The notes under the pieces were generated by a model. The model did not search any database. It was not told the origin of the DNA and saw only the letters and a program-made list of their open reading frames with translations. A DNA stretch of 64,000 nucleotides, taken from NCBI GenBank assembly GCA_942493375.1, contig OW818698.1, positions 6,082,139 to 6,146,138 on the forward strand, in the 5' to 3' direction. This DNA is from Abditibacteriota bacterium. Its GTDB lineage: Bacteria; Armatimonadota; UBA5829. Of this stretch, positions 1 to 64,000 are shown piece after piece. Position numbers and translations under genes: made by a program. The number at the start of each line of letters is the position of its first letter. Within the stretch, counting starts at the first letter, position 1.

Positions 1-1628
1 ATGGCGGGTTCTTTGAGTTCTGGACTGGAGCAAGAGCCTATGATCCTGTTGTTATCGAACGGGATTTGAGACACCTGCAGGATATGGGAATCAACTCGGT
101 CAGCATATTTACTTATTCCGACTTTACCGAAGACCAGAACCTGCTGGATATTCTGCGGAGGCTGGAGAAGAAGGGAATGAAGGCCAACCTGTCACTCCGC
201 CCGGGAACTCCGATGAATTTCATGTGGGACCAGATCAGCAGGATCATTAATTACTACAAGCTATGGGAGAATGACACGGTCTTTGCATATGATCTTGCAT
301 GGGAACCAAACTTTGGATCACATCAGGGCAGGCAGATGTGGGATACAGAATGGACAAAGTGGGTCGTGGAGCGGTATGGTTCGATTGAGAATGCGGAGAA
401 GGGCTGGAGTTACCCGATTCCCAGAAATGAGGGTGGGGGAATAACCAACCCCAGGCCCAATGAGATAGAAACAGATGGTGCTTGGAGACAGATGACTGCA
501 GCTTACCGGCGTTTTCTGGATACTCTGCTGTATAAACAGTATTCACAAGCTAGGAGACTCGTCCGCAGCATAGACCCCAACCATCTGGTCAGCTTCAGAA
601 TGGCATATGCAGGCGATCCTACTTTCAAAGTAGGCGATATGGTTACATACGATTTCCCATATCTGGCGGCTGCAGTGGACTTCCTGGCACCGGAGGCATA
701 TGGACGGATCGGGAACTGGGAGAATGTGAAGCACGGCTGGTTTGAATGGAAGTATGCCAAGTGGGCAGCTCCGGAGAAACCAATGCTGTGGACTGAGATG
801 GGGGTATCTATCTGGGATATAACTACGAAAAATACTCCAAAGAGCAGCCTGCAGCTCCAGTCAACATTCTTCAGCAACTTCTATAAGCTGATGAATGCAA
901 CAGGTATGGACGGTGTTTACTACTGGTGGTATGCCGGAGGGTTCAGGGTAGGAGAGAACAGCGACTACGGAATAATCAACTCAGACGGCAGCGACAGACT
1001 GGCTACCTCAACAATCCGCAGCAATGCGTCAACGTTCCTTAAAAGCACTTTACCTAAAGGAAAATCAACACCGATTCTGTTTGACCGCGACCAGCACCCG
1101 ATCGGTATCACGGGAATTTACGATACTCATAAAGCTGAGTTCTGGGACCGTATTAACAAAGGTCTTGACCCAGTGTTGATTACCAAAGGCACCGGAACAG
1201 ACTCCACCAACTGTCCCCTGACAGCAGTAGGCAATACCGAGTGCAACGGCACAAACCCTCCAAAATACCTGGATGCAACTTTTGACATCGTGCAGGTGCA
1301 AACCAGTAATGGCCAGTGGACAAACGTTGCAAAAAATGGTGAGGTAACTCTTGAGCCAGCAGATCTAGCAAGAGCAAGGGTCACGATAATGAACCTTGGG
1401 GAAGCAACTCTGATATCTGCCCTGAAGTCCGACAAACCAGGAGCTGTCTATATCACAGTCACATCTCCAACAGGCACCAGACTGTTCCCCCTCCCGACAG
1501 ACCTGCGCAGCAGGTGTGAGGTTACTATTGATGATCTTGTTGTTTATGGAGGTGAGGTGACAATCGGCCTGCTAGCGAAGGATAGGACTGGGTTTGGGGA
1601 GAAGTTTGGGTTTGTGGTGAAAGAATAA
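1..1628 (+). CDS. Putative glycoside hydrolase (TIM-barrel, clan GH-A-like), 5'-partial. The reading frame is open from the window edge.
   Basis: Frame 3 is open from nucleotide 3. Motifs RDLRHLQDMGINSVSIF and LAWEPNFG resemble the beta-3/beta-4 strands and acid/base region of a (beta/alpha)8 glycosidase. The C-terminal about 150 aa look like a beta-sandwich. GH family not assignable by eye. Confidence 0.45.
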   Translation, partial: GGFFEFWTGARAYDPVVIERDLRHLQDMGINSVSIFTYSDFTEDQNLLDILRRLEKKGMKANLSLRPGTPMNFMWDQISRIINYYKLWENDTVFAYDLAWEPNFGSHQGRQMWDTEWTKWVVERYGSIENAEKGWSYPIPRNEGGGITNPRPNEIETDGAWRQMTAAYRRFLDTLLYKQYSQARRLVRSIDPNHLVSFRMAYAGDPTFKVGDMVTYDFPYLAAAVDFLAPEAYGRIGNWENVKHGWFEWKYAKWAAPEKPMLWTEMGVSIWDITTKNTPKSSLQLQSTFFSNFYKLMNATGMDGVYYWWYAGGFRVGENSDYGIINSDGSDRLATSTIRSNASTFLKSTLPKGKSTPILFDRDQHPIGITGIYDTHKAEFWDRINKGLDPVLITKGTGTDSTNCPLTAVGNTECNGTNPPKYLDATFDIVQVQTSNGQWTNVAKNGEVTLEPADLARARVTIMNLGEATLISALKSDKPGAVYITVTSPTGTRLFPLPTDLRSRCEVTIDDLVVYGGEVTIGLLAKDRTGFGEKFGFVVKE

Positions 1629-1696
1629 ATCTCTATATGACTCCGGCCCAGATTACTCTTGAAGCCATTTCTATCAAGGGTGGGATTTGATGATTC

Positions 1697-2200
1697 ATGA
1701 ATAACAGACGCGCAAAGGTAGCGGAAAAATATAAAGAGAAAATCATAGCGATCAGAAATGCTGCTCGCATAATAGGGGGAGTTGCAGCAGTTGCTCTGTT
1801 GTTTCTCAACTCACAATACTTGCACGCCATCATATTCCCCAAAAGTATGTCGGATTTTATCGCTATAATAATGTATGCAGCATGTTTGATAGGCCTGGGG
1901 CTTTTTGGATTTGTTGAGCCTGGACGAATAGAACCATTGAGTATACCCGAAGGCTACAGAATGTTCGTTTACCGTCTTATAATCTTTGAGATGATCGTAT
2001 CGTGTCTGTTTGTATCTATTGGCACTGCACTAGTTTTATCTTTGTTGTTTATGATGCGTTACTGGCTGCGTTATGCTAATTATGGGTTGGACCGTCTTGA
2101 TTGGTATATTTGTTTAGCTGGCGGGGTACTGTTAGTTTCATCATGGTTATTTACATTACTACCCGGTGTCTCTATGGATACAAAAAAATGGAAGAATTGA
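1697..2200 (+). CDS. Hypothetical multi-pass membrane protein
   Basis: 167-aa ORF with about four hydrophobic helices. No recognisable family. Confidence 0.4.
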   Translation: MNNRRAKVAEKYKEKIIAIRNAARIIGGVAAVALLFLNSQYLHAIIFPKSMSDFIAIIMYAACLIGLGLFGFVEPGRIEPLSIPEGYRMFVYRLIIFEMIVSCLFVSIGTALVLSLLFMMRYWLRYANYGLDRLDWYICLAGGVLLVSSWLFTLLPGVSMDTKKWKN

Positions 2201-2256
2201 TACTATGGTTATGGCTAACAAATTGTCTTGACACTGTCTAGACAATTATCCTGGTA

Positions 2257-2703
2257 TTGGTAGATATTATGGATATTGAGATGGATTTCACAGATAATAA
2301 AAGTAAAGCCAAGATCATTATAGTATCCATCATTGGCTGTATTGTAGTAATCATAATGGTCATCCTTGTGCGTTCGTATTACCCAAGCTTTTCCCCGAAC
2401 AGATTGCGACATGCCCGTTGGTATCTTTCAACTACACCCAGTATTCTCAAGTATTGCTTTGTGCCAAAAGGAACCATAGAGTCAGAAATCGTCAGTCGTT
2501 TTGGAACACCAGATACTATTACGACTATCGATAGTTCGTTTTGGCGCAAGTATATTGCGAGAGAGACACTATACCGGCCACCATCATACAGTTGCGATCA
2601 TGTATTGATGTACAGTGCGGCATCAGGTATCGATATGATAACGGCCCACTATTATATGGATGCTAACGACCGGCTTCTTGAAACGTTTATAATTGACAAG
2701 TAG
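2257..2703 (+). CDS. Hypothetical membrane-anchored protein
   Basis: 148-aa ORF. The N-terminal hydrophobic segment IIIVSIIGCIVVIIMVILV looks like a single TM anchor. Confidence 0.35.
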   Translation: MVDIMDIEMDFTDNKSKAKIIIVSIIGCIVVIIMVILVRSYYPSFSPNRLRHARWYLSTTPSILKYCFVPKGTIESEIVSRFGTPDTITTIDSSFWRKYIARETLYRPPSYSCDHVLMYSAASGIDMITAHYYMDANDRLLETFIIDK

Positions 2704-2803
2704 CAAGCAGCGACTAGATTCTTCTTCCTCCATGTTATAATACAAGTAATACATATGAGTCTTTGAACCATGGTAAATTGTGGTTGTTAAGGAGGTATCT
2801 GAG

Positions 2804-3202
2804 ATGTTGACGGAGTGTTCAGTATACCCAGAAATATATAGGCATCAAGTCGAAGAGCTGATCAATAGTCACCAGGAGCGCAATACGGATGATGTGCTAT
2901 TGGCTGCGGTTTGGTATGACAAATCCAACAAAAAAGGTGATATAAACCTACTTGAAATATATGCGAGCTTTCCATTTTCAGGACAGGGAGAGCTTGAAAC
3001 ATTCGAGTTTCCATCCACCGCAGATTTTCCTCTGGAGGGTAAATTGAAAATCACCATTACCTGTCCTGATGAATTGCGATCAGCATTGCTGAGAAAAGAT
3101 CGGACATTAGCAAAGATCAGAAACGCGAAAGACAGGCAATTATTCGTGTTTTCTCCTGAAGGTGAGGTCATATACAAAGAGGTTATAGACTCCAATGCCT
3201 GA
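2804..3202 (+). CDS. Hypothetical protein
   Basis: ORF 2780..3202. The internal ATG at 2804 is preceded by AAGGAGG at 8-nt spacing, so that is the preferred start. Confidence 0.4.
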   Translation: MLTECSVYPEIYRHQVEELINSHQERNTDDVLLAAVWYDKSNKKGDINLLEIYASFPFSGQGELETFEFPSTADFPLEGKLKITITCPDELRSALLRKDRTLAKIRNAKDRQLFVFSPEGEVIYKEVIDSNA

Positions 3203-3205
3203 CAG

Positions 3206-4273
3206 CTAACGATATTCCAACGCCGTATCAAACATCGCCACAATATTCTCCGGTGGTGTGCCTGCCTGGATTGCGTGGGAGGGGCCGAGGATGTAGCCTC
3301 CGTCTTTTCCAAGGACTCTTATCCGCTCCCGGACTTCTTCCTCCACATCGCTGACAGTGCCGAATGGGAGGGTGCTTTGGACGCTGACTCCGCCTTCGAA
3401 GCAGAGCTTATCTCCATAGTTTGTCTTTAGGGCAACAGGATCCATATCTTTGGCGTCGAACTGCAGGGCCTGCAATATGTCTATTCCCATGTCTATCAAA
3501 CCTGGTACTGCCTGCATTACAGCTCCATCTGAGTGGTATATCACTTTTACACCGAACTCGTGGATCAATTTGTTAAGCCTTACGTGATGGGGTTTTATCT
3601 GTTGTTCCCACATGTCCAGAGAGAGCATAAGCCCCTGCTGACCTCCGATGTCGTCTGCTGTGAACACCAGGTCAACCATTCCATCCGCAGCTTCCAGCAT
3701 TTTTCTGGTGTGATCGATAAAGAAGTCGGTGATCTTTGTCATAATGTGATCTGCAAGGCCAGGATTGAGGAGCATGTTTGTAAACATATTTTCCAGACCG
3801 CTCATATACCAGGCGGTCTCAAATATGTTGCCGCCGGAGATCATCAGACAGTATTCCTGGTCGGAGTTAGCGGCCTTTATGTCACTGGTAATGTTGGAAT
3901 AATCGAACCAGTCAGTTGTCGGCCAGTTGTAACCGTGGAGATCATCTATGGATTCAACATCTGCAAGTGGATAAAATTCTATCTCTTCATAACACCCGGC
4001 GCCGTAGCTGACAGGCCTTCTCATCACTCCCCATATATCATGATTCGGACTCAGTGTTGGACCGATATACTTTGCTTCAACTTGCCTGATATCTAATGTT
4101 GGATATAGATACTGTTCAACAGTAATTCGACGGTTCTTTTGCAGGTAATCGCTCAATTCATGATAGGCCGGAGGATTTATACCGGAGCAGACCATTGCAA
4201 TTGGAACCCTATCCGTCTCACGATGCTCCAGCGCAAGTCTGACACGTTCTTTATGGCTTAGTACGATGCTCAT
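3206..4273 (-). CDS. Uroporphyrinogen decarboxylase (URO-D) family protein, of the MtaA/CmuA-like methyltransferase or HemE-like decarboxylase type
   Basis: N-terminus ERVRLALEHRETDRVPI and C-terminal GGYILGPSHAIQAGTPPENIVAMFD are typical URO-D superfamily signatures. The length from Met149 (about 355 aa) fits the family. A GGAGG lies 5 nt upstream of the ATG at 4273. The longer 503-aa ORF extension has no family support. Confidence 0.6.
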   Translation of the reverse strand: MSIVLSHKERVRLALEHRETDRVPIAMVCSGINPPAYHELSDYLQKNRRITVEQYLYPTLDIRQVEAKYIGPTLSPNHDIWGVMRRPVSYGAGCYEEIEFYPLADVESIDDLHGYNWPTTDWFDYSNITSDIKAANSDQEYCLMISGGNIFETAWYMSGLENMFTNMLLNPGLADHIMTKITDFFIDHTRKMLEAADGMVDLVFTADDIGGQQGLMLSLDMWEQQIKPHHVRLNKLIHEFGVKVIYHSDGAVMQAVPGLIDMGIDILQALQFDAKDMDPVALKTNYGDKLCFEGGVSVQSTLPFGTVSDVEEEVRERIRVLGKDGGYILGPSHAIQAGTPPENIVAMFDTALEYR

Positions 4274-4474
4274 GACTTCCTCCAGTGGGTACAGCTCTTG
4301 GGCCAAAGAATAACACGCGTTCGGTGAATAGTCAAGATTCCCATATTGAATCATTGACCAAGTCAAACTGCCTGTGATAGAGTATCTGGAAGCTTTGAAT
4401 AATGACATAAATTGCGAACTGGACACAGGTGTTATACAAAAGTGTGCAGACCAATATGAAAAGAGGGTGATTGG

Positions 4475-5290
4475 ATGGGGAATCGAGAGATTGGCAGATG
4501 CTATTTTAATGTTTGCTTGTTGATACTGGTAATATTTTGCAGCTTGTTGGCAGGTTGCGGAGGTGGTGGCCTCGGAGTTGGGGTGAAGAATCCTTTTTTG
4601 GGAGGTAACATTACCGGGAGTGTCAAGGACAGTGACAATAAGGTTATTCCGAATGTTCAGGTTGCTGCAGGTGGTGTGACGGCTGTTACGGATAGGAATG
4701 GCAATTTTACTCTTCAACAGGTCCCAGCAGGGATGCAGATTGTGTCAGTTTCCCTAAGTGGTTATTTTGACACCGGAGTTGGTAACAGGTTTATTACTGT
4801 AACTGACGGTGGGAATTTCAGTGCTGGGACGTTCGTAATGTCCAAGCTTGCGACTGAGAGTGTATTTCTATCAGATTTAATACCTCAGTCATCTGATTAC
4901 GAAGTGAAAACGGTTTCATGGGTAGATATTGTAAATAATAAACCCGTAAGGACAGATTATGAGAATTCACTTGTCAGAAAAACACCGGGTGGGGGTGCGC
5001 CATTTATGTCCCCGACGACTGCACTGTATTGGCTCGGTGGATCATATTCCAGGTTCCATTCTATGATTGCTGGATTACAGGATAAAACCAGCACACTGGA
5101 GATGGTATTCAGAGTATATGGAGATGACAGACTTCTGTTCGAGTCCGATAAACTCAAACCCGGACTTAAAAGTGTGTTGGACGTTGATGTAATTGGCGTA
5201 TCGGTTCTAAAGCTGGAAGTATCCACAGTGAAAGTCTACTGGGTCACCGGTGACTATGCCTGGTATAATCCAACGCTTACAACTAATTAA
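4475..5290 (+). CDS. Lipoprotein with a CarbopepD_reg-like beta-sandwich and a C-terminal NPCBM-like carbohydrate-binding module
   Basis: Signal peptide with lipobox LLAGCGGGG. The GNITGSVKD...NVQVAAGGVTAVTDRNGNFTL stretch resembles a carboxypeptidase regulatory-like domain. The C-terminal EMVFRVYGDDRLLFESDKLKPG...DVDVIGVSVLKLEV matches the NPCBM pattern (VFkVygDgkllyeS...). A GAGGGTG RBS precedes the start. Confidence 0.5.
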   Translation: MGNREIGRCYFNVCLLILVIFCSLLAGCGGGGLGVGVKNPFLGGNITGSVKDSDNKVIPNVQVAAGGVTAVTDRNGNFTLQQVPAGMQIVSVSLSGYFDTGVGNRFITVTDGGNFSAGTFVMSKLATESVFLSDLIPQSSDYEVKTVSWVDIVNNKPVRTDYENSLVRKTPGGGAPFMSPTTALYWLGGSYSRFHSMIAGLQDKTSTLEMVFRVYGDDRLLFESDKLKPGLKSVLDVDVIGVSVLKLEVSTVKVYWVTGDYAWYNPTLTTN

Positions 5291-5651
5291 GTAGTGTTTA
5301 TCAACCACGGAATACACTGAATACACGGAAATAGACGCAGTGAAGGATCTGGCAGTTACCGGGATTCTTCACTGCGTTCAGAATGACAATATTTGTACGA
5401 TTTTACCCAGTAATCTGCTGATCACAATTCCTCTGGTTTCATACAGTATTAAGTATAAGTTCGTTGTTTCGCCGCAGTCGAATTCTCCGCTAGTGAACAA
5501 GCTCTGCTGCCCGGGTTACATTGCAATATATGTTGTTTATGTTGTAGCATAATTCATCACACAGCTTGGATTATTTATGTTGTGTTTGAAGTTGCAAAAC
5601 GCAACTTCAAATCCCAGAATATAGCACCTTACCTCTGACTGGAGAAATCAA

Positions 5652-8381
5652 TTGAAGTATTCTACGCTATTTACTATCCTGATTCTACTACTTTCCTTCA
5701 CCAATTCTCTGGCGACTACCATTACTGCATCCCAGTCTGTCCATATTTCCCGTTTTCAGCCTGAGATGGAAGGGCAGGAGTTGGCGGATGCTAATTTTGG
5801 GACGGCTCCTTATATACATTCACGTGGGGTCCAGGGTGTGCGGTGTGATATGCTGGTGCGGTTTGACCTGAGCTCATTTAAGGGGAGTGCAGGCAAGGTG
5901 GTGCTGCGGCTTTATCGGACTGCTCCGGTCTATAGTGATGCCAGGAATGCCGGAGTCAATGTGATATCGGTTTATCCGCTGCTTGTCGATTTCGAGGAAA
6001 GTAAAGTCAGCTGGAATTCGTTCTACAAGCAGGATGCCGGACTGTTTGGTCGGAAGATTGCTACGGCTTCGGTTGAACAGAAGGACGGCTGGTATGAATG
6101 GACTCTGCCAGCTTCTCTTGTTCAGCAGTGGATTGATGATCCTTCTAGTAATAAGGGCCTGATACTGATATCTGAGCTTGATCGTGACCCTATGACTAAC
6201 ACCTTCTTCTCATCTACGAGAGGTGCTAATCCACCTCAATTAGTTGTTGAAAACGCCGGATCTGATTTAAATGTCACCCGTGATACTGTGCCTGCGCTTG
6301 AGAACAAGGCTCTAGCATTGATGTTTAGTATTGCATCCAGCGGTATGGCTCTGACGAGTATTAAAGACTTGCAGAGGAACCAGGAACAGCTTATTGCAAC
6401 TGAGAAGCAGCCTGCTATATGGAGATTGACATTCAGGGAGCTTGCGACTGGTAAGGAAATCATTGTGGACTCACCAGGAGCTGCGAAGTATCGTGTTGAA
6501 ACAGCAGATGAAGATGGTTGGAAGATACTGGAGTGCAAGTGGACTGGGGTTCGCGTTGGATCTGATGGAGATTGTGATGTCAAGGCAACAGTTCTACTTG
6601 ATGACACCAACCCTGATGCACGCTGGAGGATCCAGGTGGATAACCACAGCAAGACGTATAGTCTGTGGTCGGTGGATTATCCTGTGATTGGTGGTCTGGG
6701 AGAGAGAAAAGTCAGTGATGTCCTGAACCTTTGGGCAGCGGTCGGATCCTGGAGACCGAAGTTTGATGGCGGAGTTTTTGATTATGACCTGGTAGGCGGG
6801 ATATGGCCCATGCAGTTCTTTGCGCTTGCTAATAATGGTGCCGGGCTCTATCTTTCAGCAAGCGATCCCAAGCAGCTCCAGAAAAGGATCCATTTCGATA
6901 TCGGTAAAGAGTTCCACTTTAAGCATTATCCATATGCTATGACTCTACCTGGGATGACTTATGTTATGCCTTACGATGTCGATATGAAGGCTTTTGCTGG
7001 TGACTGGTATGAGGCAGCGAAGATCTACCGCAGCTGGGCGCTTGATCAACCCTGGACAGCCCGTGGGCCAATAAAATACCGAAGTTCGGCAGGTGCTGCA
7101 GAACCGCGAGCTGTGTATGACCCTATGCTCTGGTTGAAAGATAACCGTGTCGCTGATGAATCACTGGCTAAGGATGTCATAAAGCTGCGGGAGTATTTCG
7201 GAGTGCCGATTGGACTGCATTTGTACTGCTGGCACAACTGCGGGTTTGACCAAGACTATCCGAACTATCTGCCTATACCCAATGTGGATGTTTTTGCAAA
7301 GTCAGTTAAGGCTATGCAGCAGGCAGGTGTAACCGTGATGCCCTACGTGAATGCAGAGCTGTGGAACAGGAGTGTGCCGTCATTTGAACCAGCACGGCAG
7401 GATTCTGTCCGCAATGTTGACGATTCTATTATGACTGCAGGCTACAGTGGATACGATTTTGGGGTAATCTCGCCGACATCGAATGCACTGCGGGATAGAC
7501 TCTCTAATGTCACCCGGGAACTGGCGAGATGTGGGGTGAAGGCTCTGTATCTCGACTTGATGGCTGCAACTCCGGCTCTTCTGGATTTCTCCACAACTAA
7601 TGGTCACATGACTGGAGGTTCCGGAAGTTGGTGGGTCGACGGTTACCGCGACATGATCAATGAACTCCGCAAAGCCAGCCGTAAAGAAGGCACTGAGATG
7701 ACCTTGGTAACTGAATGCGCTGCTGATGCCTATATGGATTCCGTGAATGGTTTCCTGACCTGGTGGACACGTGATGACGGCGCAGTTCCGATGCTACCCA
7801 CTGTCTATGGCGGATACACGGTTTACATAGGGGAGGGGATTTACCAGGAAGAGGATGACACCCATTTCTGTCTTCGGACTGCTCGTGATTTTATATGGGG
7901 AACGGCATTGGGTTGGTGTTCAGACTCAGGCACTGATGTTGCCAACTACACAAAGATGATCAACACCCCTAAAGGAGAGTTCCTGCGTTCACTGCTGCGA
8001 TACCGCTGGGCGGCCAGGGAATATCTTGTAAATGGTGAAATGCTGCGGGAACTGAAGAACCAATCCCCAGCAGTTGAGATTATTGGCAAGAGCAAATATG
8101 CGGATGTTAAGCTGCCAGCCATCATAAACTCGGTCTGGAAATCCCTGGACGGGACTTCGGCTGTTATATTAGTTAATGTAGACACCAAGCCTCACGAAGT
8201 ATCGCTGGACACAGACTTATCAGCGCTGGGGCTGTCTGCATCTAAAGCTGGATACACACTCAGGCAGTTGCTTGAAAATGGTAAAGCTAAAGGCAAGGTC
8301 CATTTGAAGGACAGATTGGTATACAAAGCTATTCTGAAGCCCCATGAGGTTAAGGTGCTGCAGGTAGGAATGTGGAAATAG
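5652..8381 (+). CDS. Secreted putative glycoside-hydrolase-like protein of unassigned family (paralog A of 36768..39014)
   Basis: TTG start with a GGAGA RBS. Signal peptide present. The central region (WYEAAKIYRSWALDQPW...HLYCWHNCGFDQDYPNYLP...VTVMPYVNAELWN) is collinear with the 36768 protein (WYDAAKIYRGWASKQPRW...HWYMWQKDKDHDYRYPDYFP...VHCMPYMNMRLFD). A TIM-barrel-like periodicity is apparent. Confidence 0.5.
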   Translation: MKYSTLFTILILLLSFTNSLATTITASQSVHISRFQPEMEGQELADANFGTAPYIHSRGVQGVRCDMLVRFDLSSFKGSAGKVVLRLYRTAPVYSDARNAGVNVISVYPLLVDFEESKVSWNSFYKQDAGLFGRKIATASVEQKDGWYEWTLPASLVQQWIDDPSSNKGLILISELDRDPMTNTFFSSTRGANPPQLVVENAGSDLNVTRDTVPALENKALALMFSIASSGMALTSIKDLQRNQEQLIATEKQPAIWRLTFRELATGKEIIVDSPGAAKYRVETADEDGWKILECKWTGVRVGSDGDCDVKATVLLDDTNPDARWRIQVDNHSKTYSLWSVDYPVIGGLGERKVSDVLNLWAAVGSWRPKFDGGVFDYDLVGGIWPMQFFALANNGAGLYLSASDPKQLQKRIHFDIGKEFHFKHYPYAMTLPGMTYVMPYDVDMKAFAGDWYEAAKIYRSWALDQPWTARGPIKYRSSAGAAEPRAVYDPMLWLKDNRVADESLAKDVIKLREYFGVPIGLHLYCWHNCGFDQDYPNYLPIPNVDVFAKSVKAMQQAGVTVMPYVNAELWNRSVPSFEPARQDSVRNVDDSIMTAGYSGYDFGVISPTSNALRDRLSNVTRELARCGVKALYLDLMAATPALLDFSTTNGHMTGGSGSWWVDGYRDMINELRKASRKEGTEMTLVTECAADAYMDSVNGFLTWWTRDDGAVPMLPTVYGGYTVYIGEGIYQEEDDTHFCLRTARDFIWGTALGWCSDSGTDVANYTKMINTPKGEFLRSLLRYRWAAREYLVNGEMLRELKNQSPAVEIIGKSKYADVKLPAIINSVWKSLDGTSAVILVNVDTKPHEVSLDTDLSALGLSASKAGYTLRQLLENGKAKGKVHLKDRLVYKAILKPHEVKVLQVGMWK

Positions 8382-8436
8382 AATATGATGGACGCATATG
8401 ATATCCACAGATTGTGTATGTAGAATCAGAATCTCT

Positions 8437-8514
8437 GGCCCGCATTATTCATGATTAACTCAGCTTTTGCCCCTACTGCCGGACAAAAGCGAAGTTTGGT
8501 GAATAAAGCGGGCT
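8437..8514. repeat. Nested-hairpin intergenic repeat, family 1, copy 1
   Basis: GGCCCGCATTATTCATGATTAAC...GCTTTTGCCCCTACTGCCGGACAAAAGC...TTGGTGAATAAAGCGGGCT. Outer and inner inverted repeats. Related copies at 8883..8958 and 26961..27036. Confidence 0.8.
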
Positions 8515-8578
8515 AGGGCATTCAATAGTTTATTGTTTATTTACGGTATACTGTTTATAATAAGAAAGGAGTACAACA

Positions 8579-8770
8579 ATGCGACGAATCAAACTAATAG
8601 AACTACAAAATGAACTTGATAAAAAAAACATCCCCCAGTTCTGCGCCAAGCTCAAAAGTCGAAATGGATATGATTCCGTCGCCAGGAAACTCCGTATTAA
8701 CCCCACGGAACAAAGGCTGATTGATGCTTTCAAACAAGAGGACAGTATCAGCGATAATACAAAAGTATAG
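8579..8770 (+). CDS. Small hypothetical protein (63 aa)
   Basis: Strong RBS (AAAGGAG, 8-nt spacing). It is bracketed on both sides by family-1 hairpin repeats. Confidence 0.45.
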   Translation: MRRIKLIELQNELDKKNIPQFCAKLKSRNGYDSVARKLRINPTEQRLIDAFKQEDSISDNTKV

Positions 8771-8882
8771 GCTTCTTGATATACTACTAAATGAATCCAG
8801 TCAGTCATCGTAACCTTGCCACATATATTTCACTCCACCTTTGTTGACGCTCCCTTATCAACGTGCTAGACTTTCGACAAGT

Positions 8883-8958
8883 TAGCCCGCATTATACATG
8901 ATAGACTCACTTTCGCTCCTACTGCCGGTCGAAAGTAGAGACTGGTGTATAATGCGGG
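8883..8958. repeat. Nested-hairpin intergenic repeat, family 1, copy 2 (divergent copy with compensatory stem changes)
   Basis: AGCCCGCATTATACATGATAGACTC...CTTTCGCTCCTACTGCCGGTCGAAAG...GAGACTGGTGTATAATGCGGG. The loop CCTACTGCCGG is identical to the other copies. Stem substitutions are paired. Confidence 0.75.
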
Positions 8959-8992
8959 TTTGGTTGCAACAGCCAAACAATCGGAGGCTAGA

Positions 8993-11900
8993 GTGCGGAT
9001 ATATTTGATTGGTGTGATCTTAAGTCTATTATTTCCAGCTGCGGCATTTGCTGATGGTGCACTCATCGATAACAACCCGACCGGTGGGCACAGGGCGTAT
9101 TGGCCTGCTCCCGGGAGTTATGTTGGCGGCACCATGTGGACTATAGATGGTGACCCTATGGATATCTGGTCGCTACCGTTAGCTTCTACGAATCCAAAAG
9201 GACACTACAAGCTATATATTCTTGCGGGTGCACGCGATGGATCCCCATCTGCGTCGCAACTTGAGGTTGGACTCGGTAGTGTCGTTATTCCGGCAAGATG
9301 GAAGACTACCTGGACACCGGAGTGGGTTGGCCCTTTTGAGATTGTTACTGGCAAGTCTTTTAATGCGATCCAGTTCCGCTGCACTGGACCCACAGCTATC
9401 GATGCATTTTACCTCGCAAAAGCTTCCGATAATACACTTCCTCAGAATAGTTCAAAGATAAATCCACCAGCTATTATAGAGAAATGGAAGAGCGTCTGGA
9501 TCGATTTTGTGGACTCACATCTGCATCCTGCATGGTTTACTCCAAAAGACAGTGTGCAGGTGAGAGTCAGGTCCAACTCTACAGTTTCCGCTGAACAGGT
9601 ACTGGTTAAGTGTATCGTTTTGGATTATGACCATAAGCCTGTCGCTCAGCAGGAATGGCCAATCAAACTGCCTGGCAACCCACAAGAGACATTGCTCAAT
9701 ATTAGTGTGCCAGCAAAGTATGGTCCGTATCTGCTTCGCTTTACTATGGAATCCGGTGAGTATAAGCAGGAATATCAGTATGTTGTAGCTAGGGTGCAGG
9801 CGCCTTTGGCGTTTGTGGGTGATGAGCGATTGAACGGGCATTTCTACTCTACGCCTTTCTCTGAGTCCCTGGCTGCATATATTGGTGCAAGGTCAACACG
9901 GCTCTGGGATGTGGCAGGCAATGCTCTATGGCGCAATGTTGAACCGGAGAAAGGTGTCTGGAAATGGGATGATAATCTGGCGAGATTTCCATTGGGTAAA
10001 GTGAGTCTGCTGGGAGTGCTGGAAACCCAGCCTGCGTGGTCAACCAAAGACTCATTCAAGGACACGACAGAGTGGCTGGAATATGTTAAGCAGACTGTCT
10101 CACACTTCCGCGGCCGTATCGACAGCTGGGAGGTTTTCAATGAGAGGTTCTACCAGAAAGAGCCTGATAATGAATATGCAAGCCTGGTGCGCAAGACCAT
10201 TGCCGCGGCTCGATCAGCGAATCCATCGGTAAAGATCGGTGGTCCGTGTGGACCTCCAGAGGAAGTGCCTGGGGCATTGGATTTTTGGAGAGCAATAGGT
10301 GAACGTGGACTCCTTAAGGACTTTGACTTCATCACCGGTCACTTTTATGTCGGTGGCGGTGGCACATATCCTATTGATCAGGACGTTGCACTGGATGGCA
10401 TGCTGGGCAGAGTGCGGGAAATATGCGATAAATACGGCGCTAAAGATAAGCCATTATGGAACTCCGAGGCAGGAATCGGTCCGAATGAATCGTTCTTTGT
10501 TGGCAGGAACACTCCATATGGGATATTTGCAGGAACAGGTTTCAACCAGCGTGATCCTGTGACTTATCGGGTTGGAGCTGCGATGATGTCCCGTCTGGCT
10601 TTGACCCACCTGTGGCACAACTGTCGGTGGTACTACTACTATTGCGGGAGCGGATATGGTAGTGCATGGGCTATGTGTGACTTCCCTGATAACACTCCAT
10701 TGCCCCTTGCCGTTGCTTACGCGCAGACCAATCGGATGATGAAAAGCGCTAAAGCTGCAGGCAGAGTGAAGATTGATGGAGGGCTGTTTGGGTTTAAATT
10801 CGATGTAAAAGGAACCCACACGGCGGTCTTATGGTCATTAAAGTTGAAAGCCGGGGAAACACGCACTATCAACTGGCCAAACGCCCGGGTGATGCTCAGA
10901 GACATGTTCGGAAATCCTATTCCGAAGGCTGATGTCCACAATATCGGCATCTCTCCAGTATATATTTCAGGCAGCAAAGTACAGGTTGAAGCAGCACTTG
11001 CAGCGATCAAAGTTACGTCCAAGATCGACCAGCAGGCGGGACCATCGGAGATCGTTTTTGACCTTACAGATAGTAAACGATCCCCGTGCGCTGCGGTTTC
11101 TGCTGATAGTTCGGAAGCTGGAAGCACTCCTGAGAATGTGCGGGATGCTGAAGTTGGCGGGGTATGGACTTCAGCGTCAGCCAAAGGTGAGCATTGGGTT
11201 GAGTATAAGTGGCCGGAAGCCATTGAAGTTAATCGGGTGTTGTGTGAATGGCCGGCAGACAAACTGCCGGACGGATATATGATTGAGTGGTGGGATGGAC
11301 TGGCGTGGAAGCCATGCTCTCCGTTCTATGAAGGATTCCGTAAACCCGGTCTACCGCTGGAAAACTACTTGCTCTCACAGCCAGCGAAGACAGACAGGCT
11401 TCGGATGCTTGTTCGCAGCGATTCTGCTAAGCCTGCCAGCATTACAGAGTTTAGAGCATATTACATTCCTCTGCTGACTTCTCCAAAAATAGAGATGCAG
11501 GAGCTGTGGAACCGTAAGTTCGAAGTAGATAGTGATGGATATATACGCGATTGGCTGGTCTGCGGTCCATTCCCAAGCCCGGGAAATCGATATGAGACCG
11601 ATGGTACGCGTAAAGTAGTCAACTGGGATACGGACTTCCTGGTTGATGACTGGATATACGGTCCTAATCATCCTGAGGCTGCAATAAGGCCGTTTGTCGG
11701 AATGAAACACGCTGTGCGTTTCCCCGCAGTCCAAAGCGCTCCCTGGAAACCAATGGAAGTATATGTTGTCTGGCAACCAGTTCACGCATCTTCTGGCTTT
11801 GTTGACATATCAAAATCGCTCATGAATGATGTGATATCCATTGCTGGTAAGGAAGTAGAGCAGTGCTTTGGTTATATGTATTGCAATGTTGTTTGTGCTA

Positions 11901-12166
11901 ACGAGATTGATGCAAAGCTGTCTGTCGGCTCTGATGATGGATACAGGATATGGATTGATGGAGTTTTGACAGCTGAGAAGCAGGCTTTCCGAAGTGCGGT
12001 TCCCGATCAGGAGAGCTATCCGGTAAAACTCACTAGAGGCACTCACCAAATACTGGTTAAGCTGCATAATGACATCGGTGGGCATGGTCTCTATCTGCGG
12101 TTTATAGATGTTAAGTCTGCTAGACCATTCACAAGTTTGGACGTGTTTCTTAAGAATCTTCAATAG
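8993..12166 (+). CDS. Secreted clan GH-A glycoside hydrolase with C-terminal F5/8 type C (discoidin) and PA14 domains
   Basis: GTG start at 8993 with GGAGG at 5-nt spacing; the upstream ATG at 8945 lies inside a repeat hairpin. Signal peptide LLFPAAAFA. WEVFNE is the acid/base motif of GH5/GH39-like enzymes. EHWVEYKWPEAIEVNRVLCEWP...WWDGLAWKP is discoidin-like. YMYCNVVCANEIDAKLSVGSDDGYRIWIDG is PA14-like. Confidence 0.6.
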   Translation: MRIYLIGVILSLLFPAAAFADGALIDNNPTGGHRAYWPAPGSYVGGTMWTIDGDPMDIWSLPLASTNPKGHYKLYILAGARDGSPSASQLEVGLGSVVIPARWKTTWTPEWVGPFEIVTGKSFNAIQFRCTGPTAIDAFYLAKASDNTLPQNSSKINPPAIIEKWKSVWIDFVDSHLHPAWFTPKDSVQVRVRSNSTVSAEQVLVKCIVLDYDHKPVAQQEWPIKLPGNPQETLLNISVPAKYGPYLLRFTMESGEYKQEYQYVVARVQAPLAFVGDERLNGHFYSTPFSESLAAYIGARSTRLWDVAGNALWRNVEPEKGVWKWDDNLARFPLGKVSLLGVLETQPAWSTKDSFKDTTEWLEYVKQTVSHFRGRIDSWEVFNERFYQKEPDNEYASLVRKTIAAARSANPSVKIGGPCGPPEEVPGALDFWRAIGERGLLKDFDFITGHFYVGGGGTYPIDQDVALDGMLGRVREICDKYGAKDKPLWNSEAGIGPNESFFVGRNTPYGIFAGTGFNQRDPVTYRVGAAMMSRLALTHLWHNCRWYYYYCGSGYGSAWAMCDFPDNTPLPLAVAYAQTNRMMKSAKAAGRVKIDGGLFGFKFDVKGTHTAVLWSLKLKAGETRTINWPNARVMLRDMFGNPIPKADVHNIGISPVYISGSKVQVEAALAAIKVTSKIDQQAGPSEIVFDLTDSKRSPCAAVSADSSEAGSTPENVRDAEVGGVWTSASAKGEHWVEYKWPEAIEVNRVLCEWPADKLPDGYMIEWWDGLAWKPCSPFYEGFRKPGLPLENYLLSQPAKTDRLRMLVRSDSAKPASITEFRAYYIPLLTSPKIEMQELWNRKFEVDSDGYIRDWLVCGPFPSPGNRYETDGTRKVVNWDTDFLVDDWIYGPNHPEAAIRPFVGMKHAVRFPAVQSAPWKPMEVYVVWQPVHASSGFVDISKSLMNDVISIAGKEVEQCFGYMYCNVVCANEIDAKLSVGSDDGYRIWIDGVLTAEKQAFRSAVPDQESYPVKLTRGTHQILVKLHNDIGGHGLYLRFIDVKSARPFTSLDVFLKNLQ

Positions 12167-12568
12167 CCTGTTTTGTCATGTATAGAGAATGCTAGTAGTA
12201 TACTGTGTGACAAACGGGAAAAGTCAATGAATGCCATTATAGTAGATGACTTGTATTGCATAAAATGAAGTCAATTGTGTGAAGTGCAATGGTGCATGCT
12301 TAGGTAATATTGCACTGTAGATAGGTGTATATCTTTAGACTGGCCTCGAAAAACACCTTAAATACTTTCGCAAATCTTTAAAACTCCCCTAAGTATTATC
12401 GCGACAAAACCAATCATATGATATGTATCTGCAATTGATACATAGTGGAGCGCATCGTATCTCGTAAGGGCATCATATTACATATATGCTTGCTGTGCAA
12501 GAAACTGCTGTCACTATGCAGATGCTGGAATGTGTTTTGTGCGTGAACAACTTTACAGGAGAACAAAA

Positions 12569-15500
12569 ATGAGGATGAACTCGATCAAACTACTGCCGAG
12601 GGTGCTTGGTGCATTTGTAATAGTGGCCGCTATTGCTGCTGCAATCGGCATTCAGGGTCTTTCCGGAATGGGTTTTGCTAATAAGTCATATGAAGCAGTA
12701 ACCCACATTCACATCCCCAGCAGCTCTGCAATACAGGCAATAAGAGCACAAGTCTTGTTTGCTCGGCTTGCAGAGAGAAGTCTCATAATACCTTCTCTGA
12801 ACGATAAAGTTAAAAATACAAATGTGAAGCGTTTCTCCTCAGCATTTAAGTTGCTGGAGGAAGCCCGCAAGAAATATGAATCGATTCCTCAGCAGAAAAA
12901 TGAATCAGCTGCTTGGAAGAAGTTTGGTCCAGCTTACGATGATTGGAAAGAAAAGATAGACACAGTTGTGGGTATGGCCAAAGCTGGGAAGTTTGTTGAG
13001 GCACAGGCATATTCTTATGGTGCGGCCAGGGATAGTTATAATGCTCTGAATGATGTGATTGACGAGATGGAAGCCATAAATACGAAAAGTGTCAGTCAGA
13101 ATCATCATGCGTTTGATGCTGCATATATTAGAGTCAAGAACATCATGACCGGCATTATCGTAATTGGTGTTCTTATTGCCGTTGCTTTCGGTATTGTTAT
13201 TGCTTTTGGTGTCTCGAAACCCATCATGGCAATTAGAAACGTTGCTAACCAGATTGCTTTAGGTGAAGTGGATGTAGAACTGAAACACGGCGGCAAAGAC
13301 GAAGTCGCCGATCTCACTCTGGCGATGCAACAGATGGTTGATGGTATAAAGGTCACTGTTGATGCAGCTGAACAGATATCCAAGGGTGACATGTCAGCGC
13401 ATGTAGAACCACGCTCTGACAAAGACATACTCTCCTACGCTATAAACAATGTCGTTGAATCAGTAAATGGACTTGTATCTGAAGCCACCATGCTTAGCAC
13501 AGCGGCTGTTCAAGGACGTTTGGACACCAGGGGAGATGCGGCTCATTTCGAAGGTGGGTTCCGGGATATAGTGGTCGGAGTTAACGAGACACTCGACGCT
13601 GTGATTGGACCTCTCAATGTTGCTGCTGAATATGTTGAACGGATCTCCAATGGCGATATACCTGCCAGGATTACTGACAACTATAATGGTGATTTCAATG
13701 AGATCAAAAACAACCTGAATAAGTGTATAGACGCGGTAAATATAATGACCGCTGATGCACAGATGCTGAGCATTGCAGCGGTAGCGGGATTACTCGATAC
13801 AAGAGCTGATGCTACTAAACATCAGGGAGATTTCAGGAAGATTGTTACCGGAGTCAACGATACTCTGGATGCAGTCATTCAACCTTTGAATGTTGCCGCA
13901 GAATATGTTGAACGGATCTCCAATGGAGACATACCGGTCAAGATAACAGATAATTACAATGGTGATTTCAATGCGATCAAGAACAACCTGAACAAGTGTA
14001 TTGACTCTGTAAACGCGTTAATAGCTGATGCGGTATTGCTCAGTGAAGCTGCTGTTGAAGGCAAACTCGATATTCGAGCGGATGTTACAAAGCACCAGGG
14101 AGATTTCCGCAAAATCGTTCAAGGTGTAAATGAAACACTAGACTCAGTCATAGGGCCTTTGAATGTGGCTGCTGAGTATGTGGAGCGAATCTCCAATGGG
14201 GACATCCCTGTAAAGATCACTGACAATTACAATGGCGATTTCAACGAAATCAAGATCAATTTGAACCGGTGCATAGATTCGGTCAATGCTCTTGTTGCAG
14301 ACGCAAATATGCTGAGCGGAGCAGCAGTTGAAGGTAAACTCGACACCAGAGCCGATGCAAGCAAGCATGGTGGTGATTTCCGCAAGATAGTAGAGGGTGT
14401 TAATGATACTCTGGATGCAGTCATCCAACCACTCAATGTTGCTGCTGAGTATGTAGAGCGGATTTCCAATGGAGATATTCCTCTCAAGATCACAGATAGC
14501 TACAATGGTGATTTCAATGAGATCAAAAACAACCTTAACAAGTGTATAGATGCAGTGAATGCTATGGTGAGTGATGCCGATATGCTCAGTGTTGCGGCTG
14601 TAGAAGGGCGACTAGACACAAGGGCCGATGTAGCCAGGCACGGTGGCGATTTCCGCAAGATAATCGAGGGAGTCAATAATACTCTGGACTCCGTTATAGG
14701 ACCGTTGAATGTTGCTGCCGAATATGTAGAGCGGATCTCGAATGGTGATGTCCCGGCTAAGATTATCGATAGCTACAATGGTGACTTTAACGCGATCAAA
14801 AATAACCTCAACAGATGTATAGATTCTGTAAATGCGTTAATAGTGGATGCATCTGAATTAAGTGATGCTGCTGTGCATGGAAGACTGGATACTCGAGCCG
14901 ATGCAAAAAGGCACCAGGGAGATTTCAAGAAGATCGTGGATGGTGTGAACCAGACACTGGATTCGATTGTTGGTAATCTGGAAGCTATACCATCACCGAT
15001 CCAGTTCATGGATATGAACCACAATATCCAGTACATAAACAAAGCAGGAGCACAGTGGCTTGGAAAGAGCAAAGAGGAACTCACTCATTGCAAATGTGCG
15101 GATGTTTGGAAGTCGTCTAATTGCGGGACGAAGGATTGCACATGCACAAATGCCGTGCAGATTGACGACAGTTACGAACACGCAAATGATACCCAGATTG
15201 GCGATAAGCACCTGGATATCCACTGTGTGGCAGCTCCTCTCAAGGACCAGAATGGGAAAATAGTAGGTGCATTCGAGTTCATTATTGACCAGTCTGAGGT
15301 CGTTAATACTGCTCGAGTGATTAAGAAAGTCGGTCAGTATCAGGATGCTGAAGTTGAGAAACTCAGATCTGCCCTGGCACAGTTTGCACAGCGCAACCTT
15401 ACAGTCAGTGTAGACACTGAATCTGCTGATGCTGATACATTGGACACCAAAGAAAAATTCGACATGATCGCAGATGCTTTCAACGATTGTGTTTCATCCA

Positions 15501-16672
15501 TGAGTAGTGTTATAGGGCATGTCGCGGAGGCTGCCACCAAAGTGGCTGATTCGACCTCAATGCTCTCAAAGACTGCCACCAGTGTAGGAGATGCATCTCA
15601 GCAGATCGCTGAGACGGTTGACCAGGTTGCTAAAGGATCTCAAGAACAGTCAAAGACTGTTATGAACAGTGCAGAAGCTATGGAGCAGCTGATGAGAGCC
15701 ATCGACGAAGTAGCGGCAGGAGCTCAAAACCAGGCTAAGCAGGTAGATGAGACTGTTGGACTTATTCAACAGATAACTGCTGCTATCGATGAAGTTGCAA
15801 AGAATAGTAACAATGTAGCCCATGCGAGTCGTCAGGTAAGTGAAGTAGCAGTTCAGGGTGGATTACAGGTTTCTAAGTCAGGTGAAGGCATGCTCAGGAT
15901 CAAGGATGCAACCGATAAGGTAGGCAGCATGGTCCAGCAACTTGGTGACAGTAGTAAACAGATAGGTGCTATCGTTGAAACTATCGATGATATAGCTGAA
16001 CAGACCAACCTGCTGGCCCTGAATGCTGCAATCGAGGCAGCAAGGGCAGGGGAACACGGCAAGGGGTTTGCAGTAGTTGCCGATGAAGTGCGTAAACTGG
16101 CTGAAAGATCCAGCAAGGCAACCGGTGAGATTGCTGATCTTATAGGTTCGATGCAGCAGATGATAACGGCTGCGGTATCGGGAATGCAGGACTCCGGTAA
16201 GTTGGTTGCTGAGGGAACTCAACTCTCTGTGGATGCTGGAGATGCGTTGAAGAGCATTCAGGGTGCAGTCGAGGGGATCGTTTCACAGATAGACAATATG
16301 GCTTCTGCAGCTCAGCAGATGTCTGCATCGAGTACAGAAGTTGTGAGAGCGATAGAGAATGTATCTGCAGTTACAGAAGAAACAACCGCTGCTGCAGAAG
16401 AAATGGCTGCATCCAGCGCTGAGGTATCCAGGCAGATAGAACAGGTAGCAGCTGTGAGTGAGGAGAATGCTGCCGCTGCGCAGGAAGTAAGCGCTACAAC
16501 CCAGGAGCAGACTGCTGCTGCTGAAGAGATGAGCGCGGGAACTGAGGATCTTTCAGGGATGGCTGTGGAGTTGAAGGAGCTTGTTTCTGAGTTCAAACTG
16601 GATGCAGATAGTGATACTCTAAAGAGTGTCACAAAAAAGGGTACCATACGGAATTCGCGCAAGGCTGCATAG
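12569..16672 (+). CDS. Methyl-accepting chemotaxis protein with a poly-HAMP repeat array and a Cys-rich PAS domain
   Basis: AGGAGA RBS before the ATG at 12569. TM1 is followed by a 4-helix-bundle sensor, then TM2, then a HAMP domain. Five to six tandem about 93-aa units follow, each with a HAMP-like core ([35 protein letters not shown]). Next is a PAS-like domain with HCKC...NCGTKDCTC...HC. The canonical MCP signalling motif [33 protein letters not shown] is present. Confidence 0.85.
13440..15000 (+). repeat. Intragenic tandem DNA repeat, about 279-bp period and about 5.5 copies, encoding the poly-HAMP array
   Basis: GCTGAATATGTTGAACGGATCTCCAATGG recurs at 13625, 13904, 14173, 14452 and 14722. 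Neighbouring units are roughly 80-85% identical at the nucleotide level. Confidence 0.8.
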
Positions 16673-16713
16673 TGTAGCTTAAACAAGATGACATAAAGTA
16701 TGACACGGGCAAT

Positions 16714-16746
16714 GAGTGTTGGTGTTCTTCCCCCTCACCAACACTC
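16714..16746. terminator. Bidirectional hairpin terminator between the convergent MCP and GH genes
   Basis: GAGTGTTGGTG-TTCTTCCCCCTC-ACCAACACTC, a perfect 11-bp stem. Confidence 0.5.
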
Positions 16747-16762
16747 AAATCGCCTGCAGTCT

Positions 16763-19585
16763 TCATTTCTTATTCGGAAATACCATACTACCCCAGCGCA
16801 GTGGATTATTCCAATTGTCCGCACCACCATTCCAAACCCTTCCGCCAGCATCTAGATCGAAACCCCATTTGTCTCCAGCATTCGGACGTTTACCAAAATA
16901 GTCCCAGGGGATTAAAGCTTCTATTGTCCAGAAGTTGACGCCTTGAAAGGAAGCCACTTTAGCTCTGGGAATGATATCACCAGAAGCAAGACCGGTTTTT
17001 GCAGCTGCGCTAATATGTGCAGCCTGCGCTGGTCCGTTGTTCTTTGTTAATGGAGCCAGTCCGAACTGGAAATGGTTATCAGACATGAACGGGTATTTAT
17101 TGCTGTCCACAGTTGATACATATACTCGCGCACAGGAACCAGCCCAAATCCACCATCCGGTATTATCGTTTTTTGCCGGGATCATATCGTCAACCTTTGC
17201 AGCTACCAGGAGCCCTTCCGGGGAATACCCGACACCGAAACGGCTGACACTTTCGGCTGTTTTAGCGTTTTTTCGTCCAATCCCGGCAAATGCCATAGCT
17301 CCCGCGCTCATACCACCTTGCCTGCCTATCGTAACCGGCAGCTTTCCCCAGTCAGATAGGTTTCCATCGATATTTATCTGTCCGGAAGGAAAAGGGATAA
17401 CGCTTACCCTCCTTATTTGCCTGGGTCTCAAGGTGGTTGGTAATGGGCTGAGTGAAGGCATTAATCTGCAACTTATGTATATAAAAACCGGATCTTCATC
17501 CGCCAATACTTGCCATTGCTTGCCGATCTTTCGCAAACGTTTTTGATTGAGCTCTCCACCCCACAAGTCTTCATTAGATACAGGTCGTCCAGGCAGATTT
17601 ATCCACTTTTGTTTGCCTCCGGTTTTAACGGTGTCGGTCCAGACTGTCAACAATGTGCAATCTGGTTTCCAGATGGTCTTCCACGCCCATACATGACTAT
17701 ATTTAGGCATGCCAGATATTATGCCCAGGAATCTTGACCGTTCGAGATGTCTCGATGTGACTGCTATTGCATTCAAACTGAGCTTGGGTTTGCCAGAGTA
17801 ATCGATTAACCCGAAGTTATGTTCCGGGTCTGCTCTATTGGATCCCCAGTCGGTCATAATGTGGAGTGAGACTCGTTTTACACCGGCAGCCAGGCTGATA
17901 ATGTATGTGCGTGAGAAGAAGCATGCCTGCTGAAACTGGGTGACCTTCATATAGCCGGGTGTATCAACTGTTTGAGTCGGCCATCCGATCTCCGAGAATA
18001 TTATTGACTGTCCGTTACCGTAGTCTTTGATAACCTTGTGTAACCTGAGTATATCCTCCAGTAGTCCGTCCTCAGGACCCTGGTCTGTATGTCGATAAGG
18101 ATGGATGTCCACTATGGCGAACTTCGGACTAAGCCCGGCATCGAAGAGTCTCTTAATATAACCTACATCGGCATCTCCCGTTGTCCCGAGGACCATTTTC
18201 GCTTTAGGGTTGATTGAATGGACTGAGTCTGCAGCGGTGCTACATAGTTCGACAAACTGGGCTAGTGTGCCTTTCCATGATCCATAGGGCTCGTTATTTG
18301 GCTCATTCCATATCTCAAATTCGGGATCATATATACCAAGAGTTCGCTTTGTTAGCTCTTTGCAATAGGTTGAGTAATCGGTTAGGCAGTCCGGTTTAGG
18401 AGGGCCGTGTATACCGAGAGCCGGATCCAGCTGGGCCCAACCGGGAGTCCAGGAGAGTGAATGGCGGACGATCAGGCCGTAAGCCAGTGCATCCGATGAA
18501 ACTTTGGCCGGATCTTCTCCCCAGTTATAAATACCCCGGCCTTCGTTGCACACAGTGACCCATGTCGGGCTCCCAGCACGGTCTGAGTGAACACCGATCT
18601 TCTTTGCAAGAACAGGGAAAGCTCGCACTCCGACAATGCTGAATGGCGATGCCTTCATCTGCTCAATGGTAAGTGGATGTGCAGGTTTGACAATCGTAAA
18701 GAGGTTCTTTGCGACTACTTTTCCTCCACCGGGAATCGACAATTGGAGTTCGTAGCTGCCAGGTGTAAGATCAGGCAAGTCAGCGGTGAAGGTTCGCCCG
18801 AATGGCTTTACCAAACAATTTCCTGCTGGCATGTTTCTGCCCCGATCAAATACTGAAAGGGTAGGGGATTTACCCGGTAGACACTCATTAAGTAGGTCGA
18901 TTATGGCCTTTGGGGGAGAAAAATCATAATATACGTTTGCCTGCTCAGATGGGATTAGGCTGACTTCGGTGGTTTCAGTTGCATCTATTGCTGAGAAATC
19001 GGCAGTTGTATACTCCAGTATTCCACCTTCGTTTTTACCGCTGAAATCCACATTTCCGATGAATCCATCCATGTTAAAACGAATGGTGATTTCAGTGGTC
19101 TTTCTCGGAAGCGTGATCCAGTCCAATTGACTGACCGGAATGTCTCCGCTTATACGGTAACCGGGGAAGTCTTTGCTGATGCGGAATATTTCTCTGAAAT
19201 CCGGGGAAGTGTTTGTAGAGCAATCGATGTAGAAGTCACCCTCGCCAAGGTCTATACCTGCGCAGTATGGAGTGGACATCCGGAACCGGGAAACAGGTTT
19301 GGAGAATTTATATGCCATGCTCCAGAAACAATGACCGCCGGCGGATTTACTAATACTTAAGGCTGGACTGTCTTCTGAATCAGTCATCTGCTGACCTGGA
19401 TGGAATGTAACACCCCAGGCGTTGTTCCAATACCAGACTCTGTTGGCGCCGGTTCCTATTGTTTCTTTGAAGGTGGTGCCATAGCGGTCGGTGGGTAGAA
19501 TGTTGGGACTTCCCTGCCTCCACTGGGCTGCATTTACAGATAGCGAAAGCAGCAAAACCAATATCGCAGCGTAAATAGTCTTCAT
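16763..19585 (-). CDS. Secreted clan GH-A glycoside hydrolase with a C-terminal CBM9/DOMON-like module
   Basis: Signal peptide MKTIYAAILVLLLSLSVNA. FEIWNEPNNEP is the acid/base motif and IFSEIGWP is the nucleophile motif of GH5/GH39-like enzymes. The C-terminal INIDGNLSDWGKL...WTIEALIPW is CBM9-like. Confidence 0.6.
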   Translation of the reverse strand: MKTIYAAILVLLLSLSVNAAQWRQGSPNILPTDRYGTTFKETIGTGANRVWYWNNAWGVTFHPGQQMTDSEDSPALSISKSAGGHCFWSMAYKFSKPVSRFRMSTPYCAGIDLGEGDFYIDCSTNTSPDFREIFRISKDFPGYRISGDIPVSQLDWITLPRKTTEITIRFNMDGFIGNVDFSGKNEGGILEYTTADFSAIDATETTEVSLIPSEQANVYYDFSPPKAIIDLLNECLPGKSPTLSVFDRGRNMPAGNCLVKPFGRTFTADLPDLTPGSYELQLSIPGGGKVVAKNLFTIVKPAHPLTIEQMKASPFSIVGVRAFPVLAKKIGVHSDRAGSPTWVTVCNEGRGIYNWGEDPAKVSSDALAYGLIVRHSLSWTPGWAQLDPALGIHGPPKPDCLTDYSTYCKELTKRTLGIYDPEFEIWNEPNNEPYGSWKGTLAQFVELCSTAADSVHSINPKAKMVLGTTGDADVGYIKRLFDAGLSPKFAIVDIHPYRHTDQGPEDGLLEDILRLHKVIKDYGNGQSIIFSEIGWPTQTVDTPGYMKVTQFQQACFFSRTYIISLAAGVKRVSLHIMTDWGSNRADPEHNFGLIDYSGKPKLSLNAIAVTSRHLERSRFLGIISGMPKYSHVWAWKTIWKPDCTLLTVWTDTVKTGGKQKWINLPGRPVSNEDLWGGELNQKRLRKIGKQWQVLADEDPVFIYISCRLMPSLSPLPTTLRPRQIRRVSVIPFPSGQINIDGNLSDWGKLPVTIGRQGGMSAGAMAFAGIGRKNAKTAESVSRFGVGYSPEGLLVAAKVDDMIPAKNDNTGWWIWAGSCARVYVSTVDSNKYPFMSDNHFQFGLAPLTKNNGPAQAAHISAAAKTGLASGDIIPRAKVASFQGVNFWTIEALIPWDYFGKRPNAGDKWGFDLDAGGRVWNGGADNWNNPLRWGSMVFPNKK

Positions 19586-19708
19586 TCAGCCTCCAAGGGT
19601 ATGTTCTGTCATTCCTCAGTATGACAGGCTTGCCAGAAATTGTGGTGCGGGCTTCCAGCCTGCCACTCTCCGGGTTCTTTGGAGGGTGGCAGGTCTCACA
19701 AGTTTATC

Positions 19709-22700
19709 CTACCTGTTCATCGCCTCTATTGCCTTTGCTACGGCGGTTTTTATGCGTAGTACGGCATCCGGGTCGGGGAGGATCCTGGTGGATTTCTGCC
19801 CTCCGGCACTCGGCATATCAACCAGAGTGTTAGCATAAGCCAATGCTTTCTCGCCGACGTTTGCATCCTTGCCAGCAGCTTTGGCCTTATTTATAAGCTC
19901 CTGCAGCATGTATAGATACTCATAGTCCTCGGAGCCTTCTCTGGCCTGTTCCATTCGAATAGATGGAACAGGGCCATTGTGGCCGATAGGTGCACCCGGA
20001 TATGCTATATAGCCGTCCCCATTCGGGTATCGCACATAGTATGACTTGCCAGGGGTGTCACTCTGATGGATGTAGGAATGCCATCCGAACTTGTACGGAT
20101 CATACGTCAGCCAGGAACTCCCCCAGAACTCGTAAGATTCTACTCCATATTTAAAACAGTAGTGAGGAAGCAGGCGCTCTATCGCATTATAAGGTGTATC
20201 CGTGCACATCTGACCATCGGTGGTGAAACGTATCCGTGCCCCATCCGATCTGATCTTTTTGATAGTGCTTTCGGGGACTCCTCCGAAGTGTCCTATTCCC
20301 CACATTGTCAGGTAACTGTCCCATTCAGGGACGTGTCCCCAGGTGCTGGAGAAGATTGGAATTGCCGGATCTACTTCCTGGACCATACGGCAGAGCGCTT
20401 TCATTTGAGCAACTGTACCAGCCTGGCTGTAAAAAGGTTCGTCACTCATGTAGTAGACGACCTTTTTGTCCCAGCCCTTCTCTTTCATATGATCCCAGTA
20501 TACCTTTATACAAGATTGGACAGCTTTCTTAAACTCAGGACGCAATACATTCTTGTCCGCATCAGGATATGGATAATCACCTTCGTAGGGTTTTTCTCCG
20601 AATTTGGCATCAGGCGGGAACCCCCAACCGAACATGTAGAAATACCATGGAGTGTAAGTATGAGGCAGTTTCAGGACGTTGAAATAGTATTCTGCAGCCT
20701 TATCAAATTCTGTGAAGTCTGCGATAACTTTTCCGTTTTGATACGTAATATTTGGTTCCGGTTGAATACGGTCAGGAGATAATCTGTGCTTTGCCATAAA
20801 CTCCCAGTATTGGAATTTAGTCTGTTCAGATGTCTGTCCGGGTATCTGCCAGCGGTCGTTGAGTCCGGAGTCATAGACAGATGCGGTGTGCATTTCATCC
20901 GGCAGATCGAATCCCCATACATGGACAGTGAAAGGAACCTGCTTGATGGTCTTGCCATTGCACACAAAGCTCAGTTTGCCTGAGTAATCACCTGCTGGAG
21001 TTCCCTTCGGTGGGTTTACTGTGACCCATACCGGCTGTGTTGTATTTGCCTTCAAATCGAATGTATCTTTGGGCAGCAGTGGATCCGGCCACATTCCAGC
21101 CCATCCATCAGAAGAACCGAGAGTAGTTGGATATTTGCGGTACCACATTGGAGTTGTGCTGGAATAGTAGCTGGTAGCATGGTCGATAGGCACATATCCA
21201 ACTACTCCAATCTCCACATTGCTGAGCTTGTAACCAGCTTTGTCCTGAGGTAATGTGACTACTGCTTTGACTTGCTTGAGTGCTGCCGGACTTCGCAGAG
21301 CTATCTGCAAGGGTTCATATTCATTTCCTGCAACTGTGATTTGAGCAGGTGATATCTTTGCCGGTGGTGTATCTTCCTGGAACACTTTCTTTATTGCGTT
21401 TACAGGCCAGGCAGTGAGTCCATTGGCTAACAGTGATGAAGTTGCTGGTTGAGGACTGCCCACTGCTCCGCTTCCTACCTCTATGAACACTACACCATCG
21501 TGCCATACAGTTCCAGTGCAGCGCATTGTCAGATGCATCTGGAAGATCGAGGCTCCCTGTGGTATTTCAAACAGGCCTGATATAAGTGTCCAGCCTGCTG
21601 TGCCGCTGATTGCAGGGCCTGTGCCGGCATAGGTGACAACTTCGTCCTTGTCATTTCGGATGTGAGCATGAAGCTGCACGCCGTCACCGACTGTATCCTT
21701 GCATTTCACCCAGGCAGCATATAGATAAGTCCTGCCGGGAGTGACCGGTATCGACTGACGCCAACCCAGCCAGGCTGCTTTGGATGTTGCAGGGACTGAG
21801 ATTTTCAGGCATTGTTTGCCAAAAAGCGCATTGCTGTCAAAACCCAGGAATGCTCCCACTGGTTTGTCCCCTTCAGCGCTTCCGGGCCATTCGTCAGGGA
21901 GGACTTCTCCAACTTCGAAGTCAGCATTCTTAGCCAGATTCCGTGGGCTCTTGAGGAGCTTTTCATAATCGACTTTGGATGTTTCAGCGGATTTGAATGC
22001 CTGAGCGTTGTTGTTCTGCCTGGCATCCTCAGTAGTGCCCGTCTGCCTGACAGCGGCTTCCGTCTTGACCAGACTTACCTTGCCTTTAGTGGCGTATGGT
22101 AAATAGATAAAGTAAGTTTTGGATGTGTTTGCAGGGATATCTGAGCCAGCAAACAGTACCGAATCCACGAGGCGGACGTGACTGATTAATCGTTTACCCT
22201 CCATAACCTGCATCGTCTTCAGATCAGCTTCACCGCGCAGTCTGGAGATAGTGGCGGATAGGTTTACACTGACAAGTCCGGGTTTCACTGGAGTGCTGGT
22301 CAGGTTAGTCAGAGTCACTGGGACTCTCCATCCGAACTTCTTGCTTTGGGGCCATTTTGCATCTGCTCCGATTCCTTTGAGCATCAATTTCTCGGGTGCA
22401 AAGGCTTCGGCAGTAACGATGGCTTTAGCCGTAGTTTCCAGGCTTACATCGTCAAACCATGCGGTGCCGGTTCCGTAAAGGACAGTGCCAAGATCTGCTT
22501 TGTTGGCTTCGGCTGGAGCAGTAAACTCTGCGACAACCTCTTTCCAATCAAAAGTGCCCCCGCCGATAGTCGGCATGGGGGATATCATCATAGTATTGCT
22601 GTCGTTTCCGACATGGATATACCATCCGACCAGTCCGGTGGTGTTTAAACCCTTTACCCAGCCTTTCAGAGTATATTTTGCGCCGCCTACTATACGGATA

Positions 22701-23314
22701 TTGCTCTGCCGGGCTGATAGCCATGTGGACTGCGCTCCCGGTGAGACTACCGTTTTCAGGCATTTGCTGCCGGAGTGAGGGTTCTCTGATGTCCATGACA
22801 TATTGTGGGTGCTGTCACCGGTCTCGACCGACCAACCAAATGGACTGGTGCTATCACCCAATTCTACGCCGGTATTGGTCAATCCGCCTGCACCAGCAAG
22901 GAAATCCGGGACTTCCCAGGCGCTGGGATTGTCGAAATAGACCCATGAGTCAGTTTTTGACCCGGCAGGACATTCAATGGGGATCGTCAATATGCTACCA
23001 GCGAAAATCGGACCGGCTGTGAAGGGTCTAGCAGATGGATCAGTGATCAGCCATAGCATTTCGGTACCTTTGGAGTCACAGACTCTGATGCTCTGTGCTA
23101 GCACTCCTGTGAGTTGGATCTCTCCGGGGCCACTGCCGACTTTGAGAGTGACGGGTTCACCATTGACAGCTGACAATCCATTGTTAGTCGCCTGTACCCG
23201 AATACGTTGTTTCCAGTGCCCGTTGTTACCAAGATATAAATGGTCCTGCCAGTCTTGCGAGGAACAATTCACGCAAGCAAACAGGAAAAGCAGAGCAAAT
23301 AGATACCGAGACAT
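19709..23314 (-). CDS. Secreted protein with two CBM4_9-like carbohydrate-binding modules and a large C-terminal domain of unknown function (possibly glycosidase-like)
   Basis: Start at MSRYLF with GGAGG at 8-nt spacing. Signal peptide present. There are two jelly-roll modules: GWSVETGDSTHNMSW...AWFDDVSL, then NADFEVGEVLPDEWPGSAEG...VWHDGVVFIEV. It is co-directional with 16763..19585. Confidence 0.5.
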   Translation of the reverse strand: MSRYLFALLFLFACVNCSSQDWQDHLYLGNNGHWKQRIRVQATNNGLSAVNGEPVTLKVGSGPGEIQLTGVLAQSIRVCDSKGTEMLWLITDPSARPFTAGPIFAGSILTIPIECPAGSKTDSWVYFDNPSAWEVPDFLAGAGGLTNTGVELGDSTSPFGWSVETGDSTHNMSWTSENPHSGSKCLKTVVSPGAQSTWLSARQSNIRIVGGAKYTLKGWVKGLNTTGLVGWYIHVGNDSNTMMISPMPTIGGGTFDWKEVVAEFTAPAEANKADLGTVLYGTGTAWFDDVSLETTAKAIVTAEAFAPEKLMLKGIGADAKWPQSKKFGWRVPVTLTNLTSTPVKPGLVSVNLSATISRLRGEADLKTMQVMEGKRLISHVRLVDSVLFAGSDIPANTSKTYFIYLPYATKGKVSLVKTEAAVRQTGTTEDARQNNNAQAFKSAETSKVDYEKLLKSPRNLAKNADFEVGEVLPDEWPGSAEGDKPVGAFLGFDSNALFGKQCLKISVPATSKAAWLGWRQSIPVTPGRTYLYAAWVKCKDTVGDGVQLHAHIRNDKDEVVTYAGTGPAISGTAGWTLISGLFEIPQGASIFQMHLTMRCTGTVWHDGVVFIEVGSGAVGSPQPATSSLLANGLTAWPVNAIKKVFQEDTPPAKISPAQITVAGNEYEPLQIALRSPAALKQVKAVVTLPQDKAGYKLSNVEIGVVGYVPIDHATSYYSSTTPMWYRKYPTTLGSSDGWAGMWPDPLLPKDTFDLKANTTQPVWVTVNPPKGTPAGDYSGKLSFVCNGKTIKQVPFTVHVWGFDLPDEMHTASVYDSGLNDRWQIPGQTSEQTKFQYWEFMAKHRLSPDRIQPEPNITYQNGKVIADFTEFDKAAEYYFNVLKLPHTYTPWYFYMFGWGFPPDAKFGEKPYEGDYPYPDADKNVLRPEFKKAVQSCIKVYWDHMKEKGWDKKVVYYMSDEPFYSQAGTVAQMKALCRMVQEVDPAIPIFSSTWGHVPEWDSYLTMWGIGHFGGVPESTIKKIRSDGARIRFTTDGQMCTDTPYNAIERLLPHYCFKYGVESYEFWGSSWLTYDPYKFGWHSYIHQSDTPGKSYYVRYPNGDGYIAYPGAPIGHNGPVPSIRMEQAREGSEDYEYLYMLQELINKAKAAGKDANVGEKALAYANTLVDMPSAGGQKSTRILPDPDAVLRIKTAVAKAIEAMNR

Positions 23315-23420
23315 ATTCCAGACCTCCACAGCAAAATATTATTGAACTGATACTATGACTAAGTCATACGTCGTGTTTCTGTTATAATAAGACATCCGCT
23401 GGAAGGCGGACTGGAGGATT

Positions 23421-23624
23421 TTGATTATTATGGCTGTGCCAAATAGAAGTGAAATACGTCCTGGTCTGCGTGTAAGTATTGTTGAAAAACAGAATCAGCC
23501 CACAGGTCAGCTGACTCAGGGGATAGTGCAAAGACTTCTGACCAAGAGCCCATCCCATCCCCACGGTATAAAAGTTATGCTGCAAGACGGCAAAGTAGGC
23601 AGAGTCCAGTCAATAGTCCCATAA
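23421..23624 (+). CDS. ywbE: YwbE family protein (DUF2196)
   Basis: A 67-aa protein. RPGLRVSIVEKQNQPTGQLTQGIVQRLLTKSPSHPHGIKVMLQDGKVGRVQSI matches the YwbE/TIGR03833 pattern over its whole length. Confidence 0.7.
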   Translation: MIIMAVPNRSEIRPGLRVSIVEKQNQPTGQLTQGIVQRLLTKSPSHPHGIKVMLQDGKVGRVQSIVP

Positions 23625-23633
23625 CTACCTTGT

Positions 23634-23720
23634 CATTCTGAACGCAGTGAAGAATCTCGAAAAGCAGATTCTTCACTGCGTTCAGAATGACAAATGGACG
23701 TTCAGAATGACAAATACACC
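23634..23720. repeat. Perfect 24-bp-arm palindrome followed by direct repeats (family 2). Likely terminator for ywbE and the convergent GRE gene.
   Basis: CATTCTGAACGCAGTGAAGAATCT-CGAAAAG-CAGATTCTTCACTGCGTTCAGAATG, then ACAAATGGACGTTCAGAATGACAAAT. The motif GATTCTTCACTGCGTTCAGAATGACAA also occurs at 5363..5391. Confidence 0.7.
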
Positions 23721-25916
23721 TCAGACTACTGCCCGGTTTATGATCTCGTCTTGTATACTTTTTTCCAGAATGTTGAAGTATGCGCTGTAACCGGCTACCC
23801 TTACTACCAGGTTCGGATAGGCTTCGGGGTTGCTTTGGGCTTTGAGTAGAACGTCTTTATCTATCGCAGAAAGTTGAAGTATTGATCCATTATCCTGGAC
23901 AAATTTGTAAATCAATGCCGATACCACATCGTTAGTCAGTTTGTCTCCGGCTGGCAGGTTGATGTCCAATACTCCACCTCCTGCATACTTCTCCATGGGT
24001 ATTGTTGAAGCTGCATTTAACACAGATGTCAGGACTCCTGCATTCTTTTCAGCTGGTGACATACCCCTTGTGAAATACTGCCCGGACTTTCTGCCGTCCG
24101 GGGTTGCCTGGAACATACTCCCCCAGACTTTGAAGATAGTGTAAGTAAAGAGAGTTGCTTCGAACTTGCCCCCACGACCATTCGGTTGGCCGTTAGCAGC
24201 GTCTGCAACATCTGAACCTACCATTGCAGTAAACTCGTTGAGTTCAGGAGTATCTTCACCATACTTTGGAACGCGCCTAAGGACGTAGTCTTGAATATAC
24301 TCATATCCCACATAATCAGCATCCAACGCGGCTCTGAGTTCGTCCATCGTGCAGACCTTGTCGTCAAAGACCAGTTTTTTAACTCCCATCAGAGAATCTA
24401 ACAGAGATCCCAGGCCATTCAGGGATATTCCTGACGTGTTGTACCTGGCACCACCACCCAGTATGTCCACCGCCTTGCTCAAACAGTCGTCAACGCTGCA
24501 GGAGAGCATAGGGGAGGGGTTCATTATGACGGCCTTGGCTTCATATACTGCCCCCATCGCCGATATCGAGTCCAGCATTGCAGAAAGGTTCGTTTTGAAT
24601 GCCTGGTAGAACTCATCGAATGTCTTAGCTTTGGGGCCAGCATCAGTTAGTTTGAAATAATCAAGGTCCAGTGCTGTTGCCTTCTCAGGATGCAGGGTAA
24701 GCTGCAACGGCTTCAAGAGGTTTACATAGATGGTTGCTCTGAAATTGGACTCGGTGTTTTGCAATACGGGTTCCTGGCAGCCGCCGTTTACACCCAGTCT
24801 GCTGTCTTCAAGGCTCTTTCCGATCCTGACATTTGCGGCGATATTGGTTTCGTCTGCAAAAACAGCCAGAATATTGGTCTCAGATACCGTCAAGTCCGCA
24901 AGCAGATCTACATACTCTTTAGGACTGTCTACACAAACGTGAGCGTTGAGTTTCGGGTTGGAAAGGTGCAGGTCTTTGATCGCTCTGCAGATCATCTCTG
25001 TTATGTCGTTATAAACAGGCTTGCCTTCCCGGTCCATACCACCAATGTTCACAGTTGTTGAGGTTTCCGGTCCATTGGAAAGATCAAACCTTGCATCGGT
25101 TATAGCCATGAAAGACTGGATCAGATAGTATGCTTCATCGGGCGTTATACGTCCGGCTGCTAAGTCCGATTCATAATATGGCGCCAGCATGCGGTCGAGT
25201 TGTCCGTATATGCTGACTCCTATGCCTTCGAGTCCGCTGCAGGCTTCTCTGTAGAAAAGTATCGTGTTTAGGGCTTCATAGAAGCTGGTCGGAGCTTGAG
25301 CCGGGCATTTACGGGCTGTTTTGGAAATTTTGGTTAACCGATTAACTACATCCGGGTCAGTCTCGGTTTTAAGCATTGCATCAGCTAAATCGGCGTGTCG
25401 GTTGGCAAATGCAATCAGGCATTCCATTGAGACAATCGCAGCTTCCAGGAATTCTTTCTTGTCGGTTGTTTCGACAGTCTGAAGTCTCGTCAGTGCCTTT
25501 TGCCTGAGACCTTCAAGGCCATATTGCAATATATTGTCATAACCTGCGCACTGGTGGTCCCAGTCAATAAACTGCCAACTGACAAATGCTGCTTCTTCTC
25601 TGAATGCATCAATAATTGGCTGGACCAGAGCAGTATGCTCCCAGTTGCGTTCCCGCATCAGCGCTCCGACACCAGTCATTCCCCACATATTTCGCGGTCT
25701 GGAGTCTTCAATCACATAATAGAACGGACTCGTTTTGAACAGATGCACTTTGCAAGTTTCAAGCTCTGCAAGGTAGAGCATTTTTTTCTGAACGAAAGGA
25801 GACTGGTCATCGTTTAGTAATTGAAGCCACACATCTTTCGTGGCTGAAGTATCTGTGCTGGTATTGGAGTAGTATTGCTCATATTCCTGGAAGAACGCCT
25901 GCTTATCGAAATGCAT
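23721..25916 (-). CDS. Glycyl radical enzyme (PFL2 / glycerol dehydratase / CutC / HypD class)
   Basis: C-terminal glycyl-radical motif VVRVAGYSAYFNILEKSIQDEII. Active-site loop GVNGGCQEPVL. 731 aa. Confidence 0.75.
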   Translation of the reverse strand: MHFDKQAFFQEYEQYYSNTSTDTSATKDVWLQLLNDDQSPFVQKKMLYLAELETCKVHLFKTSPFYYVIEDSRPRNMWGMTGVGALMRERNWEHTALVQPIIDAFREEAAFVSWQFIDWDHQCAGYDNILQYGLEGLRQKALTRLQTVETTDKKEFLEAAIVSMECLIAFANRHADLADAMLKTETDPDVVNRLTKISKTARKCPAQAPTSFYEALNTILFYREACSGLEGIGVSIYGQLDRMLAPYYESDLAAGRITPDEAYYLIQSFMAITDARFDLSNGPETSTTVNIGGMDREGKPVYNDITEMICRAIKDLHLSNPKLNAHVCVDSPKEYVDLLADLTVSETNILAVFADETNIAANVRIGKSLEDSRLGVNGGCQEPVLQNTESNFRATIYVNLLKPLQLTLHPEKATALDLDYFKLTDAGPKAKTFDEFYQAFKTNLSAMLDSISAMGAVYEAKAVIMNPSPMLSCSVDDCLSKAVDILGGGARYNTSGISLNGLGSLLDSLMGVKKLVFDDKVCTMDELRAALDADYVGYEYIQDYVLRRVPKYGEDTPELNEFTAMVGSDVADAANGQPNGRGGKFEATLFTYTIFKVWGSMFQATPDGRKSGQYFTRGMSPAEKNAGVLTSVLNAASTIPMEKYAGGGVLDINLPAGDKLTNDVVSALIYKFVQDNGSILQLSAIDKDVLLKAQSNPEAYPNLVVRVAGYSAYFNILEKSIQDEIINRAVV

Positions 25917-26186
25917 GTATATGGCCCCGCTAATAATGAAATACTTACCAAGCCATTATACAACAATTTGGGTGAGTTCTGAATAATTGGCTAGAGAGGT
26001 AATAGTTCAGAGTTGCGAGAAGTTGTCATCCTTCGTTCCTCAGGATGACAATTTCCCATTAGTGAGTTGTTACCCAGAGAGTATTGATCTTTGAAGAATA
26101 AGTACACTTACATATAAGCATAATAGTGGATATTGCCGAAGATAAAGTATGCAGTTCTGGGTATTATATAGTTATTGGAGTTGTAA

Positions 26187-26957
26187 ATGCCGATCAAATC
26201 ATATTGGGATAAAGCTAAATACTGGATTTTCAAGGACCGTATACCTGTAACGATGAGTCTGCTGGTCTACAGCATGCTTATCTATGTCTTAGCTTCATTT
26301 GGACTGGGTATCGGTATTCTTGAGCATATGATATTTACATCCAGGGGTTTCATCACGAGCCCCTGGTCTTTAGTCACTTATCCTCTTGTTCCGGTTTTGG
26401 GCAGTATATTTGGTTTTCTTGCATCAATGTTCTGGCTGTGGATAGCTGGTGGGACTCTCGAGCGTTCGTGGGGGCCTACTAAGTTTGCAGCTTATATGGT
26501 TTTGAACACGGTGGTTTCTGCACTGGGACTGCTGATTGGTGGAATTCTGACTGGACACAATATGCAATTGCTTGGTCTTTGGCTTCCACTGGCAGGGATG
26601 ACAGTTGCATTTGCAGCCAAGAATCCCAATGAAAGCGTACTGTTCGCCTTTGTCATTCCCTTGAAACTAAAATACCTTGCAGTTATTTCCGCTGCTTCTG
26701 TGCTGATAAGCTTTGCATACGGTGGGTTTATAGTTGCAGTCTTTGCACTTCTGGGGTGTGCGTTCAGTCTTTGGTACGCGACAGGAATAAAGCTGCCATT
26801 CGATTTCAAACCCCGGCCAAAACCCAAGAACGTGATACGCGTATATCCGCGGGAAAGTGCAACAAGTAAACTGAACCCGTTTAAGTCCATAAAGGAACGT
26901 CAGGAGCAGGAGCGTCTGAAAAACATCCTGAAAAAATCGGGTATAGACGAGAAATAA
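26187..26957 (+). CDS. Rhomboid-like multi-pass membrane protein, possibly non-catalytic
   Basis: Six or seven TM helices. LWIAGGTLERSWG resembles the rhomboid L1/TM2 region. No clear GxSG serine motif was found. Confidence 0.3.
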   Translation: MPIKSYWDKAKYWIFKDRIPVTMSLLVYSMLIYVLASFGLGIGILEHMIFTSRGFITSPWSLVTYPLVPVLGSIFGFLASMFWLWIAGGTLERSWGPTKFAAYMVLNTVVSALGLLIGGILTGHNMQLLGLWLPLAGMTVAFAAKNPNESVLFAFVIPLKLKYLAVISAASVLISFAYGGFIVAVFALLGCAFSLWYATGIKLPFDFKPRPKPKNVIRVYPRESATSKLNPFKSIKERQEQERLKNILKKSGIDEK

Positions 26958-26960
26958 CCT

Positions 26961-27036
26961 AGCCCGCATTATTCATGATTAATGCAGCTTTTGCCCCTAC
27001 TGCCGGGCAAAAGCGAAGCTTGGTGAATAAAGCGGG
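26961..27036. repeat. Nested-hairpin intergenic repeat, family 1, copy 3, between convergent genes
   Basis: AGCCCGCATTATTCATGATTAATGCAGCTTTTGCCCCTACTGCCGGGCAAAAGCGAAGCTTGGTGAATAAAGCGGG. Confidence 0.8.
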
Positions 27037-28641
27037 TTATTTCTCCCAGTCCGGTCTTAACCTGTTCTGAGTTTCCCACAGGTCAAGTATCACAAGAGCG
27101 GACATTGATTCTATTACAGGGATGACCCTTGGGATAATGCAGGGATCGTGTCTCCCGAGCACACTGAGGTCGATATCATCACCGCTGTAAGTTGATGCCA
27201 GCTGGTTTGTTGAAACCGATGCAGTGGGCTTTATAGCAACCCTTATCAGGATCTCCTGGCCAGTGCTGATACCCCCCAGGATTCCTCCGGCATTATTGGA
27301 CTTAAATCCATCGGAACGTATAGGGTCGTTGTGCTGGCTGCCTCTCATCTTTACGCAGCTGAATCCTGAGCCTATTTCGAACCCTTTGACTGCACCCAGG
27401 CTGAGAATAGCTCTACCGATAAGTGCATCGAGTTTGTTGAAAACAGGATCGCCGAGTCCAGCAGGAACTCCATTTATCCGCAGTTCGATAATACCACCGA
27501 CTGAATCCCCGTCGTCTCGTGCAGATTCGATTGCCTTTATCATTTTTGGTGCTGCATTCGCATCAGCACATCTGACTGGATTGCGCTCGATTTCGTTGAT
27601 ATCAAAGCTTTCTGCACGAATACCACCCAGTTCCAATGCGTGAGCTGTAAATGTGACTCCTCTTGCAGCCATTATCTTCCTCGCCACTGTTCCACCAGCG
27701 ACTCTACCGGCAGTCTCTCTACCGGATGATCTTCCACCGCCGCGGTGATCGCGAATGGCAAACTTGCGCCAGAATGTGAAGTCAGCATGGCCTGGACGGA
27801 ATATCTCCCGCAGGTAGTCATATCTTCCTGAGTCCTGGTTGGTGTTTTCAATTACAAAGCATATAGGAGCGCCGGTGGTCCTACCTTCGAAGACTCCTGA
27901 TAGGATTTTCACTCTGTCAGGTTCATTCCTGGGAGTTGTTACGCTGCTCTGTCCAGGTCTTCTGCGGTCGAGTTCGGCTTGAATATCTTCTTCGGAGAGT
28001 TCGAGGCCTGGTGGAACACCATCCAGAACTGAACCTATCGCAGGTCCGTGGCTCTCTCCAAATGTGCTGACCCGGATTGCTTCTCCAATGGTGTTTGGTT
28101 CAGTTGTCCGCGTGGCCATCTCTTCAGATATACCATCGCTAACCTTCTCAGCAACTTCCACAGGAGTCAGTCCGGTAGTATCCACACATACATCCGTATA
28201 TGGATAAATAATCTCAATAGTCCGATCGAGTCTTTCGGTGAAGACTTCAAAACCGTTGTCTCCAGCATAGAATGGGGGAAGTCCACGACCTTTCATTCTC
28301 TCCCAGAGTATATCTTTATCTGCAGTGAGAAGCACGATGATGGATTTCTTGCGCAGGATTCTTCTGGATTCCGGGTTTACCAGCGCAGCACCACCGGTGC
28401 ATATAATCCGCCAGTCCAGGTCCTTGCAGGCCTCAACAGCTCTATGTTCCAGCTTTCTAAACGCAGGTTCACCTTCAGCCAGGCATATTTCCCTGCAGGT
28501 AGCCCGGGAACCAGTGTCTTCGGCGTAAATATCTTCAATCAGATCGTCAGTCTCAACAACACTCAGACCGAGTCTTCGGCTGACTTCCTGAGCAATTGTG
28601 CTTTTTCCGGAACCTTTGGGACCTGCAATTACTACCCGCAT
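27037..28641 (-). CDS. aroKC: Bifunctional shikimate kinase / chorismate synthase (AroK-AroC fusion)
   Basis: N-terminal P-loop VIAGPKGSGKSTIAQEVSRRLGL...ETDDLIE and the CTGGAA...LWERM lid are shikimate kinase. The C-terminal FGESHGPAIGSVLDGVPPGL...RRRPGQS...KILSGVFEGRTTG...FRPGHADFT...RGGGRSSGRET matches AroC nearly residue for residue. Confidence 0.85.
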   Translation of the reverse strand: MRVVIAGPKGSGKSTIAQEVSRRLGLSVVETDDLIEDIYAEDTGSRATCREICLAEGEPAFRKLEHRAVEACKDLDWRIICTGGAALVNPESRRILRKKSIIVLLTADKDILWERMKGRGLPPFYAGDNGFEVFTERLDRTIEIIYPYTDVCVDTTGLTPVEVAEKVSDGISEEMATRTTEPNTIGEAIRVSTFGESHGPAIGSVLDGVPPGLELSEEDIQAELDRRRPGQSSVTTPRNEPDRVKILSGVFEGRTTGAPICFVIENTNQDSGRYDYLREIFRPGHADFTFWRKFAIRDHRGGGRSSGRETAGRVAGGTVARKIMAARGVTFTAHALELGGIRAESFDINEIERNPVRCADANAAPKMIKAIESARDDGDSVGGIIELRINGVPAGLGDPVFNKLDALIGRAILSLGAVKGFEIGSGFSCVKMRGSQHNDPIRSDGFKSNNAGGILGGISTGQEILIRVAIKPTASVSTNQLASTYSGDDIDLSVLGRHDPCIIPRVIPVIESMSALVILDLWETQNRLRPDWEK

Positions 28642-29139
28642 CTATACTTCACCTGCATTAGATTATTGTTTAGCTATTATACCATGAGCCGGGGTGGCCT
28701 GGTTTGAATCGCGGATTGCGCGGAAATTTACGGATTTCGCGGAAGGGATTGAGGTAGGTGCATAACAGCGGGTTTGTTTTTATCGTGTATAAAGCAAAAG
28801 ATTAGGAAAAATGGATAATCTATATCAAATATATACAATACTATCTGATTTGTGGTGCTGTTCAGTTTTTGTGGAGTTATACTTACCCGGTATATTTACC
28901 TGGTAGCGAGCGCTGGTGGATTACTATGTGGTTGGTTCTAGGTGGCTGGAATATCATTGTGCAGGTATTTGAATATAAATAATATACAAACCGACTGATA
29001 GGTTGCTCGCTATCCTTACGTGGAATATCTACGGGAAGTGACGGAATACATTTACTCTGATGATTTGTAAATCTTTAACAGTGCATTGGGGCGGGTTTGT
29101 TTGAGGGTTGAGAGTGAAAACCTGAACATATGCAAAAAG

Positions 29140-29172
29140 TTATCCACAGAGTTATGCACAGGTTGTGGATAA
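29140..29172. promoter_or_regulatory. Cluster of three DnaA-box-like sites in the 674-bp leader upstream of aroKC
   Basis: TTATCCACA (29140-48), TTATGCACA (29152-60) and TGTGGATAA (29164-72, the reverse complement of the consensus) sit within 33 bp. The surrounding region is AT-rich. Confidence 0.45.
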
Positions 29173-29315
29173 GAAATCTGAACATCGGTCCTGTGTAGCT
29201 TTATTGCAAGCTGTGTGTAACTTTGCTGTAATCCATTTTTGCGCTAAATAGATACTGAAACTACCGTGGCTGCGGTGTATAGTTACCAGATTACAGCAAA
29301 GTTATACGGTTCATC

Positions 29316-30491
29316 TTAACTGAACAACACTTTTAGCTCTTCATTGCTAATAGGTTGCTTATTGGCCATCAAATTGCGAGCTTTGTCTAAGTCTTTGCGC
29401 ATATTCCAGAACAATACCCCACGGACTCTGCCATTTTCCCGGTAGTAGAGTATTCCTTCCTTACAGTGATCGGTCCAGACTGCGTGGATATCCATTCGAG
29501 AGTCTATCTGACCTATCGACCTGTAGCCCATATCAAACATATCGGCATATGCGAATGCAAGGTACTCATATGGCTCCGGTAGTCCAGCCATTCCTCTGCC
29601 GGCACATTTACCCATATTTAGCGCATTATCCACATGCTCACATCTCATACGCTTTTCCATGCTGAGACTATAGAAGTTTGCCGCGTCTCCAGCTGCGTAT
29701 ATGTCCGGGTCGGATGTTTGCAGGTATTCGTTTACGATTATGCCGTTATCACAATCAATGTTTCCGGTGGTTGGAAGATCGCAGTTCGGCTGCATACCTA
29801 TACTGGCAACTACACCGTCTGCTATGAGCTCCCGGCCATTCCTTGTCAGCACTTTATATCTGTTAGAGTCTTTTTCCACAGATACAGGGACATCCCCTGA
29901 TAGTATTGTGACTTTGTGGTCCCGGTAGTATTCGCTCAGGAAAACCGAAAGATCTATAGGGAAGACACGGGCGCCCAGGTTGTCTTCAGGAAAGATCATT
30001 GTCACGTTCTTGCCGTTATCCGCCAGCACAGAAGCCAGTTCACTGCCAGTGAACCCGCCGCCGATTATGACGAACTCATCTCCCATATCACATAAAGCTC
30101 TCAGCCTCGTATAATCTGAATGATTCCGGAAGTATATGACATTGTCCTCACCAAATGGCAGCTTGCGGGGTTCTATCCCTGTTGCAATCAGTAGTTTATC
30201 ATACCCATAATCTACTCCGTTTTCATCGGTTACTATTTTATCGGCTGGTTTCAAGCTAATGGCTTTGCTATTGAGTATAACCTGGGCTCCGGTCTTCTCC
30301 GTATTCAGCCATATCAGGCTCTCAGGCGCTCCTGACCATAGTTGTTTGGAGAGTGCCGGTCTGCGGTAGGGTCCGACCGGTTCTTCACACAGTATGCCGA
30401 TTGTTCCTGTCTTGTCCTGAGTGCGTATAGCTTTAGCCGCCGAATCCGCACTTATACCTCCACCAATCATCAGATAGTTGAAATGTTGCAT
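29316..30491 (-). CDS. FAD-dependent pyridine nucleotide-disulfide oxidoreductase (NAD(P)H-dependent; rubredoxin-reductase / NADH-oxidase-like)
   Basis: N-terminal dinucleotide fold YLMIGGGISADSAAKAIR. A second Rossmann motif VIIGGGFTGSELAS. A C-terminal GDAANF-type motif. 391 aa. Confidence 0.7.
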   Translation of the reverse strand: MQHFNYLMIGGGISADSAAKAIRTQDKTGTIGILCEEPVGPYRRPALSKQLWSGAPESLIWLNTEKTGAQVILNSKAISLKPADKIVTDENGVDYGYDKLLIATGIEPRKLPFGEDNVIYFRNHSDYTRLRALCDMGDEFVIIGGGFTGSELASVLADNGKNVTMIFPEDNLGARVFPIDLSVFLSEYYRDHKVTILSGDVPVSVEKDSNRYKVLTRNGRELIADGVVASIGMQPNCDLPTTGNIDCDNGIIVNEYLQTSDPDIYAAGDAANFYSLSMEKRMRCEHVDNALNMGKCAGRGMAGLPEPYEYLAFAYADMFDMGYRSIGQIDSRMDIHAVWTDHCKEGILYYRENGRVRGVLFWNMRKDLDKARNLMANKQPISNEELKVLFS

Positions 30492-30836
30492 GTCGAGTTA
30501 TTTCTCCTACGGAATAATATATATTCGATAGCTTACCCATTTTCCTGCTATTCTATGCTTGACCGCTATCACGCTCCATTTTAGGATAACACGGGCTTGG
30601 ATAATCGTTTACCCATTCGCGGAATTGTGCAGGGATCATCGTAGAAACAGCCATATTGTTTACATGGGCTGATCTAGCGGTTAGTAAGGTTCAGATGCTT
30701 TCCTGGGGGGTTCAAGGCTGTTTTAAGGGGTTATGGTGGAATGGTTTTACTTCCGAATATTAAGCAATTGAAGTAGATACCCAATTCCCATTATAAGGGG
30801 GATTGGGCAGCTGATTCTTTCAATTACTCCGTCTCT

Positions 30837-31619
30837 TCATAATCCCGCCGGGATTTCGTAATTCATTAATTTCACATGCCCATCAGCAAACCCACAGTTA
30901 TATCCACCGTTGTGTCTTTCGACTGCTTCTTCGATCGGAGCGGATGAGTTCCAACCTGTATTGGTGTCGAACAACATCGGAGTGCTGAAAGGTTCTGTAA
31001 TATTTGTCATGCTTACACCTTCCAGCTTTCCATAGAGTGAATAACCTCCTGATGCTTTGAACGCTGGACAAGTAAAAACCTTTTTGTCTTTCTCATAGGA
31101 TGCGAAGACATCAGACCAACTTCCGGCCAGGGGGAACTTATCATCATAGTCCTGCGCATACATCATGGCAGCATTACTGAGCTTATGTAGATTTGTAGCA
31201 CAGGTGGACTGACGGGCTTTCTCCCGGGCTTTGGCAAATACCGGAAAGAGAATTGCTGCAAGTATAGGGCTTAAAACTAACCCGGCAGTTCCTATTGCAC
31301 CCAACACAATTCCAGCTACAGCCAGCCCATGACCTTTTTGTCTACCCCAGCTGGACTTTATCTGGTTCAAAGCAACTATGCCCAGAATCAAGCCGACGAT
31401 TCCCATAAGTCCCAAAAACGGTATAATCCCCACCAAACCCAACACAAGAGAAGCTATTGCCATACCATTTTTAGATTTCTCCACAGAATCCGGAATCGAA
31501 TATGCCGGCTGAGGTCTGTAAGTGTCCTGAAACGGTGGACTTGGCGGAGCACTACCTGTACAGCTCTCGCACACCGTGGTTCCTTCGGGTAATTCCTTAC
31601 CACATTTACCACAAAACAT
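30837..31619 (-). CDS. Zn-ribbon / DUF4190 membrane anchor / pseudopilin-like H-X9-DG (DUF1559) protein, paralog 1
   Basis: MFCGKCGKELPEGTTVCESC zinc ribbon. A Pro-rich linker. DUF4190-like two-helix segment MAIASLVLGLVGIIPFLGLMGIVGLILGIVALNQIKSSWGRQKGHGLAVAGIVLGAIG. Pilin-like helix ILFPVFAKAREKARQSTCATNLHKLS. The H-X9-DG motif sits in RHNGGYNCGFADGHV. Confidence 0.75.
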   Translation of the reverse strand: MFCGKCGKELPEGTTVCESCTGSAPPSPPFQDTYRPQPAYSIPDSVEKSKNGMAIASLVLGLVGIIPFLGLMGIVGLILGIVALNQIKSSWGRQKGHGLAVAGIVLGAIGTAGLVLSPILAAILFPVFAKAREKARQSTCATNLHKLSNAAMMYAQDYDDKFPLAGSWSDVFASYEKDKKVFTCPAFKASGGYSLYGKLEGVSMTNITEPFSTPMLFDTNTGWNSSAPIEEAVERHNGGYNCGFADGHVKLMNYEIPAGL

Positions 31620-31633
31620 TATAATGCCTCCAA

Positions 31634-31966
31634 TTAGTGTTCCAGATCATTGATTATAGGTATTAAATATGCTCCCATGAATATTTGGATGACCAGCACA
31701 ATAATTCCGAGACATCCAATTACAATTCCTGCTATGGCCATTCCTCCGCCTTTTTGCCTTCCCATACTGGCTGTGATTTGGTTCTGACCGATTATTCCGA
31801 AAATTACTGCTACGATCCCGAACCCGAGCATTAGACCCGCAATACTTACGACCAGAGATGCCATAGCCATCTTATTGGTCTTTTGTGCTGACAAGATACT
31901 GCTTTTACAACTTTCGCATACAATGATTCCATCAGGCAATTCCTTACCACACACTTCACATTGCAT
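31634..31966 (-). CDS. Zn-ribbon / DUF4190 membrane protein (short paralog with no H-X9-DG domain)
   Basis: MQCEVCGKELPDGIIVCESC followed by the two-helix NQITASMGRQKGGG segment. 110 aa. Confidence 0.65.
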   Translation of the reverse strand: MQCEVCGKELPDGIIVCESCKSSILSAQKTNKMAMASLVVSIAGLMLGFGIVAVIFGIIGQNQITASMGRQKGGGMAIAGIVIGCLGIIVLVIQIFMGAYLIPIINDLEH

Positions 31967-31994
31967 ACTAATGCTTCCATTTCGTGTATGAATA

Positions 31995-32825
31995 TCAGTT
32001 GTTCATGCGATTATCGTCTTTCTCGTACCGCTTATATCCGGTGGCTGTTGCTCCTTTGGGTAGAACCCACGTCACATGACCATCTACGAAGCTGATGTTA
32101 TATCCTCCCTGGTGTCTGGCATCGAAACTGCTTACAGGTAGAGCAGAGTTCCATCCACCTTTGGCATCAAAAAGCAGTGGTGTGTTCGAGGGAATTGTGA
32201 TTTTCTCCAGACTTACCTGGTCGAGTTTATCATTGAAGGAGAATCCGCAATCCAGTTTCCGTGCAGAAGGGCAGCGGAATACCCGACTTTCATTGGTTAG
32301 CGGAGCGATTGCATCTGACCATTTATCAGCAATGGGCATTTTGCCATTGTAATCCTGTGTATAAGCCGAGACCGCCAGCGAGAGCTGTTTCAAGTTTGAC
32401 ATGCAGCTAGAGTCACGGGCTTTCATTCGTGCATTGTCGAATACAGGGTATAATATTGCACCAAGTATTATTGGGATAAACGCCACAGTCCCGATACACC
32501 CGACTACAATTCCTGCTATAGCTAATCCTCCGCCTTTTTGTCGTCCCATACTGGCTTTGATCTGGTTTTGACCGATTATACCTAGAATGATTGCCACAAT
32601 CCCTAGTCCTATTGCGAATCCCACTATACTTACTACCAACGATGCTATTGCCATACCGTTGGTCTTTTGCGCAGAATTCGGAGTTACATAATCCGGCTGA
32701 ATATAAGGTGGAGGTTGTGGAGGAAGATTGAATGACTGGGAGGATACGGATGCATTGCTCGATGTACAGCTTTCGCATACGGTGTTACCATCTGGTATTT
32801 CTTTACCACACTTGCTGCAGAACAT
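31995..32825 (-). CDS. Zn-ribbon / DUF4190 / H-X9-DG (DUF1559) protein, paralog 2
   Basis: MFCSKCGKEIPDGNTVCESC. The DUF4190 segment. ILYPVFDNARMKARDSSCMSNLKQLSLAVSAYTQDY. The H-X9-DG motif sits in RHQGGYNISFVDGHV. Confidence 0.75.
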   Translation of the reverse strand: MFCSKCGKEIPDGNTVCESCTSSNASVSSQSFNLPPQPPPYIQPDYVTPNSAQKTNGMAIASLVVSIVGFAIGLGIVAIILGIIGQNQIKASMGRQKGGGLAIAGIVVGCIGTVAFIPIILGAILYPVFDNARMKARDSSCMSNLKQLSLAVSAYTQDYNGKMPIADKWSDAIAPLTNESRVFRCPSARKLDCGFSFNDKLDQVSLEKITIPSNTPLLFDAKGGWNSALPVSSFDARHQGGYNISFVDGHVTWVLPKGATATGYKRYEKDDNRMNN

Positions 32826-32867
32826 AATAATACCTCCGTGATATATGAATATTGACTGCGAACTTTC

Positions 32868-33029
32868 GTAGGGGAGACCCTCTGCGGTCTCCCGAAGCAG
32901 AACCTAGCAGGAGACCGCAGAGGGTCTCCCCTACGGATAAAGAATAATGCTGCAAAGCTTTGTAGGGGCGATCCCTCTGCGGTCTCCCGAAGCAGAACGT
33001 AACGGGAGACCGCGGAGGGTCTCCCCTAC
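32868..33029. repeat. Two tandem copies of an about 67-nt nested perfect hairpin between paralogs 2 and 3
   Basis: GTAGGGGAGACCCTCTGCGGTCTCC-CGAAGCAGAACCTAGCA-GGAGACCGCAGAGGGTCTCCCCTAC (32868-32934), with a second near-identical copy at 32962-33029. Each arm contains an inner palindrome GGAGACC...GGTCTCC. Confidence 0.8.
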
Positions 33030-33043
33030 GGTAAGAGACTGGT

Positions 33044-33931
33044 TTATGGTCCATATGGGCTGGAGCCGGGAGATGATCCACCGCTTGGACCCATATACTT
33101 TACATGGCCATCAACGAATCCGCAGTTATACCCTCCGTTGTGTCTGAAAACAACTTTGTCTATGGGCAGGGCAGAATTCCAGCCTCCGTTTGAGTCGAAA
33201 AGCATTGGTGTATCCGAAGGTTTGGCAATCTTTTTCAGGCTCACACCATCCAGAGCTTCATAGAGTGAATATCCACAGGTTAATGAAGTTGCTTCAGGAC
33301 AGACAAAGACATTGTTATTCTTGATATACGGCTGCAGTCCATCTGTCCATTTTGTAGCCGGGGGCATATGCTGGTCATAATCCTGCATATACATCATCAC
33401 ACCCAATGAAAGCTGCTTAAGGTTTGATAGACATGATGTTCTACTTGCAGACATGCGTGCGCGATTGAATACCGGCATTCCAGCGCTAAACATACCGGCT
33501 ATCATGATAATTGGGAGTATTAACGAAACACAACCCACAGCAATACCAGCTATTGCCAGGCCTGAACCCTTCTGCCTTCCATTGCTGGCTTTTATCTGGT
33601 TGTTGGCTATAATACCCAGGATCAATCCAACAATACCAATTCCCATAAATAAACCCACTATACTGACTACCAACGATGCTATAGCCAACCCATTTGTAGT
33701 TTGCACCGAATCTGGGTCTATATACATCGGTCGTGAAATTGGAGGTTGTTGAAAAGGAAATTCTGGTTGTTGGGGGGGAGAGGGTGGATTGCTGCTGGAA
33801 CAATTCTCACAGACGGTGACGCCTTCAGGCATCTCTTTACCACACTTGTTACAGAACATTTTCATGCCTCCGGTACACGGCAAGTCGTAGTGCTGCCGAT
33901 CTGGCGCTGTATATCCATCATCTCCCTCCAT
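33044..33931 (-). CDS. Zn-ribbon / DUF4190 / H-X9-DG (DUF1559) protein, paralog 3
   Basis: MFCNKCGKEMPEGVTVCENC. The DUF4190 segment. MPVFNRARMSASRTSCLSNLKQLSLGVMMYMQDYD. The H-X9-DG motif sits in RHNGGYNCGFVDGHV. Confidence 0.75.
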   Translation of the reverse strand: MEGDDGYTAPDRQHYDLPCTGGMKMFCNKCGKEMPEGVTVCENCSSSNPPSPPQQPEFPFQQPPISRPMYIDPDSVQTTNGLAIASLVVSIVGLFMGIGIVGLILGIIANNQIKASNGRQKGSGLAIAGIAVGCVSLILPIIMIAGMFSAGMPVFNRARMSASRTSCLSNLKQLSLGVMMYMQDYDQHMPPATKWTDGLQPYIKNNNVFVCPEATSLTCGYSLYEALDGVSLKKIAKPSDTPMLFDSNGGWNSALPIDKVVFRHNGGYNCGFVDGHVKYMGPSGGSSPGSSPYGP

Positions 33932-33979
33932 ATTGTGAGGTTATGGAGGGAGATAATAGTTAATGCTGTTATCCTGGAA

Positions 33980-34630
33980 TTATGCCTGTGATTTCATAAT
34001 AACAGACCAGTTTGAAGCAGTGCGGATCGCAGTGCTGTAATCAATTCTAGTCGGTGTTGTATTCAACTTGTTCATGCGTGTGCCATTATAGTTACCATTC
34101 TGCTGTCTGGCTTGTTCACGTAATTTTAGAATCGCTGGGAACACGACTGCCAGCACCAATACAAATAGAACCATACCGACAATGCCGATTATTATCCCGG
34201 CCAATGCCAGTCCGGCTCCACCTTGTCTTCCACCACTGGCGTTTATCTGGTTTTTTGCCACTACACCCAGAATTAGTCCTATCAATCCTAATCCCAACAG
34301 GCTACATACTAGGGATCCAATTGCCATTCCACTGGTTGATTGTGGTGCCGACTGACTCTGGAATGGTTGACCTGGGTATGGTGAGTTTGGGCCAGGGCCA
34401 CCAGGATAGGGTGAATTAGGAGCAGGGGTTCCCGGGTATGGTGACTGCGGAGGTATTGGCCCTGAGTTGGGTGGGGGTGGAGCTGACTGACTAAATCGAG
34501 AGGGTGTCTGAGCAGGCTGGGATACTGTGGGGGGCGCTTTGAAATCGGTTGACGGTGTCTTTCCAGTCGCGCATTCCTCACACATAACAACTCCATAGGG
34601 GACATCTTTACCGCATTTTTTACAATACAT
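33980..34630 (-). CDS. Zn-ribbon / Pro-rich linker / DUF4190 membrane protein with only a short pilin-like tail
   Basis: MYCKKCGKDVPYGVVMCEEC. A long Pro-rich segment (SPYPGTPAPNSPYPGGPGPNSPYPGQ). The DUF4190 segment. FPAILKLREQARQQ and a short C-terminus. Confidence 0.65.
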   Translation of the reverse strand: MYCKKCGKDVPYGVVMCEECATGKTPSTDFKAPPTVSQPAQTPSRFSQSAPPPPNSGPIPPQSPYPGTPAPNSPYPGGPGPNSPYPGQPFQSQSAPQSTSGMAIGSLVCSLLGLGLIGLILGVVAKNQINASGGRQGGAGLALAGIIIGIVGMVLFVLVLAVVFPAILKLREQARQQNGNYNGTRMNKLNTTPTRIDYSTAIRTASNWSVIMKSQA

Positions 34631-34674
34631 CTGTGTTCCTCCACGTTATAAATAAGGTCTTGAATTCGTATATG

Positions 34675-35541
34675 TTATTGGTCTAGCTTAATTGTTGTTT
34701 CGCTGTCTATATGAAAACCAACCGGTAGAGTGCCCGAGTTGATCATATCAGCCATACGTTTAGCTTCATTGATATTGGCGAACCCCGATATCTGTGCTTT
34801 TCCATCCGGGATCTCCTCTCTAATTTGAGGAGCCATCAGGAGCTTTCCATCATAAATAACCGCCAAAATCCCACCGATATTGTTCTTTGTAAACTCCGCA
34901 AAACGTTTTCCGGATTCCGGTTTGAACTCCAAATCCAGCATTGCGAATTTATCCTGGCTCCGCACAGCTCTGGCATTTGCCAGAAAGTCTTCACTTCTAA
35001 AAGCAAGTTTTACTTTCGGAATGCCAACTACTCTAGCCAGAAATTGTTTTGTATTGCTGAGCGAGTCAAGTGCTTCACCGGTAGGAGATGTAAAAGTGAA
35101 CGCTTCGCCGGTATGCACAGGCCCCTGCATTCTCCAGGATCCATACGGATTGGCATCGGACTGGACATCAGCCAGCAGATACATCTCCAGCGCAGCTCCG
35201 GACGTTATTCTGGCTCTAGCTTCCGTATGATTCTTAATGCCTGGAAGAAAAACCTCTATCTTGTTATTTTCTTTTACATCAACTCTCGAGGATGATGTGA
35301 AATCCAAATCATTGAGTCTCTTGCGCATCGTAACACGACAGGCATCTAACAGAGCCTTTTGATCCGCTGAACTATTCGGCCAGTTGGGACTGGTCATATC
35401 CGGAGACAGGACCAGTTTTATACCATTCACAGGTATATCCTCATCACTCCCGGTATTTGGAGCATAGAGCAGATATATACCTGCAACTAATGCGATTGCT
35501 ATTAACGGTAACCATATAAATCTGCCAATGCTGTTTAACAA
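34675..35541 (-). CDS. Stand-alone SecD periplasmic P1 (base plus head) domain protein with a single N-terminal TM helix. It lacks SecD TM2-6.
   Basis: TM helix [48 protein letters not shown] parallels E. coli SecD [81 protein letters not shown] matches the SecD P1-head pattern (vLDg.visaP.I.e.I.gG.aqItG.f...eA..La..L.aGaLP). The ORF ends right after the head. Confidence 0.65.
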   Translation of the reverse strand: [288 protein letters not shown]

Positions 35542-35593
35542 TAATAGGTCGTCCTAAATGATGATGTACCAAAGTTGAGTTTAGCTCTGAAAA

Positions 35594-36511
35594 TTACCGA
35601 CTGTTTCCAGGACCAGTGCTTCTTCTACCTGTTCCCATGCCGGGCATGCCACCAGGGCCTGTGCTATGTTCATTGATAACCTTGAGCGCTATCGGCATTC
35701 CCTCTTTGGATGTTACGATATCTATGACTTCCTGCCGGTTTTTGACTCCGGGTATAATAAGTATCAGAGTGACTGCGCTAACACTGGGTATAACTCCCGC
35801 GGCTGCGTGAGAATCTGTTATGCGTTTTTCGATTATATCACTTGATTCGCTAAGTTTGCGCTTGAGTGCTTCCGGCCCAATTCTTTGTGCTTCCATGGGA
35901 TCTGCTGGTACCAGAGTTAGATTCAAGCTGCCCTGGGTCTGCATACTCTGGCTATATTTCATGCTTTTGGTGACTGTCTTACCGAAATCACCTCCACCGC
36001 GCTCACCTATTACATAGAACAGCGCCACTATACCAACAATGCACCACAATACACTGAGCATACCGCCGATGACCGCCAGGTTCATACCCTTCTGCCGGGC
36101 CCTGTTAGCATCGATCATAAAAATAGCTACCAGAGCGAGGAAGAAACCCACAATAGCAGTAACAGGTATGGCACCGCAGATTAAGGCTGCAACAGCAACC
36201 TTGTTGTTCTGCTTCATGCTATCGGGTATATCTTGAGGGATCTGTTTGTACTCTGCTGCTGCAGCTGCCGGAGACAGGTGCATATTAGTCCCGCAGAAAG
36301 TGCAGAAATCGGAACCCTCAATAACCTGCTTTCCACATACAGGACATGAAACTGCTGCATGCTGCCAGGTCAACTGGTTATCTAGCGTTTCCTGAGGTGG
36401 CGGTGTGTTATCTGCAGCAGGTTCAGCCGGAGCCTGGCGCACGTCATTTCCACAAAAAGTGCAGAAATCCGAATCCTCAACAATTTCTTTACCACACATT
36501 GGACAATTCAT
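35594..36511 (-). CDS. Double Zn-ribbon / DUF4190 membrane protein with a C-terminal SecD-N-terminal-like alpha/beta domain
   Basis: Two ribbons (MNCPMCGKEIVEDSDFCTFCGNDV and VSCPVCGKQVIEGSDFCTFCGTNM). The DUF4190 segment. The C-terminal LTLVPADPMEAQRIGPEALKRKL...TLILIIPGVKNRQEVIDIV resembles the P1-base region of the 34675 protein ([11 protein letters not shown]...[19 protein letters not shown]). Confidence 0.55.
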   Translation of the reverse strand: MNCPMCGKEIVEDSDFCTFCGNDVRQAPAEPAADNTPPPQETLDNQLTWQHAAVSCPVCGKQVIEGSDFCTFCGTNMHLSPAAAAAEYKQIPQDIPDSMKQNNKVAVAALICGAIPVTAIVGFFLALVAIFMIDANRARQKGMNLAVIGGMLSVLWCIVGIVALFYVIGERGGGDFGKTVTKSMKYSQSMQTQGSLNLTLVPADPMEAQRIGPEALKRKLSESSDIIEKRITDSHAAAGVIPSVSAVTLILIIPGVKNRQEVIDIVTSKEGMPIALKVINEHSTGPGGMPGMGTGRRSTGPGNSR

Positions 36512-36767
36512 TTTTTGTTAACCTCACAAGCAGGCGCTGAATAATACACAAATCAAACATGCTTTACAGGTCTGTAAGGTAAAGCAGATACCAATCTTGC
36601 ACCTATCAATATGTTATGCCTCAACACGAAATATCCTTCATTTGATAATATGAAGCATATTAACTCTGTAAACACAGAAGTGTACGATATAGTTCGCACG
36701 GAGGATTCCCGTAATGACTTGACGTATTCATCATAGACAAATTGGATTTACGCATGGAGAATAATGG

Positions 36768-39014
36768 ATGAAAATACTATCAACAAGGTTATTGTTATTA
36801 CTGATATTTATTCTGATATCGGCAGCCGCCGTTTTAGCTGCGCCGAATGCCGGAGTGTTCTGTGGTAAACAGAAAATCGGCGGAAGCGATTATTATGTGC
36901 TATCCAATGCATATACAAGCCTCTCTCTTAATGCCTCGGACCTGACATTATCTGCAATAAGGGTCCCTGGTAAAGAAAACCTGGTCACAGATCCAGGCTG
37001 GCCTTTGTTCAGAATAGGGTTTGTTCAGGAAATCAACAACTGGTTTGAGACAAAGCAGAGCTGGAGCATCAGCGGACTTGAAGCAACTAAACGATATGCG
37101 AAAATCGTTCGCAAGGGTAGCAGTGCAACGCTGGAACTGCATTTTGATAAGTGTCCAGTAAGTCCAGGCTGGAAAGGTGTTGATGTTCTTGTGAGTATAT
37201 CACTTGATCCATCAGCCAAATACACACGCTGGAATATGGCTGTCAGTGGAATAGGACCACTCAAGCTGGGAGAGGTACGCTTCCCGGTATTGACTGGCCT
37301 GGGTAGCACTCGAAAAGGGACCGAAAAAACAGACTATATAGTTGGTCCAGTTTTTTCCGGCATGAAGTTCACAGAGCCGAGGACGAAGAACCCGTTGACT
37401 CAGGGGTTTGTTGAATATCCCGGTCCTGGAATGGCTGTGCAACTGCTTACATATTGTGATGGAATAAGTTCTCAAAGTTTCATGGTGTCTACCCTGGACA
37501 ATAGGGGATACAGAAAAACATATGAATCAATCCCCATGCCGGGTGGGAAGTCTTTCACCTGGAGCGTGATTCACTATCCTGATGGTCGCGAGACTAATGG
37601 GAAGTGGTCAATGCCATACAGTGTTGCTATCGGAGCAATAAGCGGTGATTGGTACGATGCAGCTAAAATCTACAGGGGATGGGCATCCAAACAGCCCAGG
37701 TGGAGTCCGATATTGACCCGTAAAGGTGTTCCTGACTGGTTCAAGAACCTCTCAGTATGGTATCAGGGACAGGACAGAAACCCATCTGAAGAACTTATGG
37801 TTAAACACATCGCTCAGCTTAAAGCTATACGCGAGAGACTTGGGGAAGATATTGCATTCCACTGGTATATGTGGCAGAAAGATAAGGACCACGACTACCG
37901 TTATCCTGACTATTTCCCATCTCAACCGGGGTTTAAAGAGGCAGTAGCTGAGCTCCAGAAGTCCGGAGTCCACTGTATGCCCTATATGAACATGAGGTTG
38001 TTTGATTCCTTTACAGATATGTGGATAGCAGAAAAGGCCGAACCCTGGGCTATCCCGGATGCAAAAGGCAAACTCTACGATGGAATCGTCAATGACCGCG
38101 TTAAGATGTATACAATGTGCGCTGGCACCAAATACTGGCGGGACAAACTGGTTTATATCATAACCAAAATGTTCCAGGACTACGGCACTGACGCTGTCTA
38201 TTTAGATGAACTCCATACCTATGCCTATTTATGCTATGCCGCCAACCACGAACATAAAGGCTGCGGTGGGACATATCTTGCTGAAGGTTTCCGGGAAGTT
38301 ATTGACAGAGTCCGTAAGTCTTTCCCTGACCGTCAGTTGATGTTGACTGGAGAGAATATTTCTGAGACTTATGCAGATATAATCGATGCACAGTTAGTAG
38401 CTCATTCAGACCAGAACCCGGACAGTATCCCATTACTGCAGGCGATAATGAAAGACTGTACGGTGGAACTGGGCCTGACAATGCGCAGGGACGAAGCCTG
38501 GCATATAAGTTGTTTCGCTGCAAGGACAGGATTTGCATTGACCAGAGGCAGGCAACTGGGGTGGATCCAGTTCGACCAGGGAGATATGATGGATGCCAAC
38601 CACGTAAAGCAGGTGGATTTCCTCAAGAGCTGTGCTCACGCCCGCAAAGCAGGACAGAATTATCTTCTGTATGGAGAGTTCCTAAGGACTCCTATTGTCT
38701 CTGCGGGACCGCTGGAGAGCATCCGCTGGTTTGCGGATAAACCAGACGTAATGATGAACCCCATACTTGCCGAAGCTTACAAAAGCCCGGATGGAAAACT
38801 GGGGATAGTTGCAGCCAACATCACTACTGAAGTTAAGCACGCAGCATTCAAGTTGAACTACAAAGACTGGCCAATTGTAAAAGGCAAAACATACAAAATG
38901 CTGGTCTGGCAGGCAGACAAATGGTCCGAGCCAAAAACCATAACTGCAGGGGACAGCATAACGCTAGATATTCCAGCTTACCAGCCGGTGATCCTGGAAT
39001 TACAGAAGCAGTAG
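36768..39014 (+). CDS. Secreted putative glycoside-hydrolase-like protein of unassigned family (paralog B of 5652..8381)
   Basis: GGAGA RBS. Signal peptide. Collinear similarity to the 5652 protein across the putative catalytic barrel. Confidence 0.5.
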   Translation: MKILSTRLLLLLIFILISAAAVLAAPNAGVFCGKQKIGGSDYYVLSNAYTSLSLNASDLTLSAIRVPGKENLVTDPGWPLFRIGFVQEINNWFETKQSWSISGLEATKRYAKIVRKGSSATLELHFDKCPVSPGWKGVDVLVSISLDPSAKYTRWNMAVSGIGPLKLGEVRFPVLTGLGSTRKGTEKTDYIVGPVFSGMKFTEPRTKNPLTQGFVEYPGPGMAVQLLTYCDGISSQSFMVSTLDNRGYRKTYESIPMPGGKSFTWSVIHYPDGRETNGKWSMPYSVAIGAISGDWYDAAKIYRGWASKQPRWSPILTRKGVPDWFKNLSVWYQGQDRNPSEELMVKHIAQLKAIRERLGEDIAFHWYMWQKDKDHDYRYPDYFPSQPGFKEAVAELQKSGVHCMPYMNMRLFDSFTDMWIAEKAEPWAIPDAKGKLYDGIVNDRVKMYTMCAGTKYWRDKLVYIITKMFQDYGTDAVYLDELHTYAYLCYAANHEHKGCGGTYLAEGFREVIDRVRKSFPDRQLMLTGENISETYADIIDAQLVAHSDQNPDSIPLLQAIMKDCTVELGLTMRRDEAWHISCFAARTGFALTRGRQLGWIQFDQGDMMDANHVKQVDFLKSCAHARKAGQNYLLYGEFLRTPIVSAGPLESIRWFADKPDVMMNPILAEAYKSPDGKLGIVAANITTEVKHAAFKLNYKDWPIVKGKTYKMLVWQADKWSEPKTITAGDSITLDIPAYQPVILELQKQ

Positions 39015-39034
39015 AGCATAGACTAGTTGTTAAT

Positions 39035-39068
39035 CCGACCGATCCGTCAGATCCGACTGATCGGTCGG
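39035..39068. terminator. Hairpin terminator after 36768..39014
   Basis: CCGACCGATC-CGTCAGATCCGACT-GATCGGTCGG, a 10-bp perfect stem. Confidence 0.45.
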
Positions 39069-39140
39069 ATGATTGCATTCCATAATGTAGTTGACTACCA
39101 GAATTCACAGTGTTAGCATTGATGTGTTAAGGTGAATATT

Positions 39141-39389
39141 ATGGCAAAAATACAAGTTCAACTTACTGAAAAGCAGGTGCAAACTCTCAATGAGATGGCC
39201 CATAATCGTGGGATATCAATGGCGGAAATAATACGCCGTTCTCTCGTTGAATTCATTGATGAGGCATCTCTTCCTGGTAAAGATGAATTGAGAGAACGAG
39301 CTATCGCAGCTGTGGGATCAATTCATTCCGATACTACGGATCTTTCTGCGAGGACTGATGATTATCTTGAGAAAATCTACGCAGAATGA
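39141..39389 (+). CDS. Ribbon-helix-helix (CopG/Arc-like) small DNA-binding protein. An orphan antitoxin-like gene.
   Basis: N-terminal beta-strand KIQVQLTEKQ followed by two helices (VQTLNEMAHNRGISMAEIIRRSLVEFI). The ATG at 39141 has AAGGTGA 5 nt upstream. No toxin partner is adjacent. Confidence 0.45.
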   Translation: MAKIQVQLTEKQVQTLNEMAHNRGISMAEIIRRSLVEFIDEASLPGKDELRERAIAAVGSIHSDTTDLSARTDDYLEKIYAE

Positions 39390-39416
39390 CAGTGGTTTCG
39401 CGGTACTGCCTGGCTC

Positions 39417-40295
39417 CTAATGCTTCGCAGGATGCAATGTAAATACTGATACTTCCGGGTTGCAGCGGAATCTCATTGGGATCATGCCATTGAACCCTAT
39501 CCCACGGTTTACATATAATTTTGCTTTGCCTTGCTGATACCATCCGGACCTGAATCCGAAGTGTTTGTCCATGAACTTGCGTGTAATGTAGGGAATACCG
39601 ATCTGTCCGCCATGTGTGTGCCCGGTAAGCACCAGCACCTCTCTGTCCTGAACAAAACGTGCTGTCTGCGGTTCATGAGTGATTACCACAGTAGCTGCAC
39701 CTTCAGGGATATCTTTGAAAGTGCTTTCCGCATCTGCATGCCCCTCACCCTCATCATCAATCCCAGCAATGTACAGTCCAGGCGACAGTTTCCTGGAATT
39801 ATTCTCAAGTAACGTCAGTCCATACTTACTGGCTGATTTGTGAGTTGCTTCGATTCCCCGGGAATAATCATGGTTGCCTGCAACTAAATACACACCACGT
39901 TTGGGGGTGAGTTTGGCAATTATTTCCATACACTTGTCAGCATAATCAGACGACTGACTGACAAAATCACCAGTTACTACTACATAGTCAGCGTTGCATT
40001 TATTAGCAGCTTCGACTGCCCTTTCAATCAGGCTTTCAGGCACAAATGGGCCTAGATGCAGGTCTGACAACTGCACAATCCGCAAACCATCCAACTCTCC
40101 AGGAAGGTCCTGCAGGTAAACATCATTTTGAGTTACATCAATATGCAGTGTTTCAACGGAAATCTTCCAAATGCCAAGCAGCATGAGCATTCCAACAGTT
40201 ATCCGGACGGCAATTTTGTGGCGGTCATAAAAACGAATAGGCATAAAAATAAATACGCGAGATACATCAACAGAGTTCCCGGAGCAATTACCCAC
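39417..40295 (-). CDS. Membrane-anchored calcineurin-like metallophosphoesterase
   Basis: Motifs IVQLSDLHLG, VVVTGDFV, GNHDY and GHTHGGQ. The N-terminal TM helix suggests the true start is an internal Met. Confidence 0.7.
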   Translation of the reverse strand: MGNCSGNSVDVSRVFIFMPIRFYDRHKIAVRITVGMLMLLGIWKISVETLHIDVTQNDVYLQDLPGELDGLRIVQLSDLHLGPFVPESLIERAVEAANKCNADYVVVTGDFVSQSSDYADKCMEIIAKLTPKRGVYLVAGNHDYSRGIEATHKSASKYGLTLLENNSRKLSPGLYIAGIDDEGEGHADAESTFKDIPEGAATVVITHEPQTARFVQDREVLVLTGHTHGGQIGIPYITRKFMDKHFGFRSGWYQQGKAKLYVNRGIGFNGMIPMRFRCNPEVSVFTLHPAKH

Positions 40296-40329
40296 ATATG
40301 GAGAAAAGATGGGTTATAATCTGGTGGGG

Positions 40330-40500
40330 ATGTTTTTGAATCGCGAATTTCGCGGAAAGGAACTTGGCATAAACCGAAAAACTAACTGGTTATGCGATAT
40401 CCTTTTCCCTTCCGCGAATTCCCATCTCCTCCGCGAAATCCGCGATTCAAAAGCATGTAATTCGCGATTCAAAAGCATGTAATTCGCGATTCAAACGTTG
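40330..40500. repeat. CGCGAAT-type intergenic repeat block (family 5) including 2.5 copies of a 22-bp direct repeat
   Basis: TTTGAATCGCGAATTTCGCGGAAAGG is related to 28706..28750. ATTCGCGATTCAAAAGCATGTA occurs twice, followed by ATTCGCGATTCAAACG. Confidence 0.65.
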
Positions 40501-40617
40501 ACATACATTCCCACCCATGTTAATGTACCTTGGTTACAGATGAAAGCCTGCGCGCGCATTGTATGTGCATAGGTATACTGCTGTACAAATGGTTTCTTGA
40601 AAGGTGTTATTCGTATT

Positions 40618-41655
40618 ATGAAAGCTGTCAGACTGCACGGGCTCCGTGATCTGCGCACGCACGATGAGCCGGTGCCACAGCCGTTGCCCGGTGAAGTGCA
40701 AATACAAGTAAAGTCTGTTGGGGTCTGCGCATCCGACGGACACTGGTATAGAGATGGACGCATAGGTTCCACTGTGTTGTCTGCACCATTGATCCTTGGG
40801 CACGAGGCCTCAGGGGTTATTATTGCAGTGGGTGAGGATGTATCTCCTGAAAGAGTAGGGGAACGCATAGCCATCGAACCGGCCAAACCCTGCATGAAGT
40901 GTGAGTTCTGCCTGGCTGGACATTATAATGTATGCCCGAATATACCGTTCTTTGGAACTCCTCCGACGGATGGTTGTTTCTGCGAATATGTATGCTGGCC
41001 TGCTAACCTTGCACTAAAAGCTCCTGATTGCATGTCTTTTGATGAGATTGCAATGCTTGAACCTATGGCAGTCGGAGTATATGCTATCGATCTATCACTG
41101 ATGAAATCCACTGACAATATTCTGGTGATGGGTGCAGGTGCAATCGGACTATCGGTTATTCAGGCTGCAAAGGCTCATGGCGCTGCTCAGATTATAGTCA
41201 GCGAACCTGTCAAAGAACGCAGAGAACTGGCGTTAAAACTTGGGGCAACTGATGCAGTCGATCCAGGTAGTTCTGATGCAGTTGCAGATGTGCATGCTCT
41301 TACCAACAACCGTGGTGTAGATATAGCGTTTGAGTGCACAGGGGCTGAGCAGTCCACTGTGGATGCCTCCCGCATGGTCAAAGTGCTTGGCAAGGTGATG
41401 GTAATCGGCATACCCGATGAGGACTTCTACCATTTTGATGCATCATCCTCACGCCGCAAAGAACTGACAGTTGTCTTTGTCAGAAGAAGCAACCTTACAA
41501 CCGAACGTTCAATGGAACTGGTTGCCGAAAAGAAGATCGATGTAGCCTCCTACGCTACCCACCGTTATCCTCTGGACAAGGTAGGGGAAGCTATGGAGAC
41601 AATGATAAGTAAACGTGACGGAGTAGTAAGAGCCGTAATAGCTGTTTCAGATTAG
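40618..41655 (+). CDS. Zn-dependent medium-chain alcohol/polyol dehydrogenase (sorbitol / L-threonine 3-dehydrogenase family)
   Basis: Catalytic Zn motif GHEASGVI. Structural Zn Cys cluster CMKCEFCLAGHYNVC. Rossmann motif VMGAGAIGL. 346 aa. Confidence 0.8.
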   Translation: MKAVRLHGLRDLRTHDEPVPQPLPGEVQIQVKSVGVCASDGHWYRDGRIGSTVLSAPLILGHEASGVIIAVGEDVSPERVGERIAIEPAKPCMKCEFCLAGHYNVCPNIPFFGTPPTDGCFCEYVCWPANLALKAPDCMSFDEIAMLEPMAVGVYAIDLSLMKSTDNILVMGAGAIGLSVIQAAKAHGAAQIIVSEPVKERRELALKLGATDAVDPGSSDAVADVHALTNNRGVDIAFECTGAEQSTVDASRMVKVLGKVMVIGIPDEDFYHFDASSSRRKELTVVFVRRSNLTTERSMELVAEKKIDVASYATHRYPLDKVGEAMETMISKRDGVVRAVIAVSD

Positions 41656-41687
41656 AATTATGAATTCTGAATGATGAAGTAGGATAG

Positions 41688-41767
41688 TTGTCATCCTGAG
41701 GAACGAAGGATCTGCTTTTTACTAATGGATTATTAAAAGCAGATCCTTCGTTCCTCAGGATGACAGA
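41688..41767. terminator. Long perfect palindrome (31-bp arms, family 3) after the dehydrogenase gene
   Basis: TTGTCATCCTGAGGAACGAAGGATCTGCTTTT...AAAAGCAGATCCTTCGTTCCTCAGGATGACA. A condensed relative is at 26025..26055. Confidence 0.6.
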
Positions 41768-41803
41768 CTTTTCCAATATCTAACATCCAAAAGAGAGGGT
41801 TCA

Positions 41804-43816
41804 ATGTCCAATTATAAGCTTAGATTCAGACAAATACACCTTGATTTCCATACATCTCCCCATATTCCCGGGATAGGAGAGAAGTTTGATAAAAAACAGT
41901 GGCAGGAAGCTTTGCAGGTCGGCCATGTTAATTCGATCACTACTTTCTCCAAATGCCATCATGGCTGGTCATATCATCCAACTAACGTTGGAAAGATTCA
42001 TCCCAATTTGAATTTTGACCTGCTCAGAGCACAGTTTGATGCAAGTAAAGAGATCGGGGTCAATGTTCCGATCTATCTTTCTGCAGGCGTTGACAGCGTA
42101 GCCGGTTATGAGCATCCTGAATGGAGAGAACTCTCTTATGAAGGCGCATATTCCGGTTGGTGCGGACCCATCCACCAGGCTGGATTCATGACTATGTGTT
42201 TCAACAGCCCATATCTTGGTTATCTTTGCGATCAGATCAGTGAAGCCGTGCGGCTTTTCCCTGATGGAGACGGGATTTTCCTTGATATCATCTTCCAGGG
42301 AGATTGCTGCTGCACTTACTGTCTGGACTATATGGCAAAGAACGGTCTGGATGCTGACAAGCCCGAAGACCGCGCAAAGTGCTCTCAGCATGGTCTGAAC
42401 CAGTACTATATTGAGACCACCAAAGCATGCAAATGCGATAATCCTAACTACCCTATTTTCCACAACAGTGGTCACGTGACTAAGGGCAACCGTGATATCC
42501 TCAAACACTTCAGCCACCTGGAGCTGGAATCTCTGCCTACCGGTGGATGGGGATATGATCACTTCCCAATGTCCGCAAACTATGTTCAGAACCTTGGCTT
42601 GGACTTCCTGGGAATGACCGGCAAGTTCCACACAACATGGGGAGAGTTCGGTGGATTCAAACATCCTAACGCATTGAAGTATGAATGTGCTGCTATGCTG
42701 GCATATGGATCAAAGTGCAGCGTGGGAGACCAACTTCATCCCTCTGGTGAAGCTGACATGACTACATATAAGCTGATCGGTGAAGCATATGCGGACGTTG
42801 AAGCCAAGGAAGCCTGGTGCGATAACGTCACAGGCGTTGCCGATATTGGAGTCCTTTCCAGTGAAGCAGAGTTCAAGAGCTCTCACGCTGAGACCGGTGC
42901 CTCCAGAGTATTGCTGGAAGGTCATTTCCTGTTCAACCTGCTTGATAGAGAATGCGACTTTGCTCCATATAAACTAATGATTCTCCCTGACGGAGTTTTG
43001 ATAGATGAAGCCCTGAAAGCCAAAGTAGATGCCTACCTGGCAGGTGGAGGAAAACTCCTGCTGACCGGCGCCAGTGGACTTAAAGCTGATGGATCTGGAT
43101 TTGCATTCGATACAGGAGCTGACTGGTTCGGTGAAAGTGAGTTCAGTCCGGACTTCATTCAGTTTGCAGATAAGGTGGCTCCCTCATTCATACAGAGCCC
43201 ACTGGTTATGTATAGAAAGAGCCAGAGAATCAAAGTAACTGATGGAGAGAACCTCGGAACTATCTGTGATCCTTACTTCAATAGATCCTGGAAGCATTTC
43301 TGCAGCCATCAGCACGCACCAAGCGCAGGCCCAACAGAGTTTGCATCAGGAGTAAGCAAAGGCAACATCACTTACCTTGCACACCCTGTATTTACCATCT
43401 ATTATGCAATGGGTGCAGTTGCTTACAAAGAATACGCAGTCAACGTGATCAATTCCATACTCGGATGCAGCAATACAGTGAAGACCAATATGCCTTCAAC
43501 TGCCAGAGTCAGCATCAAAGAGCAGCCGGAGGAGAACCGTTACATCCTGCACCTGCTGTATGCAAACACTATCTCCCGTGGAGCAACTGGTGGAATGCAC
43601 ACAACAGCTTCCGATGAACGGATGGTCTCAGTTGAGGTAATTGAGGAACTTCTGCCGCTGCACGATGTAAAAGTCGATGTATGTTTGCCTAAAGAGATCA
43701 AGAAGATTACTCTTGAGCCTCAGGGAGTCGAACTGCCGATAAAGATTGAAAATGGCAGAATATCAATAGAACAGGAAAAACTAGTCTGCCATCAGATGGT
43801 GGTCCTACACTACTGA
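41804..43816 (+). CDS. Putative glycoside hydrolase of the GHL6 / beta-galactosidase-trimerisation-domain type
   Basis: The N-terminus FRQIHLDFHTSPHIPGIGEKFD...SITTFSKCHHGWSYHPT is the hallmark of the hypothetical glycosyl hydrolase 6 (GHL6) family, which carries a GH42-like middle domain. Confidence 0.6.
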   Translation: MSNYKLRFRQIHLDFHTSPHIPGIGEKFDKKQWQEALQVGHVNSITTFSKCHHGWSYHPTNVGKIHPNLNFDLLRAQFDASKEIGVNVPIYLSAGVDSVAGYEHPEWRELSYEGAYSGWCGPIHQAGFMTMCFNSPYLGYLCDQISEAVRLFPDGDGIFLDIIFQGDCCCTYCLDYMAKNGLDADKPEDRAKCSQHGLNQYYIETTKACKCDNPNYPIFHNSGHVTKGNRDILKHFSHLELESLPTGGWGYDHFPMSANYVQNLGLDFLGMTGKFHTTWGEFGGFKHPNALKYECAAMLAYGSKCSVGDQLHPSGEADMTTYKLIGEAYADVEAKEAWCDNVTGVADIGVLSSEAEFKSSHAETGASRVLLEGHFLFNLLDRECDFAPYKLMILPDGVLIDEALKAKVDAYLAGGGKLLLTGASGLKADGSGFAFDTGADWFGESEFSPDFIQFADKVAPSFIQSPLVMYRKSQRIKVTDGENLGTICDPYFNRSWKHFCSHQHAPSAGPTEFASGVSKGNITYLAHPVFTIYYAMGAVAYKEYAVNVINSILGCSNTVKTNMPSTARVSIKEQPEENRYILHLLYANTISRGATGGMHTTASDERMVSVEVIEELLPLHDVKVDVCLPKEIKKITLEPQGVELPIKIENGRISIEQEKLVCHQMVVLHY

Positions 43817-43844
43817 TTGTAGCCAAATAAGGGAAATGGCACTG

Positions 43845-43874
43845 TTGGGGCTGAACAATATGTTCAGCCCCAAT
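43845..43874. terminator. Hairpin terminator after the GHL6 gene
   Basis: TTGGGGCTGAACA-AT-ATGTTCAGCCCCAA, a perfect 13-bp stem. Confidence 0.55.
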
Positions 43875-44003
43875 GTGCGGATTAATACTATATTACAGAA
43901 AACCACTCACCCAATTCCCCCTTGAAAGTGGGAATGAAGTTGGACATTTACAACGGGTGAAATATAAAACCGAATACTGAAAAAATACATAGGTTGTAAT
44001 ATC

Positions 44004-45017
44004 ATGAGATATATTCTAGCAGTAGACAGTGGAGGCACCAAGACGGAATCGATTTTGGTGCAGGAAGATGGAGTCCCTATAGGTTGGGGACGTTTTGACG
44101 CCAGTGCACAGACTGCCGGCCACAGTGTTGTTGGGGGCGGTCGCAGTAAAGAATCTATTGTATCTGCAATTGAACAGGCTATGGGAGACTACCGCCCGGA
44201 TACACTATATATCAAACACGGTTATGGATCTTTAATGGGTGAGATCTTTCCGTATGAATGCCATCTTAATAAACTTAGTGTAGGCGAATATACCGGGGCA
44301 TATGCTTTAGCCGGTGAGACATGCGGGATTGTAGCGCTATGCGGTACCGGAGCGTTCATCCGTGGAGAGACCCGGGATGGCCGTACTTTGCACTTGGACG
44401 GATTTGGTCCCAACCTTGGGGATTATGGTAGTGGATATCAGATAGGTATCCAGGCGATCCGCGCTGCTGCCCGATCGGAGTTTCATCCCAGGCACGCCAC
44501 TAATCTAGTCAAACCAGTTCTGGAGACCTGCCTTGGGACTTCGGAGAAAAAGAGTGTTTACGATCTTATCCACTATATGCTCCAGTTCCACGATAGATCA
44601 GAGATTGCGGCTCTGGCAAAAGTCGTCGATCGTATGGCAAATGCCGGGGATAAGATCGCAATTACTATTCTGAGACAAAACGCTGCAGGCTTGGCTGAAA
44701 CACTCTTTGATGTAGTGGACCGTTTGGGAATAGCAAATGAGGACTATGTGCTTGTAGGCAGTGGAAGTATTTGCACAAAGTCCAATATTTATTGGAAAGA
44801 ATTCTGCAGGCTGGTAAAGAGGTTTGCTCCCGGTCTCAGACCCGTTCGACTCGATATGCCGAACGTTATAGGAGAAGCCCTTATGATGCTAAAGCAGGTT
44901 GATCCCACAGACTGGCAGGAGAAGCGTCTGCGGTTGCTTTCCGGCGCTCCTGCGCTAATGTCAGCAGCAGCCAATAAACAAGTTGCACCACCCGCAAGAC
45001 CTAATGATGCGGGTTAA
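44004..45017 (+). CDS. BadF/BadG/BcrA/BcrD-type ATPase (N-acetylglucosamine-kinase-like sugar kinase)
   Basis: ASKHA fold N-terminus ILAVDSGGTKTE. A second phosphate motif ALCGTGAF. 337 aa. Confidence 0.65.
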   Translation: MRYILAVDSGGTKTESILVQEDGVPIGWGRFDASAQTAGHSVVGGGRSKESIVSAIEQAMGDYRPDTLYIKHGYGSLMGEIFPYECHLNKLSVGEYTGAYALAGETCGIVALCGTGAFIRGETRDGRTLHLDGFGPNLGDYGSGYQIGIQAIRAAARSEFHPRHATNLVKPVLETCLGTSEKKSVYDLIHYMLQFHDRSEIAALAKVVDRMANAGDKIAITILRQNAAGLAETLFDVVDRLGIANEDYVLVGSGSICTKSNIYWKEFCRLVKRFAPGLRPVRLDMPNVIGEALMMLKQVDPTDWQEKRLRLLSGAPALMSAAANKQVAPPARPNDAG

Positions 45018-45032
45018 TGAATAGAGAGGTAA

Positions 45033-45779
45033 TTGAAAATGGTTCCTGTAAAGTATCTTAACGCAATTCGGGGTATCCTCGACCATCTGGAAAACACTCA
45101 GTTGGACAACGTAGAGAAAGCAGCAGACATTTGCATAGAGTCCATCAACAATGGTGGTATGATCTACACTGCAGCTATCGGTCACAGCAATGAAGCCGAT
45201 TTCCTCAACAGAGCTGGTGGACTGGCTGTAATCCAGGCATTTAGTTTCAACTTCAACGTCAATGCTGGAGTTCCTACCTGCAAGCAAAACCGCGAGAGAC
45301 CGGAACCGATTGAAGTCGATCTGGAGACAGTCCGTTTTGCTCTCAAAGCTGGAAACGTAAGGGCAGGGGATGTTATGGTCATTGGATCAGTCTCAGGTAA
45401 AAGCCGTTATCCGGTAGAGCTTGCAATAGCATGCGCAGATATGGGAGTCAAAGTCATTGGCTTCACTTCACTAGAATATACCGCCAATGTTGAGTCCACC
45501 CATCCTTCGGGCAAGAAGCTGCTTGACGTATGTGATGTAGTAGTAGACAACGGCGCTCCTTATGGTGATGCTGCTGTTGAGATCCCTGGAATGGACAACA
45601 AGATGCTACCGGTCTCCGGAGCTTCGATGGTTGTTTCAGGCTGGCTTATCTGGGGTCGTGTCATGGAGAAAATGACCGCTGCCGGTAATGCTCCCACCAC
45701 ATTCATCAGCATCAATGGCAAGGGCGGCAAAGAGTTCTATGACAACGCTATTGCCCAGTATAACGAGCGAGGTTACTAA
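45033..45779 (+). CDS. UPF0309-type SIS-domain protein, paralog 1
   Basis: Collinear with the next gene (GGMIYTAAIGHS... / VIGSVSGKSRYPVELA... / GKKLLDVCDVVVDNGAPYGDAAVEIPG). Confidence 0.6.
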   Translation: MKMVPVKYLNAIRGILDHLENTQLDNVEKAADICIESINNGGMIYTAAIGHSNEADFLNRAGGLAVIQAFSFNFNVNAGVPTCKQNRERPEPIEVDLETVRFALKAGNVRAGDVMVIGSVSGKSRYPVELAIACADMGVKVIGFTSLEYTANVESTHPSGKKLLDVCDVVVDNGAPYGDAAVEIPGMDNKMLPVSGASMVVSGWLIWGRVMEKMTAAGNAPTTFISINGKGGKEFYDNAIAQYNERGY

Positions 45780-45780
45780 T

Positions 45781-46521
45781 ATGTCCTCAGAGGCATACCT
45801 GAACGCAGCCATAAAGGCCTTAGAGACCGTCAGAGATACCCAGGCTGAGAAGACAACCGAAGCTGCTACAATGATCGCCGATGCCATACAGGCAGGAGCA
45901 AGCATATACTCATTCGGCGCCAGCCACTCGTTCATTCTGACTGAAGAGATGGTCTATCGGACAGGTGGACTTATGTTGATCAATCCCGTGTATCCACACG
46001 GGATGAACATTATGATCCGCCCGATGACTCAGACCAGCAAGCTGGAAAGAGTATTAGGACTGGGAGCAGAGCTCTTGAACTCCGGACCTGCAAAGGCGGG
46101 AGATGTCCTGATAATTGCCAGCACCTCGGGCCGCAATGCGGTAGCCATTGATATGGCAGCAGCAGCAAAAGAAAAGGGCATGAAGACTATCTGCATAACA
46201 TCCATCGACTACTCATCAGGCGTCACCAGCAGACACCCGAGTGGGAAGAAAGTCATGGATTTGTGTGATGTAGTCATAGACAACTGCTCCCCCTATGGAG
46301 ATGCAGTAACCCAGATCCCAGGCTTTCCGCAAAAAGTAGGACCCCTATCTACTGTTACCGGAGTAGCGATAGTCAACAGTATGGTCTGTGAGGTAGTCAG
46401 CATACTAGTAGACCGTGGAATAGAACCCCCAGTCTACCTGAGCGCCAACCTGGACGGCGGAGAAGAATACAACGCCCGCCTAATAGCCGAAAACAAAGAC
46501 CGCATACACTATCTGGACTAA
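45781..46521 (+). CDS. UPF0309-type SIS-domain protein, paralog 2
   Basis: The ATG at 45781 is preceded by a GAGGT RBS. ASIYSFGASHSFILTEEMVYRTGGLMLINPV...SGRNAVAIDMA...SGKKVMDLCDVVIDNCSPYGDAVTQIPGFPQKVGPLSTVTG...IEPPVYLSANLDGGEEYN matches the UPF0309 family (Bacillus-type) over its full length. Confidence 0.7.
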   Translation: MSSEAYLNAAIKALETVRDTQAEKTTEAATMIADAIQAGASIYSFGASHSFILTEEMVYRTGGLMLINPVYPHGMNIMIRPMTQTSKLERVLGLGAELLNSGPAKAGDVLIIASTSGRNAVAIDMAAAAKEKGMKTICITSIDYSSGVTSRHPSGKKVMDLCDVVIDNCSPYGDAVTQIPGFPQKVGPLSTVTGVAIVNSMVCEVVSILVDRGIEPPVYLSANLDGGEEYNARLIAENKDRIHYLD

Positions 46522-46529
46522 GAAACATA

Positions 46530-46800
46530 AAAACAAGGAACCGCGAATCACGCAAAAGCACGCGAAAGAGTATGAACGCCAATCCCTTTTCGCGCATTTA
46601 GCGCATTTAGCGGTTCCTAAAAAAGAAAGCTTCTGACAAGAACCGCGAATCACACGAAAGCACGCGAAAGAGATTCATGCTTATCCCTTTTCGCGTATTT
46701 AGCGCATTTAGCGGTTCCTAAAAAAGAAAGCCTCTAGCAAGAACCGCGAATCACGCGAAAGCACACGAAAGAGATTCATGCTTATCGCTTTTCGCGGTTC
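46530..46800. repeat. Tandem direct repeat, about 100-bp unit and about 2.7 copies. Each unit holds an internal inverted repeat.
   Basis: Unit: AAGAACCGCGAATCACGCGAAAGCACGCGAAAGAG.ATTCATGCTTATCCCTTTTCGCG.ATTTAGCGCATTTAGCGGTTCCTAAAAAAGAAAGC.TCT.ACAAG. GGAACCGC pairs with GCGGTTCC. The last copy is truncated and overlaps the 3' end of the GxxExxY gene. Confidence 0.8.
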
Positions 46801-47228
46801 TTAAACTGATTGGTGTTTTTAGTATTTGCATATCGTCTGGTATCGAATGCTTTTCCACCAAAGTTTATTAGAATGCCTAACGGTAACTCAGTTGCTTTCA
46901 AAGAGTTCAGTATTTGAGATTCGTCAATCTCTGTGATAGTTTTGATTGCCTTTATCTCGATAATTATCTTGTCGTAGCAGAGAAAATCGGTGATATATTC
47001 CTTGCTCAGCAATCGGTCTTTATAAGCTACGGTAATTCTCTTTTGCGGAATAAAGGGTATGTGTCTATCGGAGAATTCGATTTCTAGTGCTTCCTGGTAT
47101 ATCGCTTCTAGAAAACCGCAACCTAAGTGATAGTACACTTCCATAGCAGCACCAACTATTTGGTAGGCTTCTTCTTTGTAAATAATATCATCATACTTAC
47201 TTTGATTGTTGATAAGCACTGGTGACAC
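46782..47228 (-). CDS. GxxExxY family protein (PD-(D/E)XK nuclease superfamily)
   Basis: EEAYQIVGAAMEVYYHLGCGFLEAIYQEAL contains the signature GxxExxY. 148 aa. Confidence 0.75.
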   Translation of the reverse strand: MSPVLINNQSKYDDIIYKEEAYQIVGAAMEVYYHLGCGFLEAIYQEALEIEFSDRHIPFIPQKRITVAYKDRLLSKEYITDFLCYDKIIIEIKAIKTITEIDESQILNSLKATELPLGILINFGGKAFDTRRYANTKNTNQFKNREKR

Positions 47229-47323
47229 CTCCTGCTATTCTGTATCAATATAATGTGTACACCAGATTTTATCATGGAAATATGGTTTTTTGGAGAATCT
47301 ATTGGTGTGCTATATGTTTTGTG

Positions 47324-48151
47324 CTATGGTCGATAAATCAGCAGCACCAGCACTGCGAAGGCGAAGCGGTAGATGGCGAAGGCGGCCAGGGATCTTTTTT
47401 GGACGAAGTTCATCAGGAACCTGATTGCCAGATAACCGGATATTGCAGCTGTAATAAGCCCTACTGCAAATACTGCTAACTCACTGCTTGTTATTCCGAC
47501 TTTCAGGAAGTTTTTGTAGAACTGAAGCAATGCAGCTGCAACGATTATGGGCATAGACATCAGGAAACTGAATCTGGCTGCAGCTTCTCTTTCGAGGTTA
47601 AGGAAGAGGCCAGCGGTTATGGTTGCTCCTGAGCGTGATACACCCGGAAACAGCGCCATTGCCTGGGCAAGACCAATGATGATGTAGTCCTTGTAGTTCA
47701 TCTGCCCCATCGGTCTGTTTCTACGTCCCAGTTTCTCCCCAAGCAGCATCACCAATCCCACAATTACCATTGGTATTATCACGAAATATGGGTTGCGCAG
47801 GGTCTCTTCAATATAATCATTCCACTTATATCCAACCAGTGCAGCCGGTACACATGCAACGATTATTGGTATCATCTGTCTGCCATGAGAGCCTCCGGCT
47901 TCCATCTCTATGTAGTCTTTTCGTTTTACTACATGGGAATAGAACTGGGTGATTATCTTGACCCAGTCTCTCCAGAAGAATGCAATCAGGGCGATTACGG
48001 TTCCCAGGTGTAGAGCTACATCAAATGTCAGCCCCATATCTTTCCAGCCAAGCAGTTTAGGTATTATTATCAAGTGCCCTGAACTACTTACAGGTATAAA
48101 CTCAGTAAGACCTTGAATCAGACCCAGGATAATGGCTTCAATGAAATGCAA
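47324..48151 (-). CDS. uppP: Undecaprenyl-diphosphate phosphatase
   Basis: MHFIEAIILGLIQGLTEFIPVSSSGHLII is the canonical UppP/BacA N-terminus. Eight TM helices. 275 aa. Confidence 0.85.
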   Translation of the reverse strand: MHFIEAIILGLIQGLTEFIPVSSSGHLIIIPKLLGWKDMGLTFDVALHLGTVIALIAFFWRDWVKIITQFYSHVVKRKDYIEMEAGGSHGRQMIPIIVACVPAALVGYKWNDYIEETLRNPYFVIIPMVIVGLVMLLGEKLGRRNRPMGQMNYKDYIIIGLAQAMALFPGVSRSGATITAGLFLNLEREAAARFSFLMSMPIIVAAALLQFYKNFLKVGITSSELAVFAVGLITAAISGYLAIRFLMNFVQKRSLAAFAIYRFAFAVLVLLIYRP

Positions 48152-49349
48152 TTAACGTTCTCCCATTGGATTGACTTGTTTACTCCGGCGAGGGAGTATG
48201 TAGTAGTAGCGTATTATGTCTCTGATTATTGCTGCAACCGGCGCTGCCAGAAACATACCGATCAGCCCGAAGAACTCGGCTCCTATTAGCAGTACGATAA
48301 TAACTACCGCAGGTCTCAAGTGAAGCCTGTCCCCAATCAACTTTGGCATTACAAACTTACTCTCAGCAAAGTGCATAACTGTTACGAATATAAGCAGGAT
48401 CAGGGCGATATCTACTCTGTCAGTCTTTAGGAGTCCCACAAGCACTATGGGAATACCGCTTACTACAGGACCGATAACTGGTATCGCTCTGGTTATTGCT
48501 GCAAACAATGCTAATACCAGAACATATGGCATATCCAGAACAGACAGGAAAAGCCCTGTCAGTATTCCAGCGATAGCGCACAGTATTAGCTGTCCAATAA
48601 CGTAGCTCTGAAGGATTTGTCCCAGTCTGCGGCCTATTCTCAATCCATCACGCAGTCTGCGGTGTGGTAAGGCACCGTAAATCTCGCTGGTGATTGATCT
48701 GTAGTCTAATAAGAAATAGAAAGCCAGCACCGGTATGAGAAAGAGCTCCATAACAATACCGACCGAGGAAGTTACAAATTTGAGTGTTCTCTGGACATAT
48801 CCGCCTGCTATTTCAACCAGATTGGTCGTGTCCAGACCACTTATCCAACCCCTGACAGTCTCTGGCACTGCGTTGTAATACCATGCACCGGCTCTTTCCA
48901 CCAGACTCCCCGTTTTCGTTACATAAACGCTAAAGTTTTTGCTGAACTGCTGGATTTCCTCGGTGATTGGAGCCAGCATCGCATTTTGTACCGACTACTA
49001 GAATGGCTATAAAACTAAAGAAGACTATGATTGTTGCAAGTAAGCGTCTGTCGCTATATTTCAGAGACATTCTGCTGCACAGCTGTTTCCAGCGTGGTTT
49101 ATCGCTCAGCCGCTCATCATCACATCTTTTTGGTACCAACAGGTGCATAGAGAGCCATTCGACAGCTGGTAGCATTATATATGTCAGAATGACTGCCACC
49201 ATGACTGATACCAGGACAAGTTGAATACGCCAGATGACATAAATCGCCAACAGAGCAGCTAGCAATCTGACAATTATTACCCAGAATGGGGATGAGACTC
49301 TTATCCAGAAAGGATTTTGGTTATCGTTAGTTTGTTGCATATTCCTCAA
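48152..49349 (-). pseudogene. AI-2E family transporter (PerM/YhhT-like) split by a +1/-1 frameshift near 48930-48980
   Basis: The N-terminal 139-aa ORF (48930..49349) carries the AI-2E start (VILTYIMLPAVEWLSMHLL). The C-terminal 275-aa ORF (48152..48979), in another frame, carries the rest (VIGPVVSGIPIVLVGL...FVMPKLIGDRLHLRP...FLAAPVAAIIRDIIRY). The two overlap by 50 nt. Either a real pseudogene or a sequencing error. Confidence 0.55.
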
Positions 49350-50479
49350 ATGCCGAATCTAGTTGAGATAGCCTGCCAGGTTTTCTCAGCTGAAGAGCCG
49401 TCTCCATATGGATTGCTGACCTGCGACATCGAGTCATAAGCAGCCCGGTCTCTGAGTAGTAAGTTTGCATTGGTTACAATGTTTTCAGTCAGTGTGCCTA
49501 TCAGTTTTGCGTTGCCGGCTTCTACGCCTTCCGGTCTTTCTGTTGTCTCTCTAAGCACTAGAACAGGTCTGCCCAGAGATGGCGCTTCTTCCTGCACTCC
49601 ACCGGAATCTGTCAGCACAAGGTATGAATGCTTAATCAAATGCACAAATGGCACATAGTCAGGTGGTTCTATCAGAGTGATTCTCTGCTTGTTCTCTAAT
49701 ATAGGATATACGGTTTCCCTTACAATAGGGTTCCTGTGGACAGGGAAAAGCACATGAACTTCCGGGTTTTCTTCAACTATCTGCAGGACTGCTTTGCAGA
49801 TATCTTCCATTCGCTCTCCCCAGTTTTCCCGTCTGTGAGCTGTTACCAGTATCATCTTGTCGGATTTAATGGCTTCGCAGATCCTGGGGTCTTCAAACTT
49901 ATATTCCTGCTGTGATATGCTAAGCAGAGCGTCGATAACAGTGTTACCCGTAACGAAAATATCTGCTTCTCTAACACCTTCCCTTAGAAGGTTAGCTTTG
50001 GCTGTTGGTGTAGGAGCAAAGTGCAGATCAGCTATTACAGCTGACAACCTACGGTTCATTTCTTCCGGGAACGGATCATACTTGTTGTCTGTTCTTAAGC
50101 CGGCTTCTACATGTCCGAAAGGCACTTTATTGTAAAAGGAAGCCAGGCTCGCGACGAATGTGGATGATGTATCTCCCTGCGCTAGGACCAGGTTAGGGGA
50201 TAGTTGGGAGATCAGTTCATCAAGTCCTTCGAGCACTCTTACAGTTAACTGCGTGAGTGTCTGTTTAGCTGCCATTACGTGCAGATCATAGTTCGGGTGC
50301 AGGTCAAAAGCTCTCAAAACCTGCTCCAGCATCTCCCGGTGTTGACCCGTAACCACGAGGGTCAGGTCAACTTTGTCTGATCTCTTTTTTAGATCGTTGA
50401 CAATTGGAGCCATCTTCACCGTATCCGGCCTGGTGCCGCATATGGCCATGATCTTTAACTTATGGGCACGATTTGGCAT
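49346..50479 (-). CDS. wecB: UDP-N-acetylglucosamine 2-epimerase (non-hydrolysing)
   Basis: KIMAICGTRPDTVKMAPIV...HVEAGLRT...DSGGVQEEAPSLGRPVLVLRETTERPE are the hallmark WecB/MnaA motifs. Confidence 0.85.
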   Translation of the reverse strand: MPNRAHKLKIMAICGTRPDTVKMAPIVNDLKKRSDKVDLTLVVTGQHREMLEQVLRAFDLHPNYDLHVMAAKQTLTQLTVRVLEGLDELISQLSPNLVLAQGDTSSTFVASLASFYNKVPFGHVEAGLRTDNKYDPFPEEMNRRLSAVIADLHFAPTPTAKANLLREGVREADIFVTGNTVIDALLSISQQEYKFEDPRICEAIKSDKMILVTAHRRENWGERMEDICKAVLQIVEENPEVHVLFPVHRNPIVRETVYPILENKQRITLIEPPDYVPFVHLIKHSYLVLTDSGGVQEEAPSLGRPVLVLRETTERPEGVEAGNAKLIGTLTENIVTNANLLLRDRAAYDSMSQVSNPYGDGSSAEKTWQAISTRFGI

Positions 50480-50518
50480 TTGTGTTGAACCCCTTATTTT
50501 ATCTTAGAGTATGGCACC

Positions 50519-50626
50519 GGCCCAATTCCCCCTTTGAAGGGGGGTAGGGAGGATGTGATAAAAACTGTAGTATCTATCATCAATCCGCACATCCCCCTAC
50601 CCCCTTCAAAGGGGGAATTGGGGTGG
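50519..50626. repeat. Long palindrome (about 37-bp arms and about 30-nt loop, family 4) between wecB and the wecA-like gene
   Basis: CCCAATTCCCCCTTTGAAGGGGGGTAGGGAGGATGTG...CACATCCCCCTACCCCCTTCAAAGGGGGAATTGGG. Shorter relatives (CCCAATTCCCCC...) occur at 30795..30825 and 43903..43935. Confidence 0.75.
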
Positions 50627-50649
50627 ATCGTGTCAGAACAGAGTTGCAG

Positions 50650-51642
50650 TTATTTCACAGTAACAAAAAGCAGGTAAGCCAGTGCACATAATAGTGCTGT
50701 AAGGCCATATACCGTCCACACAACCTGCTGGGTGCTGTAGCCTTTATCCATCAGTCTGTGATGGAGATGGGTGCGGTCGGCTTCACTTATCTTTTTACCG
50801 GAAGCCAGCCTGCGGATTACCACTAATGCAGTATCTCCAAGTGGAACTCCCAGAGCAATAATCGGTGCTCCTATGGCTACGAGGGTCGTGATCTTGAATG
50901 CACCAACAAGAGATATCGCTGCCAGCATAAACCCAAGGAACTGTGCTCCTACAGTTCCCATGAATATTTTGGCGGGTGGATAGTTGAACCTTAAAAATCC
51001 CAGACAAGCGCCAACCAGAGCAGCGGACATAATGGCCGCAAGCTTTACACTGTTCATCATTTCCGGAGATTTAGGGGTTGCTGCCAGTGCCATCAATAGC
51101 AAGGTTGCAGAGATGATCAGCGATATTCCCGCTGCCAGTCCATCAACTCCATCCATGCAGTCAACAGCCTTTGTTACCATTAGTATCCATATTACAGTAA
51201 ATGGTATACCCAGATAACCCAAGGGTATAGTCTGTCCACCACCGCGGAATGGATAGGTGATTGCGCTGACCGTTACTCCAAACATATACAGGATGCATCC
51301 AGCGATTACTATAGTAAGTGCCTGCACCCATCCAGGAAGCTCGTAGCGGTCGTCAAGCATACCAACTATAGCCACGAACGATGCACTCAACAGGACTCCA
51401 CCAGCTGTTCGATCGAAGAACAGCTTATTGTCCAGTGCTAAAGCCACAACCAGCGTCACCGCAAAAGCCATATACATAGCAGCCCCACCCAACAGTGGGG
51501 TAGGGCGCTTATGTGTTCTGCGTCCGCCTGGTTTCGCTACAACTCCGTATCGCATTGCAAATCTGCGTGCAACCGGTGTCAATAGATACGAAACCAATAG
51601 GCTCATTACTACGGCTATTAATGCTGCGGTACCTGTACTCAT
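50650..51642 (-). CDS. Glycosyltransferase family 4 polyprenyl-phosphate HexNAc-1-phosphate transferase (WecA/TagO/MraY-like)
   Basis: About 10 TM helices. LGGAAMYMAFAVTL... and VDGLAAGISLI... are MraY/WecA-family cytoplasmic-loop motifs. It is adjacent to wecB and uppP. Confidence 0.75.
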   Translation of the reverse strand: MSTGTAALIAVVMSLLVSYLLTPVARRFAMRYGVVAKPGGRRTHKRPTPLLGGAAMYMAFAVTLVVALALDNKLFFDRTAGGVLLSASFVAIVGMLDDRYELPGWVQALTIVIAGCILYMFGVTVSAITYPFRGGGQTIPLGYLGIPFTVIWILMVTKAVDCMDGVDGLAAGISLIISATLLLMALAATPKSPEMMNSVKLAAIMSAALVGACLGFLRFNYPPAKIFMGTVGAQFLGFMLAAISLVGAFKITTLVAIGAPIIALGVPLGDTALVVIRRLASGKKISEADRTHLHHRLMDKGYSTQQVVWTVYGLTALLCALAYLLFVTVK

Positions 51643-52932
51643 TTAATCATATACCGGGAATTTATCAGTAAGGTTCCTAACCTCTGTTGCTACTATCTGC
51701 CTGACTTGCGTGTCTTCTGCAGAGTCTCCGGTATGTTTGAGGCATCGGACGATCAGATCAGCGATGATATCCATCTCAGCTTCCTTCATACCACGGGTCG
51801 TCACGCAGGGAGTACCAAGTCTCAGTCCGCTGGTAACCATAGGCTTTTCCTTGTCAAACGGGATCATATTTCTATTTGCAACTATCCCTATATCGTCAAG
51901 GACAACCTGAGCTACTTTGCCGTTGATACCGAGTGATGTCATATCTACAAGCATGAGGTGGTTCTCGGTACCTCCACTGACTAACCGAAGCCCTCTGGAG
52001 CTCAGACCATCTGCTAATGCTTTAGCATTTTTCCTGATCTGCTGCTGATAGTCTTTGAAACTCGGCTGCATTGCCTCTTTCAGACAGACTGCCTTCGCGG
52101 CAATAATATGTTCTAATGGACCACCCTGCAGACCAGGGAATACTGCTTTGTCTATTGCCTTGGCTATATCCTGTTTGCAAAGGATAATACCTGATCTTGG
52201 CCCCCGGAGTGTCTTATGGGTTGTAAAAGTTACCGCATGGCAGTGAGGGACGGGAGAGGGATGTTCTCCGCCTGCAACCAGACCTGCAATGTGGGCAATA
52301 TCCGCCATCAAAATTGCACCGACCTTGTCAGCAATCTTCCTGAAGCGTTCGAAGTCTATTATCATCGGATAGACTGTAGCTCCGCAGACGATCACTTTCG
52401 GTCTGCACTCTTCAGCTTGCTTCTCTATCGCATCGTAGTCAAGTATCTCTTTTTCCGGGGTCACACCGTAGTGGACCGGATTATATAGAATACCGGAGAA
52501 GTTAACAGGGCTTCCGTGGGTCAAGTGTCCGCCGTGAGCAAGGTCCATCGCCATGAAAGTATCGCCCGGTTTCATGAATGCATGGTATACAGCCATGTTG
52601 GCCTGAGAACCAGCGTGGGGCTGAACATTTGCATGATCAGCACCAAACAGCTCTTTGGCGCGCTCTATGGCTAGGGTTTCTACCTGGTCAACGAATTCAC
52701 ATCCGCCGTAATATCTCTTGCCGGGATAACCTTCGGCATATTTATTAGTAAGGGCAGAACCCTGGGCTTCCATAACTGCTTTACTGGCGTAGTTTTCGGA
52801 AGCGATCAGTAGAATCTTTGAGTTCTGTCGCTTGATATCTGATTGGATGATCCCGGCTACTTCCGGGTCTATCTGACTTAGTGGGGCGTTCATTAATGAA
52901 CGCAAATCTGATTGGGTCTGATCTGCAGACAC
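51643..52932 (-). CDS. glyA: Serine hydroxymethyltransferase
   Basis: [27 protein letters not shown] and the [15 protein letters not shown]-lysine motif. GTG start at 52932 with GGAGG at 10-nt spacing, 3 nt after the rpiB stop. The ORF-track ATG at 52956 would overlap rpiB. Confidence 0.85.
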
Positions 52933-52934
52933 TG

Positions 52935-53399
52935 TTATACTTCCTCCCGCGCGCAATCAAGCGCGTTTATCTTATCAACACGAGTCTCGTGTCGAGTTCC
53001 TGCTTGAAAAGGGGTTTGCAGAAATGCTTCTACTATTTCCAGGGCAAGGCCAAGTCCGACCACACGGGAACCAAAACCTATAATGTTGGCATTGTTGTGT
53101 GCTCTGCTCATCCGGGCTGAGTAAGGTTCGGAGACGCAGGCAGCGCGGACACCTTTGATTTTATTGGCTGATATCGTTATGCCGACTCCAGTGCCGCAAA
53201 CCAGAATGCCAAGGTCAAACTCTCCCGCAGCAACAGCTCTGCCTACTATGGCCCCGAAATCAGGATAATCTACGGAATCCGGAGTATGGGTGCCCATATC
53301 AGTGACTTCGTAAGAGATATTGCTGGAAATAGCGTCGAAAATATTGTTTTTGAGATCGAAACCAGCATGGTCCGACCCTATAGCGATGCGGATTTTCAC
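52935..53399 (-). CDS. rpiB: Ribose-5-phosphate isomerase B
   Basis: [17 protein letters not shown]...CGTGVGISI are RpiB/LacAB signatures. 154 aa. Confidence 0.85.
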
Positions 53400-53450
53400 G
53401 GTTTATATACTCCTTATTACCGAGGATATTATAGCCTTGGGTGGCTCCGG

Positions 53451-53479
53451 TTGTAAAGCTGGCCCGGTTCTGGTACAAT
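53451..53479 (+). promoter_or_regulatory. Near-consensus sigma-70-type promoter upstream of 53521
   Basis: TTGTAA, a 17-nt spacer, then TACAAT, located 40 nt upstream of the ATG. Confidence 0.4.
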
Positions 53480-53520
53480 CACTATGTACCTAACCGTGGT
53501 TTTCATTCTTCGTTACCCGG

Positions 53521-54261
53521 ATGGGTCGGAGGTATATATTGAAAGAGCAGTTGAAAACTGTCTATAAAATTCACTGCATCGATAAAAGAGCAGCTGTGCT
53601 TAAGGCGCAACTGGCTGAGATTACTGCGTCTGATGAGTTCAAAAGGAAGATGGAATCTGCGGATCGTGCCGTTGCTTCTACTACCGCGGACTTAATAAAA
53701 AAAGACGCCGATATCAAGGATGCTGAACTGAGGCTGAAGTCTTTAGAGACAAAGCAGGCAGACTATGAAAAGCGCTATTATGACGGTAGTGTGAAAAACC
53801 CAAAAGAGTTGACCGCGATTGAAAAAGAAATCCAGCTGTTGAAGCAGCAGAGGTCAAAGATCGATGGGGAATTACTGGCTCTTTATGAGACTGCTACTGC
53901 AATGAGGGAGAAGCTTGCAAAAGCATCTAATGCCTCTCAAGTCTGGCGTCAGAGATATGATGTTGCTTACAAAAAGGAAGGCTCAGCCCGCCATAAACTG
54001 GAAAAAGAGCTGGCATCATTGATGACAGCCCGTAAGTCCAGTGTGGTGAAGGTTACCAACAGGGAGCTGATCTCCAGGTATGAAGCCATATCCAAGCGAG
54101 TAGGGGACACCGGCGCGGCTCTTGTGGTGGATAACCGCTGTGAAGCTTGCCATGTTGCGGTTACACATTATATAACCAGGGCTCTTGAGTCCGGGACTAT
54201 ATATGAGACGTGTGAAAGTTGCGGCAGAATCCTGTTGAGTTCCAAGGAATGCTCAGAGTAA
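53521..54261 (+). CDS. COG1579 / DUF164-type coiled-coil protein with a C-terminal C4 zinc ribbon
   Basis: Long coiled-coil (heptad-rich with K/E/L) ending in CEACHVAV...CESCGRIL. 246 aa. Confidence 0.6.
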
Positions 54262-55685
54262 CCATACACACCGACGGCGCGTGCAAGGGAAATCCCGGGG
54301 ACGCTGGTGTCGGTGTGGTTATCAAGGATGAGACCGGCACAATAATCAGAGAGATAGCCGAATATATTGGAAAGACTACCAATAATGAGGCGGAATACAT
54401 AGCTTTATTGGTTGGTTTGAGGGAAGCTGTCCTGCTTGAAGCTTCGGAGGTTCTGGTCAAAACAGACTCCGAACTTATGGCCAGGCAGCTTAATGGTCAG
54501 TATCAGGTCAAATCTCCCAAACTCATCAACCTTTATCAGGAAGCAGTGGACGTCCTGAGAGGTTTTAAGAAAGCCAGGATAGTCCACGTCATGCGTGAAG
54601 AAAACTCCAGGGCGGATGCGCTGGCCAACGAAGGCGTCAAGAAAAAGAACAAGCCAAAACCAGCAGCAACAGCCAAAGAGCCAAAACCAGCAACTGCCCC
54701 CAAACCAATCGAACCAAAACCCAGGGTTGAAGCTGTAATTGCCGAAACTCCGAAGGCTGTTCTCAAAGAGCAGGCTGCTCCAACAATTTCTGCAATAACT
54801 GAAACCCCAACGTTTCCTACTGCACGCCTCAGTTCACCGTCAGGTTCAGAGCTTATCCTGGTCAATGGGGACTGTATTGCAGGTATGCGTTCACTTATAG
54901 ATGATGGCAGTATCGATGTCGTTGTTACTTCCCCTCCATACAATCTTGGAATAAGTTACAGTGAATATGATGATACTTCCTCCAGAGAAGAATATTTGCA
55001 GTGGATGGACGAATGGGCAATAGAAGTCAAAAGAGTCCTGGACGCTAAAGGGTCATTCTTCTTGAACGTAGGTTCCAAACCCACAGACCCGTATGTGCCG
55101 TTCGATCTGCTTGGAGTCATGCGCAAACACTTTGCATTGCAGAACACTATCTACTGGGTGAAGTCCATCGCTATTCTTAAATCTGAGGTTGGGAGCTATC
55201 CGGGCATCATGTCCGATGTCGTTGTAGGGCACTACAAGCCAATCAACAGCAAACGGTTCGTAAACGATTGTGCGGAGTTCATATTCCATTTTACTCACAA
55301 TAATGACGTAGAACTGGACCGGAAAGCTATTGGGGTCCCTTACCAGGACAAAACAAACATCAAGAGATGGGGTTCCGGGGAATCAGCAGTCCACTGCAGG
55401 GGCAACACCTGGTTTATCCCTTATGATACAATCAACAGCAGCGAAAAAGACCGCCCACATCCGGCATCTTTCCCAATAGATCTGCCAAGAAGATGCATCA
55501 CGCTGCACGGCAAAGAAAAAACCGGCAGAGTCCTGGACCCATTCCTGGGAATAGGCACCTCAGCCCTCGCCTGCGCTGAACTTGGAATAGACTTCATGGG
55601 CTTCGAAATGGCCGAAGACTACTTCGCAATATCAGAAGACCGAGTAAAATCCGCTTGCAAACCGGTTCCAACGCTGGACCTGTAG
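54249..55685 (+). CDS. RNase HI-like domain fused via a Lys/Pro-rich linker to a beta-class N4-cytosine/N6-adenine DNA methyltransferase
   Basis: RNase H: [14 protein letters not shown]...[10 protein letters not shown]...KTDSELM...NSRADALA (DEDD). Linker [28 protein letters not shown]. MTase: motif IV SPPY ([10 protein letters not shown]) lies N-terminal to motif I ([17 protein letters not shown]). The start overlaps the stop of the upstream gene. Confidence 0.75.
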
Positions 55686-55739
55686 AAACGTCCCGCAATT
55701 CCCCCGTGGCGAACAACCACAATCTTGGAGGGGGTTAGG

Positions 55740-55950
55740 CGGATTGATTCCTTCCCAACTCCGTTAGCCCTGAGTAGCCGTAGGCGTATCGAAGGGCGGC
55801 TGCGGAGAGCCATTCCCTTTAGTTCCTTCGGTTGTCGAGTGCAACGGAACAGCCGAAGTCGGACTAATACCACGTATGGTTACATGCGATCTGATGCCAT
55901 ATCTTCGGTAGTTCCACTTCGTTCGACTACCGAAGGAACAAAGCAGAGCA
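55740..55950. repeat. Modular hairpin repeat cluster (family 6, units A, B, C), copy 1
   Basis: Unit A arm TAGCCCTGAGTAGCCGTAGGCGTATCGAAGGGCGG. Unit B CTTCGGTTGTCGAGTGCAACGGAACAGCCGAAGTCGG. Unit C ATGCCATATCTTCGGTAGTTCCACTTCGTTCGACTACCGAAGGAAC. The same units recur at 56420-56510, 56788-56812, 58368-58425, 61995-62360 and 63706-63866. Confidence 0.8.
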
Positions 55951-55995
55951 AATCCTGAGAATGCAAAGAAACAGTTTGTTGAGGAACTTCAGTGG

Positions 55996-56397
55996 ATGTG
56001 CAAGAGCGGCTATAATGTCTATCTACAGCACCATGCATTCAAGCAGATTGGAAGTAACGGATGGCAGTCAGTTTCAGCAGAAATTGGAGAATTGAATTGG
56101 TTTATCTCGCAGGTGGACCGTCCTAATATAAAGATGGCTCTAGATTTAGGGCATATGGACCCTGCAAAAGACAACCCTGAAAAAATGGCAGTTGATTTGA
56201 AAGATAAGCTGGGAATGGTTCTCCTGAGCAGTTGTAAAACAGATTCCTATAACCAAAGCTACGATTCCCATTCTCCTGCAGCTCAACATTGGAAAAAGAT
56301 GCCCTGGCTTAAGAACACCGGAGTCCCCATCATCTTTGACGCTGACTATAAAAGCACATCAGAAGAATATGAGGACCTGGAACTGCTGGGGAATTGA
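55996..56397 (+). pseudogene. C-terminal fragment of a xylose-isomerase-like TIM-barrel (sugar phosphate isomerase/epimerase) gene. The 5' part is replaced by a family-6 repeat.
   Basis: IKMALDLGHMD and NTGVPIIFD resemble the beta-7/beta-8 metal-binding strands of AP-endonuclease-2/xylose-isomerase-fold proteins. Only about 133 aa are present versus about 280 expected. The frame runs upstream into the repeat. Confidence 0.4.
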
Positions 56398-56530
56398 TGA
56401 GATTTATATAAATGAGCAATGGAACTGCCGAAGTCGGGTTTCGACATCGTATGTTTACAAGTGATCTGAGACCCCATCTTTGGCAGTTTGGCTACCGAAG
56501 GAACGCAGAGACGTGAGGGATATATAAAGT

Positions 56531-56788
56531 ATGCGATTACGCCAGGAATTATTGAGTTTGTTGCAGGAGGTAGTAAGAGAACAATCTCCTGATCTACTTC
56601 CGGCAATCGAGCAGTTGGCTCATGATCGTCTTCCGTCCCGAGTGGAAGCAGATTTGCTGATAGACATCATCTTCTCGGAAGTTGCACGTACTGGCTTTTT
56701 TGAAACAGATGAATCAATCAAAAGAGGACTTATGCTGGAGGAAATAGGTGACTTCCTTTGTGATTCGGATTACCAAGATTCGAACTAG
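56531..56788 (+). CDS. Small hypothetical acidic protein (85 aa), repeat-flanked
   Basis: ORF bounded by family-6 repeat units on both sides. No recognisable family. Confidence 0.3.
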   Translation: MRLRQELLSLLQEVVREQSPDLLPAIEQLAHDRLPSRVEADLLIDIIFSEVARTGFFETDESIKRGLMLEEIGDFLCDSDYQDSN

Positions 56789-56923
56789 TTTTGCTCCTTC
56801 GGTTGTCGGGTACCGCACAATGAACTGTTACATGAATTAGTAATATACTATATTAAGGATTACAATAGACAGCACAGATGCTGCAGATTATTATATGCCA
56901 TTATCAGAAAGGAATGTGAAATC

Positions 56924-58111
56924 ATGAGTATAACTCCTGAGGAAAACAAACCAAACCCCGAATGCAATTGTCCGAAAGATAAACCCGAGATTTTAAGTAT
57001 TATACAACAAGCGGCTTTTGCAACTGATACGATTGCCGATCCCTTTGCAGGCAGTGAACCACCGCGTATTTCTAATCGGATTTTAAATTATCGCCGTATC
57101 CAGCCTTGGGAGAACTACTTCCTCGCTTCAGCCATTTGTTCGGTGGCAATTGCGAAAGGAGCAGATGAAGAAGCTTTAAAAACTATCGGGCGAGAAAAGG
57201 TCAATAACGGGTTTCATTTTTTCTCTGCCATCACAGGCGATATGTTCACAGTGCTTTATGCAACCGATAAGCCCTCTGACAGCGGTATTACCAATTATTT
57301 CTTTATGCCCCAGGTTGTAAAGAAAGCATATGCAGCATTCGGTTATGACTGCATTTATCTGTCGAATGCACAGATTCGAAAAGATTTCGGAGCAGCGATG
57401 AATGCCATCAAAGCTTCTGTGGACAAAGGCATCCCGGTGCTGGCATGGGGTATGGGTAATGTGACAATGGGAAATGGCAATCACTGTGATCTGATGCCGG
57501 AAGGGTGCCTGATCGGCGGGTATGATGAAAACGACCTGCTGTATGTCAATCTTTATCCGGGACCGGACCGAGTGACTGTGGACGACGACGGATACACCGC
57601 CATTATCAATGGACTTGATAACACATATGGACTGTTCTTTGTAGGTGATCCAATACAACAGCCGGATTTGGGTAGAATCTATCGAATGGCGATTGATAGT
57701 GTTCCCTACTTCATGGCATTACCGCCAGCCGACGGATATGTGTTTGGGCAGACAGCCTTTGAGAAATGGGCGGACACACTTCTTGATGAAAGCCGATTTG
57801 CGGATAAGACCGATGAGGAATTGGGCGGCATCTGTTGGGATTTACACTGTTCACCCTACTGTAACGTATCTACCAGTGCAGCGGAAATATTCGTCCGGGC
57901 TGGCGCAGAGTTATACAATATAGAACCTGCAAAAGAACTGCTGCCGTTATACGGAAGATTCACACAGCTGCGACAGGAAATATGGACTCTGCACGGCGAT
58001 TTCTTCCCACCGATGGACAAATTCAGAACACGAGAATTCCGCAGCAATATTGCCGAAATACTGAGGCAAATTGGTGGAGTTTGCAGCGAAATACTTGAAG
58101 TATTTAGCTAA
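56924..58111 (+). CDS. Hypothetical 395-aa protein, possibly of the BtrH-N/DUF4872-like peptidase fold. Very tentative.
   Basis: N-terminal CNCPKD Cys pair. Intact ORF between repeat blocks. Confidence 0.3.
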   Translation: MSITPEENKPNPECNCPKDKPEILSIIQQAAFATDTIADPFAGSEPPRISNRILNYRRIQPWENYFLASAICSVAIAKGADEEALKTIGREKVNNGFHFFSAITGDMFTVLYATDKPSDSGITNYFFMPQVVKKAYAAFGYDCIYLSNAQIRKDFGAAMNAIKASVDKGIPVLAWGMGNVTMGNGNHCDLMPEGCLIGGYDENDLLYVNLYPGPDRVTVDDDGYTAIINGLDNTYGLFFVGDPIQQPDLGRIYRMAIDSVPYFMALPPADGYVFGQTAFEKWADTLLDESRFADKTDEELGGICWDLHCSPYCNVSTSAAEIFVRAGAELYNIEPAKELLPLYGRFTQLRQEIWTLHGDFFPPMDKFRTREFRSNIAEILRQIGGVCSEILEVFS

Positions 58112-58367
58112 TCTGAGCTCATTTTGGTGTTTCGGCAGTTTAATTAAAAGGTGAGGAAGGGTGAGGGTAAAGAGTGAGTGGACTGCCACCTTAAATTAGC
58201 ATGTTCGGAAGCAGGGACAAAAGCTGAGGCAATCTTGAATGATTCGCCTTAGCGCAGACGGCGGTTTCGGGACTTCCGGGTTGGGTATAGGTTAGTGATT
58301 ACTCCGGTAGATAGTTATCCAACCCTCAAGTTCCCGAAACACCAACAGTGTAACTACAAATGATCCG

Positions 58368-58425
58368 ACGCCATATCTTCGGCAGTTCCACTTCGTTCGA
58401 CTACCGAAGAAACTCGAACCCCAAA
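58368..58425. repeat. Family-6 unit C hairpin copy
   Basis: TGATCCGACGCCATATCTTCGGCAGTTCCACTTCGTTCGACTACCGAAGAAAC. Confidence 0.75.
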
Positions 58426-58494
58426 AAGATTCTGGGATTCTGTTACGGATGCGATTGCAAATCGCATCCGAGCGTGTGGTAGCCCATTATTGTT

Positions 58495-61400
58495 TCATTT
58501 CACTTGTGCCATGTTCCATACTCCACAGGACCCACCTCCCTGGCCTGTATAGCCCGGATGGATGCTCAGGGTATCAGAACTAGTAGCATCGAATGTAGCT
58601 CCGGTAGCCTTGATGTGTTCGGCATTGGCATCGAATAATCGTCCAAACTGCATTTCGCGATGGAACACTGGAAGCCTGCTATTCTTAATCAAATCGGCGA
58701 CGAGACTGCCGTCCGCTCTAACCACCTGAAGCGAATGGATTACCGTACTATCAAATGCCGGATTGGAGTTGCAGGTGACGCTCAAGATAATCCGCCCAGG
58801 CATTTTTGCACCTAACGGCAGAGCTAAAGGAGATGAAACCTCGAACGCATTGGCCAGATTATGTCTACCAATAAGCCTCAGCGATTTGCCGGTGTTGTCT
58901 TCCGAATAGAAGCTGAGGGTGGTACCATCGGTATTGCCTTTGTTATACGGTTCCATGTTTGCCGACCATGTTAGGAACAACGAGTCCCCGGGCTTTCCGA
59001 TTGCTGCTTCTTTAAGAGAAGACGGCTGAGTCTTCGGATTAAATTCGGCCTCAATTATATCCAGCCAGTATTGCAGCTTTGCGTGGCGTTTTTTGAGTTC
59101 GAGTTCCATCGTTTTGGATTTCGCAGAAGGAACTATATAGAAGAGTCCTGCCGTTTTTAAATTGAGTTCGAGTGTGACCTGGGCCGATGTGTGATTACCG
59201 AGTTTCTTTCCACTCATAAAATCATATATCACAAATGGTGGCTTTACAGTAGTGGTGAACTGTGCGGTACTGTGCGAGCCAGGCATATTGTATGTATAGG
59301 GCACATCATTAGGCGCAAATGGCCCTTTGTAATCCTCAAGGCTTTTGCGGCTGAAGAGTGCTGCTACCTCACCGTTGGCGGTTTTGTATCGCTGCAGATA
59401 ACAGTTGCTCTCTTTGCCATCTGCAGTAATTGCTCTGTCTTTGAACACTTTCCACAAAACATATTTCTCAATACCCAGAGTTCCATCGTTGCCGGGACTA
59501 AAATGCAGATAGTATATTTTGCTGCCGTTTTTCAATTCAACCACGGAGGCCAGCGGTGTATTGCCACTGCTCACCAACGGTCTTGCCGAAGCTGATATCT
59601 GATATAACTGTCCTGAATATGAGAAACCTATCTTCTCGCCGGTGCTGCTGACAACTGCATCACCCTTAATATCTTGCATTGCTCCTGAGCTAACAGACCC
59701 CACAAAGTCTGCAAAGAAATCGGGGCTGTTGATTGAAGTTCCATCCCACCATATATCAGTATAGTTGGTGGCATCCATCTTGTTACCAACTGATGATCCA
59801 TACATAACGATGCTCATGGCATTCTTCTTAGCAGCTGACACCAGGTCCGCGGCAAAGTATTGAGGCAGCGCGGAAGCCTCGCACAATACCACACGTGCTT
59901 TATCCAGGGCCTTGAGATCATTGCAAGATCGATAATCCATAGCTATCCAGGGATAACTTGTTTTATCCAGAGCTTTTTCAAGCGTGTTCTTGTTGTTATA
60001 GGAAATCCAAAATGGCTGACTGCGACCAACCAGAATCGCTTTGTCATATCCCGACAGATGTTCGGGTGAGTCAGAGGTGGAATCGTTATATCCAAATGCT
60101 TTAGAAAGGAAGTCCACATAGCGTCGGAATTCATATTCGTTAGATTGTGAATTAGTATTACCGCAGATCCAGTCATTTTGCATGCTGTCATAATGACCCG
60201 CAGCATTCAGAGCATACCAGAAAATGTATGCAAATTCGGGAGCCAGATAAGCAGGTCCACCACCGCCAAGTCCCGACTCTCCGATCAAACGATGATGTTT
60301 CCCATATTTGGCTGCCATTTGCCGCCAAACAGGCAAGCTCTTGTAAGAACGTGCAATATTGCCGGGATGATAAAAATGGGTTTCATCTATCAGTGTTTTA
60401 ACATTTGATAAGCGCATCAGACCTAAATAGTCATTGCCGTTTTGCCAGTTGTCGCCATTCGGCATAATGGTAAGACTTGTTCCCGATGCCTGTCCTGCTG
60501 AGCCAATTGTATCGACCAGCTTCAGATATCCATAATGGACCAGCATAAGATGAATAAAGAAGTTTTTCGAACTAAATGTGGCTCCGGTGCGTTTCTTGAG
60601 TGCATCATGCTGTTCGTTTGTGGAAAATCCGTTCAGACACGGTAGATATTGAGACCATGATGATAGTCCCAGCTCATGTGGATTAAGCGCTACACCAGCA
60701 GCATCTTTCACATACTCGAGAAACGTCATTGTTTTAGGACTCTTAGTGCCTAGTTTTCCTATTTTAAGGCCGTTGTCTAACCCCTGCAAGGCATCGCGAT
60801 AAGCTTTTACATCTGCTTCACTGTAGCCATACTGCCCCCAGTAAGGCCATACGCAGTCTATAAACTGAAATTCGGGGATACCGCCTAAACCAACTCTCCT
60901 TATAGCTTCGGAAAACCCGTCAGCAATGGCTGGGTTGCACCAATCCATCTCATGGAAAGCGCTGGAACCTCTGGGGTCTGTATCACTGGATTTACCCGTC
61001 CAGTCCACTGCATGGGCTTGTTTTTCACTCACATAAGGTTCCAAATCAAATATACCGCCTACCTGGTATACGAACGGAATGTTGTGTTTGGACAGCCATT
61101 CCTTCTCAGCTACAAGTGCAGGCAGATAGCTGTTGCAATTCACGCCAAGGTTGGGTAATATGCCTTTCAGAGTGAGTATCTGATTGCGGCCTTTGGGCGA
61201 CATCAGCTCTGTAGTGGATGTGCCGATATACACGACGTGTTGTCCACTCATAGGAGTTGTCTTAGGGATCACCGGCGGCAGAGCATAACCTCTAAAACTC
61301 CAATCGATGTCATATAGACTCGTAGACTTTCCGGATGAGTCGACAAACTCAGCAGATTCCAGCGCAACTGTAATCGAAGAAGCAGCACCAGAGAATTCAA

Positions 61401-61911
61401 ATCGAATAGCATCCCCATAGGAAGATTTTGCGCCATTCCATCTGGCATTTGTTATAACAGTATCGATTACATGGCCGACAGTAAAATCGTTGGGCGCAAA
61501 AGTTTTAGAGAATGATGCAAGGCCACTCTCGCCGGTATAGGCTGGGTCATAATGCTCAAGAGTATTGTAAAGTACAGATATAGCCAGAGTTGGCGAACCG
61601 GTCATTTCAACGACCCTAAAACGCACTTTGGTCTGTTTTATGTCCGCAATTACACCAGTTGGAATCGCGATAAAACCGGATTGCTCCGGAGTGCTGGGAT
61701 TGTCGGACCATTTGATTTGCAATATCTTTGCAGAACCAGGTGTCTGATCAATCAGAATAGCCTGTGGTACATCACCCCCGAGTATACCTGTAGTATTTTT
61801 AAGCGCAGAGCTCAAAATGGAGTCACTCATCTGATTTATTCTGTCAGCCTGAGATATCCCCTGCGATAGAAAAGTTAGCAGGCAAGCTAGAACTGTGATG
61901 TGCTTGATCAT
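58495..61911 (-). CDS. Large secreted protein of unknown function (about 1139 aa)
   Basis: Preferred start MIKHITVLACLLTFLSQGISQA, which has a signal peptide and AAGGA at 7-nt spacing. Beta-rich. No family recognisable by eye. Confidence 0.5.
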   Translation of the reverse strand: MIKHITVLACLLTFLSQGISQADRINQMSDSILSSALKNTTGILGGDVPQAILIDQTPGSAKILQIKWSDNPSTPEQSGFIAIPTGVIADIKQTKVRFRVVEMTGSPTLAISVLYNTLEHYDPAYTGESGLASFSKTFAPNDFTVGHVIDTVITNARWNGAKSSYGDAIRFEFSGAASSITVALESAEFVDSSGKSTSLYDIDWSFRGYALPPVIPKTTPMSGQHVVYIGTSTTELMSPKGRNQILTLKGILPNLGVNCNSYLPALVAEKEWLSKHNIPFVYQVGGIFDLEPYVSEKQAHAVDWTGKSSDTDPRGSSAFHEMDWCNPAIADGFSEAIRRVGLGGIPEFQFIDCVWPYWGQYGYSEADVKAYRDALQGLDNGLKIGKLGTKSPKTMTFLEYVKDAAGVALNPHELGLSSWSQYLPCLNGFSTNEQHDALKKRTGATFSSKNFFIHLMLVHYGYLKLVDTIGSAGQASGTSLTIMPNGDNWQNGNDYLGLMRLSNVKTLIDETHFYHPGNIARSYKSLPVWRQMAAKYGKHHRLIGESGLGGGGPAYLAPEFAYIFWYALNAAGHYDSMQNDWICGNTNSQSNEYEFRRYVDFLSKAFGYNDSTSDSPEHLSGYDKAILVGRSQPFWISYNNKNTLEKALDKTSYPWIAMDYRSCNDLKALDKARVVLCEASALPQYFAADLVSAAKKNAMSIVMYGSSVGNKMDATNYTDIWWDGTSINSPDFFADFVGSVSSGAMQDIKGDAVVSSTGEKIGFSYSGQLYQISASARPLVSSGNTPLASVVELKNGSKIYYLHFSPGNDGTLGIEKYVLWKVFKDRAITADGKESNCYLQRYKTANGEVAALFSRKSLEDYKGPFAPNDVPYTYNMPGSHSTAQFTTTVKPPFVIYDFMSGKKLGNHTSAQVTLELNLKTAGLFYIVPSAKSKTMELELKKRHAKLQYWLDIIEAEFNPKTQPSSLKEAAIGKPGDSLFLTWSANMEPYNKGNTDGTTLSFYSEDNTGKSLRLIGRHNLANAFEVSSPLALPLGAKMPGRIILSVTCNSNPAFDSTVIHSLQVVRADGSLVADLIKNSRLPVFHREMQFGRLFDANAEHIKATGATFDATSSDTLSIHPGYTGQGGGSCGVWNMAQVK

Positions 61912-61994
61912 TCCGGAGTCCTTCTTTCGATGTTGTCCAATTTCGAGCATTATTCCCCAAGCTCTGCTTTCATCCTGCAGTAGGGACGAAAATA

Positions 61995-62360
61995 CCCGTT
62001 AGCCCTGAGTAGCCGCAGGCGTATCGAAGGGCGGCTGCGGAGAGACCAACCCGGTAGGTCGTGTACAACCGACCGCCCTTCGATACGCTGCGCTACTCAG
62101 GGCTAGCGGGATTATTTTGTTACTTCGGTTGTCGAGTGCAACGGAACAGCCGAAGTCGGGTTTGTAATCAGTGTGATTGCAAATGATCTGACACCCCATC
62201 GTAGGCAGTTCGACTACCAAAGGAATCCTGTTTTAGTTACTTCGGTTGTCGAGTGCAACGGAACAGCCGAAGTCGGACTAATACCACGTATGGTTGAATG
62301 TGATACGACGCCGTATCTTCGGCAGTTCCACTTCGTTCGACTACCGAAGGAACGCCGCTT
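61995..62360. repeat. Family-6 modular repeat cluster (A palindrome plus 2xB plus 2xC), the largest copy
   Basis: A near-perfect 35-bp-arm palindrome (TAGCCCTGAGTAGCCGCAGGCGTATCGAAGGGCGG...CCGCCCTTCGATACGCTGCGCTACTCAGGGCTA), then two B units and two C units. Confidence 0.8.
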
Positions 62361-62395
62361 TCCCTTCCTGAAGCCTAAAGCCTGAAGTCTGAAGC

Positions 62396-63628
62396 CTATT
62401 CTCTGTCAGTGAGAGTGCCAAAATTTCTCAGGCGTGGAAAGGCCAGTGACCAGATACCCACAACCAATAGTGTGCCGATTCCGCCGACAACTACTGAGAG
62501 TTTGGGGGTCATATACTGGGCTGTAAGTCCGGATTCCAAACCGCCGATTTCGTTCGACGAACCTATAAATACATAATTCACGGCAGACACACGCCCAAGC
62601 ATGTCGTCCGGTGTGAGCATAAGCATCAGAGTCCTGCGCACTACGACACTTATGTTATCAAGTGCGCCGGTGAGGAAGAGCATTATCCATGACAGAACAA
62701 AATTGTGTGAAAGGCCAAATACTATGGTTGCCAGGCCAAAACCGGCAACCGCAGTAAACATTGCACGACCAGCATTCCGCATCGGTGGTAAATGGGCTAA
62801 CAAAACAGCCACAATAAATGCGCCTGCTGCAGGTGCTATGCGCAGCAGTCCAAGACCGTGTGCACCGACATGCAGGATGTCTTTTGCAAAAACAGGGAGC
62901 AGATAGACCGCACCGCCAAGCAATACAGCGAAGAGATCGAGCGATATTATACCAAGCAGCAGTTTTGTTTTCCATACAAAACGCGCTCCAGCCAATAAAT
63001 TCTGCATCGACATTGAGCCTACAGATACACTGGATTTTATCGGAATTGTGAGAAGTAGCACGATATAAATCATTCCAAATACTGCAGTCGTAATATATAC
63101 AGCTGTTATACTCCAGGTTATGATTACTGCACCTAAAGCAGGACCTGCTACCGCAGCTATTTGAAATAAACTAGACTGCCACTTTACAGCATTTTCTAAT
63201 ATTTCCGTCGGAACCAATAATGGAAAGATAGACTGAGACGAAGGGCGCTGTAAAGTAGCAAATGAGGCGTCCATAAAAAGGAGTATATACATCAGACGAA
63301 TGGAGCCATGTCTTGCGGAGACATATGCCAGTCCGAGGGAACAGAGTGCTACACCCATTACACAGACTGCAGTAACAGTTCTCCTGCTATACCTGTCTGC
63401 CAGGTAACCAGCAGGCAGGCTCAAAATGAGCATTGGAATAGCTTGAATTCCGCCGACCAGTCCCAGATCCAATGGACGACCAGTGCGGGTATATATATCC
63501 CATCCGATAGCAAGTCCCTGCGCACCTAAGCCAATCTGTAATAGCAGATTGCCAAACATATATCGCATGAGGGTTGGTATACGAAAAGCAGCGTATGGGT
63601 TGTTTGTTGCAGGAATTTTATCGGACAT
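62396..63628 (-). CDS. MFS transporter
   Basis: Twelve predicted TM helices. The MFS motif-A-like sequence GYLADRYSRR lies after TM2. 410 aa. Confidence 0.75.
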   Translation of the reverse strand: MSDKIPATNNPYAAFRIPTLMRYMFGNLLLQIGLGAQGLAIGWDIYTRTGRPLDLGLVGGIQAIPMLILSLPAGYLADRYSRRTVTAVCVMGVALCSLGLAYVSARHGSIRLMYILLFMDASFATLQRPSSQSIFPLLVPTEILENAVKWQSSLFQIAAVAGPALGAVIITWSITAVYITTAVFGMIYIVLLLTIPIKSSVSVGSMSMQNLLAGARFVWKTKLLLGIISLDLFAVLLGGAVYLLPVFAKDILHVGAHGLGLLRIAPAAGAFIVAVLLAHLPPMRNAGRAMFTAVAGFGLATIVFGLSHNFVLSWIMLFLTGALDNISVVVRRTLMLMLTPDDMLGRVSAVNYVFIGSSNEIGGLESGLTAQYMTPKLSVVVGGIGTLLVVGIWSLAFPRLRNFGTLTDRE

Positions 63629-63705
63629 ATGAGCTTACTACCGCAATATTTTCCCATACACATAGTTACATCGTCAAATGAAAGTGTTCACTAGTAACCG
63701 TTTAG

Positions 63706-63866
63706 TTGCTTCGGCAGTTCCACTTCGTTCGACTGCCGAAGGAACGAAAATGCCCGTTAGCCCTGAGTAGCCGCAGGCGTATCGAAGGGCGACTGCGGAG
63801 AGCCCACCCGGTAGGTCATGCACAACCGACCGCCCTTCGATACGCTGCGCTACTCAGGGCTAGCGG
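63706..63866. repeat. Family-6 repeat (C unit plus A palindrome), followed by a T8 run
   Basis: TTGCTTCGGCAGTTCCACTTCGTTCGACTGCCGAAGGAACG then the A palindrome, then ATGTTTTTTTTGG. Looks like a bidirectional terminator. Confidence 0.75.
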
Positions 63867-63891
63867 ATGTTTTTTTTGGTTCCGGCTGTGC

Positions 63892-64000
63892 CTACTTAGG
63901 CAAACTACGGAACAGAATGATATTGCCATCTATGTCGTAGAAACGAAACGATTTTGCACCCCAAGGCCATAGTTGAGGCTCTGTTGTACCTTTGATATTG
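63892..64000 (-). CDS. Glyoxalase/VOC family protein, C-terminal end only. The gene continues beyond the window.
   Basis: The minus-strand translation ends ...NIKGTTEPQLWPWGAKSFRFYDIDGNIILFRSLPK*, which matches the VOC C-terminus (WG.k.f.f.DPDGN.i.f). Confidence 0.5.
   Translation of the reverse strand, partial: NIKGTTEPQLWPWGAKSFRFYDIDGNIILFRSLPK

Follow-up and report, generated by a model that had tools for sequence, protein, structure and literature searches.

A transmembrane poly-HAMP chemoreceptor whose PAS domain carries a near-invariant cysteine triad, a candidate metal or redox site

Gene and domain architecture

The window, i.e. the whole 64-kb stretch of DNA analyzed here, contains on its + strand an open reading frame (12569–16672) of 1367 codons plus stop, which the list of open reading frames and the domain content of the product identify as a real chemoreceptor gene. 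Pfam recognizes 4HB_MCP_1, HAMP, HAMP_2 (six times), PAS_4 and MCPsignal in the encoded protein, and the MCPsignal score (PF00015, 160 bits against a cut-off of 34.6) places it among the methyl-accepting chemotaxis proteins (MCPs). A Shine–Dalgarno sequence, AGGAGA, can be read at 12557–12562, 6 nt 5' of the start codon (ATG, 12569), and similarity to the orthologue described below sets in at MRMNSIKLL, i.e. at this very ATG; searches for the identical MCP product, translated from each candidate start, returned no match. The window also encodes a glycyl-radical enzyme. It contains no che genes within its 64 kb and no Rfam match, and promoter and terminator scans gave counts no better than those of shuffled sequence.

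In this membrane-spanning MCP, two sensory inputs follow one another in series (all coordinates below refer to the + strand). Two hydrophobic stretches, TM1 (aa ~10–32, 12596–12664) and TM2 (aa ~191–214, 13139–13210), flank a periplasmic four-helix-bundle ligand-binding domain (aa ~33–190, 12665–13138), which is recognized by Pfam 4HB_MCP_1 (E = 1.2e-14, aa 11–184) and TarH (E = 6.2e-12). A membrane-proximal canonical HAMP follows (aa 215–260, 13211–13348; Pfam HAMP PF00672, E = 5.5e-23, with aa 215–260 as the best stretch), and then a repeat array: a degenerate first di-HAMP module (aa 258–348, 13340–13612), in 91-aa register with the rest of the array, and five tandem di-HAMP modules of 273 bp or 91 aa (aa 349–803, 13613–14977). 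The array leads into a cytoplasmic PAS domain (aa 804–915, 14978–15313; Pfam PAS_4, E = 1.7e-7, aa 804–911). After a longer connector comes a possible HAMP-like segment (aa ~936–981, 15374–15511); its hhalign comparison with the canonical HAMP units (52% probability, E = 1.5e-4) is a weak hint of a HAMP after the PAS domain, and a Pfam search of this segment found no HAMP match. The protein ends with the kinase-control (methyl-accepting) hairpin (15566–16669; MCPsignal, E = 5.8e-47), which displays its tip motif near aa 1162 and several candidate methylation sites of the form [ASTG]xx[EQ][EQ]xx[ASTG].

The di-HAMP array and its age

The array forms a head-to-tail repeat (TRF score 1083, period 273, 5.0 copies), in which the start-to-start spacing between good copies equals 273 four times. 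The initial annotation had recognized the tandem repeat and the motif NGDFNEI, both of which are present, and its five to six units resolve into five good copies and one degenerate copy. The dimensions of the unit had to be revised, however, from 279 bp and 93 aa to 273 bp and 91 aa, and the 80–85% DNA identity that had been announced proved too high: identity matrices computed for the five good copies (nt 13613–14977) give 66–74% in DNA, and only protein identity reaches 71–84%. The degenerate unit shares no more than 34–40% (aa) and 42–46% (nt) identity with the others. Moreover, each 91-aa unit comprises two HAMPs instead of the single HAMP core first proposed, a canonical one followed by a non-canonical one, with HAMP_2 matching both halves; in the degenerate module, HAMP_2 matches the C-terminal helix and Pfam HAMP matches the first half weakly. 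Pfam HAMP_2 matches the array six times (E = 2.8e-172), and residues 193–447 of the array query (receptor aa 450–704) align continuously, over 255 residues, with the poly-HAMP array of AskA (crystal structure 9trk, E = 1.5e-14). Together with MCPsignal, these matches bear out the assignment as a poly-HAMP chemoreceptor, and show 12–13 HAMPs in a row: the membrane-proximal HAMP plus six di-HAMP modules, of which five are conserved and one has diverged.

The description of the units as near-identical DNA repeats is incorrect, since the longest exact match between two units spans only 11–32 bp. Third codon positions are 45% identical between units, as compared with 84–86% at positions 1 and 2, and a recent amplification of the repeats was rejected in view of this strong synonymous divergence. 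A syntenic, independently assembled orthologue (L054) also has 1367 aa and five-plus-one units, and aligns with 85.5% amino acid identity, 77% nucleotide identity and zero gaps. Units occupying the same position in the two genes are 78–84% identical in nucleotide sequence, versus 66–79% for units at different positions, and no region of the protein is better conserved than the array (89.5% amino acid identity). Since length and unit count are unchanged in the orthologue and the alignment is gap-free, we consider the array to be old and stable, rather than a slippage hotspot or the product of assembly collapse.

The initial annotation had raised such a scenario, in which near-identical repeats slip or recombine and copy number may vary between strains or be collapsed in the assembly. 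Module gain and loss over evolutionary time has indeed been proposed (PMC13446029), and one relative (67% identity) has a second PAS domain in place of HAMP modules, but the scenario is scarcely credible here, given the divergence of the units in DNA and above all at third positions, the shortness of their exact matches, and an orthologue without a single indel whose closest unit pairs are the same-position ones. Reads map uniquely at such unit divergence, so assembly collapse is unlikely. The array should therefore be flagged neither as an assembly risk nor as a contingency locus; it is best treated as an old, strongly constrained structure. Judging from these sequence comparisons, it is nearly certain both that the domain order is TM, 4HB, TM, HAMP, six di-HAMP modules, PAS, a possibly HAMP-like linker and MCP signaling domain, and that the repeat array is an old, selectively maintained structural feature as opposed to a recent amplification or an unstable repeat.

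The array has the hallmarks of the chemoreceptor poly-HAMP arrays (Dunin-Horkawicz & Lupas 2010; Coles et al. 2026, PMC13446029; HAMP_2 PF18947): modules of ~91–92 aa, alternation of canonical and non-canonical HAMPs, a conserved junction Gly, and a position 5' of the methyl-accepting (MA) domain. It belongs to this type as far as the tandem di-HAMP modules are concerned. By contrast, the receptors described in PMC13446029 are soluble and their array runs directly into MA, whereas the present receptor spans the membrane with two TM segments, carries its 4HB domain in the periplasm and has a PAS domain interposed between array and MA. The published arrays comprise dozens of HAMPs in nearly identical di-HAMP modules (PMC13446029); here the modules are less alike (71–84% aa, 66–74% nt) and the array is shorter. 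With such arrays in print, and with relatives containing up to 12 di-HAMP modules, the array cannot be called longer and more regular than those reported. [quoted passage not shown]

The likeness to Aer2, the soluble PAS-heme, multi-HAMP oxygen receptor of Pseudomonas aeruginosa and Vibrio, is partial: in both proteins a PAS domain lies upstream of the MCP hairpin between HAMPs (here between the array and the possible HAMP-like segment), the corresponding NCBIfam model matches partially, over the PAS-to-MA part, and the Aer2 PAS domain (3vol) is the top match of a PDB profile search with our PAS domain. However, the receptor is membrane-bound, has a periplasmic domain and carries 13 HAMPs upstream of its PAS domain instead of 3, and the heme-binding segment of Aer2 is left unaligned. 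Membership in Aer2, as the likeness might be taken to imply, was rejected on the score (317.7 bits against a cut-off of 1200 for NF041847) and on the two TM segments and periplasmic 4HB domain, Aer2 being soluble.

A PAS domain with a near-invariant cysteine triad

In the AF2 model of the PAS domain (pLDDT 95.9), strands and helices succeed one another as is standard for PAS. The top Foldseek matches of this model are the PAS domains of NifL and LOV domains, and the PDB profile search lists, besides Aer2, the PAS domain of WalK (4mn5) among the best. All these are generic PAS domains: searches of the PDB by sequence and by fold returned none with a Cys-bound centre.

The motifs HCKC (aa 840–843), NCGTKDCTC (aa 851–859) and HC (aa 885–886), on which the initial annotation had based its four-cysteine PAS domain, are all found within this domain, where they supply six cysteines and not four: C841, C843, C852, C857, C859 and C886. 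The first five form the motif C841-K-C843-ADVWKSSN-C852-GTKD-C857-T-C859 (15089–15145), and C886 (15224–15226) lies on the H-beta strand. Across 268 homologous domains, conservation is 99% for C843, 100% for C852, 99% for C857 and 60% for C859, and the triad C843, C852 and C857 is present as a whole in 264 of the 268 copies, which lends credibility to the earlier suggestion that the cysteines form a candidate metal or redox site. Only this gene has C841 (the family carries K, Q or T there, and the orthologue F); C886 is subfamily-specific, as Tyr occupies its position in 75% of the family and the cysteine is kept in the orthologue. Two further residues deserve mention: D845, at C+2 of C843, where an acidic residue is conserved, and H871, at a position that is a cysteine in 47% of the subfamily. 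The model puts C843 at the beginning of E-alpha, C852 within the E–F loop, and both C857 and C859 at the beginning of F-alpha.

The PAS domain belongs to a large family: a HMMER scan recovered 2245 cluster representatives at E <= 1e-3. Among the best 150 homologues, 122 are MCPs and 108 have the same di-HAMP unit. A profile search of GTDB representative genome contigs with the subfamily alignment yielded 51 loci, none above 54% identity, and a single-protein query of the same contigs found no relative. The named genomes that carry the subfamily are mostly those of anaerobes (Methanomassiliicoccus, Methanospirillum, Methanosarcina, Bacillota/Clostridia, purple sulfur bacteria, Sulfuricella), and the combination of poly-HAMP array and cysteine-triad PAS domain is a common architecture in anaerobes. 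The family is visible only through the full HMMER scan: a word-index homologue search returned one fragment with the PAS domain as query and only 19 short fragments with the family alignment, and a tblastn search of plasmids with a family member gave only generic PAS matches of ~30% identity in aerobic rhizobia. In the literature, our search found no description of the cysteine-triad PAS family, and queries on the motif spacing and on Fe-S chemoreceptors gave only OrpR and NreB as relevant; a 2026 aerotaxis review makes no mention of Fe-S or cysteine.

The PAS domain of OrpR from Desulfovibrio vulgaris Hildenborough is a [4Fe-4S] redox sensor that relies on C52, D/E54 and C61, with the spacing C-x8-C-x3-C (PMC8359166). 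Compared by published residue numbers, the two domains share three PAS cysteines, the acidic residue at C+2 and the spacing of C843, D845 and C852 and, apparently, an anaerobic host; they differ in the third cysteine, which lies one residue further along here (x4 instead of x3), and in the output, an MCP here and a sigma-54 activator in OrpR. NreB, whose PAS domain holds a [4Fe-4S] cluster in S. carnosus and a [2Fe-2S] cluster in B. licheniformis (PMC13478379), also compares with our candidate in having three or four PAS cysteines and signals oxygen or sulfide through its Fe-S cluster, but its output is a kinase and its motif, CX2CX11C(X2C), is absent here. An NreB-type Fe-S PAS domain was thus rejected, its spacing being absent among C841, C843, C852, C857, C859 and C886, and the PDB searches gave no sequence match to NreB.

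Cofactor, mechanism and significance

In our reading, the triad cysteines probably coordinate a metal centre, iron-sulfur or other. C843, C852 and C857 would serve as ligands, C859 would be the likely fourth, and D845 and C886 are other possible ones; the iron-sulfur cluster, or another thiolate-bound metal, would occupy the pocket in which PAS domains usually hold their cofactor. In keeping with this, C843 aligns with the photoactive cysteine of a LOV domain, which faces the cofactor. If the centre were oxidized, converted or lost, the PAS conformation would shift, and the C-terminal helix and the possible HAMP-like segment would pass this shift on to the CheA-controlling hairpin. Extrapolating from published work on HAMP, Aer2 and AskA, the alternating canonical and non-canonical HAMPs would form a continuous four-helix rod, which would relay helix rotation from the membrane and set the PAS domain and the signaling tip far from it; the di-HAMP logic and the rotation relay are those described in PMC13446029. 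What results would be redox or oxygen avoidance taxis of an anaerobic host, integrated with any ligand signal from the periplasmic domain. [quoted passage not shown] That the centre is specifically Fe-S has slightly less than an even chance.

Since the fourth cysteine is absent in ~40% of family members, the ligand set is not uniform, and a zinc site or a thiol switch would fit the sequence, taken alone, equally well. In the former, the triad plus C859, H871 or D845 would bind zinc or another structural metal, either stabilizing the E–F loop or making a metal sensor, without redox chemistry. Three to four Cys grouped with a His or Asp over a stretch of no more than 17 residues are typical of zinc sites; the presence of H871 where the subfamily often has a cysteine is a typical metal-ligand swap; Pfam reports a weak metallothionein match over aa 36–62 of the PAS domain; and WalK is a known zinc-binding cytoplasmic PAS. 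Yet the zinc ligands of WalK are His, Asp and Glu at other positions, and its alignment is gapped and has no cysteines at the motif. The concentration of the family in anaerobes and the OrpR-like motif favor a redox-labile centre, and a fourth ligand that varies across the family would be unusual for a purely structural zinc site. We therefore regard zinc as unlikely.

More doubtful still is an organic ligand or a heme (for instance with a thiolate as axial ligand) bound in the manner of Aer2, DosP and further PAS sensors, the cysteines lining or capping the pocket and holding no cluster. The fold is that of an ordinary PAS domain with a cofactor pocket, its best structural neighbors bind FAD or FMN (NifL, LOV) or heme (DosP), and C843 occupies the place of the reactive LOV cysteine, as aligned with YtvA. 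Nevertheless, past this cysteine the protein departs from the flavin-binding LOV motif NCRFLQ, and the alignment of the Aer2 PAS domain is confined to profile positions 3–42 and 78–125, on either side of the motif region, indicating that the cysteine motif replaces the heme-binding segment. A c-type heme PAS was rejected, as no CXXCH motif occurs among the 12 cysteines.

The weakest of these readings, a metal-free thiol/disulfide (or persulfide) switch in which oxidants close a disulfide between C843, C852 and C857/C859 and thereby shift the PAS domain, could draw on cysteines that are close, conserved and in a flexible loop between two helices, and on the usefulness of oxidant avoidance to an apparently anaerobic host, but it is improbable, as such switches usually need two cysteines whereas three near-invariant ones, a common fourth and an acidic C+2 look like a coordination sphere, and as the nearest characterized motif binds a cluster.

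Poly-HAMP arrays and PAS-containing chemoreceptors are both already known, so the repeat itself adds little. The PAS domain is the more useful lead, with a family of >2,200 representatives, a near-invariant triad and no solved structure. Returning to the iron-sulfur reading, we tentatively suggest, at somewhat less than even odds, that cysteine-triad PAS domains (C-x-[DE]-x6-C-x4-C, often then x-C) define a large uncharacterized class of iron-sulfur redox or oxygen taxis receptors of anaerobic bacteria and archaea, usually mounted on poly-HAMP rods. If so, energy or oxygen taxis would have a third type of cofactor to rely on, and anaerobes would possess their own equivalent of the FAD-based Aer and the heme-based Aer2. 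The gene described here would then be a tractable member of the class that also has a periplasmic input, and would offer a natural system in which to study how PAS and transmembrane signals come together along a long HAMP rod.

Domain organization and genomic surroundings

The chemoreceptor (MCP) gene appears in the ORF list as a single long ORF that runs from ATG 12569 to position 16672 on the forward strand; the ORFs found within it on the opposite strand are short and lie inside a well-supported gene. Since an AGGAGA Shine-Dalgarno sequence sits 6 nt 5' of ATG 12569 and conservation in the alignment with the closest orthologue starts at this same codon, the product is 1367 residues long, as the initial annotation had assumed. 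Pfam recognized a 4HB_MCP_1 domain (residues 11-184, E = 1.2e-14), a HAMP domain whose best stretch covers residues 215-260 (E = 5.5e-23), six stretches of HAMP_2 (PF18947, E = 2.8e-172), a PAS_4 domain (residues 804-911, E = 1.7e-7) and an MCPsignal domain (E = 5.8e-47). Two hydrophobic segments (residues ~10-32 and ~191-214) flank the 4HB domain, which makes the protein a membrane-spanning chemoreceptor whose ligand-binding domain is periplasmic. Motif positions reveal candidate MCP methylation sites that follow the usual pattern. The segment that follows the PAS domain (residues ~936-981) may be a canonical HAMP in which the connector is longer (hhalign probability of only 52%; no Pfam HAMP match).

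The window encodes many glycan-degrading enzymes together with a PFL-like glycyl-radical enzyme (23721-25916, reverse strand) and a BcrAD/BadFG-type ATPase (44004-45017, forward strand), both typical of anaerobic metabolism, and its gene content suggests an anaerobic glycan degrader. Three very large ORFs of 1073, 940 and 1151 residues (8945-12166, forward; 16763-19585 and 58495-61950, both reverse) matched no Pfam family at E <= 1e-4 or 1e-5. The chemoreceptor gene lies between the first two, and the synteny of both is conserved in L054, a 259 kb metagenome contig; the genes near the very large ORFs are glycan-degrading (GH123, CBM96, DUF6259, GHL6). Note also four tandem paralogous genes (30837-34630, reverse strand) that all carry DUF4190, three of them with DUF1559 as well, a gene type associated with Planctomycetes and other bacteria of the Planctomycetes-Verrucomicrobia-Chlamydiae (PVC) group, an ORF that combines RNase H/RVT_3 and N6_N4 DNA methylase domains (54219-55685, forward strand), and a 534-residue ORF in which shikimate kinase and chorismate synthase are apparently fused (27037-28641, reverse strand).

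Structure and age of the HAMP array

Tandem Repeats Finder reported 5.0 copies of a 273-bp period with 73% matches, and the start-to-start spacing of the repeats is exactly 273 four times running. The five good units, placed in protein register (residues 349-803, nt 13613-14977), are pairwise 71-84% identical as protein and 66-74% identical as DNA. Neither the period of 279 bp (93 residues) nor the 80-85% DNA identity initially proposed is therefore correct, a value of 80% fitting the protein and not the DNA; taken as a whole, the claim about the repeat is unremarkable and in part incorrect. Identity among the five units amounts to 84, 86 and 45% at codon positions 1, 2 and 3, respectively, and the longest exact DNA match for any pair of units is 11-32 bp. 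A sixth in-register unit (residues 258-348) shares 34-40% protein identity with the others.

Each 91-residue unit consists of two HAMP domains, a canonical one followed by a non-canonical one, the Pfam HAMP_2 model spanning the final helix of the non-canonical HAMP together with the entire canonical HAMP. In all, 12-13 HAMPs, including the membrane-proximal one, precede the PAS domain, the HAMP at residues ~262-303 being weakly supported. The unit matches the di-HAMP module of Dunin-Horkawicz & Lupas and Coles et al. 2026 (PMC13446029): published arrays run to dozens of HAMPs and are assembled from modules that are nearly identical, and the alternating HAMP types have been proposed to pass helix rotation along the rod (PMC13446029). 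When a 546-residue array query was compared with the PDB, its residues 193-447 (450-704 of the receptor) gave an uninterrupted alignment to the crystallized AskA poly-HAMP array (9trk, E = 1.5e-14). By module structure, the array is of the poly-HAMP kind published for chemoreceptors, but that class, as described, is soluble and its array abuts the methyl-accepting (MA) signalling domain, which does not fit the present protein. The latter is not an Aer2 either: its score of 318 bits falls short of the cut-off of 1200, and it is membrane-bound and differs in the cofactor segment.

The di-HAMP period corresponds to exactly 13 heptads. Helix 2 of each canonical HAMP of the array carries one cysteine (NLNKCID): C386, C477, C568, C659 and C750 (window positions 13724-13726, 13997-13999, 14270-14272, 14543-14545 and 14816-14818). 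Across 115 di-HAMP units from 59 proteins, 74% have Cys in this column, which looks like a core position by heptad pattern; it might be speculated that paired cysteines cross-link upon oxidation in the dimer.

An array of this kind had been suspected of being unstable or collapsed in the assembly. L054 carries a syntenic orthologue, located between the same two large genes as in the window, that is exactly 1367 residues long and aligns without gaps (85.5% protein and 77.4% DNA identity), with the same five-plus-one units; the suspicion was not borne out. Units at the same position are 78-84% identical in nucleotide sequence between the two genes, compared to 66-79% for units at different positions. 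No other part of the protein is as well conserved as the array (89.5% amino acid identity, against 87.5% for the MA domain, 85.7% for the PAS domain and 77.4% for the 4HB domain). The equal length, the lack of gaps, the identical set of units and their position-wise pairing argue that the array is older than the split of the two lineages and has been kept constant under purifying selection. Assembly collapse is unlikely because the units are this diverged and two independent assemblies agree.

Module number does vary over far longer distances, with relatives carrying 0-12 modules, which fits the published proposal that modules are slowly gained and lost. In a 67%-identical relative (P0006, L053 1-3315), a second PAS domain with the cysteine triad described below replaces HAMP modules within the array, suggesting that modules are exchanged and not merely gained or lost. 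This extra PAS, inside the HAMP array, belongs to a different Cys-triad subtype (CSNWGAGICKTENCGI).

A conserved cysteine triad in the PAS domain

The PAS domain had been credited with four cysteines; we counted six (C841, C843, C852, C857, C859 and C886). An exhaustive HMMER scan with residues 796-935 retrieved 2245 cluster representatives at E <= 1e-3, of which 934 reached E <= 1e-10, and many of these proteins carry the domain two to six times. Among 268 aligned copies, C843, C852 and C857 are Cys in 99, 100 and 99% of cases, respectively, and jointly so in 264, while C859 is Cys in 60%. Position 845 is D (52%), E (18%) or N (15%), position 851 is His (43%) or Asp (33%), position 841 is K, Q or T and not Cys, and position 886 is Tyr in 75% and Cys in 13%. 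The C886-bearing subfamily (36 copies), to which our protein belongs, has Cys at position 859 in 86% of the copies and at position 871, a His in our protein, in 47%. The L054 orthologue retains C843, C852, C857, C859, H871 and C886 and has Phe in place of C841. Family conservation and this last replacement argue for a functional core made up of the C843-C852-C857 triad and C859, and not of the 'HCKC' pair.

An AlphaFold2 model of the PAS domain (50-sequence alignment, pLDDT 95.9) displays the standard order of PAS elements. Helices E-alpha and F-alpha carry C843 and the C857/C859 pair, respectively, at their N-terminal ends; C852 lies in the E-F loop, and C886 in strand H-beta. These elements line the usual PAS cofactor pocket. 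In the family profile, C843 aligns with a cysteine of the YtvA LOV domain that we take to be the photoactive one; this alignment is best treated as a lead. Foldseek and profile searches of the PDB returned ordinary PAS domains only (among them NifL, LOV, WalK, DosP and Aer2); no solved relative from the PDB searches reveals what the triad cysteines bind, and the Aer2 PAS domain aligns solely on both sides of the cysteine motif.

Two PAS families have documented Fe-S clusters, NreB (PMC13478379) and OrpR (PMC8359166). The NreB motif, CX2CX11C(X2C) (PMC13478379), differs from the one in our protein and was rejected. OrpR has a conserved D/E54 near its cysteines (C52, C61 and C65), the thiols of which were modelled 5-8 Å apart (PMC8359166); when compared by residue spacing with C843, D845, C852 and C857, the first three positions match and the last spacing is one residue longer in our protein. 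Loci of the C886 subfamily occur in Methanomassiliicoccus, Methanospirillum, Methanosarcina, Bacillota, purple sulfur bacteria, Sulfuricella, and peat and digester MAGs, and the host and genome context points to a redox-labile centre. We therefore favour the reading that the domain is an Fe-S, or at least a thiolate-metal, sensor of redox state or oxygen, and assign it a probability below one half. Possible alternatives are that the triad cysteines bind zinc or constitute a thiol switch, or that the domain binds heme or an organic ligand.

Proposed signalling model and family context

By analogy with published work on Tar/Tsr, Aer2 and AskA, one coiled-coil backbone could receive two serial inputs, the first from the periplasmic 4HB domain and the second from the PAS domain in the cytoplasm, with the HAMP rod transmitting helix rotation or setting its bias. 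As a rough estimate, the rod would set the distance from the membrane to the PAS domain and to the signalling tip at tens of nanometres. The state of the putative metal centre would alter the C-terminal helix of the PAS domain as well as the HAMP-like segment, and thereby the control of CheA at the hairpin tip. The 64-kb window contains no che genes. A relative on an ENA contig (L001, 2316-5469) is surrounded by a full che operon (CheR, CheW, CheY, CheB, CheA, CheC and CheD); it is split into many short calls (PAS, HAMP_2, PAS_4, HAMP_2, Cys-PAS and MCPsignal), probably due to frameshift errors.

The combination of a di-HAMP rod, a Cys-triad PAS domain and an MCP is common in public data: 122 of the best 150 PAS homologues are MCPs and 108 have the same di-HAMP unit, so the gene is one member of a large family. 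Likewise, the intact ORFs that bear this PAS domain at loci from named genomes are nearly all MCPs. The literature searched yielded no description of the Cys-triad PAS family, which represents a reasonable experimental lead.

Follow-up and report, generated by a model that had tools for sequence, protein, structure and literature searches.

In the current model of SecDF, the head of the periplasmic P1 domain grabs emerging preproteins and is moved by the flow of protons through the membrane bundle, and the P1 base pairs with the P4 domain. The head contains a hydrophobic pocket and moves under the control of the proton motive force (PMF), exerted from a 12-helix RND-type bundle whose proton wire (SecD D519 and SecF R247 in Escherichia coli) drives the movement of P1 (PMC8669966). 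The locus analyzed here raises the question of what a P1 domain can do when this motor is missing. Within the 64-kb stretch of DNA under study (hereafter the window), one gene encodes a type-II membrane-anchored periplasmic protein which consists of a complete SecD P1, base and mobile head, and nothing else. Its parts are as follows:

34675-35541, minus strand: gene of the free-standing P1 protein, 288 aa, TTG start, stop codon included
35464-35517, minus strand: N-terminal hydrophobic helix, residues 9-26, counterpart of SecD TM1 (helix 10-26 in the AlphaFold2 model)
35176-35424, minus strand: N-terminal half of the P1 base, residues 40-122, SecD_1st-like, beta-alpha-beta-beta-alpha-beta, containing 'EVFLPGIK'
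34984-35175, minus strand: connector and first part of the head, residues 123-186, with the motifs NPxGxW(R)M, FTF/FTGP and (I)DS
34717-34983, minus strand: P1 head core, residues 187-275, the most conserved soluble part (PF22599, E=6e-20)
34690-34716, minus strand: last strand back to the P1 base, residues 276-284, from the AlphaFold2 model and the SecDF alignment

The TTG codon is the earliest possible start past the upstream stop codon. It was accepted because the alternative, a GTG at residue 38, would delete the N-terminal helix, in which 16 of the 18 residues (89%) are identical to those of an orthologue that shares 71% identity with the P1 protein; the GTG start was rejected on this ground. 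An arginine ahead of the helix (R7) and an acidic stretch behind it indicate an N-in/C-out topology. Since a lipobox cysteine is missing and the sequence offers no likely site for signal peptidase, 'LYA' being followed by a proline, residues 9-26 most likely form an uncleaved signal anchor, as far as can be judged from the primary structure.

The relationship of the soluble part to SecD P1 emerges from profile, sequence and structure comparisons alike. In Pfam, SecDF_P1_head (PF22599) matches residues 185-274 with E=6.3e-20 and 71.6 bits (cut-off 27), and SecD_1st (PF21760) matches residues 69-123 with 24 bits, slightly below its cut-off of 27. Structurally, the base is complete: the AlphaFold2 model, built from 22 sequences (pLDDT 86.2, pTM 0.73), contains the full base, the head and the last strand that rejoins the base, and superposition of the entire P1 on 3AQO, the crystal structure of an isolated P1, gives a TM-score of 0.76-0.77, the best structural match when normalised by target. 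A sequence search of the PDB also returned 3AQO and 3AQP, both SecDF of T. thermophilus, as the best solved relatives (E=8e-18 and 1e-16), the PF22599 region aligning with residues 165-256 of 3AQP. When the model was compared with the PDB by Foldseek, the best 11 matches were all SecDF, and the I-form 5XAP (rmsd 4.0 Å) fitted more closely than the F-form 3AQP. In sequence, the solved structures are 19-26% identical to the protein, and the nearest full-length SecDF about 32%. The initial annotation had described one N-terminal transmembrane helix followed by P1 base and P1 head, and would have given up this reading had no structural similarity to SecD P1 been found; the Pfam, NCBIfam, PDB, AlphaFold2 and Foldseek results all agree with its description.

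Compared with the P1 of known SecD and SecDF proteins (T. thermophilus 3AQP and 5YHF, D. radiodurans 5XAN/5XAP), the window protein has the same fold, a homologous sequence and the same order of TM1, P1 base, P1 head and return strand. The head motifs F..FT...G..LA...DG.....P.I...I..G.A.I.G......A...A..L..G.LP are common to both. Unlike SecDF, however, it has no TM2-12, no P4 domain, no proton-wire residues and no secF/yajC context. The closest counterpart is the isolated T. thermophilus P1 construct 3AQO, which is likewise devoid of a bundle; the window protein amounts to a naturally occurring form of it on a membrane tether. Whereas 3AQO is a fragment made in the laboratory, the window protein is a selected stand-alone gene product with its own anchor and neighbourhood.

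The protein stops at the SecD TM2 boundary, as had been proposed, and alignment to full-length SecDFs bears this out. Its C-terminus lies only four residues past the last strand, and its end, 'ETTIKLDQ', corresponds to the point at which the aligned full-length SecDFs go on with 'DSVEPTLGKETV' and TM2; it is into their 'VEPTLG' motif and TM2 that they continue here. The further claim that no TM2-6 coding sequence follows was likewise upheld. In tblastn searches of all six frames of the 64 kb with two full SecDFs (849 and 836 aa), no SecD or SecF transmembrane segments were found, and both queries matched just the 34675-35541 open reading frame, via SecDF residues ~35-285. The next gene downstream encodes a zinc-ribbon/DUF4190 protein, and neither a partner secF, nor yajC, nor any other sec gene lies within the 64 kb.

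These observations determine how the protein should be named. Pfam gives no SecD_SecF_C (PF02355) match and the protein has a single hydrophobic helix in place of the six-helix membrane domain; the region that carries the proton-wire residues in E. coli (SecD D519, SecF R247) is absent; and the NCBIfam equivalog secD (TIGR01129) aligns over profile positions 30-238 of 397 only, with 98.2 bits against a cut-off of 244.4. Because membrane domain, proton wire, whole-protein score and operon context are all lacking, the P1 protein is built of SecD parts, yet it is not a SecD. Despite the sub-cut-off TIGR01129 score, a cluster member is named 'preprotein translocase subunit SecD' in IMG.

The P1 gene is embedded in a group of seven co-directional genes on the minus strand, spanning 36511 to 30837:

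35594-36511, minus strand: upstream neighbour, 305 aa, with two cytoplasmic zinc ribbons, a DUF4190-like membrane hairpin and a periplasmic C-terminal domain
35660-35929, minus strand: ferredoxin-like domain of this neighbour, residues 195-284, resembling a head-less P1 base or SecF P4
30837-34630, minus strand: five downstream genes, each with a zinc ribbon and DUF4190, completing the group with the P1 gene and the upstream neighbour
33980-34630, 33044-33931, 31995-32825, 31634-31966 and 30837-31619, minus strand: the individual downstream genes

All six neighbours of the P1 gene thus carry cytoplasmic zinc ribbons, and three of the five downstream proteins also have a DUF1559/H-X9-DG pseudopilin-like periplasmic domain; in a literature search, DUF1559 appeared in planctomycete genome studies only. 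The intergenic gaps measure 14-218 bp across the seven genes and 44-52 bp around the P1 gene, a spacing from which the seven genes can be read as probably one operon. Promoter and terminator scans of the cluster gave results at chance level.

The upstream neighbour belongs to a family that is confined to this lineage and adjoins the P1 gene in every relative seen. A P1-base-like domain had been suggested for its C-terminus, and this suggestion stands in part. The AlphaFold2 model of residues 195-284 has the order beta-alpha-beta-beta-alpha-beta (pLDDT 83-91), with the elements arranged as in the P1 base; hhalign of the neighbour profile against the profile of P1-only proteins places neighbour residues 212-273 on P1 residues 57-119 (70% probability, E=4e-5); and PF21760 matches the C-terminus of a 60% identical orthologue with 28.5 bits (cut-off 27, E=1e-6). 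On the other side, the C-terminus of the window copy, searched by itself, has no Pfam match, Foldseek finds generic ferredoxin-like folds only and no SecDF, and BLASTP between neighbour and P1 protein is insignificant (E=0.063). Homology of the domain to the P1 base is therefore moderately supported. A PilN/PilO/GspM-like role of the two ferredoxin-like domains was also considered; Pfam and Foldseek searches gave no such match.

The exact protein is also recorded on an NCBI contig of 8,198,536 bp. Two homologues, P0001 (95% identity) and P0002 (71%), are likewise 288 aa long and have the gene order of the window. The 71% homologue is found on metagenome contigs of 71-259 kb, on which gene order matches over the entire neighbourhood. 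Relative to this orthologue, the P1 gene has a dN/dS of 0.097, its synonymous sites being nearly saturated; in the same comparison, the values are 0.13-0.20 for the remaining genes of the cluster and 0.025-0.05 for the flanking genes. The cluster is thus under selection, yet evolves several-fold faster than its surroundings. By part, identity to the 71% orthologue is 89% in the transmembrane helix, 84% in the head core and 67% in base and connector. Since the flanking housekeeping genes of locus L001 are 94-96% identical to those of the window, the association of the P1 gene with its neighbours counts as hardly more than one independent observation. A metagenome scan added only this already-known lineage (L025, of the same lineage as L001), and a search of genome contigs with three close sequences returned no relative. 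Adjacency of P1 to a pilin-like array was seen in this lineage only (window, 95% variant, L001/L025). Elsewhere, the P1-only relatives that were examined adjoin unrelated genes or, in the Hellea-type loci described below, sit inside yajC-secD-secF.

The initial annotation overlooked how widespread the architecture is: free-standing P1 proteins are common, and P1 is also a shuffled domain. An exhaustive HMMER search of 1.84 billion representative sequences yielded 4,352 matches, of which the best 150 were scored together with additional collected proteins after removal of duplicates of the window protein. For the purposes of this analysis, proteins were assigned to a P1-only group if they measure ~255-300 aa, carry an anchor or a lipobox as export signal, contain P1 in full and terminate ahead of TM2; the window protein, at 288 aa, has all of these features. 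The scored set contained 52 P1-only clusters at 50% identity, with a median length of 276 aa and one N-terminal hydrophobic segment. In 48 of the 52 the C-terminus lies 0-7 residues beyond the P1 profile, and half of them (26/52) have a lipoprotein box. A profile made from 28 members matches the window protein over residues 1-284. Those members that were examined lie within contigs as complete genes; no bundle gene follows them, their neighbours are not conserved, and their surroundings are PVC-like (DUF1559/N_methyl genes, glycoside hydrolases). The family is common on PVC-like metagenome contigs. Representative lipoproteins of ~260-290 aa on such contigs (P0004, P0010, P0152, P0154) are 26-37% identical to the window protein and share its architecture, end point and connector motifs. 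They differ in that a lipobox cysteine ('AAGCS') takes, in most of them, the place of the longer uncleaved helix of the window protein, and in that their neighbours form no zinc-ribbon/DUF4190 array.

The connector motifs of residues 123-186 are common to SecDFs of the P0008 type and the P1-only family, the two sets sharing NPxGxW, FxGPxGxxIDS and P.LTG.DL.PNA and reaching 45-60% identity. When 79 P1 domains were arranged in a neighbour-joining tree, the P1-only sequences were intermingled with the full-length ones on long branches, a signal too weak to count origins. P0006, one of the P1-only entries, shares 60% identity with full-length P0008 and departs from it directly past 'VEP'; judged by this alignment it may be a truncated SecDF. 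Full-text literature searches returned no description of free-standing or truncated SecD P1 proteins. The P1-only proteins constitute a large, motor-less and apparently undescribed family, related to one SecDF lineage and made up mostly of ~276-aa lipoproteins.

P1, or in some cases just its head, has also been joined to a variety of other domains. P0070 connects a PF13240 zinc ribbon, of the type present in the window neighbours, to P1 via one transmembrane helix; in P0015 and P0027 a P1 head forms the extracytoplasmic portion of zf-HC2/FecR anti-sigma factors; P0100 is a fusion to an ECF sigma factor, P0105 to a Ser/Thr kinase with TPRs and P0131 to a CsgG/LpoB-like lipoprotein; and P0022 and P0087 contain tandem copies. 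The fusions to zinc ribbon, anti-sigma factor, ECF sigma factor, kinase and CsgG/LpoB-like lipoprotein characterize P1 as an autonomous periplasmic module. Those involving signaling proteins are as compatible with sensing as with holdase activity. A further arrangement occurs in three Hellea-type loci (P0163, P0166, P0168), in which a 358-aa lipoprotein that matches P1 in its head only is encoded between yajC and secD-secF, a position that links it to secretion. Like the window protein, it is free-standing, bundle-less, PF22599-positive and exported; unlike it, it is longer, has a different N-terminal half and sits in a canonical yajC-secD-secF operon, and the two share ~36% identity over just 30% of the query.

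With regard to function, the free-standing P1 had been proposed to be a periplasmic chaperone or puller for the proteins of this array. Pulling is not borne out and is unlikely: the P1 protein lacks the whole RND-type proton-conducting bundle, and PMF-driven pulling is not to be expected from it. The best explanation overall, to which we would give about an even chance, is that the motor-less P1 protein is a passive polypeptide binder partnered with the zinc-ribbon/DUF4190 proteins. It would act as a membrane-tethered polypeptide-binding module, either a holdase or a receptor, whose conserved head would bind segments in an extended or unfolded state on the periplasmic side of the inner membrane, in an energy-independent manner. 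Energy-independent binding is the likeliest activity because, within the soluble part, constraint is strongest on the head and because P1 heads are reused in many export-facing contexts. Substrate binding is predicted by homology, at 25-32% identity to characterised or full-length SecDF, and membership in the class of periplasmic holdases or chaperones, which bind non-native polypeptides and keep them from aggregating with no source of energy, is suggested by analogy with the role of P1 in SecDF (PMC8669966).

In this lineage, the P1 protein would probably work with the co-directional zinc-ribbon/DUF4190 membrane proteins, a cooperation suggested by the conservation of both its transmembrane helix and the gene adjacency and by the 'Rosetta-stone' fusion P0070. 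Its helix would contact the membrane hairpins of these proteins, and its base may pair with the head-less base-like domain of the upstream neighbour in the way that P1 base and P4 pair in SecDF. A chaperone role toward the pilin-like proteins is a candidate function to which gene adjacency in a single lineage points. PpiD and YfgM are inner-membrane-tethered periplasmic chaperones at the Sec exit, and they resemble the proposed arrangement in combining an N-terminal anchor helix with a periplasmic client-binding domain at the membrane surface. The likeness would be functional and by analogy, as there is no relationship in sequence or fold (no Pfam, NCBIfam or Foldseek match).

The cytoplasmic zinc ribbons of all six neighbours can also be read as the receiving end of a signal. 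In such a scheme, the P1 protein would be a sensor subunit whose head detects a ligand, for example unfolded or jammed secretory proteins, and the ribbons would relay its state to the cytoplasm. The link between cytoplasmic zinc ribbon and P1 via one transmembrane helix in P0070 speaks in its favor, and so does the use of P1 heads as the extracytoplasmic part of the anti-sigma factors P0015 and P0027, of the ECF sigma fusion P0100 and of the Ser/Thr kinase P0105. We nevertheless regard it as unlikely: no sigma factor, kinase or DNA-binding output domain is encoded in or beside the cluster, PF13240 zinc ribbons have no established role in signaling, and five paralogous 'transducers' would be unusual.

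Of similarly low probability is a general role in Sec-dependent export, in which a free P1 would dock on SecYEG or SecDF-YajC as an extra head, an adaptor or a competitor, its location next to pilin-like genes being incidental. The Hellea-type lipoprotein encoded between yajC and secD provides a precedent; the nearest full-length relatives are SecDFs, and the lack of conserved neighbours around distant P1-only genes is what one would expect of a housekeeping accessory. The window gene itself, however, is kept tightly, with its 44-52 bp gaps, among fast-evolving lineage-specific membrane-protein genes and shares their dN/dS, which is raised relative to the flanking genes, and no sec gene is found within the 64 kb.

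Very improbable is a split SecD, in which TM1 and P1 would reassemble with TM2-6 (and SecF) encoded elsewhere in the 8.2-Mb genome to give a normal motor. The retention and strong conservation of the TM1-like helix and a cut that falls exactly on a domain boundary would be compatible with this arrangement, but half of the family has a lipoprotein signal in place of TM1 and cannot rebuild the bundle, identity to SecDF is only ~32% with a dN/dS 2-4 times that of the flanking housekeeping genes, and the related full-length SecDFs of the P0008 type retain their own P1. That the gene is an artefact or a decaying remnant, whether a secD disrupted by frameshift or misassembly or a piece of a pseudogene, has an almost negligible probability: a truncation such as may have produced P0006 is the one observation in its favor, whereas the initial annotation's own safeguard, a transmembrane bundle in another frame immediately downstream, was looked for and is absent from every frame of the 64 kb, the 288-aa length and the neighbours recur in independent assemblies, which together rule out a frameshift or assembly error, and strong purifying selection (dN/dS 0.097, which rules out a pseudogene) and a confident AlphaFold2 model identify the gene as genuine.

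Returning to the passive polypeptide binder, a more far-reaching version of the proposal can be formulated, which we consider speculative and rather improbable. The P1 protein and the head-less base-like domain of the upstream neighbour would form a bundle-less, SecD/SecF-like periplasmic heterodimer, held at the membrane by the conserved transmembrane helix and the zinc-ribbon/DUF4190 module. This heterodimer might serve the pseudopilin-like (DUF1559) proteins, which would represent a new class, either as their dedicated receptor or assembly platform or as a sensor of unfolded protein connected to the cytoplasmic zinc ribbons. The pseudopilin-like proteins would be anchored permanently by multi-helix N-termini in place of being cleaved by prepilin peptidase. 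In a wider sense, P1 would be a module that binds polypeptides autonomously and independently of energy and that bacteria have reused in lipoproteins, anti-sigma factors and kinases.

The consequences extend from annotation to mechanism. The 'SecD' labels that IMG assigns to such proteins could distort genome-based inferences of Sec capacity for PVC-type bacteria. If our reading is correct, the bundle-less P1 family and the P1-head fusions would mean that P1 is useful alone, for example in binding or sensing extended polypeptides, and naturally soluble or tethered P1 proteins would offer material for studying substrate recognition apart from energy coupling.

Among the proteins found by the HMMER search are zf-HC2/FecR anti-sigma factors (P0015 and P0027), an ECF sigma fusion (P0100) and a Ser/Thr kinase with TPRs (P0105) whose extracytoplasmic domain is the SecDF P1 head. 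The P1 head is also contained in a CsgG/LpoB-like lipoprotein (P0131), and P0070 is a zinc-ribbon-TM-P1 protein. In Hellea-type alphaproteobacteria, a 358-aa P1-head lipoprotein, with PF22599 as its sole match, is inserted between yajC and secD of the yajC-secD-secF operon, which tatABC adjoins, at the following loci:

L023, 5650-9695
L026, 4650-8977
L027

Downstream of the free-standing P1 gene of the window lies a set of pseudopilin-like genes:

30837-34630 (-), five genes with zinc ribbon and DUF4190, three of them with a DUF1559/H-X9-DG domain

Usual prepilins carry a cleavable leader, whereas here the DUF1559/H-X9-DG pseudopilin-like domains are fused to a preceding DUF4190 membrane module and cytoplasmic zinc ribbon, the pilin-like helix 'ILFPVFAKAREKARQ' following directly on the last DUF4190 helix. 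No G/FTLIE-type motif was visible by eye, and in two paralogues, 33980 and 31634, the anchor alone is left.

The rate of evolution was compared between two close relatives, the window (30837-36511) and the metagenome locus L001 (9077-15584), which shares its gene order. Evolution is much faster in the seven-gene cluster than in the genes on either side: the cluster proteins share 58-80% identity with dN/dS of 0.10-0.20, against 89-96% and 0.025-0.05 for the flanking chorismate synthase, Pyr_redox_2 protein and DUF6259 protein. The same two loci also differ at an antitoxin-like gene:

39132-39389 (+), RHH_1 (ribbon-helix-helix) antitoxin-like gene, no partner

At this position L001 carries an RHH_1 and PIN pair, plus an additional PDDEXK_3 gene, and the toxin therefore seems to have been lost from the window.

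Fusion, signalling and long unmatched genes are also encoded in the window:

27037-28641 (-), shikimate kinase-chorismate synthase fusion, 534 aa
54219-55685 (+), RNase H / RVT_3 domain and N6/N4 DNA methylase domain in one ORF, 488 aa
12530-16672 (+), methyl-accepting chemotaxis protein with 4HB sensor, PAS and HAMP_2 array, 1380 aa
58495-61950 (-), long ORF, 1151 aa
56924-58111 (+), long ORF, 395 aa
1697-2200 (+), long ORF, 167 aa

A Pirellulales MAG (53%) and a MAG with the label Nitrospinota (55%) each encode the same shikimate kinase-chorismate synthase fusion, matched over its full length, the remaining matches covering the chorismate synthase half only. In the chemotaxis protein the HAMP_2 repeats form a long array that scores in six stretches (559 bits). 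No Pfam match was obtained at E<=0.01 for the 1151- and 395-aa ORFs, nor for the 167-aa ORF in a scan at a threshold of 1e-5 only.

The metabolic genes of the window are as follows:

5652-8381 (+) and 36768-39014 (+), large putative glycan-degrading proteins
66-1628, 8945-12166, 16763-19585, 19709-23329 and 41804-43816, further large putative glycan-degrading proteins
23721-25916, glycyl-radical enzyme

The putative glycan degraders, in which the window is rich, include two DUF6259 proteins, one bearing a CBM96, as well as GH123-like and GHL6 proteins and weak GH39/GH42 similarities. Together with the glycyl-radical enzyme and an encoded BadF/BcrAD-type ATPase, this gene content points to an anaerobic polysaccharide degrader.

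Follow-up and report, generated by a model that had tools for sequence, protein, structure and literature searches.

In mycobacteria, an RNase HI is encoded directly 3′ of a COG1579 gene and carries a second enzyme, a CobC-like acid phosphatase, on its C-terminus, as in Rv2229c-Rv2228c of Mycobacterium tuberculosis and MSMEG_4306-MSMEG_4305 (RnhC) of M. smegmatis (PMC7466739, PMC5947703). In Escherichia coli, SSB recruits RNase HI to the replisome (PMC11253446). Among DNA methyltransferases, the orphan enzymes M.BceJIV and M.Ssp6803II (the latter cyanobacterial and forming GGm4CC) have been described as regulators (PMC11380664, PMC11662147); neither of them, nor CcrM, is fused to RNase HI. Bacillus subtilis DnmA, also an orphan, is concentrated near the replisome, and RNA:DNA hybrids limit its access to DNA and exclude it from the nucleoid (PMC9973331), which offers a functional reason why a methylase might be paired with RNase HI. 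DnmA is nevertheless of another methyltransferase class and architecture and is unfused, the link with hybrids being regulatory, not physical.

The mycobacterial arrangement is recognizable, with a different partner enzyme, in the window analyzed here, a 64,000-nt stretch of Armatimonadota DNA. A 246-aa protein of the COG1579 / CT398-HP0958-Rv2229c family is encoded on the plus strand at 53521..54261, followed on the same strand by a 478-aa ORF, counted from its ATG, at 54249..55685, in which a DNA methyltransferase instead of a phosphatase is joined to RNase HI. Two genome-maintenance activities that are usually studied apart, RNA:DNA hybrid removal and post-replicative DNA methylation, are thus predicted to reside in one polypeptide. 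Unlike in the Rv2229c-Rv2228c operon, rpiB/glyA lie upstream on the opposite strand and no Nif3 or CobC genes are found. In the limited library of literature searched, neither Armatimonadota methylomes nor a fusion between RNase H and a DNA methyltransferase had been described before.

The product of the first gene matches Pfam CT398_CC with 38.6 bits (cutoff 27) and Zn_ribbon_9 with 24.7 bits, which is under the 29.1 cutoff, although the CxxC...CxxC cysteines (CEAC...CESC) are present; there is also a weak match to the NCBIfam CdsZ model. By sequence, it is a COG1579 protein with an N-terminal coiled-coil hairpin and a C-terminal C4 zinc ribbon, in agreement with the original prediction. The overlap between the two genes, also part of that prediction, can be read directly: the fusion ATG at 54249 lies inside the 3′ end of the COG1579 gene, whose TAA stop occupies 54259-54261, giving 13 shared nucleotides (ATGCTCAGAGTAA, 54249..54261, plus strand). 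An AAGGA directly abuts this ATG, which suggests that the two genes may be coupled by termination-reinitiation, while an alternative TTG start at 54219 would yield 488 aa. A promoter-like site (TTGTAA, 17-nt spacer, TG-TACAAT; 53451..53479, plus strand), found by consensus scan, lies 5′ of the COG1579 gene, divergent from a promoter-like site of rpiB; evidence for it is weak because the scan returned no more such sites than in shuffled sequence.

The coupling is not peculiar to this locus. Among the loci retrieved by a genome-contig scan with the whole fusion as query, COG1579-RNase HI gene pairs occur in Armatimonadota, Bacillota, Deferribacterales, Desulfurella, WOR-3 and Actinomycetota, as well as in M. 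tuberculosis (PMC7466739). More specifically, stand-alone RNase HI orthologues with 55-66% identity (L080-L083) have COG1579 directly 5′ with a 4-nt overlap. COG1579-RNase HI is an ancestral operon across phyla.

The RNase HI domain (aa 1-134; 54249..54650, plus strand) matches Pfam RVT_3 (2e-25, 89.3 bits) and RNase_H (1e-12, 48.6 bits) over aa 4-130, both above cutoffs, and its sequence matches in the PDB are 3u3g, 3hst and 4e19. The catalytic DEDD set, comprising D9, E49, D73 and D123, aligns with that of LC11-RNase H1, Rv2228c and 3u3g; the third position differs (D to N) in the aligned PDB entry 4h8k. An AF2 model, predicted from a balanced 40-sequence alignment, has a pLDDT of ~95 in this domain and superposes on 3hst and 4e19 in Foldseek with an rmsd of 0.9-1.0 Å and a target-normalized TM-score of 0.92-0.95. 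Sequence and model place the N-terminal half among type 1 RNases H (RNase HI), in the subgroup of the Rv2228c N-terminal domain, LC11 and Halobacterium enzymes, with predicted cleavage activity. The best NCBIfam RNase H model is PRK07238, the RnhC-type bifunctional RNase HI/acid phosphatase, matched only at profile positions 3-232 of 378 and with 129 bits, where the cutoff is 326; this identity is ruled out, as the C-terminal half is PF01555 and no CobC-like histidine-phosphatase domain is present.

The C-terminal half (aa 186-470; 54804..55658, plus strand) matches Pfam N6_N4_Mtase (PF01555) at aa 222-463 (E 1e-43, 150 bits) and the PADLOC MTase_II model at 3e-108, and its sequence and fold matches include M.BceJIV, bdelloid rotifer N4CMT and M.PvuII. 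Motif IV, TSPPYN (aa 227-232; 54927-54944, plus strand), precedes an HPASFP motif (55458-55475, plus strand) and motif I, DPFLGIGT (aa 430-437, with FLGIG at aa 432-436; 55536-55559, plus strand), which corresponds to the beta-class order since motif IV comes before motif I. These features, together with the aligned DEDD residues, confirm the domain assignments of the original prediction and point to a beta-class N6A/N4C DNA amino-methyltransferase that retains its catalytic motifs. It shares the beta-class fold with CcrM, M.BceJIV and M.Ssp6803II, but identity to the solved members is only 22-27%, and CcrM and M.BceJIV have DPPY where this enzyme and N4CMT have SPPY. The TSPPYN and HPAxFP motifs and the fold are shared with N4CMT and M.PvuII at 20-27% identity, although N4CMT differs in carrying a chromodomain, and M.PvuII is part of a restriction-modification system. 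The presence of SPPY and HPAxFP as in N4CMT, rather than DPPY and HPTQKP, indicates that the product is probably N4-methylcytosine; the motif is suggestive and no proof, and M.BceJIV, which among solved relatives is the closest in both sequence and fold, is an N6-adenine methyltransferase.

Stand-alone orthologues of the methylase, with 61-70% identity, occur in Armatimonadota MAGs beside hisI, recR, aroF (twice) and ruvB, and neither these five contexts nor the window flanks contain an adjacent endonuclease, in agreement with the original prediction, in which no restriction partner was seen. The methylase is the phylum's conserved orphan, located at varied housekeeping loci, and thus resembles the orphan enzymes above in its lack of a cognate endonuclease, its lineage-wide conservation and its neighbors. 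This brings to light a phylum-wide orphan methylase, probably an m4C enzyme, in Armatimonadota.

The two domains are connected by a disordered Lys/Pro-rich linker of ~50 aa (aa 135-185; 54651..54803, plus strand), which has a pLDDT of ~34 in the AF2 model between two domains at ~95 and contains a 26-nt direct repeat (54652-54704). Similar K/P/R-rich low-complexity C-terminal tails are found on stand-alone RNase HI relatives, and the linker derives from such a tail. Compared with L088, synonymous and non-synonymous codon differences number 37 and 2 in the RNase HI domain, 65 and 5 in the methylase, and 53 and 5 in the COG1579 gene. The linker shows 11 and 9, which implies relaxed constraint. 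These counts indicate strong purifying selection on both globular domains, though not on the linker.

We found the fusion in five assemblies from two lineages, the window, L084, L088 and L089 sharing 96-97% aa identity and L006 being 66% identical. The 478-aa ORF is uninterrupted in four independent assemblies, with a 474-aa version in the fifth, and contains no internal stop within 54249-55685, so that the possibility of an unnoticed stop between the domains, raised in the original prediction, does not apply. The 13-nt overlap is identical in L084 and L088, and its ATG-N9-TAA geometry is shared with L006. Among 5.8 billion protein clusters, the fusion occurs only in the window's own lineage and in the one relative at 66%; the architecture is therefore rare, not a common annotated housekeeping one. 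No further RNase H-methylase fusion was found among the best 150 representatives in a search of 1.84 billion proteins, where proteins matched in several stretches had either methylases or RNase H domains in tandem. The genome-contig scan with the whole fusion was dominated by remote RNase HI loci and by methylases of Planctomycetota that were 26-30% identical; close methylase orthologues were absent from its results. In other Armatimonadota, RNase HI and the methylase are separate genes, 1.6 Mb apart in GCA_050948905.1, so the fusion is a derived state. In the fusion lineage, the methylase gene has been added to the RNase HI gene at its 3′ end, in the same reading frame.

The last region of interest is the C-terminal tail (...CKPVPTLDL and stop; 55659..55685, plus strand), which resembles the Q-x-K-L-D-L ends of stand-alone methylase orthologues. 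The canonical sliding-clamp-binding motif is Q-phi-x-[LM]-x-[FL], the E. coli Pol III alpha end being QVELEF (PMC11139829). An end of the form Q..[LMF].[LFIM] is present in 52 of 72 RNase HI relatives that are 150 aa or longer, against 0.08 expected, and similar ends occur in 29 of 118 methylase orthologues. Stand-alone RNase HI tails have Q at -6 (55 of 64), L at -3 (48/64) and F, L or I at -1 (54/64), and the motif Q-x-x-L-x-F/L falls exactly at the C-terminus in most tail-bearing relatives. These share with the known E. coli clamp clients Pol III alpha, Pol II (QLGLF) and Pol IV (QLVLGL) a disordered tail ending in Q-x-x-L-x-F/L, as does part of the methylase relatives (PMC11139829). Differences are that position 2 is mostly G or R, also K, in the relatives, not aliphatic, and that the fusion, which ends in VPTLDL or SGTLPF, retains positions 4 and 6 without the Q. 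The TLDL/TLPF ending is possibly a degenerate clamp-binding motif. By inspection, the clamp-like hexapeptide of RNase HI has left no trace in the fusion linker. A 2024 review of the clamp mentions neither RNase H nor a methyltransferase as a partner.

Tentatively, and with much more doubt than confidence, we propose that the Armatimonadota RNase HI and the orphan, probably m4C, methylase are both candidate sliding-clamp clients through the C-terminal Q-x-x-L-x-F/L of a disordered tail, and that the fusion would be one enzyme, tethered to the replisome, in which hybrid clearance precedes methylation. In eukaryotes, DNMT1 and RNase H2 both associate with PCNA, and the present enzymes, if the proposal is correct, would form a bacterial counterpart of this coupling and include the first DNA methyltransferase or RNase HI bound to the clamp in bacteria. 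Together, the fusion and the clamp-like tails found in the two stand-alone families provide a concrete, testable hypothesis of replication-coupled methylation in a poorly studied phylum.

For the locus as a whole, the reading that we favor, by a modest degree over an even chance, is a chromosomal housekeeping operon in which two enzymes cooperating on newly replicated DNA have been fused. RNase HI would remove the RNA of primers or R-loops, on which the methylase would act poorly, and the methylase, tethered to it, would then modify the restored duplex. The disordered Lys/Pro-rich tail of RNase HI itself serves as linker, and the L-x-L/F ending, derived from the Q-x-x-L-x-F/L of the stand-alone relatives, may recruit the fusion to the sliding clamp. 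Fusion need not mean cooperation, however, because the RNase HI family joins unrelated enzymes elsewhere, such as ribulose-phosphate 3-epimerase (Rpe) in Armatimonadota SKYB17 (L023) and the mycobacterial CobC-like phosphatase, whose domains show "functional disassociation" (PMC7466739), and other long ORFs were seen at RNase HI loci in the locus survey. A neutral or co-expression-driven event, in which the methylase gene landed 3′ of rnhA, the intervening stop was lost and the domains remained independent, would also agree with a long, disordered, fast-evolving linker and with the restriction of the fusion to one small clade. This is a serious alternative, although distinctly less probable than cooperation, given that both domains, the linker and the L-x-L/F ending have been kept down to 66% identity and that both partner families, which act on DNA, independently carry a like C-terminal motif.

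The original suggestion that the RNase H domain is a targeting module, steering methylation to R-loops or primer hybrids, draws on the binding of RNA:DNA hybrids by RNase HI and on a flexible ~50-aa tether that would hold the methylase within reach. We consider it unlikely: all four catalytic residues are preserved and subject to purifying selection, the stand-alone methylase orthologues function without an RNase H domain, and a characterized orphan methylase binds hybrids poorly (PMC9973331). An intact active site implies that the hybrid is destroyed rather than marked, making targeting less likely than hybrid clearance. An assembly or sequencing artefact (missed stop, frameshift or chimeric join), suggested by nothing more than the rarity of the architecture, has a negligible probability, as the same ORF with many synonymous differences is found in independent assemblies. 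Nor does a restriction-modification, anti-phage or epigenetic island formed with the genes at 55.7-58.1 kb, as originally proposed, agree with the data. In its favor are the match to a PADLOC Type II methylase model and the uncharacterized genes downstream, but PADLOC over the locus returned MTase_II/oMTase models for the methylase only, with no system-specific defence components, and no neighbor has a PADLOC, Pfam or NCBIfam defence match; weak PADLOC matches of the COG1579 protein to JetC are spurious, due to the coiled coil. Upstream lie rpiB/glyA, the neighbors of the stand-alone orthologues in five contexts are housekeeping genes, and relatives that are 90-94% identical at the nucleotide level do not share the gene content 3′ of the fusion. 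This reading is largely refuted and very improbable. We infer that the locus is no restriction-modification or defence system, and it has no value as a defence-system lead.

Scanning the full 64-kb window for Rfam families and tRNAs gave no matches. Downstream of the fusion lie a gene remnant and the gene of a widespread hypothetical protein, a 395-aa ORF whose family members are at times fused to AraC regulators, which also argues against an island. The original prediction was right in describing this region as repeat-disrupted. Synteny with close relatives stops ~20-70 nt past the fusion stop, and where it breaks lies one of the dispersed copies of an intergenic palindromic repeat (55819..55942, no strand assigned), which is outside the operon and marks the end of the conserved unit. 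Indels mediated by repeats characterize the region 3′ of the fusion, which has not been conserved together with it, and relatives are distinguished here by repeat-associated deletions 5 kb and 7 kb long.

The locus consists of two overlapping open reading frames on the forward strand. The first (53521-54261, 246 aa) exceeds the Pfam cutoff for the CT398-like coiled-coil hairpin and falls just under it for the C4 zinc ribbon, where the CEAC...CESC cysteines are located; its closest NCBIfam model is chlamydial CdsZ, and it is a COG1579/CT398/HP0958/Rv2229c-type protein. The second (54249-55685) encodes 478 aa from an ATG that is a more likely start than the TTG at 54219, from which the frame is already stop-free. 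Its Pfam matches are RVT_3/RNase_H (residues 4-130) and N6_N4_Mtase (residues 222-463). All four RNase H catalytic residues (D9, E49, D73, and D123) are present, and motif IV (TSPPYN) comes before motif I (FLGIG), as in the beta class. The AlphaFold2 model shows two confident domains (pLDDT about 95) and a disordered connector at residues 135-183 (pLDDT about 34). With Foldseek, the N-terminal domain superposes at about 1 Å on the RNase H domain of Rv2228c and on Halobacterium RNase HI, and the C-terminal domain matches M.BceJIV, rotifer N4CMT, and M.PvuII. The original prediction of an RNase HI-DNA methyltransferase fusion overlapping a COG1579 gene was thus accurate. Because the COG1579 stop codon (TAA, 54259-54261) sits 13 nt within the fusion frame and an AAGGA directly abuts the fusion ATG with no spacer, the fusion is probably translated by termination-reinitiation.

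The fusion is genuine, rare, and limited to one small clade. Among 5.8 billion protein clusters, only P0001 (97% identity) and P0002 (66%) are other full-length fusions; the remaining strong matches are stand-alone methylases of about 290 aa (61-70% identity), and all the named ones are from Armatimonadota. No further RNase H-methylase fusion occurs in the top 150 matches when 1.84 billion representatives are searched exhaustively with HMMER; the multi-stretch matches there came from methylases or RNase H domains repeated in tandem. On individual contigs, the 478-aa frame recurs in L084, L088, and L089, three loci of the same lineage, and a 474-aa version is present in the more distant L006, in each case overlapped by an upstream COG1579 gene; an artefact is effectively excluded. 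Comparing the window with L088 (about 90% nucleotide identity), we counted 37 synonymous and 2 non-synonymous codon differences in the RNase H domain, 65 and 5 in the methylase domain, and 11 and 9 in the linker, which indicates that selection maintains both enzymes while the linker drifts.

Both halves have stand-alone relatives. The RNase H half has Armatimonadota orthologues of 135-180 aa (55-66% identity), which in loci L080-L083 immediately follow a COG1579 gene and overlap it by 4 nt. The same order is found in Bacillota, Deferribacterales, Desulfurella, WOR-3, and Actinomycetota loci, and in the M. tuberculosis operon of Rv2229c and the RNase HI-CobC fusion Rv2228c (PMC7466739). The predicted coupling to COG1579 is therefore real in its overlap, but it is an ancestral operon rather than a peculiarity of this locus. 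In L082 and L083 (3465-6408), rpoN (sigma-54) lies immediately upstream of the pair and adjoins a sigma-54 activator and fliM, a notable arrangement since RpoN is a reported binding partner of both CT398 and HP0958 (PMC5947703). In GCA_050948905.1 the methylase is 1.6 Mb away from the COG1579-RNase HI pair; the fusion is thus the derived state, a native orphan methylase gene having been appended to rnhA. Its linker corresponds to the Lys/Pro/Arg-rich low-complexity tail already carried by many stand-alone RNase HI relatives. An imperfect 26-nt tandem direct repeat (AGCCAAAACCAGCA...) at 54652-54704, within the linker-coding region, is consistent with growth of the linker by slippage. The same genome contains another in-frame fusion of two pathway enzymes, a 534-aa frame (27037-28641, reverse strand) comprising shikimate kinase (residues 10-168) and chorismate synthase (residues 189-521).

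The stand-alone methylase occurs in five contexts, by hisI, overlapping recR, by DAHP synthase (twice), and convergent with ruvB, none of which contains an endonuclease. It is embedded in housekeeping operons in L004 (5417-6876), where it overlaps recR in the order dnaX-ybaB-recR-methylase, and in L086 (5001-6928), where it shares 4 nt with the DAHP synthase gene. The fusion methylase has SPPY as motif IV and a later HPASFP motif, like the rotifer N4-cytosine enzyme (SPPY and HPAPFP) and unlike the N6-adenine enzymes M.BceJIV and CcrM (DPPY and HPTQKP), which suggests, from these motifs only, that it makes N4-methylcytosine.

The surroundings effectively exclude the proposed defence or epigenetic island. 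PADLOC matches the methylase and no neighbour. Upstream of the COG1579 gene we observe rpiB (the only upstream neighbour put through Pfam), glyA (SHMT; from precomputed Pfam labels on syntenic relatives), and, as read from the translations alone, a WecA/MraY-like transferase and a UDP-GlcNAc 2-epimerase-like gene. Downstream, synteny with L084 and L088 stops at 55702 and 55755, about 20-70 nt past the fusion stop codon. Two stretches of L088 are missing from the window: about 5 kb (three genes) after the fusion and another 7 kb or so past a 395-aa frame. The 133-aa frame at 55996-56397, with a weak TIM-barrel (AP_endonuc_2) match, is a deletion scar and not an island gene, since all that window 55940-56493 keeps of a 972-aa gene, intact in L088 (6946-9864), is its 3' end. 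The 395-aa frame (56924-58111), without a Pfam domain, belongs to a large, widespread hypothetical-protein family (Armatimonadota, Clostridia, Anaerolineae; 52-91% identity) that includes fusions to AraC-type HTH DNA-binding domains and proteins annotated as C39 peptidase-like; the frame may serve in ligand sensing. Nothing links the downstream genes to the methylase. The repeat disruption noted originally is borne out: a palindromic intergenic repeat with core CTTCGGYAGTTCCACTTCGTTCGACTRCCGAAG (four copies at ≤2 mismatches in the window, none in shuffled sequence) lies at 55819-55942, 56416-56504, 56789-56811, 58250-58413, 62113-62399, and 63709-63741. Its presence at the breakpoints of both differences from L088 suggests a REP/MITE-like element driving local deletions. 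Elsewhere in the window, 12530-16672 (forward strand) encodes a methyl-accepting chemotaxis protein of 1380 aa in which a PAS domain accompanies six or more HAMP_2 repeats.

The part of the fusion finding most worth testing is a C-terminal motif. Of the 72 RNase HI relatives that are 150 aa or longer, 52 terminate exactly in Q-x-x-[L/M/F]-x-[L/F/I/M], whereas the pattern's internal frequency predicts only 0.08. Tails of 20 aa or more are carried by 64 of them; 55 of these have Q at -6, 48 have L at -3, and 54 have F/L/I at -1, while the 12 preceding residues show a mean identity of only 11%, the hallmark of a short linear motif within a disordered tail. The stand-alone Armatimonadota clade P0271-P0347 has basic/proline-rich tails of 20-40 aa ending exactly in Q-[GRK]-x-L-x-[FL]; the stand-alone RNase HI at L080 6001-6444 is tailless, and clamp-like tails are absent from homologues of other phyla in the locus set surveyed. 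The bacterial clamp-binding motif is Q-phi-x-[L/M]-x-[F/L], as in the QVELEF end of E. coli Pol III alpha (PMC11139829). The likeness is imperfect because position 2 of the tails is mostly G or R, and we regard the motif as a candidate for sliding-clamp binding. Similar endings (QRKLDL, QVKLEL, QLGLDF) or an L-P-F type occur in 29 of 118 stand-alone methylase orthologues; the fusions, ending in ...PTLDL (window lineage) or ...GTLPF (P0002), keep both hydrophobic positions and lose the Q. We found no description in the literature of such a tail on bacterial RNase HI, and no RNase H or methyltransferase appears among the clamp partners in a 2024 review. In E. coli it is SSB, not the clamp, that brings RNase HI to the replisome (PMC11253446).

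RNase HI C-terminal fusions and orphan methylases are known kinds, of which this fusion is a variant. The B. subtilis orphan methylase DnmA binds RNA:DNA hybrids poorly, leaves the nucleoid when they build up, and is concentrated at the replisome (PMC9973331), which offers a plausible reason for pairing a methylase with RNase HI. We hypothesize that the fusion may be recruited to the sliding clamp and that its two activities would cooperate behind the replication fork. The earlier idea that the RNase H domain targets methylation to R-loops is weaker, since its active site is intact and conserved. The main rival to cooperation at the fork is a functionally neutral fusion. RNase HI of this family is joined to a phosphatase in mycobacteria, with domains that act independently (PMC7466739), and to ribulose-phosphate 3-epimerase (365 aa) in the Armatimonadota MAG SKYB17 (L023, 8001-9098). 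In this locus and in L018, the gene upstream of RNase HI encodes a LON substrate-binding-domain protein rather than COG1579.

Follow-up and report, generated by a model that had tools for sequence, protein, structure and literature searches.

What are the hairpin-forming sequences that occupy the gaps between genes at 55.7–63.9 kb of the window (the whole stretch of DNA analysed here, 64,000 nt), and did they take part in the truncation of a gene at their side? An earlier note on this DNA had described a modular, recombining hairpin family that saturates the gaps of this 8-kb stretch, and had suggested that the insertion of a mobile, MITE-like element truncated the gene.

Modules of the repeat family

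The module map bears out the family. Each of the six intergenic gaps is filled with hairpin modules, and all copies of the modules A, B and C lie on the + strand. All six sites listed earlier are present where they had been placed; the one at 56,788–56,812 exists but is merely a 23-nt piece of B-left (56,789–56,811), and the A palindrome, for which 35-bp arms had been given, has arms of 38–40 nt with two bulged bases. Exact or IUPAC searches returned four C hairpins and three A left arms (none expected from 100 shuffles), and a sensitive blastn search of positions 1–55,700 found no copy of A, B or C. Four further modules were added to those already known: E, F, a heptamer tail and a degenerate B-left. 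The region contains the following features:

55,725–55,760 (+): E module, a leader ahead of A that forms a small G5/C5 hairpin (blastn module map)
55,761–55,811 (+): truncated A, left arm and start of the loop, without the right arm
55,818–55,939 (+): BC unit U1 (B-left 55,822–55,858, 44-nt spacer, C 55,903–55,939)
55,942–56,397 (+): 3′ remnant (151 codons) of a 972-aa gene; the ORF from the ATG at 55,996 has 133 aa
56,416–56,504 (+): U4, a BC unit whose B-left lacks its outer part and whose right arm is of the short type
56,494–56,879 (+): 386-nt segment with an 85-aa ORF (56,531–56,788) and the B-left piece
58,263–58,345 (+): F hairpin module
58,355–58,413 (+): half of a BC unit, made up of the right portion of the spacer and a C hairpin (58,377–58,409)
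58,416–58,470 (−): two small terminator-like hairpins just 3′ of the 1151-aa gene, not repeat modules
61,975–61,994 (+): degenerate C right arm and GAAAATA linker ahead of A (aligns to 63,733–63,752)
61,995–62,110 (+): complete A hairpin, 38-nt arms, two bulges, 38-nt loop
62,115–62,236 (+): BC unit U2, short-type variant, right arm without CACTTCGT
62,232–62,353 (+): BC unit U3, 93% identical to U1
62,350–62,395 (+): tail module of about four heptamers in tandem (CCTGAAG/CCTAAAG)
63,701–63,749 (+): solo C hairpin with B-type leader (TTTAGTTG)
63,753–63,877 (+): complete A hairpin (63,753–63,866), then a T8 run (63,870–63,877)
63,876–63,920 (+): degenerate B-left, tentatively assigned (repeat-family alignment and shared ACGGAACAG)

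The family comprises at least six module types. B-left and C are one 37-nt hairpin in inverted orientation, each with 1–2 mismatches, and the A arms are partly self-palindromic. A BC unit measures 122 nt and is bounded by 37-nt terminal inverted repeats that are 78–81% complementary; in U1 the two 37-nt arms are mutually inverted copies. Inverted B-left/C pairs are linked alternately via the 44-nt spacer and via the 116-nt hairpin A, and the resulting nested palindromes, B-spacer-C and C-A-B, alternate in arrays of ∼250 nt. The degenerate B-left might complete such a C-A-B palindrome with the C and A before it. Each A element joins a short-type arm to a long-type arm, the latter carrying GTAG followed by a GCC-NNN-GGC mini-hairpin. 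GTAG is invariant in A arms (25/25 aligned copies, collected with a pattern that itself contained GTAG), and the corresponding GGYAG of the B/C hairpin is not conserved. All copies lie strictly between ORFs, and about 20 modules over ∼25 kb of variable region are co-oriented regardless of gene direction. As had been noticed before, the repeats also generate conserved spurious ORFs.

Several modules recur at related loci. L001, L006 and L012 also contain E, and L029 has three copies of it; in the window, an inverted E pair lies at 50,521–50,623. F has three more co-oriented copies in relatives (L029 18,814–18,895 and 21,060–21,142; L026 13,475–13,555), and the tail comes after BC units in three L029 gaps and is also present in L001, L005 and L012.

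Strain differences and the truncated gene

We compared three strains including the window, the relatives having 86–95% nucleotide identity. They differ in whole gene blocks and in the number of modules at the same gaps, each difference being a replacement or deletion with microhomology. The variable blocks contain the 313-aa and 333-aa genes, the 194-aa and 424-aa pair, the 1061-aa gene, an 81-aa ORF paired with a PIN toxin, and the 85-aa ORF, for which no Pfam or NCBIfam match was found. A strain-specific GxxExxY PD-(D/E)XK gene lies beside tandem hairpins at 46.5–47.2 kb.

Unit number and type at a given gap change between strains. Between the genes for the 1151-aa protein and the MFS protein, the window reads A-U2-U3-tail and the relatives read A-BC-A; the relatives carry a 98% identical copy of the A at 61,995 and no U2 at this gap. 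Likewise, the half BC unit at 58,355 is missing at the same position in the relatives, where the gap of the 63,753 copy holds a different CCTGAG-type hairpin instead of A. The A that is truncated at 55,761 has a complete orthologue in L001 (4,196–4,309); in the window it meets B-left at a TTAG microhomology. The 386-nt segment is missing from the relatives. Its left junction falls inside the right arm of U4 (GGCAGTTYGGCT|), a unit with an orthologue at L029 17,360–17,434, and L029 is continuous across the site (17,432–17,434).

The gene beside the 55.7-kb copy is indeed truncated, as had been proposed, and its orthologue of 972 aa is intact in relatives. Window positions 55,942–56,397 correspond to residues 822–972 (89% amino acid identity), and the remnant gene shares 88.8% nucleotide identity with L029 16,882–17,434. 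Distant homologues of 955–966 aa align with the remnant at their C-termini. The label of TIM-barrel isomerase did not hold: the remnant matches a Pfam TIM-barrel family weakly (E 0.0028), and a Pfam search of the 972-aa protein gave no match. Nor is the gene interrupted by an inserted element; its 5′ 2.5 kb are absent outright, together with two upstream genes present in one relative, and these parts were lost by deletion or replacement. On its left, this event ends at a GACTAC..AGGAAC microhomology, 5 nt beyond a C hairpin. The 133-aa gene is a dead 3′ remnant.

Repeats sit at the ends of gene-block deletions and replacements. Compared with the relatives, 6 or 7 of 9 synteny breakpoints lie in a module or at most 5 nt from one, several with microhomology. 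This coincidence is weak as causal evidence, since breakpoints are tolerated only between genes and the repeats fill most of the intergenic DNA. On the best reading, the repeat family acts as a rearrangement hot spot.

Copies elsewhere and folding

Copies are not confined to the locus. A arms were found in 23 metagenome stretches, including at least seven sites in related contigs of the same 46–48% GC lineage, where the flanking genes are unrelated housekeeping genes. The gene content of the host lineage appears PVC-like, judging from DUF1559 proteins. In L017, a GIY-YIG ORF is flanked by two A-like copies. The A arms (CCCTGAG-TAGCGCAGCGTAT-CGAAGGG) follow a YCTGAR-X-YGAAGR frame with a CGCAG core, which is also found in hairpins at window positions 41,689–41,765 and 23,630–23,693. 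They belong to a cross-phylum group of CCTGAG...CGAAGG ('TGTCATCCTGAG..CGAAGGATGACA') hairpins, from which A differs in that its centre is expanded, its arms are unequal and its loop is long. Similar hairpins are present on Spirosoma, Phocaeicola and Calothrix plasmids; module A itself had no plasmid or phage match. We know of no formal description of this cross-phylum group.

Folded as single-stranded DNA, the two complete A copies reach z values of −9.7 (61,995 copy, −48.5 kcal/mol) and −10.6 (63,753 copy). U1 (−5.6), U3 (−5.3), solo C (−5.6) and F (−3.3) follow, and U2 (−2.3) and U4 (−1.8) fold more weakly. Across 11 BC units pairing is kept in 74.6% of cells versus 31–42% in slid controls, 25% being unpaired, and covariation is no higher than in shuffled controls; this combination fits inherited, decaying palindromy and not a selected RNA fold. 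Searches of Rfam gave no match to the repeats, neither at the gathering score (window and 20 loci) nor at a permissive E of up to 5 (window 55,600–64,000). The earlier view that this is not a described family agrees with the lack of a match in Rfam or the literature.

Nature and meaning of the repeats

With a probability of roughly 0.6, we regard the modules as a lineage-specific family of palindromic, non-coding DNA repeats of REP/BIME (REPIN-like) type; on the best reading, the family is itself undescribed. BIMEs are defined by hairpin units, inverted pairs with linkers, tandem alternation and intergenic position (PMC3333891, PMC2817692). Our units have these features: 37–38 nt in length, they form inverted pairs with linkers, alternate in tandem and are exclusively intergenic. 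In E. coli, the tandem unit number of a BIME at a locus differs among strains (PMC3333891) and BIMEs are enriched in strain-specific loops (PMC1187871). The likeness extends to BIME-2 and atypical BIMEs of E. coli and to Pseudomonas REPINs: imperfect hairpins of 30–40 nt, inverted pairs with two kinds of linker, tandem alternating arrays, intergenic position, strain-variable unit number and enrichment in strain-specific regions (PMC3333891, PMC2817692, PMC1187871, PMC3116915). E. coli REP/BIME elements use the units y, z1 and z2 and the linkers L, S, s, l and r, and the joining of short-type and long-type arms in A recalls the y/z pairing. However, there is no sequence similarity, the host lineage is different, the linker A is itself a 116-nt hairpin, and at least six module types occur. 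In addition, all regional copies are co-oriented, which published descriptions of REP/BIME do not report, and the B/C hairpin lacks a conserved GTAG, which in REP/BIME marks the 5′ side of the hairpin foot. Neither the 64-kb window nor the DNA up to 3.5 kb from 23 related loci yielded a gene for a RAYT or any other Y1 transposase. This says little, as the RAYT, a Y1 HUH transposase, is as a rule encoded by one gene copy, in most cases with the repeats on both sides. REP/BIME units are imperfect palindromes of 20–40 nt that reach high copy numbers across a genome; for A, at least seven other sites were seen in related contigs. Pneumococcal BOX elements (boxA-boxB-boxC) are also modular, non-coding, hairpin-forming and intergenic, with modules in varying numbers, but have a fixed A-Bn-C order; their sequences and module logic are unrelated to the inverted copies of one hairpin that alternate here with two linkers.

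Could the units instead be classical MITEs, derived from an IS with a DDE transposase and inserted with target-site duplications, one insertion having truncated the gene? The size of the BC unit and its terminal inverted repeats are MITE-like, and one relative has a fragment of DDE_Tnp_1_6 in its variable region. Yet none of the 16 elements tested is flanked by a consistent direct repeat or target-site duplication, which together with the single orientation of all copies argues against cut-and-paste behaviour. No strain comparison gave a clean filled-versus-empty site; A-type elements are conserved most strongly in the apex core and vary at their outer ends, opposite to what transposase-bound ends would give; and the truncated gene lost its 5′ part instead of being interrupted. 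Neither a parent IS with matching ends in the window or the relatives' loci nor a transposase gene nearby was seen. MITE insertion is largely refuted, and we consider it very improbable. A recombinase that inserts and excises gene blocks at co-oriented BC, F and tail modules, in an integron- or CALIN-like manner though with sites of another kind, would account for the constant orientation over ∼25 kb of mixed gene directions, for nearly every one- or two-gene block ending in a module and for the three strains differing by whole blocks. The genes upstream of the array encode an RNase H-methylase fusion, a CT398-like protein and RpiB; the module-rich region begins exactly where synteny breaks off behind the methylase gene, and the 1151-aa block is shared at 95% versus 74–91% for flanking housekeeping genes. 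Like attC/CALIN arrays, the modules are co-oriented imperfect palindromes of ∼60–140 nt between strain-variable blocks, one of which in the relatives is a toxin–antitoxin pair. IntI integrase and attI, which head an integron array, are not required for a CALIN. However, attC sites combine an R″ (RYYYAAC) and an R′ (GTTRRRY) box with L″/L′ boxes and extrahelical bases, and no unit here has these R boxes or the L-box geometry: the nearest pair, GTGCAAC...GTTCCAC, conflicts with the actual helix, and none fits both consensus boxes. The scanned window ORFs and the genes called at the relatives' loci include no integrase or recombinase; blocks reach 3.5 kb with genes in both directions; and junctions fall at varied module positions (A loop, C end, U4 right arm, B-left end, F edge) with microhomology and no fixed crossover point. 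Gene-free tandem arrays (three A copies in L005; A-BC-A) and A copies among housekeeping genes in other contigs also speak against cassettes, and we think this origin improbable. We consider it equally doubtful that the modules are sites of an undescribed system for shuffling gene blocks, a cassette array that lacks attC sites of the integron type, or that the CCTGAG..CGAAGG group is moved by small stand-alone nuclease genes located next to such hairpins, of which the GIY-YIG ORF in L017 and the GxxExxY gene at 46.5–47.2 kb would be two examples; if true, either would be a new mechanism of strain-level gene turnover, perhaps across phyla.

A function primarily at the RNA level, as terminators, insulators, mRNA-stabilising 3′ hairpins or small RNAs that were selected and became repetitive secondarily, appears unlikely as well. 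Such roles have been reported for REP/BIME elements (PMC3333891), the hairpins are very stable, and the units lie between genes, often at 3′ ends. An intrinsic terminator is a GC-rich hairpin with a T run directly after it; in the window, T-rich runs come after both complete A copies on the + strand, among them the T8 run noted before, and TTTT on the − strand. A terminator scan flagged only the base of these two copies among the modules (8 terminators found versus 7.5 in shuffles; a non-module hairpin was called on the − strand at 58,440–58,416), and they may be candidate terminators. The other modules lack T runs, as do most A copies in relatives, and stems of 38 bp far exceed those of intrinsic terminators. 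A-like metagenome copies occupy divergent, tandem and convergent gaps alike, and module content at one gap varies among close strains; the unpaired cells, the lack of excess covariation and the empty Rfam searches likewise disfavor this role.

If the REP/BIME-like reading is correct, the units would spread and rearrange at the DNA level, probably through hairpin intermediates of single-stranded DNA, through slippage and by recombination of co-oriented copies with one another. A RAYT-type Y1 transposase or another enzyme acting in trans may take part, and copies would decay afterwards. For annotation, the repeats call for caution with conserved false ORFs and with dead remnants such as the "TIM-barrel" gene. 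One module links the family to a cross-phylum hairpin motif for which we found no description, and the evidence from three strains has the repeats marking points of loss, replacement and truncation of gene blocks. REP/BIME and REPIN biology comes almost wholly from Proteobacteria; this locus would provide a counterpart of high modularity from a very different lineage with a large (8.2-Mb) genome.

Architecture of the palindromic modules

Reading of positions 55,500–64,000 together with repeat searches recovered all six repeat sites reported in the earlier note and bore out its claim that every intergenic gap of this stretch carries repeats, since at least a fragment was found in 6 of 6 gaps. 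The window contains four matches to the C hairpin pattern and three to the left arm of hairpin A, with 0 matches expected for each from 100 dinucleotide shuffles. All A, B and C copies lie on the + strand, and blastn with 7-nt words found none of them in positions 1–55,700. When folded as single-stranded DNA, A reaches a z of about −10, and U1, U3 (both B-left–spacer–C, or BC, units) and a solo C about −5.5; the degenerate BC units U2 (z −2.3) and U4 (z −1.8) fold less strongly. A protein search with repeat-encoded peptides as bait gave no match.

The repeats had been described as three recombining modules A, B and C. Their modularity holds, but B and C are not separate modules: B-left (GTTCCTTCGGTTGTCGAGTGCAACGGAACAGCCGAAG) is the reverse complement of C (CTTCGGYAGTTCCACTTCGTTCGACTRCCGAAGGAAC) at about 80% in the repeat search, so ‘B’ and ‘C’ are the same 37-nt hairpin in opposite orientations. 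One nested palindrome, 122 nt long, consists of B-left, a 44-nt spacer and C; it is present three times, and a fourth time in 5′-truncated form. A second one runs from C through the 116-nt hairpin A to B-left. In relatives (strains 86–95% identical at the nucleotide level, obtained as cluster members) both nested palindromes alternate as A-BC-A, joined by the linkers GAAAATA and GATTATTTAG. The E and F modules and the heptamer tail had been missed before.

Repeat units and modules (window positions)
55,725–55,760: E module
55,818–55,939, +: U1, BC unit
56,416–56,504, +: U4, truncated BC unit
58,263–58,345: F module
61,975–62,160, +: C–A–B-left palindrome
62,115–62,236, +: U2, BC unit
62,232–62,353, +: U3, BC unit
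62,350–62,395: heptamer tail, following BC units
63,701–63,920, +: C–A–B-left palindrome

The short tandem run of the heptamer CCTGAAG/CCTAAAG (62,362–62,392) adjoins hairpin elements, and the heptamer is similar to the B/C hairpin stem GCCGAAG. Short heptamer runs beside hairpin elements were also seen in unrelated contigs (L015, about 2,060–2,125; L010, about 9,370–9,400; CTCTCGA and GTCGATG). In the mapped loci, about 20 modules and roughly 25 kb in relatives, the A, BC, F and tail modules are co-oriented regardless of gene direction, the sole exception being one weak E-type match in the related contig L029.

Dispersal of the modules and related hairpins

The exact C hairpin pattern yielded 0 matches in GTDB genomes, viral contigs and JGI metagenomes, and the A-arm pattern 0 matches in GTDB genomes and viral contigs. 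A pattern for either A arm matched 23 stretches in JGI metagenomes; copies are thus not confined to this locus; such confinement was part of what the earlier note had named as refuting its reading. The modules are dispersed within the lineage: complete A copies occupy at least seven further sites in same-lineage contigs of 46–48% GC (L001, L005, L006, L012, L022), among which one run holds three tandem copies. Contigs of another lineage (54–62% GC) carry an A variant: an imperfect palindrome of ∼200 nt has the same 30-nt arm at its apex, and the partner arm contains a GGCC-loop-GGCC mini-hairpin. The metagenome copies of A lie beside unrelated housekeeping genes, mreB, dnaE and aroA among them, and no protein family, including RAYT and integrase, was enriched among 94 flanking ORFs. 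BLAST against plasmids and phages gave no match for A, BC, gap 1 or the GC-rich A-like element. The repeats had not been recognized as a described family, and likewise we found no Rfam match at gathering or permissive thresholds and nothing relevant in a full-text literature search with the literal repeat sequences.

The frame YCTGAR-X-YGAAGR of the A arms recurs in two perfect hairpins in the window, at 41,689–41,765 and 23,630–23,693 (arms of 31 nt and 28 nt; TGTCATCCTGAGGAACGAAGGATC... and TTGTCATTCTGAACGCAGTGAAGAATCT). Hairpins with the same frame are present on Spirosoma, Phocaeicola and Calothrix plasmids, and the motif therefore crosses phyla; no description of it was found. On the GC-rich metagenome contig L017 (11,843–12,483) a small GIY-YIG ORF (11,978–12,343) lies between two A-like hairpins in direct orientation, a single case that recalls REP-flanked RAYT genes. 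Further observations in the window are listed below.

Other repeats and adjoining ORFs (window positions)
23,421–23,624: 67-aa YwbE/DUF2196 ORF, its end 5 nt ahead of the hairpin at 23,630
about 23,700–23,715: half copy of such a hairpin
32,867–33,030: three copies of another hairpin, CGTAGGGGAGACCCTCTGCGGTCTCC, between DUF4190/DUF1559 genes; related piece in L001 at 4,083–4,105
40,330–40,478: inverted-repeat cluster ATGTTTTTGAATCGCGAATTTCGCGGA
46,530–47,228: three tandem hairpin units of ∼100 nt, arms GGAACCGCGAATCACGC.../...GCGCATTTAGCGGTTCC, with an adjoining nuclease gene (next entry); relatives have ∼200 nt with different hairpins here (L029 2,884–3,083)
46,782–47,228, −: 148-aa GxxExxY PD-(D/E)XK nuclease gene adjoining these units
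50,521–50,623: inverted E-module pair CCCAATTCCCCCTTTGAAGGGGGGTAGGG, position conserved in relatives at only 72% identity

Strain variation and the truncated gene

Downstream of the methylase gene, gene order differs among three strains. The gene itself, an RNase H (RVT_3) and N6/N4 DNA methylase fusion (54,219–55,685), is conserved in all relatives and forms the precise left boundary of the region that is rich in repeats and varies between strains.

Gene orders (numbers are protein lengths in aa)
L029/L026 type: methylase, 313(−), 333(−), 972(+), 395(+), 194, 424, 1061(−), 81+PIN, 1138(−), MFS(−), GH106(−)
L001 type: methylase, E-A-D-C′-tail, 972-aa gene directly
Window: methylase, E, A-left, U1, last 151 codons of 972-aa gene, U4, 85-aa ORF, 395, F+C, 1151(−), A-U2-U3-tail, MFS(−), C-A-B′

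Positions 55,942–56,397 correspond to residues 822–972 of the 972-aa protein (89% identity, no gaps), and more distant homologues of 955–966 aa align with the 151-codon remnant at their C-termini. The gene is therefore truncated, as the earlier note had it, with an intact orthologue in relatives. Its naming as a TIM-barrel isomerase is not supported: the Pfam match is weak (E 0.0028), and neither Pfam nor PDB gave a match for the full-length protein. The gene is broken off 5 nt past the C hairpin of U1, where CGACTACCGAAGGAAC resembles the gene's own CAGACTACAGGAAAC. Judged from these alignments, the truncation arose by deletion or replacement, one end of which lies at the repeat, and not by the MITE-like insertion proposed before.

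Elsewhere, too, gene-block deletions and replacements end at modules: a 386-nt segment with the 85-aa ORF has its left end inside the right arm of U4, module content of gap 5 differs between the window and relatives, and at gap 6 the window holds C-A-B′ and relatives hold a different CCTGAG hairpin. Turnover at orthologous gaps is fast. Strain junctions fall at differing places within modules, often with 4–13 nt of microhomology, which speaks against one fixed crossover site. Between 47,324 and 63,628, identity to the same relative (L026/L029) ranges from 74% (AI-2E transporter) to 95% (1151-aa gene, the orthologue of the relatives' 1138-aa gene); the greater similarity of the accessory block compared with the housekeeping flank hints that strains have recombined. 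The variable region of relatives also contains a PIN toxin with its 81-aa partner and a DDE_Tnp_1_6 transposase fragment, both absent from the window (L026 13,730–14,418 and L027 14,713–15,093). A hairpin at L029 1,282–1,365 was compared with window 45,017–45,033 as filled versus empty site and discarded as not clean, because the 3′ end of the upstream gene differs too.

Nature and origin of the repeats

Classical MITEs would account for the terminal inverted repeats; however, no target-site duplications flank the 16 tested elements, and neither clean empty sites nor a parent IS were found. Co-orientation and block-level variation would fit attC/CALIN sites, although R boxes, L boxes, integrase and a fixed junction do not; attC boxes were sought in the units and ruled out. 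Tn3-type 38-bp inverted repeats were excluded by sequence, a hammerhead ribozyme by eye (CUGAGUAG lacks the essential G8, and Rfam is silent), and ARAGORN found nothing pointing to a tRNA origin. A role as transcription terminators may apply to the two full A copies, the only ones with T runs; terminator-like sites are as frequent as by chance.

Among 11 BC units pairing is kept in 74.6% of cells, compared with 31–42% when the partner is slid. As regards a structured RNA, the covariation score of 0.078 is below the shuffle mean of 0.093. Two anecdotal pair swaps were seen, T-A to C-G in the C stem and G-C to A-T in the mini-hairpin, each of which could be one single event. The covariance analysis proposed earlier gave no hint that compensatory changes maintain the pairing; palindromy is inherited and decaying. 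RNAalifold returned almost no consensus structure for these units because many copies are truncated, and no evidence for selection on an RNA fold was found.

The repeats form a mosaic of palindromic DNA modules whose architecture is like that of BIMEs. They resemble REP/BIME elements in several traits: the units are of similar size, form inverted pairs joined by linkers, alternate in tandem, lie between genes and vary in number among strains, and their two arm types pair with one another (PMC3333891, PMC2817692). BIMEs, too, are enriched in strain-specific loops (PMC1187871). The GTAG of REP elements is invariant in the arms of 25 aligned A copies, which had been gathered with a pattern containing it, and the B/C hairpin has a GGYAG that is not conserved. 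The most likely explanation, at a probability of roughly 60%, is a family of BIME-like palindromic DNA modules. These would spread and rearrange via single-strand hairpin intermediates and by recombination or slippage between co-oriented copies, possibly helped by a trans-acting Y1-type enzyme; co-orientation could stem from strand-specific insertion at replication forks or from local duplication. Elements of this kind are already known. What appears to be undescribed is this family, with its at least six modules, a linker that is itself a hairpin, strict co-orientation and a link to a hairpin motif that crosses phyla.
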